DNA from: Candidatus Saccharimonadota bacterium
GTDB lineage: Archaea > Micrarchaeota > Micrarchaeia > Micrarchaeales > Micrarchaeaceae
Length of the DNA stretch: 32,000 nt
Direction of reading: 5' to 3'
Assembly: GCA_021654395.1 (NCBI GenBank)
Contig: AP024486.1
Coordinates: 240,001-272,000, forward strand
Shown: piece after piece, positions 1 to 32,000 of the stretch
How positions within the stretch are numbered: the first letter of the stretch is position 1
Layout of the letters: every line of letters starts with the position of its first letter
Notes under the pieces: generated by a model
The model's database searches: none
What the model saw: the letters and a program-made list of their open reading frames with translations, nothing else
What the model was told of the DNA's origin: nothing
Position numbers and translations under genes: made by a program

Positions 1-1829
1 ATATAGCAAAGGAGAATAGAATAAAGGAAGTTTTAGAAAAGACTCCAAATATAATGATACTTAAAGACGAAGCCCATCATATATATAATTATGAAAGAAA
101 GTGGAAAAGCATATTGCTCAAATTGCACAAGCATCTAGAGTCACAGTATGGAAAGGGCATTCTAGCAGAGCTTGACTTCTCTGCAACTCCAAGGTCAGAA
201 AACGGTAACTTATTCTACTGGTTAATAGTAGATTTTACGCTTAAAGAAGCAATAGATATGAATATAGTAAAAAGGCCGCTAAAAGGAATGGTTTCTAACG
301 CTTCTGAAGTTTCATCAAAAGATATTGTTGAAAGATATAGGGCCTGGATAGATGCAGGCATAAGAAGATGGCAGGAGTATAAAAATGTATTATCAAGGTT
401 AAATAAAAAGCCGATACTATTCTTTCAATGTCCTAATAATAGAGAAGCAGACAAGTTAAAAGATTATTTAGAAACGATACCCGAAGCAAGAGGAAAGATT
501 CTTTTAATACATACTGATAGCACTGGAGATATCTCTAAATCCGATATCGAACGCGCAAGAGATGCTGCAAGGGACATTGATAGTGAAGATAATCATTATG
601 AAGTAATAGTAAGCACAATGATGCTAAATGAAGGTTGGGATGTAAGGAATGTAAATATAATTGTTGGTCTCAGATCATATACTTCTAAGAGAAAGGTTCT
701 GCCTGAGCAAGTTATTGGAAGAGGATTAAGGAAGATGTTTCCAGATCTTACAGCGGATACAAAGCATTCAATAAATGTTCTAGAGATTATTGGTCCTCCT
801 GGCCTGATGGAGATAATAGAGGATCTTGAGATGGAAGAGAACATAAAATTTGATACAGTAAATGTCGATTCTAAGATCGATGAAACTGACATACATGTTG
901 AAAAGAACAAGATAGATAAAGATATAGAGATACCAATACTATCTCCAAGGATTACTATAGGGAGACCAAATATAGACATGTCTATTCTAGATAGATTGCC
1001 TGCACTTTCACTACCCTTAGAGAATAAGATACTAAAGACAGAATATAAAGCCATAGATATGGTAAAGAATACAGTAGAAGTAGAAAGAATCTGGGATCTG
1101 CCAGTTCCTAAGGATTCTAAGAGCGTAATTGCTTATTATACTGACATTATACTAAGAGAATTAAGGTTACCGAATAGCTTCTCTGAATTATATCCTATAG
1201 TAAAGGCTTATGTTGAAACAAAGCTATTTGATCAGAAAGTAGATCTTAATGACCCTAGAGTATTGTATCAGTTAAGCAGTACTGAAACGAAGAAGAAGCT
1301 AGTAGACCTATTTGTAGAAAGTTTAAAAGCCAATCGCTTTACAGAGACGGAACCAACTAGCTACTACTACATTAGATTATCAGATATAGAGCCATTCCCC
1401 AAGGGAAGAGAGGTTTATAAAGCAGAGAAATGTATCTTTAATCTTGTTCCATGCGACAACGGCTTTGAATTAGAATTTTCAAAGTTCCTTGACAGAGCTG
1501 AAGACGTTATCTCATTCTGTAAGATTGTGCCTAAGATCGGCTTCTCCGTTGAATATATAGACTCAAAGGGCAATCTAAGATACTACTATCCAGATTTTAT
1601 TGTAGTCCTTAAGGATGCTAATTATATAGTAGAGGCAAAAGGAGAAGTAGACGAGAATGTAAGATATAAAGATGAAAGAATAAAGAGATGGTGCGAAGAT
1701 GCATCGAAGATTACTAAAAGAAGATGGAAGTATATAAGAGTCAATCAGATCGATTTCGAGAATTATTCGTTTAATACATTTGAAGAGCTAGTCAAAACTC
1801 TATCAACAGATAGAACAAGCTCTAAGTAA
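1..1829 (+). CDS. SF2 helicase-nuclease, type III restriction Res-subunit-like (5' partial, continues upstream of window)
   Basis: The frame is open from nt 3 through the ATG at 54, so the true start lies outside the window. Helicase motifs in the translation: DEAH box (ILKDEAHH), SAT (DFSATP), motifs V-VI (STMMLNEGWDV ... QVIGRGLRK). C-terminal PD-(D/E)xK-type nuclease signature YYPDF...IVEAKG. Confidence 0.75.
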   Translation, partial: IAKENRIKEVLEKTPNIMILKDEAHHIYNYERKWKSILLKLHKHLESQYGKGILAELDFSATPRSENGNLFYWLIVDFTLKEAIDMNIVKRPLKGMVSNASEVSSKDIVERYRAWIDAGIRRWQEYKNVLSRLNKKPILFFQCPNNREADKLKDYLETIPEARGKILLIHTDSTGDISKSDIERARDAARDIDSEDNHYEVIVSTMMLNEGWDVRNVNIIVGLRSYTSKRKVLPEQVIGRGLRKMFPDLTADTKHSINVLEIIGPPGLMEIIEDLEMEENIKFDTVNVDSKIDETDIHVEKNKIDKDIEIPILSPRITIGRPNIDMSILDRLPALSLPLENKILKTEYKAIDMVKNTVEVERIWDLPVPKDSKSVIAYYTDIILRELRLPNSFSELYPIVKAYVETKLFDQKVDLNDPRVLYQLSSTETKKKLVDLFVESLKANRFTETEPTSYYYIRLSDIEPFPKGREVYKAEKCIFNLVPCDNGFELEFSKFLDRAEDVISFCKIVPKIGFSVEYIDSKGNLRYYYPDFIVVLKDANYIVEAKGEVDENVRYKDERIKRWCEDASKITKRRWKYIRVNQIDFENYSFNTFEELVKTLSTDRTSSK

Positions 1830-1923
1830 GTTTTAGAGCCATATCTAAGATATCTTCAAGGTCTAAGCTATAAAGAAAGTTCTTTAATCTTTAAATCTAA
1901 TTCAAATAAGGTAAATGATATTA

Positions 1924-3285
1924 ATGGAAGAGAAGGAGTTTGATTGGGAGCTTTATAAGGAAGCAGATAGCTTCTCTAAAGGCATTATAGAGGAGTTCTT
2001 AAGCAGAAACAGATTCTCTAAGGAGCTATCAGATCTGATGTATAATAAGACATCAACAAGATTCTTTGACTGGGTCGATCATATTGTAATACCAGAGAGT
2101 AAGATAGATAGAGATGATCTAATAAGGATGGGCTACAAAGAGAAGAAGGCAATAGTTAACGATGATATAGTTGCGGTATATAAGAATGATAGGTCAATAC
2201 TATTTCCTATACTTATAACAAAGAAAGATTATACAGAAGTATGTATAAAAGTTGACTCTATAGATGATTTTCTGCAGTACTGCGGTAAAGGGATAAAAGC
2301 AGAGGGAAAGCCATTTAACAGAATCAGAAAAGCCTATATAAGCAAAGAAGGAGGCTATCTACTATCAGCTATAGAGAGAAGAGGAAGTAATAGCTTCGTA
2401 GTTCAAGAGAAAGATGATAGAGAGGAGTATCTAGAGGCATTAAGAGCCTTTTATGCAAGAGATAGATTCTTTGAAGATAGAGATGAGGGCCTTAAAAGGA
2501 CTAAAGAGTTAGTAATGAGCTTTACGAGTAAGCTAGATAATGCTAGAGTAGCAGATGCCTTCTTTAGAGCAGAGAGAGCTTACTGGCAGAGAAAGAATAG
2601 AGCTGGCCAAGTCCAAAAGGAGAGACAGGACTCATTAGGCCTAGGTTGGGGCAATCATGATCATCATACATTCAGATCATCTAGACATCTTCTTAAGGAT
2701 CTGGTTAACTTATTTGAGCTAATGGGATATGAAACAAGAGAGAGATACTATGCTGGAGCAAAGGCAGGATGGGGCGCACAGATATTAGAGCATAAGGTAT
2801 GCGAGATTGTTATATTTACAGATATAGACCTATTTGAGGATGAGGTAGATATAGATTATGCACATAAGCGCTTAGAAGAAGAGAAGGCAAAGGGCACAGT
2901 TGGATTATGGACATATATAAATGGAGAAAGCATATTAGAAGCAGGGATGCATCATCTAGAAGCAAGATTCGATTTTAACAAGCTTAATGAGGACCTGCCA
3001 AAGTACGGTATCAAGATGATGCCTCCATTTTCAAACTTTGAGTTCTTAAAGCAAGCGTTTACAGAGCCAGAGATATGGTATCCAAAGAAAGAGAGATTAG
3101 ATCAAGCGTTAAGAGAAGGAATAATAGATCAAGAGCAGTATAAAAGGTTCATAGATTACGGCTTTTATGGAAGTCATCTAGAGAATCTTCAGAGAGATTA
3201 TGGCTTTAAAGGATTTAACAAAGCATCTGTAACAAAGATTATTAGAGAGACAGATCCTAGATTAGAGCATGATAGCAATGCATAA
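1924..3285 (+). CDS. Hypothetical protein; possibly a VOC-fold metalloenzyme of the DUF1338 / HglS-YdcJ-like type (tentative)
   Basis: Long ORF with coding-like composition. Probable true start is ATG 1924, preceded by ATGATatta. Weak motif resemblance to DUF1338 as I recall it: HDHHTFRS vs INHLTPRT, and HHLEARF vs GEIEQRG. Overlaps the downstream FAD oxidase gene by 8 nt. Confidence 0.4.
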   Translation: MEEKEFDWELYKEADSFSKGIIEEFLSRNRFSKELSDLMYNKTSTRFFDWVDHIVIPESKIDRDDLIRMGYKEKKAIVNDDIVAVYKNDRSILFPILITKKDYTEVCIKVDSIDDFLQYCGKGIKAEGKPFNRIRKAYISKEGGYLLSAIERRGSNSFVVQEKDDREEYLEALRAFYARDRFFEDRDEGLKRTKELVMSFTSKLDNARVADAFFRAERAYWQRKNRAGQVQKERQDSLGLGWGNHDHHTFRSSRHLLKDLVNLFELMGYETRERYYAGAKAGWGAQILEHKVCEIVIFTDIDLFEDEVDIDYAHKRLEEEKAKGTVGLWTYINGESILEAGMHHLEARFDFNKLNEDLPKYGIKMMPPFSNFEFLKQAFTEPEIWYPKKERLDQALREGIIDQEQYKRFIDYGFYGSHLENLQRDYGFKGFNKASVTKIIRETDPRLEHDSNA

Positions 3286-4621
3286 TATAAAAGATCTATT
3301 TAAGAGTGTATTAAGTAATGATAGAATACTTACTGATGATAACGAAGTAATGCCTTATAGCAGAGACAAGTCATACTTTAATTCTGTTAGGCCTTTAGCT
3401 GTATTAAAGCCAAAAGACTCAAAGGAGCTTTCAGAGATAATGAAGATAGCAAATGAGAATAAGATAAAAGTAATAGCAAGAAGTGGGGGCACATCTCTGA
3501 CAGGAGCATCAATTGTTAATACTGATGCAGTCGTTATATCTCTAGAGCTAATGAATAGAATAAGGATCTACAAGGATGATCAGATAGCTATTGTTCAGCC
3601 TGCTGTCAAGATAGATGAGCTAAACAGGGAGCTTGCAAGATATAATCTATTCTTTCCAGTAGATCCTGCAAGCTCTTATATATCTGAGATTGGTGGAAAT
3701 CTTTCGACTAACGCCGCTGGTCTACTATCTGTAAGATACGGTCCTATAAGCAGATGGGTGCTAGGACTAGAGGTCGTTTTACCAGATGGAAGTATAATAA
3801 GGACTGGTACATCAACCATTAAGCAGTCATTGGGATTTGATCTAACGCATCTCTTTATAGGAAGCGAAGGAATATTAGGAATAATAACAGAAGCAAAGCT
3901 TCAGGTAATAAGTAAGCCCAAAGATGCAGTTAGCGTTGTAATATCATATGATAGTATTAAGGATCTTATAGAAGATGTAAAGATAGCAAGGGTGGAGCTC
4001 GATATACTTAAGTTAGAGTTTTTAGATAATCTATCGGCGAAGATCTTAAGCAAGGAGCTAAATGATATGCAAATAAAGCCAGGATTTATCTTGAACATTG
4101 AGGCATTTGATAGTGCATCAAAAATAGAGAGCTTGTTTAAGGATAAGGATATTAAGATACTAAAAGATGATGAGAAGCAGAAGTTCTTATTCTCAAGGAA
4201 GCGCTTACATGATTATCTAGAGAGTATAGTCTCTAAAGAAGGAAAGGATATGCTAGTAGAGGATATTGCTATACCTCTATCTAATCTTTATGAAGCATAT
4301 ATAGAGATAGAGGAGCTGCTTAAAAAAGAAGAGCATTATATATTTGGACATATAGGCGAGGGCAATCTGCATATAAATCTTTTTATAGATAAAGGAGATA
4401 TAAGGCATTATGAGGATCTTACATATAAGCTAGGAGAGCTTACTTTAAGGCATAACGGTACTATATCTGCAGAGCATGGAATAGGCTTAGAGAAGAAGGA
4501 GCTTCTCAAGCTTCATTATAAATATCTAAATTCAGAGCATAGTCTAGAGCTAATAAAGTCTATTAAAAGATTGATAGATCCAAACAATATACTAAACCCA
4601 GGTAAGGTTATTGACCTGTAG
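3278..4621 (+). CDS. FAD-linked oxidase, GlcD / D-lactate / D-2-hydroxyacid dehydrogenase family
   Basis: N-terminal FAD_binding_4-type region (VIARSGGTSLTGAS, PASSYISEIGGNLSTNAAG). C-terminal FAD-oxidase_C features (GHIGEGNLHIN, SAEHGIGLEKK, IDPNNILNPGK). Confidence 0.85.
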   Translation: MHNIKDLFKSVLSNDRILTDDNEVMPYSRDKSYFNSVRPLAVLKPKDSKELSEIMKIANENKIKVIARSGGTSLTGASIVNTDAVVISLELMNRIRIYKDDQIAIVQPAVKIDELNRELARYNLFFPVDPASSYISEIGGNLSTNAAGLLSVRYGPISRWVLGLEVVLPDGSIIRTGTSTIKQSLGFDLTHLFIGSEGILGIITEAKLQVISKPKDAVSVVISYDSIKDLIEDVKIARVELDILKLEFLDNLSAKILSKELNDMQIKPGFILNIEAFDSASKIESLFKDKDIKILKDDEKQKFLFSRKRLHDYLESIVSKEGKDMLVEDIAIPLSNLYEAYIEIEELLKKEEHYIFGHIGEGNLHINLFIDKGDIRHYEDLTYKLGELTLRHNGTISAEHGIGLEKKELLKLHYKYLNSEHSLELIKSIKRLIDPNNILNPGKVIDL

Positions 4622-5699
4622 ATCTTCTTAAAAGCATATTTCTGATACTTAAGCTTATACTATCCATATCTGCATATCTAACTATCATCCTATTTATGTA
4701 CTTATTATTTATACCTTTTAGAATTAGACTAAATATACTTTCATCTAGATGCATATAAGCATAAGATAGCAATCTATTCATCAGAAGATCGTATCTTAAT
4801 CTAGACTTCCAAAGCCTATCGTAATAAGACATATCTATACCATTACTGAAGTACCTTTTAACACTTTCGTATAAAAGCTCTATGCATCTTTCTATATACG
4901 CTATTCCACCACCAGTATAAAGCTTTACTTGACCTGCAGCATCACCTATTAATGCAATATTCTTATAACCTGTAATCCTTCTAGGTATATATGGTATAAC
5001 ACTTGCATGCTCTGATCTATTACTATCTTTATCCAATCCGTAATAGGAGAGCTTCTCTAGAATCCAATGCTTGTAATATGAGCTAGGCCTAGATAATGAT
5101 TTATTAATACCGTAGCCTAGCTCAATAACGTTGCTATAGCTTAATGACCATCCTATGAAGCCCCTTTCATTTATATTGTCTAGATATATGTGAGCTGTAT
5201 TATCTTTAATATCTGCATTGAGCTCCATCTTATATGTAAGTAGATATCTTTCTATAGAAGGTAGCCTGAAGCTGTACGCAACCGTAGAGTTAAAGCCGTC
5301 TGCTCCTATTATAAGATCATAATCTTTAGAGAGATATCTGAGCTCCTTTGGATCTACTCTATAACCTAGCTTTATGTCTGCTTTATTCTTTACCTTTTCA
5401 TAAAGCTTATAGACAAGCTCTCTTCTATCGAAGACATATGCCTTAGGATAGCTGAACTCTATAGTTGCAGTCTCTTTTCTAGTATGTAGTATAACCTTCT
5501 TAAGTATATCAAGATGCTTTATATCAGCTATAGCTTTTATATAGCTACTTGCATTCTCTGATAGTATGCCGGATGCATACTCTGCTCTCTCCCTTACATC
5601 TCTCTTTGATTCAACTATATTAACATTATAGCTATCTGATAGCTTATACGCTGTTAATAGACCAGCCACACCGGCGCCCACTATAAGTATGCGATTCAT
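4608..5699 (-). CDS. FAD-dependent oxidoreductase, geranylgeranyl reductase family
   Basis: N-terminal Rossmann dinucleotide motif ILIVGAGVAGLLTA. Later LIIGADGFNS and LIGDAAGQVKLYTGGGI motifs typical of archaeal (di)geranylgeranyl reductases. 14-nt convergent overlap with the FAD oxidase 3' end. Confidence 0.8.
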   Translation of the reverse strand: MNRILIVGAGVAGLLTAYKLSDSYNVNIVESKRDVRERAEYASGILSENASSYIKAIADIKHLDILKKVILHTRKETATIEFSYPKAYVFDRRELVYKLYEKVKNKADIKLGYRVDPKELRYLSKDYDLIIGADGFNSTVAYSFRLPSIERYLLTYKMELNADIKDNTAHIYLDNINERGFIGWSLSYSNVIELGYGINKSLSRPSSYYKHWILEKLSYYGLDKDSNRSEHASVIPYIPRRITGYKNIALIGDAAGQVKLYTGGGIAYIERCIELLYESVKRYFSNGIDMSYYDRLWKSRLRYDLLMNRLLSYAYMHLDESIFSLILKGINNKYINRMIVRYADMDSISLSIRNMLLRRSTGQ

Positions 5700-5894
5700 A
5701 AGCTCACTTAATAGAATAGAGTTAGTCTAAAACAATATAAAATATAATCTAAATTATAATTTATCTAGTTATTAAATAACTTTTAATAAAAAGAATTATA
5801 ATAATTTTATAAGCTTTACGTAGAATAATATTATATTAATGTAAAAGAGTGATCTAATTTGGTAAAAAGATGTAAAAGAATAAAAGGAGATATA

Positions 5895-6125
5895 ATGAAG
5901 ATGTATATAATAAAACCAACCTCTTCAGATTACACAGATTACAGCGATATAATAGATCTTCTAAATAAGAAGAGCTACAAGTTGCATATACTGATACCAG
6001 ATAGATCAGATGGCCTGTATGTAATAACTAGTTACGATACAGAGCTGAAGGAGCTCGAGAAGTTAGAGGCTTATACTGTTAATGTTGTAGAGTGCTTTAG
6101 ATACCTGATTAATGCAACACATTAA
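5895..6125 (+). CDS. Small hypothetical protein (76 aa)
   Basis: ORF-track start is TTG 5859. ATG 5895 is preferred because AAAGGAGAtataATG gives a GGAG Shine-Dalgarno 6-7 nt upstream. No recognisable motifs. Confidence 0.4.
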   Translation: MKMYIIKPTSSDYTDYSDIIDLLNKKSYKLHILIPDRSDGLYVITSYDTELKELEKLEAYTVNVVECFRYLINATH

Positions 6126-6153
6126 TAAGCTTTAATATTATAAGTTTTTAAAT

Positions 6154-6459
6154 ATGACAAAAAAAGAAGCTAACGAAGATGATGATATAAAGCCTGAGAT
6201 AAATATAGTAAATATAGTAGTTACGGGAGATCTCCACGTTAGTGTAGATCTTGCTGCATTGGCTTCAAATCTAAGTAATGTAGATTATGAGCCAGAGCAG
6301 TTCCCAGGAGCAATATTTAGGGTAGATGATCCGAAGTGCGCCATAATACTATTTAAGAATGGTAGAATAATCTGCACTGGATTAAGGACAGAAGAGCATA
6401 TAAAGGAGGTTTTGCAAAGATTAGCTGATGCTGTATCAAAGTATGTAATAGAGGAGTAA
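6154..6459 (+). CDS. Single-repeat TATA-box-binding-protein (TBP) domain protein, 101 aa
   Basis: [11 protein letters not shown]...VDLAALA...[39 protein letters not shown] matches one TBP repeat end to end, closest to the C-terminal repeat of archaeal TBP. Only one repeat is encoded. The stop abuts the convergent GT4 gene. Confidence 0.8.
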   Translation: [101 protein letters not shown]

Positions 6460-7620
6460 TTAGAAGCCTTTAGAGATACAGCTTCTAATATATCTATCAA
6501 AATTGTTTAGGAAGGCATCTACTGTATAGCTCTCTTTTATCTTATTATAAGCTGCCTTTCCAATGCTCTCAGATAGAGAGCTATCATTTATAATAAGATT
6601 TAGCTTCTCTGCAAACTCTTCTGGTGTGCTGCATAAGAAGCCGTCTACTCCATTCTTTATATAATCCTTTGGACCGCCTTCATTTATAGCTAATACTGGC
6701 TTTCTACTTGCCATCCCCTCTAGAGGGACTATTCCGAAATCCTCATCCATTGCAACAAATAGCACAGCAGTTGCATTAGCATATAGATCTAAAAGCTCTT
6801 TATCAGAAGGATTTGTTCTTATTTCAATACTACCAACGCTCTTTGCTAGCTCTACTATCCTATTATAGTAATCTTGATAGAACTTATCATTTGAAAGAGC
6901 CCCAGCAAGTATCAGCTTATATCTATTATCTTTGTCGTATCTTTCCTTAAATACCTTAAATATCTCTATTGCGAGCTCCTGTCTCTTATTTGGAGAGAAT
7001 CTAGAAGGATATAGTATATATCTGCCATCACCAGCGTTATAAAATCTTTCTAGCTCTATTACTCCAGGGTTAATTATAGTGGCATCATTCCTATTATAAT
7101 ACTTAATAATTCTACTATTTGTATTGCTGCTATTTGTTGCTATATACTTTATCTTCCTTACCATACTCTTATCTATATACCTAGTTATACTTGCCCCTAT
7201 AGCATATACTGGTTTTTTATATAATGGTCTTAAGCTCATTCTGTACTTATAAAGATCGTAGATCTCTCTTAATGGAGTATGGCAGTACCATATAAGATTC
7301 TTATTATTCCTTATAAGCCAATGGCTAGGCGCTATATGTGCATTTATTACATCATAATCCTCTTTTACCTTGTAGTTATAGAATACTAGACTGTAATTTA
7401 TAGCTTGAGAGACCCTGCCATAAGGTATAAACTTGTATATGCTCTTTACTCCGATCTCTTTTACATTCAGCTCTTTGAACTCCTCAAATGTCTTATTTGG
7501 ATCATAGTCACATGTTAATATATCTGCATTATACTTCAAGGCTATATACTTAATTACCTTTTCAGCCCCTCCTTTAAGATTTAGATAAGGAGTTGAGATA
7601 AGCATTCTTACGCTATTCAT
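6460..7620 (-). CDS. Glycosyltransferase, GT-B fold, family 4 / group 1
   Basis: C-terminal GT1/GT4 signature EDFGIVPLEGMASRKPVLAINEGGPKDYIKNGVDGFL; size (386 aa) is typical. Confidence 0.85.
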   Translation of the reverse strand: MNSVRMLISTPYLNLKGGAEKVIKYIALKYNADILTCDYDPNKTFEEFKELNVKEIGVKSIYKFIPYGRVSQAINYSLVFYNYKVKEDYDVINAHIAPSHWLIRNNKNLIWYCHTPLREIYDLYKYRMSLRPLYKKPVYAIGASITRYIDKSMVRKIKYIATNSSNTNSRIIKYYNRNDATIINPGVIELERFYNAGDGRYILYPSRFSPNKRQELAIEIFKVFKERYDKDNRYKLILAGALSNDKFYQDYYNRIVELAKSVGSIEIRTNPSDKELLDLYANATAVLFVAMDEDFGIVPLEGMASRKPVLAINEGGPKDYIKNGVDGFLCSTPEEFAEKLNLIINDSSLSESIGKAAYNKIKESYTVDAFLNNFDRYIRSCISKGF

Positions 7621-7670
7621 AGATACTAATTAATAAGAATAGCTTTTAATCTTATTATCTAAATTATTAT

Positions 7671-8591
7671 ATGGCTAGTAAGATGAAGCTGCAGAATGCT
7701 ATAGAGTTTCTAGTTACATACTCTTGGGCGTTTACTATAATATTAATAGTTGCACTAGTGTTTCTATATCTACAGATATTTAATCCATACGCTCATATAA
7801 ACTATGCAACTCCTGGCTCATGCTATGTATACAGGCCTTACGGCCCATTTAATAATACAGATGCAAGATTAGAAGGTCTATGCAATGATGCGCCACCAGA
7901 GTTCGTTGCTAGTATTAATACATCATCTACATTGGGCTATGCGCTATATACTAATAACTCTGCTTTAGCGTATTATGGAAGTGGTGATAAGAATAGAACA
8001 TTTATAGCATGGATATATGTTAAAGCTTATGAACCTGATATAAACTCTTGGTGGATGATTGGCGGCTGGTATGGTACTCCAGTATTTGTTAATGGTGGTG
8101 AGCAAGCGCTTCTAATACTGCATGGAGCGTCGTGTGAGCCACAAGCAGATCTATATTTTCAGACATGGGCTGATGATGCATGCTCAACGCAGCTACTAGT
8201 TCCGTTAGATGCATGGGAGATGGTTGGCTATGTCTATCCTTATAATGGTAACTATACGCAAGTAGAGCTTATACTTAATAACGAGACACAAGTATTAAGT
8301 ATAAGTAGGCCGATAAATGTAACTTACACCAGCTATCCTGTATTTGTTATAGGCGGTCAATACTCTAATGGCTATATAGCTAATGTCCAAGTCTATAATA
8401 CAACATTATCTAATCAAGAGATCCTTGCATTATACAAGGAAGGAATAGGAGGAGCGCCAATAGATCTTAACAATCTTATTGCATGGTACCCGCTTAATGG
8501 TAATCTAAATGATACATCTGGTAATAATATAACATTAGATGAGGTTCAAGGAACTACAAGCTTTGTTTCTTATGAGGCAACAATACATTAG
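7671..8591 (+). CDS. Secreted/surface protein with archaeal class III (type IV pilin-like) signal peptide and LamG/concanavalin-like domain
   Basis: N-terminus MASKMKL/QNAIEFLVTYSWAFTIILIV fits the QxSxExxxL class III signal peptide pattern followed by a hydrophobic helix. The body has LamG-like ends (RTFIAWIYVK ... GYIANVQVYNTTLSNQEILALYKEG). The C-terminal LIAWYPLNGNLNDTSGNN resembles the opening strand of another LamG unit. Many N-x-S/T sequons. Confidence 0.65.
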   Translation: MASKMKLQNAIEFLVTYSWAFTIILIVALVFLYLQIFNPYAHINYATPGSCYVYRPYGPFNNTDARLEGLCNDAPPEFVASINTSSTLGYALYTNNSALAYYGSGDKNRTFIAWIYVKAYEPDINSWWMIGGWYGTPVFVNGGEQALLILHGASCEPQADLYFQTWADDACSTQLLVPLDAWEMVGYVYPYNGNYTQVELILNNETQVLSISRPINVTYTSYPVFVIGGQYSNGYIANVQVYNTTLSNQEILALYKEGIGGAPIDLNNLIAWYPLNGNLNDTSGNNITLDEVQGTTSFVSYEATIH

Positions 8592-8634
8592 ATAGTTATA
8601 GATTTTAAATAAGCTAACTACTAATTAATCTTTA

Positions 8635-9924
8635 ATGGGTCTTGGAGAATCGTTAAGAGATGCTATAGACAAGCTAAGAGGCAAGCATATACTTGATAGA
8701 AAAGCCATAGATGAGTTTATAAAAGATATACAGAAGGCACTTATAGCTGCAGGTGTAGATGTAAAGCTAACGTTCTCTATAACAAATGAGATAAGAGAGA
8801 AAGCGCTAAAGACAGAGCAGGTAGAAGGTCTAACAACAAGAGACATACTTATAAATCTACTATATGAAAGTCTAGTTAGCATAGTAGGAGATGAGTATAA
8901 GCCAGATATAAGACCAAAGAGGATAATGCTTATAGGCTTATATGGAGCTGGAAAGACAACAACTGCCGCTAAGCTTGCATACTTCTATAAGGAGAAAGGG
9001 CTAAAGCCTTTACTTATAACCACAGATAGATACAGAAAGGCAGCGTATGAGCAGCTAGAGCATCTTGCCAAATCTATAAACGTAGACTTCTTCAGCATAA
9101 AAGATGCATCTCCAGAAGAGATAATAAAAGAGGCATTAAAGAGGATAAAGAGGTCAAATGTTGCCATACTGGATACTGCAGGGAGAGACTCGCTTAATGA
9201 AGAGCTAATAAAGGAGCTGAAGCTACAAGCAGAGCTGTTCAAACCAGATGAGAAGATTCTTGTAATAAGCGCAGATATAGGAGAGGTTGTAAAGAGTTTA
9301 GTAAAGGCATTTAATGATGCAGTAGGAATAGATGGTATAATTATCACAAAGATGGATGGATCGGCTAAGGCGGGAGGTACATTAACGGCAGCAAAGCTCA
9401 GCGGAGCAAAGGTAATGTTTATAGGAACTGGAGAGAAGGTAGAAGATCTAGAGCCTTTTAATCCAAAGAGATATGTTGGCAGATTGCTAGGAATGCCAGA
9501 TATAGGAGCATTTATAGAGAGAGTAAATAGAGTCTTAAGAGAAGAGTCTGAAGAGTTACCAGAGATTAAGAGTAATATAACACTATTAGACTTCTATAAG
9601 CAGATAAAGACATTAAGTAAGTTAGGTCCTCTAAAGGATATAGCAAGTATGCTTGGCTTCTCTTCATTACCAAAGGATGTATTGGAAAATAGTCAGGATA
9701 CGCTTAAGAAATACAAGGCAATGATAGACTCAATGACAGAGGAGGAGAGACTAAATGATGCTCTCTTAAATAATCGCTCCAGAATTGAGCGAATAGCTAG
9801 AGGTAGTGGTACAAAGCCAGAAGAGGTTAAAGAGTTTATAAGTAAGTTTAGAGAGATGAAAAAGATCTATAGGCAATTGTTAAATAATAGAGATCTAAGA
9901 AGGAGATTCTCTATAGGTAGCTGA
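8635..9924 (+). CDS. srp54: Signal recognition particle protein SRP54
   Basis: NG domain GTPase motifs GLYGAGKTTTAAKLA, DTAGR, TKMDGSAKAGG. The C-terminal M-domain is Met/Arg-rich. TATA-like TTTTAAATA lies about 27 nt upstream of the ATG, suggesting a leaderless mRNA. Confidence 0.95.
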   Translation: MGLGESLRDAIDKLRGKHILDRKAIDEFIKDIQKALIAAGVDVKLTFSITNEIREKALKTEQVEGLTTRDILINLLYESLVSIVGDEYKPDIRPKRIMLIGLYGAGKTTTAAKLAYFYKEKGLKPLLITTDRYRKAAYEQLEHLAKSINVDFFSIKDASPEEIIKEALKRIKRSNVAILDTAGRDSLNEELIKELKLQAELFKPDEKILVISADIGEVVKSLVKAFNDAVGIDGIIITKMDGSAKAGGTLTAAKLSGAKVMFIGTGEKVEDLEPFNPKRYVGRLLGMPDIGAFIERVNRVLREESEELPEIKSNITLLDFYKQIKTLSKLGPLKDIASMLGFSSLPKDVLENSQDTLKKYKAMIDSMTEEERLNDALLNNRSRIERIARGSGTKPEEVKEFISKFREMKKIYRQLLNNRDLRRRFSIGS

Positions 9925-9990
9925 CTATCTCTTTAATGGCCTTCCAGGTCTTTTTGAGTTCTTAGCCTTCTTTACTCTTATCCTTGACAT
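9925..9990 (-). CDS. Candidate 21-codon basic micro-ORF (MSRIRVKKAKNSKRPGRPLKR)
   Basis: ATG-to-TAG ORF read by hand on the minus strand in the SRP54/thioredoxin gap, co-oriented with and 41 nt downstream of the thioredoxin gene. Very basic, with an AT-hook-like KRPGRP core. No other support. Confidence 0.2.
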   Translation of the reverse strand: MSRIRVKKAKNSKRPGRPLKR

Positions 9991-10031
9991 AAAGATCACA
10001 TAAAATTTTAACTATACAAATAAATAAATAT

Positions 10032-10394
10032 CTAACTTATAATTAGATGTGTCATGCTTCCAAGTCTCTTAAACATATGCTCTAGCTCTAGCTTAAAGTC
10101 ATTAAGCTCTAGGTATCCAGTTATAGATAGTATCTCTTTGCTATTGTAGAATATCTTTATTGTTGGTGTAACAGAGATCTTATACTTAATGAATGCGTAC
10201 TTATTGCTATCCTTTGCATATAGGTTTATATTATAGAAGTCTAACTTATCTGCGTAGAGCTTCTCTATGTCTTCTAGGATCGGCTTTAGTCTAGCGCACC
10301 AGACGCACTTATCTGTCATAAACTCTACTAATGCTGGCCTCTCGCTATTAGAGCTAACAATTCTCTCAAGCTCATCGTTATCTATCTCTTTCAT
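10032..10394 (-). CDS. Thioredoxin-fold protein with CxxC (CVWC) active site
   Basis: ALVEFMTDKCVWCARLKPILEDI ... ISVTPTIKIF matches the thioredoxin layout (WCxxC region, cis-Pro T-P-T). Starts 4 nt after the upstream KaiC-like gene stop. Confidence 0.75.
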   Translation of the reverse strand: MKEIDNDELERIVSSNSERPALVEFMTDKCVWCARLKPILEDIEKLYADKLDFYNINLYAKDSNKYAFIKYKISVTPTIKIFYNSKEILSITGYLELNDFKLELEHMFKRLGSMTHLIIS

Positions 10395-10398
10395 AGTA

Positions 10399-11127
10399 TC
10401 ACTTAAATACTCTTATTCCCTTAGATGTTATCTGATAAGGCAGCGCTGTTGTTTTATGATTAGAGCCACGCATCTTCACTACTCTAACTAGGTACTGATA
10501 GCTACCGCCTATATCTTTAGTGTATAGCTTAATTATTCCATCAAACATATAAGTTCCATATAAGCCAAAGATCTCCGTAAAGTTATCTGTCTGGCTTGAC
10601 TCCAATGTATATAAAACTGTTAAGCCTCTTTTCTTCATAGAGCTTGTAAGATCTATAAGATACCTTGTAAAGATCTTATCATTCTCAAATAGAGTTCTAT
10701 AGACCGTTAAAGAATCTATTGTTATATATGTAGCCTTATTCTCTTCTATAGTCTTCTCTATAGAAGCTATATCCGCCTCTGACTCTTCTCTAGATTTTAT
10801 TGCATACTTCCTCTCTACATTCTTTATATTTAATAGACCTTTTGATATAAGCTCATCGATATCATCAAAGTACTCAAATGCGCTTTTTAAGTTTTTGAGG
10901 ATCTCATCTACTCCCTCTTCTGTAGAAATAAAGCAAGTAGCTATTCCTGCTTGAGCATTTCTATAAAGAGTCTCAAAGCTCATTAAGGTCTTTCCAGTTC
11001 CTGGCTCACCTACAACTAAGACCTGCGCTGCCTTTGGTATTCCACCGTAAAGCATATCGTCTAGTCCATCTATGCCAGTGCTTACCTTCTCTATAAGTAC
11101 TCCTCCTTTATAATCCTCTTCAGCCAT
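10399..11127 (-). CDS. KaiC-like / RecA-superfamily single-domain ATPase (second of tandem pair)
   Basis: STGIDGLDDMLYGGIPK, Walker A GEPGTGKT, catalytic STEEG, Walker B-like YITIDS, C-terminal VKMRGSNH. The ORF-track GTG start at 11136 is probably part of the SD (GTGATctctATG); ATG at 11127 preferred. Confidence 0.8.
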   Translation of the reverse strand: MAEEDYKGGVLIEKVSTGIDGLDDMLYGGIPKAAQVLVVGEPGTGKTLMSFETLYRNAQAGIATCFISTEEGVDEILKNLKSAFEYFDDIDELISKGLLNIKNVERKYAIKSREESEADIASIEKTIEENKATYITIDSLTVYRTLFENDKIFTRYLIDLTSSMKKRGLTVLYTLESSQTDNFTEIFGLYGTYMFDGIIKLYTKDIGGSYQYLVRVVKMRGSNHKTTALPYQITSKGIRVFK

Positions 11128-11135
11128 AGAGATCA

Positions 11136-11861
11136 CTATATCTCAACAATGTCTATTCCAGAGGACGTTATCTCATAAGGAAATGCTTTAGTAGAATGAG
11201 ATGTGCCTCTCATCTTTACAATCTCTAATGTTCTAATCCTGCTATCTGTATTGCTGCTGAAGTACATTCCTATAACTCCGTCATATATAAAGAACTCTGG
11301 TGGAAACTCTAAGAAGTCTCTATACGGCTTACTGACTTCTAGAGTTAATAATGCTGTTATATTATTCTTCTTCAAGATATTTATTAGCTTCATCGACATC
11401 AATCTAAAGCTTATTGGATCGCTTATAAGATTCTTAAATATAGTTACAGAGTCTATCACAGCGACAGATACATTATTGTTAAGGATTATTGAGTAGATCG
11501 ATGCTAATGCGTTATTAAATAGATAAAGCATCTGCTTAGTATCGTCGAAGGCAGAGTTGCTTATTACCTGAAGTATATCCTCTCCATTAATGATTAAGCT
11601 ATTCTTATTAATTAGATCTTCTGCATCACTGAAATCGCTAAAAGCCTCTATAGCATCATCTATTATCTGCTTTGGTGTCTCCTCTAATGATATAAAAGCA
11701 GATTTCAGCCCCTTCTTTGCATTCTTGTATAGAAACTGAAAGCAGAATAGGCTCTTACCAGCGCCTGCGCCTCCTGCCAATATTACTACATTACCTTTTG
11801 GTATTCCACCCCCCATTAAAGAGTCTAGCTTATCTATACCTGTAGTTATCCTTTCTTTCAA
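11136..11861 (-). CDS. KaiC-like / RecA-superfamily single-domain ATPase (first of tandem pair)
   Basis: TTGIDKLDSLMGGGIPKG, Walker A GGAGAGKS, SLEET, Walker B VAVIDS, VKMRGTSH. Its stop overlaps or abuts the next KaiC-like gene. Confidence 0.8.
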   Translation of the reverse strand: MKERITTGIDKLDSLMGGGIPKGNVVILAGGAGAGKSLFCFQFLYKNAKKGLKSAFISLEETPKQIIDDAIEAFSDFSDAEDLINKNSLIINGEDILQVISNSAFDDTKQMLYLFNNALASIYSIILNNNVSVAVIDSVTIFKNLISDPISFRLMSMKLINILKKNNITALLTLEVSKPYRDFLEFPPEFFIYDGVIGMYFSSNTDSRIRTLEIVKMRGTSHSTKAFPYEITSSGIDIVEI

Positions 11862-11946
11862 GCAGAGTCACCATTTACTAAAGATTTATGAATTAATATT
11901 TAAAACACTATACTTATCTTAAGGCTTTAAGAAAAAGAGAGAGATG

Positions 11947-12021
11947 TGGGCTCGGAGAGATTTGAACTCTCGACCTACGGCTTATAAGACCGTCGCTCTA
12001 ACCAGGCTGAGCTACGAGCCC
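11947..12021 (-). tRNA. tRNA-Ile, anticodon UAU
   Basis: Hand-folded cloverleaf on the minus strand: GGGCTCG TA GCTC AGCCTGGTTA GAGC G ACGGT CTTATAA GCCGT AGGTC GAGAG TTCAAAT CTCTC CGAGCCC A. All four stems pair (one G-U). Anticodon loop C-U-UAU-A-A. No encoded CCA, no intron. Confidence 0.85.
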
Positions 12022-12071
12022 ATATAATTTAATTTTATATAAAGATAAACTATTTTAAGATATCTTTAAGT

Positions 12072-13298
12072 CTAACCTGGCACTGTATAGTTATTCTTTA
12101 TATAAGGTGGCTTTGGAGTAACTTTTGGTAATCCTCCAGTATAGTTAACAAGCTTAAATATCCTCAGAGGCAGAGTATAATTTATGAAATTTACGCCACT
12201 CTCTGTAGTATTTGGAAATACTTGTACAAATCCTGGGAGCTTTCCTAAGAAGAAGCCCTCATAGAAAGGCGAATTGTAAAATTCTGTTGGTGCGTCTGTT
12301 ATACTTCCATTGCTATTTGGAACGTAGATCACTAGTGTTACTATAAAGTCTTGAGTAATATTATCTATCTTAGCTGTAGTTATCTGCGCTTGGTTATAAT
12401 TTTGAATATTTACATAAGCATTTAGTCTGGTTCCATTGCCATAGTATAAAGGCCATGTGCCTGGAGACTCTCTAGGTATGCATATTGTAGTATTCTGATC
12501 AACCAAGTTTAAGAAGCCAGCGCCTAATGAGTTAGTAAGCCATACTCTTAAGTATACTGTATTATTACTGCTCTTAGAAGCAGAAGGTATATTGCAAAAG
12601 TCAGTCTCAAGAACATTTATACTATTGTTTAATGGTATAGGGATTAATGCATATACTGGATTATGCTTTAGCTCACAAGGGCTTGTTCCTAGTAGAAATG
12701 GTTGGCCCACTAGCTTACCTTGCTGTATTGCATATTGCTCAGATGTTGCATTTATATCTATGCAAGCAAGGAAGTCTAAGGCACCCCACTTTGATATTAA
12801 TCCTTGACTAAAGACAACGTACTCTGATTGATTATTATTCATATAAGATGCTAAAGCTGCTGGTCCAAAGCCATCCGCAGTTGTAAAAACAAAATGTGCA
12901 GCAACTCCATAATCCTCTTTAGCAAACGCATTGTCTCCTCTTATTACAGTATTACTAAAGCCAAACCAGTTTATCCAATCTCCGTAGTCCCACCACGCAA
13001 GTACTCTTGGTGCATAAGGTCCAACATTCTTTGCCATCCACTGAGTAGCTGCAATCCAATATGATGGAACTTGATTACAGAACTCTGCAAAGCCCAAACC
13101 ATTACCTTCATTTGCTAAAGCACTACACGTTAAGGTAAGATTGCCGTTATTGCTGGCATATGTCAATGCTGCACTAAATGCAGCAGGCAAGCTAGTCCAT
13201 GCCCCAGATAACAGCGTGCCTTTGCTTAAAAAATTAAGTATCTCTAATAGAAGTATAAGTCCTATAAATATAATTAAGACTAACTTATAAGAGTCCAT
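12072..13298 (-). CDS. AglB/STT3 C-terminal (extracytoplasmic) catalytic-domain protein with a single N-terminal TM anchor
   Basis: One N-terminal hydrophobic helix (LVLIIFIGLILLLEILNFL). Then WIAATQWMAKNVGPYAPRVLAWWDYGDWI contains the WWDYG oligosaccharyltransferase motif in its usual context. A DK/MI-like segment EYVVFSQGLISKWGAL follows. Many N-x-S/T sequons. Confidence 0.75.
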   Translation of the reverse strand: MDSYKLVLIIFIGLILLLEILNFLSKGTLLSGAWTSLPAAFSAALTYASNNGNLTLTCSALANEGNGLGFAEFCNQVPSYWIAATQWMAKNVGPYAPRVLAWWDYGDWINWFGFSNTVIRGDNAFAKEDYGVAAHFVFTTADGFGPAALASYMNNNQSEYVVFSQGLISKWGALDFLACIDINATSEQYAIQQGKLVGQPFLLGTSPCELKHNPVYALIPIPLNNSINVLETDFCNIPSASKSSNNTVYLRVWLTNSLGAGFLNLVDQNTTICIPRESPGTWPLYYGNGTRLNAYVNIQNYNQAQITTAKIDNITQDFIVTLVIYVPNSNGSITDAPTEFYNSPFYEGFFLGKLPGFVQVFPNTTESGVNFINYTLPLRIFKLVNYTGGLPKVTPKPPYIKNNYTVPG

Positions 13299-13481
13299 AG
13301 TTTATATCTTAGGTCTAATAACATTTAAATAGTTTAGCAAGATTAATAGCCTTTATAATCTCAGTTAGATTAAAGATTATTTAATGAATATATATTTGAT
13401 TAGTTAGATTATAAGATCAAGTGCTGTATAAGCTAAAAGCATCTAAGGATTTATAAGTATTGTTTATTAATTCATGCTAAA

Positions 13482-13509
13482 GACGTGCGTCTATATAGAC
13501 GCCTACGTC
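13482..13509. promoter_or_regulatory. GC-clamped palindrome centred on a TATATA box just upstream of the ribosomal protein cluster
   Basis: GACGTGCGTCTATATAGACGCCTACGTC: perfect 16-bp palindrome GCGTCTATATAGACGC (13487-13502), plus outer GACGT/ACGTC arms. The TATATA centre lies about 25 nt upstream of the uL3 ATG (13520). Confidence 0.4.
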
Positions 13510-13519
13510 AGTGATATAT

Positions 13520-14479
13520 ATGTCAAAAGGTTCGCATAGAGGATCCATGCAATTTTGGCCCCATAGGAGGGCTAGAAGGATACTACCAAGACTTAGAAAG
13601 CAGTATAGTAAAGGCAAGCTATTTAATATAGTTACAGTAAAAGCAGGAATGACTCATGTAATGCTAATAGAGCAAGCAGAAGGACCTAGAAAGAATCAAG
13701 AGGTTGTAGTCCCAGTAACAGTATTAGAGGTTCCAGAGACAAAGGTATACGGAATAAGATTATACAAGAAAGACAGCAATAATTATATGAATTCATCTAT
13801 CGATATACTACATAGAGCTACTGCTGCAGAGCTAAAGATAAAGAAGATAAAGTATGATGAGAGCAAGATAGACGAGCTAATTAATAATTCAGATAATATA
13901 GAGAGAGTAGATCTTCTTCTATATGCTAAGATAGATGGCACATCCGCAGATATTAATCATCCTATAAGATATCAGTCATCATTTGAGTACTCAGATATAA
14001 AAGACGCATTAACAAAAGCAAGGGGCATGCTTGGAAGTAAGATAGATATAAAAACACTCTTTAATCCAGGGGAGTATGTAGATGTTGTTTCAATATCAAA
14101 GGGGAAGGGTTGGCAGGGTCCTATAAAGAGATTTCATGTTACAAGGCAGTATAGAAAATCAACAAATAAGGTAAGGCATGTTGGTGTTCTAGGACCAATG
14201 AGACCTGGTAAGATATTCTATACTGTACCTCAAGCGGGTCAGTTAGGATTCAACTATAGAACAGAGTTAAATAAGCAGATAATAGGGGTATTTAGTAAAG
14301 ATGAGGCAGATAAGGTAAACAGAAAGGAAGGATTCAAGAACTATGGTATTATTAAGAATGATTATATAATGCTAAAAGGGTCGGTTCCAGGAGTAGCAAA
14401 GAGGATAGTGAGGATAAAGCAGGCAGTAAGACCAACAAAGAAGTCGGTTCCTATTAAGATAACTTATATAGATAAGTGA
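13520..14479 (+). CDS. rpl3: 50S ribosomal protein uL3
   Basis: N-terminal RGSMQFWPHRRA and KGKGWQGPIKRF motifs; first gene of the conserved L3-L4-L23-L2-S19-L22-S3 order. ORF-track GTG 13511 lies inside GTGATatatATG, so ATG 13520 is preferred. Confidence 0.95.
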   Translation: MSKGSHRGSMQFWPHRRARRILPRLRKQYSKGKLFNIVTVKAGMTHVMLIEQAEGPRKNQEVVVPVTVLEVPETKVYGIRLYKKDSNNYMNSSIDILHRATAAELKIKKIKYDESKIDELINNSDNIERVDLLLYAKIDGTSADINHPIRYQSSFEYSDIKDALTKARGMLGSKIDIKTLFNPGEYVDVVSISKGKGWQGPIKRFHVTRQYRKSTNKVRHVGVLGPMRPGKIFYTVPQAGQLGFNYRTELNKQIIGVFSKDEADKVNRKEGFKNYGIIKNDYIMLKGSVPGVAKRIVRIKQAVRPTKKSVPIKITYIDK

Positions 14480-14485
14480 TGAGAT

Positions 14486-15301
14486 ATGCAAGCAGATGTT
14501 TATGATATAAATGGTAAGATTGTATCCAAGATAGAGCTTCCAAAAGAGTTTAGCAAAGAGTACAGGAAAGATCTAATAATAAGAGCATTACTAGCTGAGA
14601 ACACATTAAGGCTGCAGCCGCAAGGACATGCACCAGAGGCAGGAATGCAGGCATCTGTATCATACGTTGGAAGAAGAGGTGCCTACAGATCGCAAGTACA
14701 TACTGGAAGGCCAGGTAGACCAAGACAGAAGTTAAGCGAGGGTCGTTTAGGAGATGTAAGAAGAATACCTTCCGCAGTAAAGGGAAGGAGAGCACATCCA
14801 CACAAAGTAGAGAAGAACATAATAGAAGTTATAAATAATAAAGAGTATACAAAAGCAATAATCTCTGCTATAGCATATACAAATAATGCAAAAGAGGTAT
14901 ATAAGATAGATAAAGATACTCCAATAATAGTAGAAGATGCCATAGAGAAGATATCTAAGACAAAGGATCTTGTTTCATTAATAAAAAGATTAGGATTAGA
15001 GAAGCAGCTAGAGGATGTAGAGAAAAGAAAGCGAATAAGAAAAGGATTAAGAAGATCAGCAAGGCAGAGATCTTATAAGAAATGGCTACTATTTGTAACT
15101 TTGGATAGCAATGCAGATCTGCTAAAAGCAGCAAGAAACATAAAAGGGGTTGATGCAGTTCCATTAGAGAAGCTTTCAGTTGATAAGCTAGTTCCTGGAG
15201 GAAACAATCCAAGAATAGTTATATGGAGCTTATCTTCAGTAAAGAATATAGACAAGATAAAGAATCTTAGATTTATAGATACAGTTTCTGTGAATAGGTG
15301 A
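14486..15301 (+). CDS. rpl4: 50S ribosomal protein uL4
   Basis: Position in the cluster plus the GRRGAYRSQVHTGRPGRPR ... GRRAHPHKVEK region typical of archaeal L4. Confidence 0.93.
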   Translation: MQADVYDINGKIVSKIELPKEFSKEYRKDLIIRALLAENTLRLQPQGHAPEAGMQASVSYVGRRGAYRSQVHTGRPGRPRQKLSEGRLGDVRRIPSAVKGRRAHPHKVEKNIIEVINNKEYTKAIISAIAYTNNAKEVYKIDKDTPIIVEDAIEKISKTKDLVSLIKRLGLEKQLEDVEKRKRIRKGLRRSARQRSYKKWLLFVTLDSNADLLKAARNIKGVDAVPLEKLSVDKLVPGGNNPRIVIWSLSSVKNIDKIKNLRFIDTVSVNR

Positions 15302-15306
15302 AGAGC

Positions 15307-15558
15307 ATGTCAGTATTGTTATATCCATTAAATACTGAAAAGGCAATAAGCCTTATAGATAAGGCGAATACAATAACATTTATAGTGGCAGATGCAGCAA
15401 CAAAGAAGCAAGTAAAGGAGGAGTTTGAAAGGCTATTCAAAGTAAAAGTTAAATCTGTTAATATATCTAATACATTCCTTGAAGGAAAGAAGGCGTATAT
15501 AAAGCTAGAGAAAGATTATAAGGCATCAGATATTGCTGTAAAGCTTAAGCTAGCGTGA
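15307..15558 (+). CDS. rpl23: 50S ribosomal protein uL23
   Basis: LLYPLNTEKAISLID ... ITFIVADAATKKQVKEEFERLFKVKV is the L23 signature; cluster position. Start could be GTG 15298 (overlapping the L4 stop) or ATG 15307. Confidence 0.93.
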   Translation: MSVLLYPLNTEKAISLIDKANTITFIVADAATKKQVKEEFERLFKVKVKSVNISNTFLEGKKAYIKLEKDYKASDIAVKLKLA

Positions 15559-15564
15559 TGATTT

Positions 15565-16278
15565 ATGGGTAAGAGATTGCATCAGCAAAGAAGAGGTAGA
15601 GGAACTAACAAGTATAAGAAGAAGCCAGGAACATTTGATATAGCTCCTAGCTTCAAGGGAATAGATGGCAAAACATATGGAGAGGTAATAGATATCATTC
15701 ATCATACTGGCCATACGGCTCCTTTAATGAAAGTAAGGCTACAGGATTCAAAGGAGATATACTTAATAGCTCCAGAAGGGATTAAGACAGGAGATAGAAT
15801 AGTAATAAATGGGGATCAAGAGGATGCTTCATTAGGAAGTGTCTTAGAGCTTTCAAAGATACCTGCTGGCAGCTTTATATACAATATAGAGAGAATAAGA
15901 GGTGATGGTGGCACATTAGTAAGGAGTGCAGGTTCAACAGCAAGTATAGTATCTCAAACAGAGAATACTGTTACATTAGCGCTGCCATCAAAGAAGCTTA
16001 TAACAGTAAGCTCTAGATGCAGAGCTCAGATAGGCTTAGTAGCAGGTGGAGGCAGATATGATATGCCTTTCATGAAGGCAGGCAGAAAGTATTATAGAAT
16101 GAGAGCTCTTAATAGATTATGGCCAAAGGTTAGAGCAGTAAAGATGAATGCAGCAGATCATCCATTTGGAGGTAAGACCGGAGACAAAAGAAAGCCACAC
16201 ATGTCAAAGAGGAATGCACCTCCTGGTAGAAAGGCAGGTATGATAGCGCCTAGAAGAACAGGTAGAAGAAAGAAGTGA
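15565..16278 (+). CDS. rpl2: 50S ribosomal protein uL2
   Basis: GRGTNKYKK, VIDIIHHTGHTAPLMKV, GGGRYDMPFMKAG, NAADHPFGG and a basic C-terminus; cluster position. Confidence 0.95.
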   Translation: MGKRLHQQRRGRGTNKYKKKPGTFDIAPSFKGIDGKTYGEVIDIIHHTGHTAPLMKVRLQDSKEIYLIAPEGIKTGDRIVINGDQEDASLGSVLELSKIPAGSFIYNIERIRGDGGTLVRSAGSTASIVSQTENTVTLALPSKKLITVSSRCRAQIGLVAGGGRYDMPFMKAGRKYYRMRALNRLWPKVRAVKMNAADHPFGGKTGDKRKPHMSKRNAPPGRKAGMIAPRRTGRRKK

Positions 16279-16283
16279 TGCTT

Positions 16284-16694
16284 ATGGCAGATGAGGAGAT
16301 TAAAAGAGTAGAGAGGGTTGTGTTTAAAGGCTTGACAGAAAGTCAGCTAAAGGAGCTTCCTTACGAGAAGTTCCTACAGCTAATAGATAGCAGAGCTAGG
16401 AGATTCTTAACGAGAAAGTCATTACAGTATAAAGAGGTAATGGCTAATGTAGAAAAGGCAAAAAGAAAAGGATCAAATACAGTAAAGACAAGAGTAAGAG
16501 AGGCAGTCATACTGCCAGAGTGGGTAGGAATGGTGTTTCAAGTGCACAATGGAAAGCAGTATGTAAATGTAGAGATAAAGCCAGAGATGGTTGGTCGTAG
16601 ATTAGGAGAGTTTGTATACACAGTACAGAGAGTAGTTCACTCTACACCTGGTATAAAGGCTACAAAGAGTAGTAGATCTATAGGACAGAAGTGA
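16284..16694 (+). CDS. rps19: 30S ribosomal protein uS19
   Basis: VHNGKQYVNVEIKPEMVGRRLGEFVYT motif; cluster position. GTGATgcttATG junction with the L2 stop. Confidence 0.95.
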   Translation: MADEEIKRVERVVFKGLTESQLKELPYEKFLQLIDSRARRFLTRKSLQYKEVMANVEKAKRKGSNTVKTRVREAVILPEWVGMVFQVHNGKQYVNVEIKPEMVGRRLGEFVYTVQRVVHSTPGIKATKSSRSIGQK

Positions 16695-16699
16695 TGTAT

Positions 16700-17191
16700 A
16701 TGCCATACTCATATAATAAAGATGATAGATCAGATATCATATTTGCATCTATAAAGAGAGCAGATGGTAGCTATAAGGATCTAGTGGCTATATGCGATAA
16801 TATAAAAGGATTGACAGTTAAATCTGCAATAGATCTTCTTAATGAAGTTATAGCGATGAAAAGGCCGTTATACTATAGAACTCATAATAAGAAGCTGGGT
16901 CATAGGCATGAGCTTAATGGTAAGAAAGGAAGATGGCCTGTTAAGGAATCAAAGCTGATGATAAAGATATTAAAGAACGCGATGGCAAATGCAAAGAATA
17001 AGGGATATACTCAAGAGGAAGCAGAGCTGATGAAGATAGTTCATGCTTCAGCGAATAAGGACGGGATGTCTCCTAGAAAATATCCAAGCAAGGGAGCGTT
17101 AGCAGTTCCTGGAAATCATACAATGGGTTATGTTCCATATAGGCTTATAAGAAACTGGTATGCTAAGATAGAGATAGGAATAAAGAAGTGA
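16700..17191 (+). CDS. rpl22: 50S ribosomal protein uL22
   Basis: ICDNIKGLTVKSAIDLLNEVIAMKRPLYYRTHNKKLGHR, typical of archaeal L22; cluster position. GTGATgtatATG junction. Confidence 0.93.
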   Translation: MPYSYNKDDRSDIIFASIKRADGSYKDLVAICDNIKGLTVKSAIDLLNEVIAMKRPLYYRTHNKKLGHRHELNGKKGRWPVKESKLMIKILKNAMANAKNKGYTQEEAELMKIVHASANKDGMSPRKYPSKGALAVPGNHTMGYVPYRLIRNWYAKIEIGIKK

Positions 17192-17195
17192 TTAT

Positions 17196-17819
17196 ATGGG
17201 AATAAAGCACGCATTTATTAAAGACTCTATATTGAAGCATAATATAAATAAGTTCATAAGTGATAGATATAAGCAAGCAGGAATAACAAGGGTTGATGTT
17301 CAAGCAACTCCAATGTTAACTAGAATAATAGTATACTGCAAATATCCTCAAAGAGTATTATCAAGAGGACTAGAGCAGACAAAGCAGCAGATAAGCAAGC
17401 TATTTAATGTGCAGAATCCGCAGATCGTTGCTATACAGATACAGAATGAAAGATTAGAGCCTAAGTTAGTAGCAGAGTTTCTAGCAAGGAAGTTAGAGTT
17501 AGGTGGCAATCCTAGAAAGCTTGCAGAGTCAATGGTTAGATCTATAATAATGAATGGAGCTATAGGAGCAGAGATAAGATTCAGCGGTAAGCTTAAAGCA
17601 AAGAATGCAGAATCTACATCAATAGTAAAGAGAGCAGGCTACTTACCAAAGGCAGGATATCCTGTAAACTATCTTCTTCATGCAAAGGCAGTTGCTAACA
17701 CGAAGTATGGTATAATTGGCATAAAGGTTACAATAACACCAGCAGATATAAAGCTACCAGATAAGGAGATAAGGCAGGTAGAGCTTCCTAAGAATATAGC
17801 CTCAGCATCAAATATATGA
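17196..17819 (+). CDS. rps3: 30S ribosomal protein uS3
   Basis: KH-domain N-terminus, LVAEFLARKLELGGNPRK ... IIMNGAIGAEIRFSGKL; cluster position. Confidence 0.95.
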   Translation: MGIKHAFIKDSILKHNINKFISDRYKQAGITRVDVQATPMLTRIIVYCKYPQRVLSRGLEQTKQQISKLFNVQNPQIVAIQIQNERLEPKLVAEFLARKLELGGNPRKLAESMVRSIIMNGAIGAEIRFSGKLKAKNAESTSIVKRAGYLPKAGYPVNYLLHAKAVANTKYGIIGIKVTITPADIKLPDKEIRQVELPKNIASASNI

Positions 17820-17820
17820 T

Positions 17821-20115
17821 GTGTGGATATCTTTGTTTAGCTCAATATTAGCAATACTTATAGCATCTATATCAATTGTACTGCCAGGTGTATTAATCTC
17901 TTTTGCTCTACTTAAGAGTACTCCTTTTAATACAATAGAGAAGCTTCTAATGGGAATAATATTAGGAGTAATTGCTTTACCAACGCTTCTATGGCTTGAA
18001 AGCTATCTTATAAGCTATATACACTTCTTTAGCTTCTCATTAGCATTAGCAGATCTTGATACTGTAGTCTTAATAGCTTTAGGATTAGTATTATGCTATA
18101 TCAATAATGTATTTTCAGATTTTAAGAGATTTATAAAGAGTCTTAAGATAGACTCTAATAGTGTAATTAAGTATATAAAAACAGATTATGCATATATAAT
18201 ACTTATTATATTAATGCTTCTTGCATTTTATATAAGAGTAGTAAATATAAATGTATCTCAGACATTCTTTGAGTTCGACCCATACTTTGATATGATGGAT
18301 ACTCGTTATATATTGACATATGGTTATCAGCTGCTTAATGATACATCTGCTTGGCCTATAGCACCAAATGGAACAAATCATAGAATACAGCCAATAGTTC
18401 CATATCTGGAAGCATACTTTTATACTTTGTATAATGATACTGTAACTCATTATAGCTATCTTAACAATACTCTTGTATCAAGGGTAAGCAGCATATATCC
18501 TCCACTGACTGCAGCATTACTAGTGTTTGTAGTCTTTCTACTTATATCAAAGAATTATGGCAATGATGTTGCTCTTTTTGGATCTGCATTAGCAGCATTT
18601 AACCAGCTTCTTATTACTACATTTGTAGCAGGAGAGCAGCTATTAGAGCCATGGGGAATATTCTCACTATTCTTCTTTATAGCAGTATATATGATAGCAG
18701 TAAAAGATATGAAGAATAAGAGACTGGCTATACTATCTGGTATAGCATTTGCCTCAACTTTCTTAGGCGCTCACTACTATACAGTAGATGCTGGAATACT
18801 TGCGCTTTATATACTGCTTCAAGGTATAATCTTCTTTATCAAGGATAAGCATGCGTTAAAGGATTTCTATATATTTAACGTTATTGTAATAGCTGTTATA
18901 TCAGTCTTCTTAGCACTTTATCATCCATATCACGCTACACTATCTGGTAGAATTCCATCAGTATTTCATATACCAATAACTGTTGGATTTGCTATACTGG
19001 CATTAATAGCAGTTATCGGTCTACAGATAATAGAAAGGGTAATAAAGAGCATATCATACTTCAGCAAAAAGTCCTCGAGTTTTAGAGATATGGCTACAAT
19101 AGGTATATTTATAATATTAGCATTTGTCTTTGTTATAGCAACTCCGCTGAGGCATACTGTAGTAAGCTATCTATCACTATCTAAGAAGTTTACAACACCT
19201 TCAACACCATTATTTATGACAGTAGCAGAGTTTCAGCCAAGCGGTATTAACTTTAATTTTGGAGGTAATGGCTTCGGCTTAATCGGCTCTCTGCTTTATA
19301 GCTCTACGCTGATGCCTTTGTTCGTATATATCGTAATAGCCTCAACTATAATCTTTCTAGTTTTAGATATTCTGCATAATGCGGATAGATCTGCTATACT
19401 CTACTTAGCAGCATCACTACCACTAATATTTGCAGGCTTCTCAGAGGTCAAGTATCTGCCTCATTTCGATATCGCATTTATAATACTTCTATCTGTATTC
19501 TTAGGTGAGATATTAAGAATAGTGAAGCATTACTATAGAGAGGTTATAATGATAATCTTTGCATCGCTTGCATTATCTATATTAGCATTCAATATAACAT
19601 TAATAAGTGTATATATAAATCTAATCTTATCTATAAGCTCTAGTCTTACATATCTATTTACAAACTCTGCTATTGCAATAGTCATATCTATAATAATGTT
19701 ATCTATAATAGGCTATCAGATATATAGCTCAAAGCATGGTATAAAAGGTAGCTTGAAGATCTCTATAGTTGCCTATATTATACTTTCTATAGCAAGTGCA
19801 TTTCTAACTACAACAGAGATTGTAACATTCACTAACGGGGGAGCTATAGGCTATGGTGGCTTAACGTTTATATTCCTGATTCTTATATTCTCTTTAGCTA
19901 TATCTCTAACATTTTATAAGTTTAGAAATATCAAGGAAGTAAGTATAAGTGATAAAGAGATAATGAAGCATAAGGAGTCTAGATTTATATATGAGGTATT
20001 TCTATTCTTTATATCCCCTATATTAACTCTAATACTTCTAATAAGAGAGTATTATATATATAGCAGAGAGTCAAGCAAAAGCCCAACTGCTGCTATTGAT
20101 AAGACAACTTCATAA
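17821..20115 (+). CDS. AglB/STT3-like oligosaccharyltransferase transmembrane core lacking the WWDYG domain, with an extra C-terminal TM bundle
   Basis: Polytopic membrane protein. FFEFDPYFDMMDTRY matches the STT3/AglB first-loop motif (eukaryotic HEFDPYFNYR). FVAGEQLLEPWGIF matches the second acidic loop motif region. MTVAEFQPSG matches the TIxE/SVSE(H)QP loop-5 motif. No WWDYG anywhere in the 764 aa; the last ~250 aa are further hydrophobic helices. GTG start 1 nt after the uS3 stop. Confidence 0.7.
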   Translation: MWISLFSSILAILIASISIVLPGVLISFALLKSTPFNTIEKLLMGIILGVIALPTLLWLESYLISYIHFFSFSLALADLDTVVLIALGLVLCYINNVFSDFKRFIKSLKIDSNSVIKYIKTDYAYIILIILMLLAFYIRVVNINVSQTFFEFDPYFDMMDTRYILTYGYQLLNDTSAWPIAPNGTNHRIQPIVPYLEAYFYTLYNDTVTHYSYLNNTLVSRVSSIYPPLTAALLVFVVFLLISKNYGNDVALFGSALAAFNQLLITTFVAGEQLLEPWGIFSLFFFIAVYMIAVKDMKNKRLAILSGIAFASTFLGAHYYTVDAGILALYILLQGIIFFIKDKHALKDFYIFNVIVIAVISVFLALYHPYHATLSGRIPSVFHIPITVGFAILALIAVIGLQIIERVIKSISYFSKKSSSFRDMATIGIFIILAFVFVIATPLRHTVVSYLSLSKKFTTPSTPLFMTVAEFQPSGINFNFGGNGFGLIGSLLYSSTLMPLFVYIVIASTIIFLVLDILHNADRSAILYLAASLPLIFAGFSEVKYLPHFDIAFIILLSVFLGEILRIVKHYYREVIMIIFASLALSILAFNITLISVYINLILSISSSLTYLFTNSAIAIVISIIMLSIIGYQIYSSKHGIKGSLKISIVAYIILSIASAFLTTTEIVTFTNGGAIGYGGLTFIFLILIFSLAISLTFYKFRNIKEVSISDKEIMKHKESRFIYEVFLFFISPILTLILLIREYYIYSRESSKSPTAAIDKTTS

Positions 20116-20124
20116 TCAGTTTCT

Positions 20125-20343
20125 TTATATCTTTATTGCCTTATCTATTGCTTCTAGGTCTCTTAGTATCGCATTTATAGACGCTTTAACAGCTATTATA
20201 TCCTCTCCTTCTATATATATAGTAAATCTCTTATCACTTTTAACTGCCTTTATGACACTTCTCTTATATCTCTGGTCCTTTATTATCTTACTTATATCTA
20301 TATCTGGTGAATCTAACTCTATTACTACCTTGTAATGTGTCAT
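20125..20343 (-). CDS. pcc1: KEOPS complex subunit Pcc1-like protein
   Basis: ~72 aa. FTIYIEGEDIIAVKASINAILRDLEAIDKAI resembles the Pcc1 C-terminal strand-helix (x-A-x-D-xx-A-L-R-A-x-x-N-S-x-L-R pattern). True start probably ATG 20343 (ATGATcttaATG). Confidence 0.55.
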   Translation of the reverse strand: MTHYKVVIELDSPDIDISKIIKDQRYKRSVIKAVKSDKRFTIYIEGEDIIAVKASINAILRDLEAIDKAIKI

Positions 20344-20602
20344 TAAGATCATACTCCTTTACAAAATGAAATCTGTTTCCTAGTGCATCAACTACAAAAT
20401 ATCTTATAACGTATCTATCTGATTCCTTTACTATAATTAGTATATCCTTAAATCCCTTTAACGATGCTAATTTGGATAATAATGTTATATCCTTTTTACC
20501 TCTAAGCATAACTAATGGTCTTCTAAATAACTTAGCCAAGCTATTAGATAACTCCAAGCCTTCTTTATAGCTCATTCTTCTAGAATAAGTAATAAGAGGC
20601 AT
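20288..20602 (-). CDS. Brix/Imp4-superfamily ribosome-biogenesis-like protein (short, 104 aa)
   Basis: MPLITYSRRMSYKEGLELSNSLAKLF...LRGKKDITLL ... ILIIVKESDRYVIRYF follows the archaeal Brix-domain N-terminal pattern (ITTSRKPS..tR.fakdL......RGK.sl..l). The 3' 56 nt overlap the Pcc1-like ORF in another frame. Confidence 0.55.
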   Translation of the reverse strand: MPLITYSRRMSYKEGLELSNSLAKLFRRPLVMLRGKKDITLLSKLASLKGFKDILIIVKESDRYVIRYFVVDALGNRFHFVKEYDLNDTLQGSNRVRFTRYRYK

Positions 20603-20609
20603 AAAAGAT

Positions 20610-21122
20610 TTAAGCTAGTAAGCCCCTTACCTTCCTTCCAGCAGAGGTTAATCCTCTAAATGCTCTCCCCTTTCTTCTTATTATCTGACTATAAAACTTA
20701 TCATTAATTATTGCTGGGTGATTTCTATCTACTAGTATAACTTCATAATACTTTGTATTAGATCTGCTTCCAACAAAATAAGAGTTTACAACTTCGCAGT
20801 TCCTATATTCTCTATTTGCCCTCTCCTCTGCAATCATCCTTAAAGACTTATGCCTTGAATAGAACCTTCCTGATTTAGACGGCTTTCTACCCCCATCAAA
20901 TCTCTCTCTTTTTGTCTTACCTCCATCTACTCTAACTCTTACTACAATAACTCCTTGCTTGTCTTTATATCCTAACTTTCTAGCTCTTGCTATATTTGTT
21001 GGCTTATCTATTCTCTTTACAACAGGCTCATCGGCCCATCTTGCTAACCTCTCCTTATACTCTTGACTTCTCTCCTTATACTCATTCTGAAAAGTCTCTT
21101 GAATATACTTATACATACTCAT
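20610..21122 (-). CDS. rpl15e: 50S ribosomal protein eL15
   Basis: YKYIQETFQ ... VVKRIDKPTNIARARKLGYKDKQGVIVVRVRVDGG ... is the L15e signature. True start probably ATG 21122 (GTGATattaATG). Confidence 0.9.
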   Translation of the reverse strand: MSMYKYIQETFQNEYKERSQEYKERLARWADEPVVKRIDKPTNIARARKLGYKDKQGVIVVRVRVDGGKTKRERFDGGRKPSKSGRFYSRHKSLRMIAEERANREYRNCEVVNSYFVGSRSNTKYYEVILVDRNHPAIINDKFYSQIIRRKGRAFRGLTSAGRKVRGLLA

Positions 21123-21178
21123 TAATATCACAGTAGTATTAATCTAATAAAGGTTTATATTTGTTTTTATATAAAATA

Positions 21179-21251
21179 TGCGAGTGCCGGGATTTGAACC
21201 CGGGTTTCGGCCTTGGGGAGGCCGCATTCTACCAGGCTAAATTACACTCGC
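21179..21251 (-). tRNA. tRNA-Gly, anticodon CCC (unusual anticodon loop)
   Basis: Hand fold on the minus strand: GCGAGTG TA ATTT AGCCTGGTA GAAT G CGGCC TCCCCAA GGCCG AAAC CCGGG TTCAAAT CCCGG CACTCGC A. Acceptor G1-C72/C2-G71/G3-C70 and C35/C36 fit Gly identity. The loop reads U32-C33-CCC-A-A, so position 33 is C rather than the near-universal U. Confidence 0.75.
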
Positions 21252-21383
21252 ATAAGCTTTAATCTATAATAATATTGATTCTAAGTCTTATAAATTTTAG
21301 AGGTTAATGTATGAACAGTTATCATAATCTTTAAGTAAAGCCATCTTAACAAGCAACTACTAGCCATAATAATTCTCTAAAAT

Positions 21384-22079
21384 CTATATAGCAATTAAAG
21401 CGAATATATAACCGAAGATTGCACTTATAAGACTGCATATAAAGTTGCTAGTGAACTTGTTGCCATAGCCTCTCTCTTCAAAATGTCCTGCTATAGAATC
21501 TGCTATATTGCCTATGAAGCCAGCTAATGATATTAGTAATACTAATAGATAAGCACTGTTTAGATGAAAGATTAAAGATAATGCGTAAGCATCAAGGCCT
21601 ATTATAAAAGATCCTATATAGCCAAAGAAGAATCCTACTGCAGTAACTCCTCCAGAGGTGCCCTTTTCTACACGTTTAAAGGTTAATATATCAATAGGAT
21701 TGCTAGTGTATAGTACTGCTAGCTCGCTGCTGAACTTATCAGATGTAATGCCAGCAACACTAGCGATCATTGAGAATACTATCAGCTCTTTTAAAGAGCT
21801 ATTGCTTAAAAGTACAAGTATTATAGAAAGTAAAAAGACAGTTAATCCATTTCCAATTACATTTGCCAAGCCTCTGCTCTTCTGGTATAGCTTTGCTTTC
21901 TTCTTCTTATATGAGCCTATCTCAGTTACTATGTATGATAGCACTAGGAACTCAAATAAGCTTAGTAGCAGAATAAGCCCTATTGATATACTAAAAGCAA
22001 GATAGCCGCACAAGAAGATCACAAAACCCATTAACAAGGCAGCAGCAGTTCCTTTCTTGTCTAATGTAAAGAATGTCAT
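21384..22079 (-). CDS. Integral membrane protein, DUF92 / TMEM19 (TIGR00297)-like
   Basis: Multi-TM protein. SDKFSSELAVLYTSNPIDILTFKRVEKGTSGGVTAVG resembles the DUF92 core (DT.aSE.G.l....p.lItt.k.V..GT.GGvS..G). Confidence 0.55.
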   Translation of the reverse strand: MTFFTLDKKGTAAALLMGFVIFLCGYLAFSISIGLILLLSLFEFLVLSYIVTEIGSYKKKKAKLYQKSRGLANVIGNGLTVFLLSIILVLLSNSSLKELIVFSMIASVAGITSDKFSSELAVLYTSNPIDILTFKRVEKGTSGGVTAVGFFFGYIGSFIIGLDAYALSLIFHLNSAYLLVLLISLAGFIGNIADSIAGHFEERGYGNKFTSNFICSLISAIFGYIFALIAI

Positions 22080-22272
22080 CTATCTCACAGTAGCTTTTAA
22101 TCTAATTAATTAGTTATAATAATTAAACTATCTTGATAACTAATTAAAAAATAACAAAATCTTTTTATATTATTTTATTATTAAAATCTAGTTTAATCGA
22201 ATTATACATATTTTTATTTATATCTTTGCTTAAATAAATATTAACTGATGCTCATTCTCTAAACTGGTCGCC

Positions 22273-22300
22273 TTGCCAGCGCTTCTAATGGCGCTGGCAA
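22273..22300. promoter_or_regulatory. GC-rich perfect hairpin/inverted repeat in the AT-rich divergent intergenic region upstream of radA
   Basis: TTGCCAGCGC-ttctaatg-GCGCTGGCAA: 10-bp perfect arms, 8-nt spacer. It lies ~84 nt upstream of the radA ATG and ~195 nt upstream of the divergent DUF92 gene. It is not downstream of any gene, so it is not a terminator. Confidence 0.5.
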
Positions 22301-22383
22301 CTATATTAAAGCATATAGATAGATTTATAAGCACTATAAAAGTAATATGTTTAAATTTAAAATGCTAAATAGATATGATATAT

Positions 22384-23334
22384 ATGGCTAAGAATGATGA
22401 TATAAAAGAGATAGAGGATCTTCCAGGCATAGGAGAGGCAACAGCAGAGAAGCTTAGAGCTGCTGGCTATGATACATTAGAGAAGGTTGCGGTCGCATCA
22501 CCTCACGAGCTCGCAGAGGTAGCCGAGATGAGCGTAGATGCTGCTAAGAAAGCGATAGAGGCAGCGAAGAACGCTACAAAAGTTGAATTTATAACTGGTA
22601 TGGAGGAGTATGAAAGAAGGCAGAGTGTAGCAAAGATAGACACTAACTCTAAGAATCTTAATCAGCTTATAGGTGGAGGTATAGAAACAAGAGGTATAAC
22701 AGAGGTTTATGGTAGATTTGCAAGTGGTAAGTCTCAGATAGGCTTTCAACTCTCTGTTAATGTTCAGCTACCTCCAGAACGAGGCGGCTTAGGCGGTGGA
22801 GTGTTATTTATAGATACTGAGGGTACATTTAGACCAGAGAGAATAAGTGAGATAGCTACAGCAAAAGGCCTAGATTATAAATCTGTATTAGAGAACATAT
22901 ATCTTATTAGAGCAGGCACCACAGAGGAGCAGATACTGGCTGTAGAGCATGCAGATAAGCTGATAGAAGAGAAGAACATAAAGCTTATAGTAGTTGATTC
23001 GCTAACGGCTCTATTTAGAGCAGAGTTTGTGGGTAGAAGCTCTCTAGGAGAAAGGCAGCAGAAGCTTGCAGCGCATCTTCATAAGCTACAGTCATTAGCA
23101 GATAAGTACAACTTAGCAGTATATATAACAAATCAGGTTATGGATAACCCTGCAGTATCATTTGCTGATCCTACAACCCCAATAGGTGGAAATATACTAG
23201 CACATGCAGCAACAGTAAGACTATACATAAAGAAGAGCAGAGAGAACAAGAGAGTCGTAAGATTAGTTGACTCACCATTCCTTCCAGAGGGCGAGTGTGT
23301 TATAAAGATAACTTCTGAGGGAATCTCTGATTAG
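22384..23334 (+). CDS. radA: DNA repair and recombination protein RadA
   Basis: N-terminal HhH (IEDLPGIGEATAEKLRAAGY), Walker A GRFASGKSQ, FIDTEGTFRPERI, Walker B LIVVDS, ITNQV. ATGATatatATG start context. Confidence 0.95.
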   Translation: MAKNDDIKEIEDLPGIGEATAEKLRAAGYDTLEKVAVASPHELAEVAEMSVDAAKKAIEAAKNATKVEFITGMEEYERRQSVAKIDTNSKNLNQLIGGGIETRGITEVYGRFASGKSQIGFQLSVNVQLPPERGGLGGGVLFIDTEGTFRPERISEIATAKGLDYKSVLENIYLIRAGTTEEQILAVEHADKLIEEKNIKLIVVDSLTALFRAEFVGRSSLGERQQKLAAHLHKLQSLADKYNLAVYITNQVMDNPAVSFADPTTPIGGNILAHAATVRLYIKKSRENKRVVRLVDSPFLPEGECVIKITSEGISD

Positions 23335-24099
23335 ATGTTTTATCTTATTGGTTTAGGCTACTCTATAGAGCACCTATCTATAGGCGCTATAGAGGCTATA
23401 AAGCGATCTGATTATCTATATCTAGATAGCTATACAAGCTTTGTTGAGGATGATTATTTAAATTATATAAGGAGCTTAGCTAATAAGGAGGTATATCCAT
23501 TAGATAGAAGTAGCTTAGAGGAGAGAGCAAGCGTAATACTAGATAAGGCAGCTACTAGCAATATAGCATTACTTGTTCCTGGAGATCCATTAATAGCTAC
23601 AACGCATCATATACTGCTAGACTACTTAAGCAGCAAGGGTATAAGATTCAAGGTAGTAAACAATCTCTCTTTCTTACATCTTGTATATAGTCTATCAAAT
23701 CTAGATATATATAAGTTTGCACCACCATTCACATTACCTTACTGGCTAGATAACTATAAGCCAACCTCTTTCTTAGACAAGTTAAAGCTTAATCTAGAGA
23801 TAAAGATGCATTCTGTAATAATACTAGATATAAATAAGGAGCTTAAGAGATCTATGTCTCTGCAGGAGGCTTATGCAACTATAAGCAAGGCTCAGGAAGA
23901 TAGACGATTAAATATAATAGATGATGATACAATGATTCTTCTTATGTCTGATCTTGGAACGAGCTCACAGCGCATAGTATATGCTAAGCTATCAGATCTT
24001 ATTAGAATGCAATATAGCTATAGATTAGCAACATTAATACTACCAGTATGTAGCATAGCAGAAGAAGAGGCATTAGAGAAGTATAAGCTTAAAGGCTAA
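23335..24099 (+). CDS. dph5: Diphthine synthase (Dph5)
   Basis: MFYLIGLGY...IEAIKRSDYLYLDSYTS ... ALLVPGDPLIATTH matches the tetrapyrrole-methylase-fold Dph5 N-terminus. ATG immediately follows the radA TAG. Confidence 0.9.
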   Translation: MFYLIGLGYSIEHLSIGAIEAIKRSDYLYLDSYTSFVEDDYLNYIRSLANKEVYPLDRSSLEERASVILDKAATSNIALLVPGDPLIATTHHILLDYLSSKGIRFKVVNNLSFLHLVYSLSNLDIYKFAPPFTLPYWLDNYKPTSFLDKLKLNLEIKMHSVIILDINKELKRSMSLQEAYATISKAQEDRRLNIIDDDTMILLMSDLGTSSQRIVYAKLSDLIRMQYSYRLATLILPVCSIAEEEALEKYKLKG

Positions 24100-24126
24100 T
24101 TATCTTTATATAACTAAATTCCTTAT

Positions 24127-25275
24127 ATGCTTAAGCTAGAGTTGAGCGGTAACAGCGCGTATAGCTTAGACTTAGAGACATTTAATGAGCTAAAGGAAGC
24201 CTTTATAGGAGCAGTTAATAAAGATAGAGTGTATCTGAAGCCTGAAGAGATAGTATATCTGATGGAAGTTAGAGGTGCAAAGCTTTATAAGGATGGAAGA
24301 GAGCTCGATATAGATCATATACTAAGGCAGTATAGCGATATTAAAAGATTCTATGCAAGATACGCTACATATAAAGACTGGAGGGAGAGAGGCCTTTATG
24401 CACTAACAAGCTACTCTCTAGATAAGACAGTTGGTTATAACATCAAAGAGTATTCAAAGAAGGCTATAGAGCTTCCTAGTGGGGTTATAGAGGTATCTTT
24501 TATAAAAGATGATCTTATATCATTATGCAAGATCAATGAGCTCTCAGAGCTTCTGTACAATGAGCTGTGGTTTGGGCAGTATGGCAACTATAAGGATAGC
24601 AGCTCTGGGATGCTTGTAAAGTATGATATATTTGAGACCTTATATCTGATTGATAAAGGTATAATCAAAGCAAACTATGATAAAGAAGCAATGTATAAGT
24701 CAGCAAGAAGGAGACATAGATTCTTTGATCTTATGTATAATGTTTATGCAGATTGGAGGGATAACGGCTTTGTTGTAAAGTCTGGCTTCAAGTTTGGCTC
24801 TAACTTTAGAATATACTTTCCAGGAATAAAGCCATCCGATAGATCAGATAATAAGATCTCCCACTCTAAGCATGTATTGCATGTATTTCCAGAGAACAGC
24901 AAGCTTTTGACATCAGAGTGGGCCAGAGCTATAAGAGTGGCCCATTCTGTTAAGAAGAGCTTTATACTAGCTATACCGCAGATATCAAAGGTTAAGAGGA
25001 TAGATATAGACTTTGTCTTGTATCATAGAGATAGAGGCTTTACAATGATACCAAATAGAGATAAGGCATCTTATGCGATATACTCACTTGCAGAGGATGA
25101 GTACATTGATGGTAAGCTATTACTATCAATAATAGAGAGAGCTAAGGAGATGAATCTTAATGCATTAATCTCTATAGCAGATAGAGAGTCATCTGTAACT
25201 TACTATAAGCTTAAAGAGATTAGGATAAGTGATAGCAATAATAGATACTTCGAGATAGAATGGATGCAGCCTTAA
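24127..25275 (+). CDS. endA: tRNA-splicing endonuclease EndA, multi-unit (probably three-unit) architecture
   Basis: Catalytic unit: YADWRDNGFVVKSGFKFGSNFRIY ... HSKHVLHV ... RVAHSVKKSFILA (Tyr/His/Lys triad context). A degenerate upstream copy is YATYKDWRERGLYAL. An extra C-terminal partial unit ends in ALISIADRESSVTYYKL. 382 aa is about twice the single-unit enzyme. Confidence 0.85.
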   Translation: MLKLELSGNSAYSLDLETFNELKEAFIGAVNKDRVYLKPEEIVYLMEVRGAKLYKDGRELDIDHILRQYSDIKRFYARYATYKDWRERGLYALTSYSLDKTVGYNIKEYSKKAIELPSGVIEVSFIKDDLISLCKINELSELLYNELWFGQYGNYKDSSSGMLVKYDIFETLYLIDKGIIKANYDKEAMYKSARRRHRFFDLMYNVYADWRDNGFVVKSGFKFGSNFRIYFPGIKPSDRSDNKISHSKHVLHVFPENSKLLTSEWARAIRVAHSVKKSFILAIPQISKVKRIDIDFVLYHRDRGFTMIPNRDKASYAIYSLAEDEYIDGKLLLSIIERAKEMNLNALISIADRESSVTYYKLKEIRISDSNNRYFEIEWMQP

Positions 25276-25339
25276 GATATTTATATCAGCTATGACTTAA
25301 ATATTTATTAAACTGATTTTACTTAAAATCTCACTGAAT

Positions 25340-25414
25340 GGATCCGTAGCTCAGGTTGGTCAGAGCGACTGGCTCTTAACCAGTAGGTCGTGGGTTCAAA
25401 TCCCACCGGATCCG
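25340..25414 (+). tRNA. tRNA-Lys, anticodon CUU
   Basis: GGATCCG TA GCTC AGGTTGGTCA GAGC G ACTGG CTCTTAA CCAGT AGGTC GTGGG TTCAAAT CCCAC CGGATCC G. All stems are Watson-Crick. TATA-like AAATATTTATTA lies ~30 nt upstream. No CCA, no intron. Confidence 0.9.
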
Positions 25415-25824
25415 CTCTTATCATTATTAGTATCTCTCTTGCCTTTCTTAGCATTTGGAAATAGAAGATCTAAATCTTCCTCATTACTGCTGCTTAGCCA
25501 AGCCTTTATATATAGAGTAATATTCTTAAATGTAGTTAAGAATCTTTCTGTAAAGGAGTAGTACTTGTCTTCATACTTTATAAGCCCTATATTTATACCA
25601 AAGTCTAGATAGCGCTTTATAGTTGCTAAAGGTATGTCCTTATTATCAGTAGCTATATCTTTAAGCCTTGCGCTGCCTCTCTTTTTTATACTTTTAAGTA
25701 TAGCTGCAAATCTGTATGCCTCAGTTTCATTATCATAAAAAAGTCTAGCAATTACAGCAACGCTTGGATTCTTAATCTTCTCCCTTAATGCAGCATCCTC
25801 AAACTCCCAGTACTTTATAGCCAT
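25396..25824 (-). CDS. Hypothetical protein, possible winged-helix DNA-binding protein
   Basis: The ARLKDIATDNKDIPLATIKRYLDFGINIGLIKYEDKYYSFT segment looks like HTH plus wing. ATGATgcttATG start context, overlapping the DRG stop region. The 3' end overlaps the tRNA-Lys 3' end on the opposite strand by 19 nt. Confidence 0.35.
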   Translation of the reverse strand: MAIKYWEFEDAALREKIKNPSVAVIARLFYDNETEAYRFAAILKSIKKRGSARLKDIATDNKDIPLATIKRYLDFGINIGLIKYEDKYYSFTERFLTTFKNITLYIKAWLSSSNEEDLDLLFPNAKKGKRDTNNDKSGSGGI

Positions 25825-25829
25825 AAGCA

Positions 25830-26930
25830 TCATCTAACTATAGTTATAATATCTCCATCCTCAAGTACATGCTGTGGACTTACCTTCTGCATACTAAACT
25901 TAACGCTTCTTCCAGTTATATACGCATACCTCATCTCTCTCGCTAGCTCTGAGTGAATCTTCTTCGCGGCATCATAGACTGTCGATCCTTTATCTAGTAT
26001 CATAGGCGTTGGCTCATCCTCTAGCTTTGATCTTGTGTATACTCTAATTATATTAAGATTTCTGAATATGGCCTCTTTTAGCTTATCTATATTTATATCT
26101 TTCATAACGCTTATAGGTATAACCTCTATATTATATCTCTTACTTATCTGATCAGCTATCTCGTTATAGCTCTCATTAAGATCTATCTTATTTAATGCGC
26201 ATATCGCATTTACGTACTTCGCATTGTTATACACTATACTTATAAACTCCTCAGCATCAACAGGATCATTTATTATAACATCTGCATTGTATATACTTAT
26301 GCTCTTGAGTATATATATAATCTCATTCTTGTTAACAGATGCCTTGCCAGTTATATTTATACCTCCGCTGCTCTTCTGCTCTATCTTTATATCTGGCTTC
26401 CTCTTATTTATATAGATATGCATTCTCCTGAGCTCCTCTAATATATTATCTATCTTAGTATAATCGTTTACATCTAGTACTATGCATATTAGATCTGTCG
26501 CTCTTACTGCAGCTAACACTGCCTTTCCGTTTCCTCTACCAGTAGCTGCATTCTCTATTATTCCAGGTAGATCTAAGATCTGTATATGCGCATCCTTGTA
26601 TATAAGCATACCTGGTATAACCTCTGTTGTTGTAAAAGCATACTCTGCAGTCTTTGAATTTACAGAAGTAAGCACATTTATCAATGAAGACTTACCTGCA
26701 CTAGGGAAGCCAACTAACGCTACTGTCTTGTCACCAGTCTTCTTTACAGAGAATCCATAGCTTGTGGAGCCTTGCCTACTAGCCCTCTGTATCTCCTCCT
26801 TAGTCTTTGCTATAAGTCTAGCTATATGATAGTATCCATCTTCGGTAGCTTTATTCTTAACTATCTTCTTCTTTCTCTCCTCTAGATCCTTAAGCTTCTC
26901 AGCTAGCTTCTTAACATGCTCCTTAGACAT
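25830..26930 (-). CDS. DRG-family (Obg/HflX-superfamily) GTPase with C-terminal TGS domain
   Basis: GFSVKKTGDKTVALVGFPSAGKSSLIN (G1), DLPGIIENA (G3), LNKIDL (G4), C-terminal TGS-like ITGRSVKF...VLEDGDIITI. Confidence 0.9.
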   Translation of the reverse strand: MSKEHVKKLAEKLKDLEERKKKIVKNKATEDGYYHIARLIAKTKEEIQRASRQGSTSYGFSVKKTGDKTVALVGFPSAGKSSLINVLTSVNSKTAEYAFTTTEVIPGMLIYKDAHIQILDLPGIIENAATGRGNGKAVLAAVRATDLICIVLDVNDYTKIDNILEELRRMHIYINKRKPDIKIEQKSSGGINITGKASVNKNEIIYILKSISIYNADVIINDPVDAEEFISIVYNNAKYVNAICALNKIDLNESYNEIADQISKRYNIEVIPISVMKDINIDKLKEAIFRNLNIIRVYTRSKLEDEPTPMILDKGSTVYDAAKKIHSELAREMRYAYITGRSVKFSMQKVSPQHVLEDGDIITIVR

Positions 26931-27086
26931 CTATCTTAATATTAGTTCTAAGCATCTTATTAAAAGTATTAACTACACTTTCGAATTTAAGTAGTATAGA
27001 AAGATTTAAATAGATATTCAATAATAACCTATTAATTGATACAAAGTATTAATGTATGTTTATACTTTTTGTAAGTAGGTGATCAT

Positions 27087-28742
27087 ATGGCGGAAGAGAA
27101 TAGATTGAATCCACAATATGTGGTTCTACCTGAGGGCGCAAGTAGAGTATTAGGAAGAGATGCATTAAGGACAAATATAGCAATAGGAGTAGCGGTAGCA
27201 AACATAATAAAGACGACATTAGGACCAAAGGGAATGGACAAGATGCTAATCAGCGATCTAGGAGACATAATAATAACAAATGATGGAGCAACGATACTAA
27301 ATGAGATGAACCTTGAGCATCCAGTAGCAAAGATACTAGTAGAGATAGCAAAGACGCAGGACAAGGAGGTTGGTGATGGAACAACAAGCGTTGTAGTTAT
27401 AGCAGGTAATCTATTAAAGGAGGCAGGAGACTTAATAGAGAAAGGAGTTCATCCAATAAATATAATAGCAGGTTATAAGCTAGCTACGGCGAGAGCATTA
27501 GAGGTACTTAAGGATCTAACAAATAAGATATCAATAGAAGATACAGACAAGCTAGTCAAGGTAGGAATGGTAACTCTAGCATCAAAGAACATAGGAGATG
27601 ATAAAGTAAAGGAGAGATTAGTTAAGGAGGTTATATCCGCTATTAAGCAGGTAATGGAGAAGGTCGATAATAAGATAATAGTAGACAAAGATAGAATAAA
27701 GCTAGAGAAGAAGGTAGGTGGCTCAATAGAAGATACAAAGTACATAAACGGAATTGTTATTGATAAAGAAGTAGCACATCCAAATATGCCTAAGAGAATA
27801 GAGAATGCAAAGATTGCATTGCTAGACTATGCATTAGAGATAAAGAAGACAGAGGCAGAGGAGAGAATAGAGATAACATCTCCAGATCAGATAAAGAAGT
27901 TCTTAGAGCAAGAGCAGGAGATGCTAAAGGAGATGGCAGATAAGCTTAAGGAAGTAGGAGCTAATGTTGTATTCACACAGAAAGGAATAGACGATGTAGC
28001 ACAGCACTTCCTAGCAAAGTATGGAATAATGGCAGTAAGAAGAGTAAAGAAGAGCGATATGGAGGCATTAGCAAGAGCAACAGGTGGAAAGATAGTAACA
28101 ACGATAGATGATCTATCTAAGAACGATCTAGGATTTGCTGGCCTAGTAGAAGAGAGAAAGATAGGAAATGAAGCGATGGTATTTGTAGAGAAGTGCAAGG
28201 ATCCAAAGAGCGTATCAATACTAATAAGGGCAAGCTCACAGCAGGCATTAGATGAGGCAGAGAGAGCATTAACAGATCTAATAGGGGCGCTAACAGCATT
28301 AGTAGAGGATAGAGGAGATGGATATAGCGGATATGTATATGGTGGAGGCGCAACATACTTAGAGATTGCAAGAAAGTTAGAAGAGTATGCAAAGGAGATA
28401 CCAGGAAAGGAGCAGCTAGCAGTTAAGGCGTATGCAAATGCATTGAAATCAATAGCAGCAACATTAGCAGAGAATAGCGGTGCAGACTCAGTAAGCCTAT
28501 TAGTAGAGCTAGAGAATAAGCACACACAGAAGAATGGAGCAGTATACGGAGTAGATGTAGCGAACTCATCAATAGGAAATATGTCAGAGATAGGAGTAAT
28601 AGAGCCAGCAAGAGTAGTTAGACAAGTACTCATAAGCGCAGGAGAGGCAGTAGTAATAATACTAAGAATAGATGATATGATAAGTGCAAAGGGTACAAAG
28701 AGCAGCAGCAGTAACCCATCAGAGAATCCAGAGCCAGAGTAA
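27087..28742 (+). CDS. ths: Thermosome subunit (group II chaperonin)
   Basis: LGPKGMDKML, ITNDGATIL, GDGTTSVVV, VYGGGA and the overall CCT/thermosome layout. Strong SD: AGGTGATCatATG. Confidence 0.97.
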   Translation: MAEENRLNPQYVVLPEGASRVLGRDALRTNIAIGVAVANIIKTTLGPKGMDKMLISDLGDIIITNDGATILNEMNLEHPVAKILVEIAKTQDKEVGDGTTSVVVIAGNLLKEAGDLIEKGVHPINIIAGYKLATARALEVLKDLTNKISIEDTDKLVKVGMVTLASKNIGDDKVKERLVKEVISAIKQVMEKVDNKIIVDKDRIKLEKKVGGSIEDTKYINGIVIDKEVAHPNMPKRIENAKIALLDYALEIKKTEAEERIEITSPDQIKKFLEQEQEMLKEMADKLKEVGANVVFTQKGIDDVAQHFLAKYGIMAVRRVKKSDMEALARATGGKIVTTIDDLSKNDLGFAGLVEERKIGNEAMVFVEKCKDPKSVSILIRASSQQALDEAERALTDLIGALTALVEDRGDGYSGYVYGGGATYLEIARKLEEYAKEIPGKEQLAVKAYANALKSIAATLAENSGADSVSLLVELENKHTQKNGAVYGVDVANSSIGNMSEIGVIEPARVVRQVLISAGEAVVIILRIDDMISAKGTKSSSSNPSENPEPE

Positions 28743-28766
28743 AAGATATAATAAAGATTTTAACTA

Positions 28767-28784
28767 TTTCTTTTTCTAATTTTT
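28767..28784 (+). terminator. Oligo-T tracts downstream of the thermosome gene (possible archaeal terminator)
   Basis: TTTCTTTTTCTAATTTTT: two T5 runs 25-42 nt after the stop. Archaeal termination uses oligo-T signals. adk starts only 12 nt further on, so read-through is equally possible. Confidence 0.3.
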
Positions 28785-28795
28785 ATCTGAATTAT

Positions 28796-29377
28796 ATGTA
28801 TAGAAGAGCCTTACTTCTAGGAATGCAAGGTGTTGGGAAGACCAGCTTAGTAAATGGCATAAAGAAGTATAAGGCAGTTAATATAGGAGACCTTATGTTT
28901 GAGTATCTTAAAGATAAGTACAAGCTCTCTAAAAAGGATGAGCTTAGATACCTTAAAACAGATGCCATAATAGAGGCAAGATTCTATGCGCTAGATAAGA
29001 TAAATGAGATGCAAGAGAATCTAGTTATAGATACACATCTTTACTCTATTAAAGGAGGTTATAGATATATACCAAACTTTAATAAAGAAGAGTTTGATAG
29101 ATTAAAGAATCTGGTTGCAATAATCTATATAGATGCATCTCCAGAAGAGATATATAATAGAAGGTTAAATGATAAGAGCAGACAGAGAGAGGCATCAAGT
29201 GTATACGACATTGCACTAGAGAGAGATATGCATATAGCAATGCTTGCTTCTGTATCTAATATCTCTAGACTGCCTGTCTATATATTACAGAATCATGATA
29301 ATAAGCTAAACGAGAGCATAGAAAGATTAAATAATCTCCTAGAAGAGATATTTAATGATAGTAATGCAAGAGGGTAG
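28796..29377 (+). CDS. adkA: Adenylate kinase, archaeal type (AdkA)
   Basis: P-loop LLLGMQGVGKTS, VIDTH, and the length and layout of the ~195-aa archaeal AdkA family; followed by the DUF106 gene as in the conserved archaeal secY-adk-DUF106 arrangement. Confidence 0.8.
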   Translation: MYRRALLLGMQGVGKTSLVNGIKKYKAVNIGDLMFEYLKDKYKLSKKDELRYLKTDAIIEARFYALDKINEMQENLVIDTHLYSIKGGYRYIPNFNKEEFDRLKNLVAIIYIDASPEEIYNRRLNDKSRQREASSVYDIALERDMHIAMLASVSNISRLPVYILQNHDNKLNESIERLNNLLEEIFNDSNARG

Positions 29378-29780
29378 TCTAGTAATACTTATATTAGGGT
29401 TAGCTTATGTATTATATTCATCATATACTGCATATAAGCTAACAAACTCTAAACGCTATAAGGAGCTTAGAGAGAAGAATATAGCAATATCTAATAGATT
29501 CAAAGGTAAAAGCCAAAGTCAGATAACTCAAGAGGAGTTAAAAGAGTTTATGGATAATTATAAAGAGCTAATGAAAGAGACTTTAAAGTTCCAGTTTAAG
29601 ATGTATCTGCTTATTCTGCCATTATATCTAGCGCTGCAGTACATAGCAATACCATTTATAAGTAAGGCATATGACCTATTACCTTATGCTGCTGGCGAGT
29701 TCTTCTTTATTCTAGTACTAATCTCAGGTCTATCTATAAGTCTGCTATCCGCCTTAATGAGAAGACTAAGAAAAAAGTAA
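29364..29780 (+). CDS. DUF106 / EMC3-TMCO1-like (Oxa1-superfamily insertase-like) membrane protein
   Basis: TM helix, then a charged coiled-coil (KELREKN...QEELKEFMDNYKELMKETLKFQFK), then two TM helices. Conserved position directly after adk. ATGATagtaATG start context. Confidence 0.55.
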   Translation: MQEGSLVILILGLAYVLYSSYTAYKLTNSKRYKELREKNIAISNRFKGKSQSQITQEELKEFMDNYKELMKETLKFQFKMYLLILPLYLALQYIAIPFISKAYDLLPYAAGEFFFILVLISGLSISLLSALMRRLRKK

Positions 29781-29807
29781 ATCTAGATTAGATATTATTA
29801 TAAGCAG

Positions 29808-29882
29808 TTATAGCTCTCCTACTCTCTGCTTTCTTGCTCTAGCTAATCTTCTTCTTCTCTTCTTTAACCACTTCCATCTCAT
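29808..29882 (-). CDS. rpl41e: Ribosomal protein eL41-like micro-gene (24 aa), not in ORF track
   Basis: Hand translation of the minus strand gives [24 protein letters not shown], against the eukaryotic eL41 pattern [25 protein letters not shown]. Its ATG overlaps the TGA stop of the upstream DUF763-like gene (ATGA). Confidence 0.6.
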
Positions 29883-30994
29883 TCTTCCTTTCTTCTTCCA
29901 TTTTCTTGGTATCGCTCCCAAGCAATCAACCTTCTTTTGTATTCATTATTAACAAGATTAGATATCCTATTAATTATGTTATATTTATTAAGGTTTACCT
30001 CATTCCTGCTCATAGCATCTATAATATCATTAAAAGTGGCTATTAGTTCATCATAGTGCTTGAGGCTTATTCTGTATGGAGTGCCGTCCTTTCCACCGAC
30101 TGTATAAGCATACAAGAATGGATCTCTCTTATAGATCTCATCATCGTATAGCAAAGAAGCCAATAATGCCAATGACCTGACAGTCTTCCTTCCTATTCCT
30201 TTTGCGTCTATAAGCTCCTCTATCCTCTCGATGCCTCTATCAGATAGCTCCATGAGCACTCTTCTTGCATCTGCTGATAGATCTATCTCTTTTATTAGCT
30301 GATGCCTTTTAGGAAATATATGAAATCTGAAAGTATTAATAGTATCTATATCATTATTTATTAGCTCAAGGATCTCCTTCTTTATATTAAGATTCTTATT
30401 AAATGTCAGATCTATGCTTTCATATGAGCTATCTGCATATATGCTTCTGTTTGTCTCGTTTGTTATGTCTTTATTATCTAAGCTACTATCTAGGATCTGA
30501 AATCTTATGGCATAGCTGCTCATCATACCTTGCTGTATAATCCCGAATCTGCCCTCTCTGCTTATAAGCATACTGCTATGGTACATTCCAATATTATCAT
30601 ATACCATAGTTGAGTTTATCTTAAATACTAACCTGTTTATATTTAAGAGCTTACTACTATCAAGATCGAAGCTCTTTGAGATCTCTTCTATATCATTGTT
30701 TATATTCATGGCTGCCTTTCCTTTACCACCAGCAACTCTAAGCTCTTCATTATTAGACAAGCTTCTTTTTATTACGGCAAGCGTTACTGTTGTAGTACCG
30801 CTACTATGCCAGTCGTATCCTAAGGCACATGAAAGCGCTTGCAACCAAAGACTATCTGTTAATCTCTCTATAAGCCAGGAGCTTCCAAAGTTATCTAAGA
30901 TATAAGATACAAGTATATCAGAGAGCCTCTGCATCCTTGATAGTAGCCATCGCGGCGCTTTACCATCATGAAGTGGTAAGCTAGTTATCTCCAT
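29879..30994 (-). CDS. Conserved archaeal protein, DUF763-like, with HhH motif
   Basis: N-terminal [16 protein letters not shown] ... [20 protein letters not shown] resembles the DUF763 family as I recall it. Helix-hairpin-helix-like [21 protein letters not shown] 30994 preferred (ATGcgtataATG). Confidence 0.5.
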
Positions 30995-31044
30995 TATACG
31001 CATCTTAATAGATTTATATTATTTAAGCTTCTTAATTACTTTTA

Positions 31045-32000
31045 ATGTTAAGAAAGCTTGTGCTAAAGAACTGGAAGACCCATAAGTATAATGAGATTAC
31101 ATTCAGTAAAGGAGTAAACATAATAATAGGTATAATGGGTGCTGGAAAGAGCTCTGTTCTTGATGCGATATCTTATGCATTATATGGAAGATTTCCTGCT
31201 AGCAATAGAAAGGAGATAAATATAAAGGATGTTATAACTGATAGGCCTATAAAAGAAGACTCTGCATCTGTAGAGCTAGAGTTTGATGTAGGTAATGATA
31301 TATATAAGGTTGTAAGGAGTATAAGCAGATCTGGTAAAGCAGAGGCCACATTATATAAAAATAATAGACTTATACAGACACAGCCCACTAAAGTTACAGA
31401 GGAGATAGAGGCAGCTCTTAAGGTTGATTATGATACATTCTCAAGAGTGATATACGCAGAGCAGAACAAGATGCTATACTTTATAGATATGCAAAAGAGC
31501 GAGAGGAAGAAGCAGATAGATAGTATGATAGGCTTAGATCAGCTATTTACAAGCGAGCAGACTGCAAGAAGTGTATATAACAGCATAAAAGCATTAATAG
31601 AGGATGATATAAAGAATATTAAATCGCTTGATAAGGACAGCTTAAAGAAGAGATTGGATGAGCTGGTTGATAGAATAGAGGAGTTAATAAAGGAGAGAGA
31701 TCAGATATATCAGCAGCTAAAGCTTGTAGAGGAGCAGTTAAGCGTAAAGTCTAAGCAGCTAAACGAGCTTAAGACTAAGAAGAGGCTATATGAGGAGTTA
31801 AGCAGAGAGGTAGATACGCTAAGAGGTAAGATAGAGGGTATCGAGAGTAGCATAAAGCGTTTAGAAGAAGAGAGCTTAGATTCTAGCATTATAGAGGAGC
31901 TCAATAATGCAGTTAAGGAGAGAGATGCTGTAAAGAGAGAATTAGATAGTATAAGCAGGGAGCTAGATTCAATAAAGAGCATCAAGATAAATATAGAAAG
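31045..32000 (+). CDS. rad50: Rad50/SMC-like ATPase, N-terminal part (3' partial, runs off window end); not in ORF track
   Basis: Hand translation from ATG 31045: MLRKLVLKNWKTHKYNEITFSKGVNIIIGIMGAGKSSVLDAISYALYG (Rad50-type Walker A head), then YAEQNKM and a long heptad-rich coiled coil, open to nt 32000. Confidence 0.7.
   Translation, partial: MLRKLVLKNWKTHKYNEITFSKGVNIIIGIMGAGKSSVLDAISYALYGRFPASNRKEINIKDVITDRPIKEDSASVELEFDVGNDIYKVVRSISRSGKAEATLYKNNRLIQTQPTKVTEEIEAALKVDYDTFSRVIYAEQNKMLYFIDMQKSERKKQIDSMIGLDQLFTSEQTARSVYNSIKALIEDDIKNIKSLDKDSLKKRLDELVDRIEELIKERDQIYQQLKLVEEQLSVKSKQLNELKTKKRLYEELSREVDTLRGKIEGIESSIKRLEEESLDSSIIEELNNAVKERDAVKRELDSISRELDSIKSIKINIE

Follow-up and report, generated by a model that had tools for sequence, protein, structure and literature searches.

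We found that ORF 6154–6459 of the Micrarchaeon Ca. Microcaldus variisymbioticus ARM-1 encodes a real and strongly conserved TATA-binding protein (TBP) of Micrarchaeota that consists of a single repeat. Archaea and Eukarya universally recognise promoters by means of TBP, and we know of no characterised case in which a TBP acting as general transcription factor is anything other than a two-repeat pseudo-dimer. Textbooks carry the hypothesis that TBP arose from a one-repeat protein able to dimerise. Our full-text literature searches found no description of Micrarchaeota half-TBPs, as the one-repeat proteins are called here, and a structural paper of February 2026 still treats the monopartite TBP as hypothetical, illustrating it with RNase HIII only (PMC12917281). 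We propose, at about even chances, that TBP is split here and that the ORF supplies one of its two subunits, each a one-repeat protein with a gene of its own; they are referred to as type 1 (the ARM-1 gene) and type 2.

A stand-alone TBP repeat in ARM-1

The gene lies in a 32-kb window, by which we mean the whole stretch of DNA that was analysed, and the features discussed are collected in Table 1. The half-TBP starts with its own ATG and ends with a TAA at 6457–6459 that abuts the stop of the convergent glycosyltransferase (GT4) gene, both as read earlier in the first-pass annotation. The frame around it runs from stop to stop over 6136–6456, and the in-frame TAA just upstream leaves no room for an N-terminal extension or for another repeat fused at that end. 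The Pfam TBP family (PF00352) has one match, at residues 15–97 and over the full model length (1–85 of 85), with E=6.5e-26 and 90.4 bits against a cutoff of 22.9 bits, which bears out the claim of a stand-alone single repeat encoded as its own gene of 101 aa. The full-length NCBIfam TBP models (PRK00394) are covered over half their length and score 66–91 bits, with cutoffs of 181–347. The 101-aa one-repeat ORF is thus not a chain of ~180 aa with two tandem repeats, and since half-TBPs miss the full-length cutoffs, their NCBI annotation is often “hypothetical protein”.

Table 1. Positions of the half-TBP gene, its neighbours and the DUF92 gene in the ARM-1 window
Feature	Positions	Strand	Remarks
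Geranylgeranyl-reductase-like FAD oxidoreductase gene, divergent upstream neighbour	4608–5699	-	Weak DAO and FAD-binding Pfam matches
76-aa ORF between oxidoreductase and half-TBP genes	5895–6122	+	ARM-1-specific; preceded by a GGAG motif
In-frame TAA	6133–6135	+	18 nt 5' of the half-TBP ATG; from the sequence
Type-1 half-TBP gene	6154–6459	+	101 aa; BCS90804.1, Ca. Microcaldus variisymbioticus ARM-1; ORF and exact database match
Single TBP repeat	6196–6444	+	Residues 15–97; PF00352; topology S1-H1-S2-S3-S4-S5-H2
GT4 glycosyltransferase gene, convergent downstream neighbour	6460–7620	-	Pfam Glycos_transf_1 and Glyco_transf_4
DUF92 membrane-protein gene	21384–22079	-	Flanked by L15e and RadA; 295-bp spacer without TBP remnant

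In a search of PDB sequences, the half-TBP could be aligned equally to both repeats of archaeal TBPs, and the Pyrococcus repeat 2 that had been quoted earlier for comparison agrees with the PDB sequences. When the family HMM was run in six frames over the whole 32-kb window, no other TBP repeat was found (next match E=0.17), in line with the earlier failure to read a second repeat on either flank. Being a lone repeat with no second one adjacent, the protein has to pair with another half to form the predicted saddle, and this part of the earlier argument stands.

The repeat contains the stirrup D44-Y-E-P-E-Q-F-P-G52 together with residues F50, F67, N20 and T75. From established TBP structures we take F50 and F67 to be the intercalating Phe pair and N20 and T75 to be groove contacts; V22 is presumably a concave-sheet DNA contact alongside Thr, as in TBP–DNA structures, and the E-P-E-Q/L stirrup is assumed to be the TFB/TFIIB-binding site (1AIS/1VOL and human TBP mutagenesis). 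Positions N20, V22, F50, F67 and T75 align with the canonical DNA-contact positions and are at least 95% conserved among 176 family members, and the stirrup (D44-YEPEQFPG-52) is invariant in the family alignment. The AF2 model of the half-TBP has a mean pLDDT of 70 and shows the TBP helix-grip fold. The top 44 Foldseek matches of this model are all TBPs, and it superposes on one repeat of solved TBPs with an rmsd of 1.0–1.9 Å over ~80 residues; its TM-score is ~0.72 when query-normalised and ~0.42 when target-normalised, i.e. half a saddle. The central strand S1 (residues 14–20) is the least confident part of the model core, as would be expected if this strand has to be completed by one from a partner.

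In principle the gene could be an artefact or pseudogene, left behind when a sequencing error or recent deletion disrupts a canonical TBP, but the chance of this is negligible. ARM-1 is a cultured thermoacidophilic Micrarchaeon with a closed PacBio and Illumina genome of 814,439 bp (AP024486; PMC8784108), and the identical half-TBP protein is present in an independent Logan assembly of Illumina reads alone (DRR248898). The agreement between the closed hybrid genome and the Illumina-only assembly excludes a frameshift or deletion artefact, and the concern that the gene owes its shape to a sequencing error has been settled. In addition, no TBP-like sequence is present in any other frame nearby, and the same one-repeat architecture occurs in 80 other genomes under purifying selection. 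Taken together, these results refute the artefact reading.

The 76-aa ORF upstream was considered as a degenerate second TBP half and rejected. It has no Pfam or TBP similarity (hhalign probability against TBP of 0.1%), as had been noted before, and no homologue in the 80 other type-1 loci. Its stop lies only 28 nt before the half-TBP ATG, so that co-transcription of the two genes is possible, judging from this spacing.

Two one-repeat families and their loci

Type-1 genes occur in 80 or more Micrarchaeota assemblies, and their locus is fixed in the order FAD oxidoreductase, half-TBP and GT4. Two protein searches matched 334 and 311 clusters; the best 120 listed of each are proteins of 90–149 aa, except for three two-repeat proteins in the 334-cluster search, and the taxon labels among the matches listed are mostly Micrarchaeota. 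When species-representative genomes were scanned, at least 357 relatives of the type-1 half-TBP were obtained. The best 80 of these each belong to a different assembly, with contigs of 0.93, 1.05 and 1.21 Mb among them, and all 80 loci are type 1 by sequence signature. Together with the window locus they make 81 loci, each with exactly one TBP repeat within ±10 kb; a second repeat or second half is absent within ±10 kb both from these 81 type-1 loci and from ~50 type-2 loci. The GT4 homologue is convergent in 70 of the 81 loci with a median gap of 9 nt, and a homologue of the FAD oxidoreductase is found in 61 (for example L069).

The dN/dS of the type-1 half-TBP is ~0.14, with saturated synonymous sites. 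Over the same genome pairs, the median identity is 76% for the half-TBP, 70% for SRP54, 56% for GT4 and 43% for the oxidoreductase. The ARM-1 protein is the most divergent of the family, with 58% identity. A mobile or viral origin was considered as well and rejected, since the IMG/VR search gave no half-TBP (its only two matches are both two-repeat TBPs) and the chromosomal synteny is conserved. Some type-1 loci that are typical of Micrarchaeota have been deposited under other names, namely L044 (DATJMH010000015.1) as “Candidatus Saccharimonadales bacterium”, L031 (JAKBPE010000007.1) as “bacterium” and several further contigs as “Marsarchaeota”; mis-binning or mislabelling of the MAGs is the likely cause.

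Type 2 occupies the TBP site of sister lineages, where their TBP has two repeats. The closest two-repeat TBPs (Anstonellaceae P0124 and P0002 of an Iainarchaeum-like lineage) are divergent from the genes L21e-RpoF-DUF655-KsgA. Type 2 was first reached by an exhaustive HMMER search of 1.84 billion representatives, which gave 6,285 matches at E <= 1e-3. Besides type-1 proteins, the best 150 of these include two further proteins with a single repeat, P0467 and P0473. The latter, KGH98_02665 in a Micrarchaeota MAG, has 117 aa and one repeat; its gene is directly divergent from L21e, with RpoF and DUF655 adjacent, and thus lies where the ancestral TBP is located. Scanning metagenomes with type 2 gave 397 relatives, and the best 80 of them comprise ~50 single-repeat genes of 94–125 aa with 60–83% identity to P0473, the weaker matches being two-repeat TBPs. 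Of the 38 type-2 loci with enough flank, 24 have L21e next to them upstream in divergent orientation. Types 1 and 2 are ~52% identical on average (55% for the pair within one MAG), have an identical 11-residue stirrup stretch in common and are never adjacent.

Two further kinds of protein were seen in these searches. First, type 2b (L144:8679–9020, P0467 and P0489) is a third stand-alone one-repeat TBP with a long Lys-rich N-tail; it is 69% identical to the Anstonellaceae repeats and lies at an intact KsgA-DUF655-L21e / TBP locus. Second, P0357 (an ENA contig of 2,054 bp) has a type-1 N-half and a type-2 C-half joined at the shared 11-residue stretch, and this chimera probably results from mis-assembly of the two paralogues in a metagenome.

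Both types were documented in one MAG in two cases, with the reservation that MAGs can be chimeric. JAGWHI01 carries type 1 at L042 (KGH98_01650, P0296) and type 2 at L088 (KGH98_02665, P0473), and JAWDMK01 carries type 1 at L061 and type 2 at L175, on different contigs. For the complete Mia14 genome, two arCOG01764 (TBP) proteins are tabulated as a count only and uncommented, and nearly all other DPANN genomes in the same Supplementary Data 4 have one (PMC5498576). No Mia14 protein was among the best 120 of the 311 clusters in the search seeded with P0063, and the A_DKE, DPANN-survey, LFLS and Undinarchaeota supplements contain no TBP entries.

These loci bear on the reading that the half-TBP is an accessory or regulatory protein beside a canonical TBP, acting as a competitor or decoy for TFB or the TATA box or as a specialised factor. 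It has precedents, since every monopartite TBP-domain protein described before occurs alongside a full TBP (PMC3597702), but we regard it as improbable. The ancestral TBP locus in Micrarchaeales is itself occupied by a one-repeat gene. Among the matches listed, no two-repeat TBP is labelled Micrarchaeaceae or Micrarchaeales and none shares a contig with a half-TBP, whereas two-repeat TBPs are present in sister MAGs of Anstonellaceae, whose isolate and locus-tag names suggest that they come from the same hot-spring study. In Anstonellaceae a DUF92 homologue is immediately downstream of the two-repeat TBP, while the DUF92 gene in the window has no TBP beside it; in the type-1 genome of L069, RpoF-DUF655 are present, again with no TBP beside them. 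Finally, every DNA-contact and TFB-stirrup position is kept and the half is more conserved than SRP54, which makes a pure decoy unlikely, a decoy being one of the options raised in the first-pass annotation.

Proposed pairing of the halves and history of the repeats

In the split TBP that we propose, one type-1 and one type-2 subunit would pair via their central S1 strands into a ten-stranded saddle. This heterodimer would bind and bend the TATA box and recruit TFB through a stirrup, and the direction would be set by the BRE–TFB contact, as it is elsewhere in archaea. The proposal presupposes that ARM-1 has a type-2 gene in the part of its genome beyond the window. Because a second, distinct half is present at the ancestral L21e TBP site in related Micrarchaeales, a heterodimer is the more parsimonious arrangement. 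The wider form of this proposal is that Micrarchaeales, including the cultured ARM-1, Mia14 and A_DKE, have no two-repeat TBP and would run all their transcription on a saddle formed from the products of two unlinked one-repeat genes, the Anstonellaceae TBP apparently being a re-fused half; we regard this form as evenly poised between right and wrong.

The same stirrup and DNA-contact residues are present in both halves, so each could equally form homodimers. A homodimeric TBP with a symmetric saddle would be either the only TBP of ARM-1, with type 2 lost from its 0.81-Mb genome, or one of two homodimeric paralogues, in which type 1–type 1 and type 2–type 2 pairs have different promoter or TFB preferences. 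We consider this reading, its variant included, possible though on the unlikely side. The repeat is complete and self-sufficient at all known functional positions, and a symmetric TBP would be mechanistically tolerable because archaeal promoter polarity is set by BRE–TFB. In L144 the ancestral locus is occupied by type 2b as a stand-alone gene, and the position of the ARM-1 copy as the most divergent of its family would also be in keeping with a homodimer. On the other hand, both genomes in which this could be checked (the two MAGs) have two different halves, Mia14 is tabulated with two proteins, and an obligate pair is the simplest reason why two halves under equal constraint should both be kept; moreover, a loss of type 2 in ARM-1 is unsupported. 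The earlier view that the half-TBP could be only a homodimer or a decoy therefore survives as far as the homodimer is concerned, but the second half at the L21e site adds the heterodimer to the choices.

Anstonellaceae is the point at which the homodimer finds further agreement. In the Anstonellaceae P0124 TBP, the two repeats are 71% identical to each other (group mean 79%), compared with 42–55% in other archaeal TBPs. The N and C repeats of Anstonellaceae cluster together (92% bootstrap) and with the stand-alone type 2b (74%). This similarity suggests that the Anstonellaceae TBPs (P0124/L082:6001–6570, P0135, P0145 and P0152) arose by a recent re-duplication of a single repeat or underwent gene conversion. 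The clustering is the pattern expected from the fusion of a homodimer-forming half, and from its sequence the Anstonellaceae TBP looks like the fusion product of a half that paired with itself.

A few TBP-family proteins with other repeat numbers were also noticed. P0126, P0127, P0128, P0132 and P0341 (ENA contigs of ~1–2.6 kb) are three-repeat proteins of 272–283 aa, P0344 from a DPANN MAG has 702 aa with four degenerate TBP repeats and a long C-terminal region, and P0342 and P0443 resemble eukaryotic TBPs duplicated in tandem. Some of these three-repeat, four-repeat or tandem proteins may be assembly or gene-model artefacts.

The half-TBP has the architecture of the hypothesised ancestor, and the family might be a living relic that descends directly from a one-repeat protein older than the TBP duplication, in keeping with NJ bootstraps that assign type 1 and type 2 to neither C nor N repeats. 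This is very improbable. The half-TBPs group with DPANN N and C repeats against the Methanocaldococcus, Sulfolobus and Pyrococcus repeats with 87–90% bootstrap, and the signatures FPGAI and LFKNGKxIC are common to half-TBPs and the repeats of DPANN two-repeat TBPs. This grouping and these DPANN/Micrarchaeota signatures indicate that the half-TBP family is derived. Besides, Micrarchaeota are one lineage within DPANN, and the other members of DPANN carry a TBP of two repeats at a conserved locus. The earlier notion of a pre-duplication ancestor thus does not hold as a statement of ancestry. In 47% of bootstraps types 1 and 2 form one cluster, a result that would equally agree with the duplication of a single half; judged from these trees, the two types may have originated by fission into C and N repeats or by truncation followed by duplication of one half.

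Comparison with known systems and other genes in the window

The half-TBP shares PF00352 and the fold with canonical archaeal TBPs (Pyrococcus woesei 1PCZ/1AIS, Methanocaldococcus jannaschii 2Z8U and Sulfolobus acidocaldarius 1MP9), as well as the YEPEQFPG stirrup, the Phe pair and the Asn/Thr contacts. Its core identity to each of their repeats is 35–42%, with higher values in local phmmer alignments. Canonical chains have two repeats, whereas the half-TBP has one and about half the length, and its saddle is predicted to form between chains. The Anstonellaceae two-repeat TBP (P0124/L082) is among the closest two-repeat relatives, with 43–55% core identity and the signatures FPGAIF and LFKNGKIICTG in common, but it has the two repeats fused in one chain at the L21e locus.

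Single-domain TBP proteins are already known from haloarchaea (TbpA) and Thermococcales, but those coexist with normal TBPs. The haloarchaeal TbpA and the ~95-aa Thermococcales proteins are stand-alone single TBP domains of <150 aa and not misannotated TBPs; the TbpA homologues closely resemble the full-length TBPs found in their own species, and the Thermococcales proteins have diverged far from TBP, to which their blast similarity is weak, and form their own sequence cluster (PMC3597702). The half-TBP resembles these monopartite proteins of Brindefalk et al. 2013 in being a stand-alone single domain. It is not a distant relative of TBP like the Thermococcales group, having 35–42% identity and E ~1e-26, nor a recent truncation like TbpA, as the closest two-repeat TBPs are <=55% identical and belong to other lineages. 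Unlike both, it is order-wide with conserved synteny, keeps the functional residues and has a second half at the ancestral locus.

Split genes of reduced DPANN genomes are exemplified by RpoB, AlaRS and reverse gyrase of Nanoarchaeum equitans. Counts of 2 are given for RpoB, AlaS and others in this organism (Supplementary Data 3, PMC5498576). As in the proposed split TBP, an essential protein is encoded there by two unlinked ORFs whose products reassemble. The TBP split differs in that it falls between homologous repeats, so that the products are paralogous and could self-associate. A single TBP-type helix-grip fold is also found in the RNase HIII N-terminal domain and in DNA glycosylases (PMC3597702; PMC12917281). 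These are domains within enzymes, without the stirrup and Phe-pair motifs, and the half-TBP has no significant sequence similarity to rnhC (E=0.05).

If the proposal is true, Micrarchaeales would offer a natural replay, open to experiment, of the fission and the duplication-fusion through which TBP is postulated to have arisen. Should fully TBP-like one-repeat proteins be the working units there, saddle formation by a single repeat would be directly testable, and homodimer versus heterodimer pairing could be tested within the same lineage. Promoter polarity under a symmetric or nearly symmetric TBP and the course of fission and re-fusion of the TBP repeats would become testable as well. ARM-1 grows in co-culture, which makes at least one family member available for experiments. 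The “hypothetical” labels that result from missed full-length cutoffs also mean that surveys of basal transcription factors in DPANN can miscount TBP.

Several other genes in the window deserve a short description. The window starts inside a ResIII helicase gene; at 54–1829 (+) and upstream (L001:1178–5676) there is an N6/N4 DNA methyltransferase gene followed by the gene of this 849-aa helicase, and the two look like a type III restriction-modification pair. The product of 7671–8591 (+) has 306 aa; its hydrophobic N-terminus (MASKMKLQNAIEFLVTYSWAF...) resembles that of archaeal pilins, and a lectin domain of Laminin_G_3/ConA-like type is weakly matched. Comparable Laminin_G_3 proteins lie on the flanks of a type-2 half-TBP in L185. 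Two tandem KaiC/RadA-like ATPase genes (Pfam ATPase and DUF7125) lie at 10399–11861 (-), followed by a thioredoxin gene at 10032–10394. Finally, 24127–25275 (+) encodes a tRNA-splicing endonuclease of 382 aa with an N-terminal domain match and two catalytic-domain stretches, a multi-unit single-chain EndA that we take to be reminiscent of the unusual ARMAN-2 endonuclease.

What the first reader, a model, noticed from the sequence alone, without database searches (positions are those of the whole stretch)
12072..13298. WWDYG catalytic domain of the AglB/STT3 oligosaccharyltransferase encoded as a separate, single-TM-anchored protein
In all characterised STT3/AglB/PglB enzymes, the WWDYG motif lies in a soluble domain fused C-terminally to a 13-TM core. 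Here a 408-aa ORF has just one N-terminal hydrophobic helix. It then carries the canonical context WIAATQWMAKNVGPYAPRVLAWWDYGDWI and a DK/MI-like segment (EYVVFSQGLISKWGAL). The matching TM core is a different gene 4.5 kb away on the other strand (17821-20115), and that gene lacks WWDYG. Together they look like a naturally split N-glycosylation oligosaccharyltransferase whose halves must assemble in trans. I am not aware of a described split AglB.
Basis: partly seen in the sequence, partly recalled or inferred. Interest (0 to 1): 0.72.

Follow-up and report, generated by a model that had tools for sequence, protein, structure and literature searches.

The report
Naturally split N-glycosylation enzyme AglB
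In the tiny cultivated archaeon ARM-1, a 7-kb DNA inversion has cut the enzyme that attaches sugar chains to proteins (AglB/STT3) into two separate, well-conserved genes, which suggests this normally single-chain enzyme can work as two pieces.

Summary
ORF1 (12072-13298, minus strand, 408 aa) has one N-terminal membrane helix followed by a WWDYG domain. Its model matches only oligosaccharyltransferase (OST) catalytic subunits. ORF2 (17821-20115, plus strand, 764 aa) folds like the STT3/AglB/PglB membrane core and keeps the EFDPYF and TVAE motifs.

The window is from Micrarchaeota strain ARM-1 (ARM1_0268 and ARM1_0276, both annotated "hypothetical"). All relatives checked are fused: 115 of 115 full-length proteins and 80 of 80 species-level loci have one 990-1165-codon ORF. 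ORF2 and ORF1 map onto them end to end, and the cut lies in a short cytoplasmic loop.

Synteny points to one inversion of the block L3…S3 plus the aglB N-part. An independent short-read assembly confirms the ORF1-side junction.

ARM-1 keeps 99 of 102 family-invariant residues, and its halves are no more diverged than its ribosomal proteins. A second clade, on virus- or plasmid-like contigs, also encodes core and WWDYG protein as separate genes, cut at the same topological place.

Not shown: expression, physical assembly, or the absence of another AglB in the genome.

I rate it a new variant of a known kind, interest about 0.65.

The parts
12072..13298 (-). ORF1 = ARM1_0268, 408 aa. C-terminal half of AglB: one N-terminal membrane helix (topological TM13) followed by the extracytoplasmic WWDYG domain (CC unit) and a beta-rich peripheral domain.
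   Evidence: The ORF is listed and is 100% identical to ARM1_0268. The AF2 model has pLDDT 87.7 and pTM 0.83. Foldseek ranks 1-34 are all PglB/AglB/STT3; against AfAglB-S2 (3vu0) TMt is 0.54-0.57 and rmsd 3.0 A over 130 columns. The sequence has 13 N-X-S/T sequons and six family-invariant cysteines, which fits an extracytoplasmic location.
13221..13286 (-). Codons for ORF1 aa 5-26, the single membrane helix (LVLIIFIGLILLLEILNFL). It is homologous to the last TM before the globular domain in fused relatives.
   Evidence: The Kyte-Doolittle peak is 2.91 and the model has a helix at aa 2-26. In relatives the loop before this helix is positively charged, so the helix should run from inside to outside.
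12981..12995 (-). WWDYG motif (ORF1 aa 102-106), which forms the Ser/Thr(+2)-binding pocket of OSTs.
   Evidence: Read directly from the sequence. W103, D104, Y105, G106, W108, I109 and N110 are invariant in 75 fused relatives. The role of the motif is described in PMC3703281.
12768..12809 (-). DK-type (Lys-type) motif region, ORF1 aa 164-177: S164 (D in the family) ... K170-W-G-A-L174-D-F-L177.
   Evidence: K170, W171, A173, L174 and L177 are invariant. D164 is S in ARM-1, whereas 71 of 75 relatives have D. Motif definitions DXXKXXX(M/I) and E<>KXXX(M/I/P) come from PMC3703281. The assignment is by sequence only and was not superposed on a structure.
13299..13510 (.). Inversion breakpoint 1. 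This is now a 212-bp divergent intergenic region between ORF1 and the L3 operon. It holds a TATA-like ATTTAAAT at 13323-13330, about 28 nt upstream of ORF1's ATG, which would suit a leaderless transcript. An in-frame TAA lies two codons upstream of the ATG.
   Evidence: Sequence. A TATA-like hexamer occurs in the same -36..-21 interval at 7.5% of random positions, so this is weak evidence. The junction is confirmed by the independent Logan assembly L096.
13511..17819 (+). Ribosomal protein genes L3-L4-L23-L2-S19-L22-S3. They were carried along inside the inverted block.
   Evidence: ORFs; Pfam assignments in the L096 gene table. The same block lies directly upstream of fused aglB, on the same strand, in 52-58 related loci.
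17821..20115 (+). ORF2 = ARM1_0276, 764 aa. N-terminal part of AglB: the STT3-fold membrane core (TM1-12 with EL1 and EL5) plus lineage-specific helices. It starts 1 nt after the S3 stop codon, which is the ancestral position.
   Evidence: Identity to ARM1_0276. TIGR04154 E 3.3e-8 over aa 126-565. The AF2 model has pTM 0.79 and is confident over aa 1-580. Foldseek ranks 1-19 are STT3A, AfAglB, yeast STT3 and PglB, with E 5.6e-9 to 6e-4 and 470-547 aligned columns. S3-to-aglB adjacency holds in 58 loci.
18271..18291 (+). First acidic motif in EL1: E151-F-D153-P-Y-F-D157. My own recollection is that yeast STT3 reads EFDPYFN here.
   Evidence: F152, D153 and Y155 are invariant in the 75 fused relatives and retained in ARM-1. 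E151, P154, F156 and D157 are invariant in the 51-sequence alignment A2.
18631..18648 (+). Candidate second acidic motif: G271-E272-Q-L-L-E276.
   Evidence: Invariant columns. Equivalence to the DXD/DXE/DXH motif of characterised OSTs was judged by eye only.
19219..19230 (+). EL5 motif T467-V-A-E470 (the TIXE/SVSE class).
   Evidence: T467 and V468 are invariant in the 75 fused relatives. E470 is invariant in alignment A2.
19537..20079 (+). ORF2 aa 573-753: four lineage-specific TM helices and the conserved FF[IV]SP hydrophobic segment. In fused relatives this region links TM12 to the last TM.
   Evidence: Homology of the FFISP segment and the preceding charged loop to fused relatives is shown.
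20080..20287 (+). Inversion breakpoint 2. It comprises about 11 non-homologous C-terminal codons of ORF2 (SPTAAIDKTTS), the stop codon at 20113-20115 and the following spacer.
   Evidence: Junction alignment; sequence. There are no inverted repeats shared with breakpoint 1 beyond chance: the longest is 9 nt, and 49% of shuffles reach that length.
20288..21131 (-). A 104-aa gene and ribosomal protein L15e. They were formerly the upstream neighbours of L3 and now lie after ORF2 on the opposite strand.
   Evidence: L15e Pfam E 1.1e-52. The L15e homologue lies upstream of L3, on the same strand as aglB, in 44 related loci. This is what the single-inversion model predicts.
6460..7620 (-). GT4 glycosyltransferase. 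It is co-directional with ORF1, as it is with the C-terminal end of fused aglB in relatives.
   Evidence: Pfam Glycos_transf_1 E 6.6e-29. It lies directly downstream of aglB, on the same strand, in 14 loci.

Best explanation
ORF2 and ORF1 are the two halves of the single Micrarchaeota-type AglB gene, which encodes the N-glycosylation oligosaccharyltransferase.

Origin. In the ARM-1 lineage, one inversion of about 6.8 kb flipped the block [L3…S3 + aglB codons 1 to about 753]. One breakpoint lay in the intergenic region upstream of L3. The other lay inside aglB, in the short cytoplasmic loop before the last transmembrane helix. ORF2 stayed behind S3 and is presumably still transcribed with the ribosomal operon. 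It gained about 11 new codons and a stop. ORF1 starts at what looks like a pre-existing internal Met. It now faces the L3 promoter region divergently and needs its own promoter.

Proposed mechanism (inferred). ORF2 inserts as the membrane core. It supplies the metal- and lipid-linked-oligosaccharide-binding residues E151/D153, E272/E276, E470 and K544. ORF1 inserts independently as a signal-anchor protein, N-terminus in and C-terminus out. Its helix takes the TM13 position, and its globular domain docks on loops EL1 and EL5. This brings WWD and K170, the Ser/Thr(+2) pocket, over the catalytic site. The result would be a non-covalent two-subunit OST.

Shown: homology of both halves, the fused ancestral state, the position of the cut, the inversion, and sequence conservation.
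Inferred: expression of both halves, their assembly, and activity.
For: Homology
- Profile hits for both ORFs.
- Foldseek ranks 1-34 (ORF1) and 1-19 (ORF2) are all OST catalytic subunits.

Fused ancestry
- 115 of 115 full-length homologues hit ORF2 with their N-terminal part and ORF1 with their C-terminal part.
- 80 of 80 species-level loci have one uninterrupted in-frame ORF.
- The junction maps to one inter-helix loop with nothing lost.

Inversion
- S3 lies directly upstream of aglB in 58 loci.
- L15e lies upstream of L3 on the aglB strand in 44 loci, whereas in the window it lies after ORF2 on the opposite strand.
- GT4 is co-directional downstream of the C-terminal part (all).

Real, not an artefact
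- The genome is closed, from PacBio plus MiSeq reads (PMC8784108).
- An independent Logan short-read contig of 59.6 kb is 100% identical across the ORF1/L3 junction.
- There are no breakpoint repeats beyond chance.

Constraint
- ARM-1 retains 99 of 102 invariant columns and 219 of 244 columns conserved at 90% or more.
- ARM-1's ribosomal proteins are as divergent or more so.

Topology
- The positive-inside rule puts the cut loop in the cytoplasm and the WWDYG domain outside.

Precedent for viability
- A diverged clade (45-67% identity among members) keeps the core and the WWDYG protein as separate genes. They are adjacent in L092 and separated by 1 to 9 genes in L008 and L093-L095. The cut is also after TM12.

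Organism
- An N-linked glycan of Microcaldus variisymbioticus (= ARM-1) is reported by Nakagawa et al. 2024. I know this only from its citation in PMC12153357.
Against: - There is no direct evidence that either ORF is expressed or that the two proteins bind each other. No co-fold could be run.
- The rest of the 814-kb genome could not be searched, so another AglB cannot be excluded.
- No close relative of ARM-1 exists in the databases: the best hit is 47-53% identical. The inversion therefore cannot be dated. If it is very recent, intact ORFs and conserved residues would say little about selection.
- ARM-1 has the lowest retention of conserved columns in the family (0.885 and 0.914, against a minimum of 0.891 and 0.923 among the others). 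The D164S change sits at a DK-motif signature position.
- Curated profile cut-offs are not reached: PF21436 scores 22.5 against 23, TIGR04154 scores 32 against 450, and PF02516 gives no hit.
- The TATA-like box upstream of ORF1 is weak evidence, with a background frequency of 7.5%.
Confidence: 0.7

Rival explanations
1. The two ORFs are recent, non-functional remnants. The inversion killed aglB. Either another OST elsewhere in the genome does the work, or the observed N-glycoproteins arise in some other way. On this view the halves simply have not had time to decay.
For: The rest of the genome could not be searched: ARM-1 was not returned by the genome scan. No close relative is available to date the event. 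ARM-1 has the lowest conserved-column retention in the family.
Against: Both long ORFs are intact in a 35% GC genome. ARM-1 retains 99 of 102 invariant residues, including all catalytic motifs. Its divergence is no greater than that of its essential ribosomal proteins. ORF1 begins with an ATG and has a TATA-like box at the right distance. Among the best 80 loci returned by the genome scan, no contig or assembly appears twice, which suggests one copy of this AglB per genome. A split state is stably maintained in another clade. The genome is reduced (814 kb) and the organism is reported to make N-glycoproteins.
Confidence: 0.15
2. Both halves are kept but no longer work together. For example, ORF1 could act as a surface sequon- or glycan-binding protein, and ORF2 as a lipid-linked-oligosaccharide hydrolase or some other GT-C activity.
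For: Stand-alone single-TM WWDYG proteins exist with no core gene within 6 kb on either side: P0024 in L003.
Against: Residues needed only for joint catalysis are retained in both halves: WWD and K170 in ORF1, and E151/D153, E470 and the EVKYLPH motif in ORF2. In the second split clade a core gene is always on the same contig. According to PMC3703281, isolated C-terminal domains show distorted Ser/Thr pockets when contacts with the TM region are missing.
Confidence: 0.08
3. The split is an assembly artefact, or it is one state of a reversible, recombinase-driven invertible segment that restores the fused gene in part of the population.
For: The two halves lie in inverted orientation at the ends of one 6.8-kb block. 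That is the geometry expected for an invertible element.
Against: Long- and short-read co-assembly gave a closed circle. An independent short-read-only assembly reproduces the ORF1/L3 junction inside a 59.6-kb contig without a break. There are no inverted repeats at the breakpoints beyond chance: the longest is 9 nt and 49% of shuffles reach that. Pfam scans of the window's main ORFs gave no recombinase hit; the 456-aa ORF at 1915-3285 had no Pfam hit at all. The junction carries about 11 extra codons and a stop, not a clean recombination site.
Confidence: 0.03

Closest known systems
Fused AglB of other Micrarchaeota, for example Candidatus Micrarchaeum sp. A_DKE (NZ_CP060530, locus L059) and proteins P0028-P0146
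   Same: They are 45-53% identical to the ARM-1 halves and collinear with ORF2 followed by ORF1. They share the motifs, the position after ribosomal protein S3, the extra N-terminal helices and the FF[IV]SP segment.
   Different: They are one polypeptide of 990-1165 aa. ARM-1 has two genes on opposite strands 4.5 kb apart, plus four additional helices after TM12.
Archaeoglobus fulgidus AglB-L (3WAJ, 3WAK, 7E9S) and AglB-S2 C-terminal domain (3VU0)
   Same: Same GT-C membrane fold: ORF2 against 7e9s gives E 1.3e-8, 491 columns and rmsd 5.3 A. Same CC unit with WWDYG and a Lys-type pocket: ORF1 against 3vu0 gives TMt 0.54-0.57.
   Different: The A. fulgidus proteins are single chains. Sequence identity to ARM-1 is only 14-20%. 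The peripheral domains differ, and ARM-1's curated-profile scores are below threshold.
Eukaryotic STT3 (yeast 6EZN and 8AGC; human STT3A 9N9J and 6S7O)
   Same: The best structural match of ORF2 is human STT3A (E 5.6e-9). My own recollection is that ORF2's EFDPYF and TVAEFQP resemble eukaryotic EFDPYFN and SVSEHQP.
   Different: STT3 is a single chain inside a multi-subunit complex. Its accessory subunits are unrelated to either half of the ARM-1 enzyme.
Two-gene AglB on virus- or plasmid-like contigs (L008-L010 and L092-L095; WWDYG proteins P0026 and P0147-P0161)
   Same: The core (about 430-548 aa, ending just after TM12) and the single-TM WWDYG protein (245-350 aa) are separate genes. The cut is at the same topological point.
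   Different: Both genes lie on the same strand, either adjacent or separated by 1-9 small genes. They are 25-33% identical to the ARM-1 halves. The origin is independent: ARM-1 shares 45-53% identity with fused Micrarchaeota AglB, against only 25-33% with this clade. The host or element type is unknown, with no hit in IMG/VR or BFVD.
Alg13/Alg14 and EpsE/EpsF versus fused MurG-like glycosyltransferases
   Same: This is another enzyme of lipid-linked glycan pathways that exists both fused and split, into a membrane-anchor part and a catalytic part (PMC4973528).
   Different: It has a different fold (GT-B, GT28-like), and the split lies between an anchor and a soluble catalytic domain. In ARM-1 the active site itself is built from both pieces.
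Split protein genes of Nanoarchaeum equitans and other DPANN archaea (own knowledge: reverse gyrase, alanyl-tRNA synthetase and others)
   Same: Gene fission in a reduced DPANN genome, with the halves encoded at separate loci and assumed to assemble in trans.
   Different: To my knowledge AglB is not among the described cases. Here the rearrangement that caused the split, a single inversion, can be reconstructed.

Membership tests
STT3/AglB/PglB oligosaccharyltransferase catalytic subunit (GT-C fold, CAZy GT66) | Polytopic GT-C membrane domain with long external loops EL1 and EL5 | tested here: met
   In the ORF2 model aa 1-580 are confident. Foldseek ranks 1-19 are all STT3, AglB or PglB, with probability 1.0 and 470-547 aligned columns. 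The next hits are other GT-C enzymes: DPY19, ArnT and PMT. TIGR04154 aligns aa 126-565 to profile positions 2-437.
STT3/AglB/PglB oligosaccharyltransferase catalytic subunit (GT-C fold, CAZy GT66) | First diacidic motif in EL1 (DXD/EXD) | tested here: met
   ORF2 has E151-F-D153-P-Y-F-D157. These columns are invariant across fused relatives. The motif definition is from PMC3703281.
STT3/AglB/PglB oligosaccharyltransferase catalytic subunit (GT-C fold, CAZy GT66) | Second diacidic motif (DXD/DXE/DXH) | tested here: inconclusive
   An invariant G271-E272-Q-L-L-E276 lies at the expected place. Residue equivalence was judged by eye, without structural superposition.
STT3/AglB/PglB oligosaccharyltransferase catalytic subunit (GT-C fold, CAZy GT66) | TIXE/SVSE motif in EL5 | tested here: met
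   ORF2 has T467-V-A-E470. T467 and V468 are invariant in the 75 fused relatives, and E470 is invariant in alignment A2. The motif was located.
STT3/AglB/PglB oligosaccharyltransferase catalytic subunit (GT-C fold, CAZy GT66) | WWDYG motif in an extracytoplasmic CC structural unit | tested here: met
   ORF1 has W102-W-D-Y-G106. Foldseek ranks 1-34 are OST C-terminal domains; against 3vu0 TMt is 0.54-0.57 and rmsd 3.0 A.
STT3/AglB/PglB oligosaccharyltransferase catalytic subunit (GT-C fold, CAZy GT66) | DK or MI motif on the kinked helix (DXXKXXX(M/I), E<>KXXX(M/I/P) or MXXIXXX(I/V/W)) | tested here: inconclusive
   The family reads D164<5 residues>K170-X-X-X-L174. K170 and L174 are invariant, and ARM-1 has S164. 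This fits the insertion-variant Lys type in PMC3703281, except that L replaces M/I/P. It was not verified in three dimensions.
STT3/AglB/PglB oligosaccharyltransferase catalytic subunit (GT-C fold, CAZy GT66) | Membrane domain and WWDYG domain on one polypeptide (true of all characterised members) | tested here: not met
   They are two ORFs on opposite strands. The junction is confirmed by an independent assembly. This is the point of the finding. It is an architectural regularity rather than a mechanistic requirement.
STT3/AglB/PglB oligosaccharyltransferase catalytic subunit (GT-C fold, CAZy GT66) | Scores above curated profile thresholds (Pfam PF02516 and PF21436; NCBIfam TIGR04154) | tested here: not met
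   PF21436 scores 22.5 bits against a cut-off of 23. PF02516 gives no hit. TIGR04154 scores 32.4 against 450. The fused relatives score equally low, so this reflects a divergent lineage rather than the split.
STT3/AglB/PglB oligosaccharyltransferase catalytic subunit (GT-C fold, CAZy GT66) | Transfers a lipid-linked oligosaccharide to Asn of N-X-S/T | not testable with these tools
   The only support is indirect. An N-linked glycan of the organism is cited in PMC12153357 from Nakagawa et al. 2024.
Trans-acting split genes of DPANN archaea | Halves collinear with a fused orthologue, with no overlap or loss, and each an intact ORF | tested here: met
Trans-acting split genes of DPANN archaea | Both halves expressed and assembled into an active enzyme | not testable with these tools
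   No expression data or co-fold were available. The ARM-1 papers held in the library do not mention these genes.

The most novel reading that the evidence does not exclude
The connection between TM12 and TM13 of the STT3 fold is a fission-permissive seam. OSTs can work as two-subunit enzymes made of a TM1-12 catalytic core and an exchangeable 'TM13 + WWDYG' acceptor-recognition subunit. ARM-1 would rely on such a heterodimer as its only OST. Mobile elements or viruses of Micrarchaeota-like hosts would carry two-gene OSTs, possibly to reprogramme host surface glycosylation.
Probability: 0.35. Interest if true: 0.8.

Novelty: new variant of a known kind. Interest (0 to 1): 0.65.

Why it matters
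As far as I could find, every characterised N-glycosylation OST catalytic subunit (STT3, AglB, PglB) is one chain. Its active site is formed jointly by the membrane core and the WWDYG domain.

A natural, conserved two-gene version would show that the covalent link is dispensable and would mark where the fold can be cut. ARM-1 is cultivated, has a closed genome and has a published N-glycan, so assembly of an OST from parts could be studied directly in it.

The split could also guide the engineering of split or modular OSTs for glycoengineering. It explains why both genes are annotated "hypothetical", so genome surveys that count AglB presence or absence in DPANN may miss such cases. It also adds a case of gene fission in which the causal rearrangement can be reconstructed.

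Tried and rejected
1. Single-sequence phmmer of ORF2 against PDB gave no hits. A family profile against PDB hit only WWDYG-domain crystal structures, not membrane cores. Structure prediction was needed instead.

2. The short homologues were tested as possible further splits:
- P0002 is cut by a contig end.
- P0021 (L006) and P0011 (L007) are frameshift-fragmented calls in noisy assemblies where the ribosomal genes are also fragmented.
- I rejected all three as independent splits.

3. The 812-aa and 469-aa neighbours of stand-alone P0024 are not STT3 cores. It remains unresolved whether that genome has a core elsewhere.

4. I searched for inverted repeats that could have mediated the inversion, caused a misassembly or served a recombinase. 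None exceeded chance.

5. The genome-collection scan did not return ARM-1 itself, so it could not answer whether the genome has a paralogue. The supplements of the ARM-1 genome paper are not held.

6. Virus identity of the second split clade was not established. There is no relative in IMG/VR, no PHROG hallmark and no BFVD structural match.

7. The correlation between N-part and C-part identities across relatives was uninformative (rho 0.02), because ARM-1 is about equally distant from all of them.

8. My first TM count put the WWDYG domain in the cytoplasm. This was resolved by loop-charge analysis: the FF[IV]SP segment has positively charged loops on both sides and is probably re-entrant. 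That remains an inference.

9. Nakagawa et al. 2024 (J Bacteriol), the paper most likely to discuss ARM-1 AglB, could not be read.
Full report
**Observation**

The window holds a 408-aa ORF at 12072-13298 on the minus strand (ORF1) and a 764-aa ORF at 17821-20115 on the plus strand (ORF2). ORF1 contains the quoted strings, with WWDYG at aa 102-106 and EYVVFSQGLISKWGAL at aa 159-174. It has one hydrophobic helix at its N-terminus. ORF2 is polytopic and has no WWDYG. ORF1 is 100% identical to ARM1_0268 and ORF2 to ARM1_0276. Both are annotated "hypothetical protein" in Candidatus Micrarchaeota archaeon ARM-1, on an 814,439-bp contig. This is the cultivated thermoacidophilic DPANN archaeon later named Microcaldus variisymbioticus. 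Its closed circular genome, AP024486, was assembled from PacBio and MiSeq reads (PMC8784108).

**What each half is**

ORF1:
- Pfam PF21436 (STT3/PglB/AglB core) hits at E 1.7e-4, 22.5 bits, just under the 23-bit cut-off.
- It hits AglB and PglB C-terminal-domain crystal structures weakly by sequence.
- An AlphaFold2 model built on 55 family sequences is confident (pLDDT 87.7, pTM 0.83).
- Foldseek against PDB returns only OST catalytic subunits in ranks 1-34: PglB 3rce at E 2.6e-5, P. furiosus and P. horikoshii AglB domains, and yeast and human STT3.
- The shared part is the roughly 130-residue CC unit. Against the minimal AfAglB-S2 domain 3vu0, TMt is 0.54-0.57 and rmsd 3.0 A.

ORF2:
- NCBIfam TIGR04154 (archaeo_STT3) hits at E 3.3e-8, aligning aa 126-565 to profile positions 2-437.
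- Its model is confident over aa 1-580 (pTM 0.79).
- Foldseek ranks 1-19 are all full-length OSTs: human STT3A 9n9j at 5.6e-9, AfAglB 7e9s at 1.3e-8 with 491 columns, yeast STT3, and PglB. Other GT-C enzymes follow.
- It carries E151-F-D153-P-Y-F-D157 in EL1, T467-V-A-E470 in EL5, and an invariant E542-V-K-Y-L-P-H548.

**The family is normally fused**

ORF2's homologues are almost all 1,000-1,160 aa, and many are labelled Stt3 by JGI. All 115 homologues of 990 aa or more match ORF2 with their N-terminal part and ORF1 with their C-terminal part, in that order.

A scan of species-representative genomes found 238 relatives. In all 80 loci retrieved, all of them Micrarchaeota, one uninterrupted ORF contains both parts in frame. 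It is 990-1,165 codons where the contig is complete.

In a MAFFT alignment of ORF2+ORF1 with fused relatives, the end of ORF2 and the start of ORF1 fall in one short loop between the last two hydrophobic segments before the globular domain. Nothing is lost. About 11 residues of ORF2's tail (SPTAAIDKTTS) have no counterpart. ORF1's M-D-S-Y-K resembles the internal M-D-E-Y-K of relative P0063, so the start codon is probably an ancestral internal Met. An in-frame TAA lies two codons upstream.

**How the split arose**

In 58 related loci, ribosomal protein S3 lies immediately upstream of aglB on the same strand. In 52-58 loci the whole L3-L4-L23-L2-S19-L22-S3 block does. In the window, ORF2 follows S3 by 1 nt, which is the ancestral position.

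The L15e gene (Pfam E 1e-52) lies in the window just after ORF2 on the opposite strand. In 44 related loci it lies just upstream of L3 on the aglB strand. The GT4 glycosyltransferase that follows aglB co-directionally in 14 loci is co-directional with ORF1 in the window.

A single inversion reproduces the window order exactly: ORF1(-) | L3…S3-ORF2(+) | 104-aa gene(-), L15e(-). The inverted block is [L3…S3 + the aglB N-part], roughly window 13.3-20.1 kb. One breakpoint lies upstream of L3 and the other inside aglB.

No inverted repeats occur at the breakpoints beyond chance: the longest is 9 nt, and 49% of shuffles reach that.

**Not an artefact**

A short-read-only Logan assembly of run DRR248898 is independent of the deposited genome. 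It yields a 59.6-kb contig whose retrieved 9,227 nt are 100% identical to window 8072-17298. That stretch includes the divergent ORF1/L3 junction. The second breakpoint should lie within the same contig but was not retrieved.

**Constraint**

I compared ARM-1 with 75 complete fused relatives.
- It keeps 123 of 139 (N-part) and 96 of 105 (C-part) columns conserved at 90% or more.
- It keeps 99 of 102 invariant columns. The three changes are N80D, W200F and A306S.
- This retention is the lowest in the family.
- The same test on ARM-1's neighbouring ribosomal proteins gives equal or lower retention: L3 0.895, L4 0.852, L2 0.785, S19 0.829, L22 0.865, S3 0.632.
- Identity ratios for those proteins are 0.62-0.99, against 0.88 for both AglB halves.

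ARM-1 is simply a divergent lineage. The AglB halves show no extra decay. The one notable change is D164S, at the first signature position of the DK-type motif. The functionally critical Lys (K170) and L174 are kept (motif roles from PMC3703281).

**Topology and the exact cut**

I laid out hydrophobic segments and loop charges from the EL5 motif to WWDYG. After EL5 come TM10, TM11 (ending at the EVKYLPH motif), TM12, and then a positively charged loop. In ARM-1, four extra helices follow, with alternating loop charges. Next comes the conserved FF[IV]SP hydrophobic segment. Both of its flanks are positively charged, so it is probably re-entrant or sits in the inner leaflet. That is an inference. 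After it comes the cut loop, and finally ORF1's helix.

This gives a consistent picture:
- The cut loop is cytoplasmic.
- ORF1's helix runs from inside to outside and is the topological equivalent of TM13.
- The WWDYG domain is outside, in line with its 13 sequons and six invariant cysteines.

**A second, independent split**

The stand-alone homologue P0026 (334 aa) heads a clade of 245-350-aa proteins that are 45-67% identical to it. On every contig examined, a separate gene encodes an STT3-like core of about 430-548 aa.
- In L092 the two genes are adjacent.
- In L008 one zinc-ribbon-like gene lies between them.
- In L094, L095 and L093 there are three, four and nine genes between them.

The L008 core retains the EFDP, TVQE and SKYL motifs and ends three residues after TM12. 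The cut is therefore at the same seam.

These contigs are dense runs of small, co-directional orphan genes together with PCNA, MCM, DNA and RNA ligases, TnpB, glycosyltransferases and a tRNA. They look like viruses or plasmids. No hallmark was found, and there were no IMG/VR or BFVD matches.

That the split state persists across this much divergence argues that a two-polypeptide AglB is workable.

**Organism-level support**

PMC12153357 (Fig. 4 legend) cites Nakagawa et al. 2024 (J Bacteriol 206:e00205-24) for an N-linked glycan structure from Microcaldus variisymbioticus. I could not read the primary paper, so I do not know whether it discusses AglB. The two ARM-1 papers held in the library do not mention N-glycosylation or these genes.

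**Most likely mechanism**

Shown: both halves are homologous to the two parts of one ancestral AglB. They were separated by an inversion in a cytoplasmic loop, and they retain the family's conserved residues.

Inferred: ORF2 is co-transcribed with the ribosomal operon. ORF1 is transcribed from the 212-bp divergent region. A TATA-like ATTTAAAT lies about 28 nt upstream of its ATG, though the background frequency of such a hexamer is 7.5%. Each protein inserts independently. ORF1's helix docks at the TM13 position, and its CC unit sits on EL1 and EL5. The WWD/K170 Ser/Thr pocket then completes the active site formed by E151/D153, E272/E276 and E470.

I put about 0.97 on the split-by-inversion origin and about 0.7 on a functional heterodimer.

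**Rivals**

- Recent non-functional remnants with another OST elsewhere: 0.15.
- Halves retained for separate functions: 0.08.
- Artefact or reversible switch: 0.03.

**Comparison and novelty**

By fold and motifs this is an AglB/STT3-type OST. It fails only the architectural regularity of one polypeptide and the curated profile thresholds. The fused relatives fail those thresholds too.

Full-text searches found no described split AglB, STT3 or PglB. The nearest analogy in glycosylation pathways is Alg13/Alg14 versus fused MurG-like enzymes (PMC4973528).

I rate it a new variant of a known kind.

**Main limitations**

- No whole-genome paralogue check.
- No co-fold.
- No expression data.
- No close relatives to date the event.

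Noticed in passing
L008:7998-11005 (the same layout occurs in L009 and L010); L092:6171-8948; L093:2925-8575; L094:5802-8996; L095:2-2876: A clade of AglB genes is split into a core of about 430-548 aa that ends after TM12, and a single-TM WWDYG protein of 245-350 aa. The two genes are adjacent or separated by 1-9 small genes. The contigs are dense, co-directional and rich in orphan genes, and carry PCNA, MCM, ligases, TnpB and a tRNA-Leu. They look like viruses or plasmids, but no hallmark gene was found.
   Followed up: partly
L003:6012-7586 (P0024; GCA_021817325.1): A stand-alone 524-aa protein has one N-terminal TM, an extra domain of about 200 aa, and then the WWDYG domain. It is seen on 12 contigs. 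No STT3-like core lies within 6 kb on either side. It could be a paralogue or a third kind of split.
   Followed up: partly
window 6154-6459 (+): The TBP gene encodes only 101 aa, that is, one TBP repeat instead of the usual two. Homologues in six other Micrarchaeota loci also sit in ORFs of 105-142 codons. A half-size TBP therefore seems to be a lineage trait.
   Followed up: partly
window 13511-20115; loci L012-L091: In most Micrarchaeota (58 of 80 loci), aglB directly follows ribosomal protein S3. The usual archaeal continuation of that ribosomal cluster is therefore broken, and the OST gene sits at the end of the L3-S3 operon.
   Followed up: yes
window 17196-17819 (+): ARM-1's ribosomal protein S3 is unusually divergent. 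Its mean identity to relatives is 0.45, against a median of 0.73 among the others, and it keeps only 63% of conserved columns. This is far more divergence than in its other ribosomal proteins.
   Followed up: no
window 17821-18200 and 19537-20079 (ORF2 aa 1-125 and 573-753): The Micrarchaeota AglB family has about 3 extra N-terminal helices. It also has a multi-TM insertion of variable length after TM12, and a conserved FF[IV]SP hydrophobic segment flanked by positively charged loops, which may be re-entrant.
   Followed up: partly
window 24127-25275 (+): A 382-aa tRNA-splicing endonuclease has two catalytic-domain stretches plus N-terminal-domain matches. From my own knowledge, this is reminiscent of the multi-unit single-chain endonuclease described for ARMAN/Micrarchaeota.
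   Followed up: no
window 10399-11861 (-) and 10032-10394 (-): Two tandem KaiC-like ATPase genes and a thioredoxin gene lie between ORF1 and the SRP54 gene. They are absent from the aglB neighbourhood of the relatives examined.
   Followed up: no
window 21384-22079 (-): A DUF92 integral membrane protein (Pfam E 2e-37) lies next to the L15e gene, near the OST core gene. Its function is unknown.
   Followed up: no
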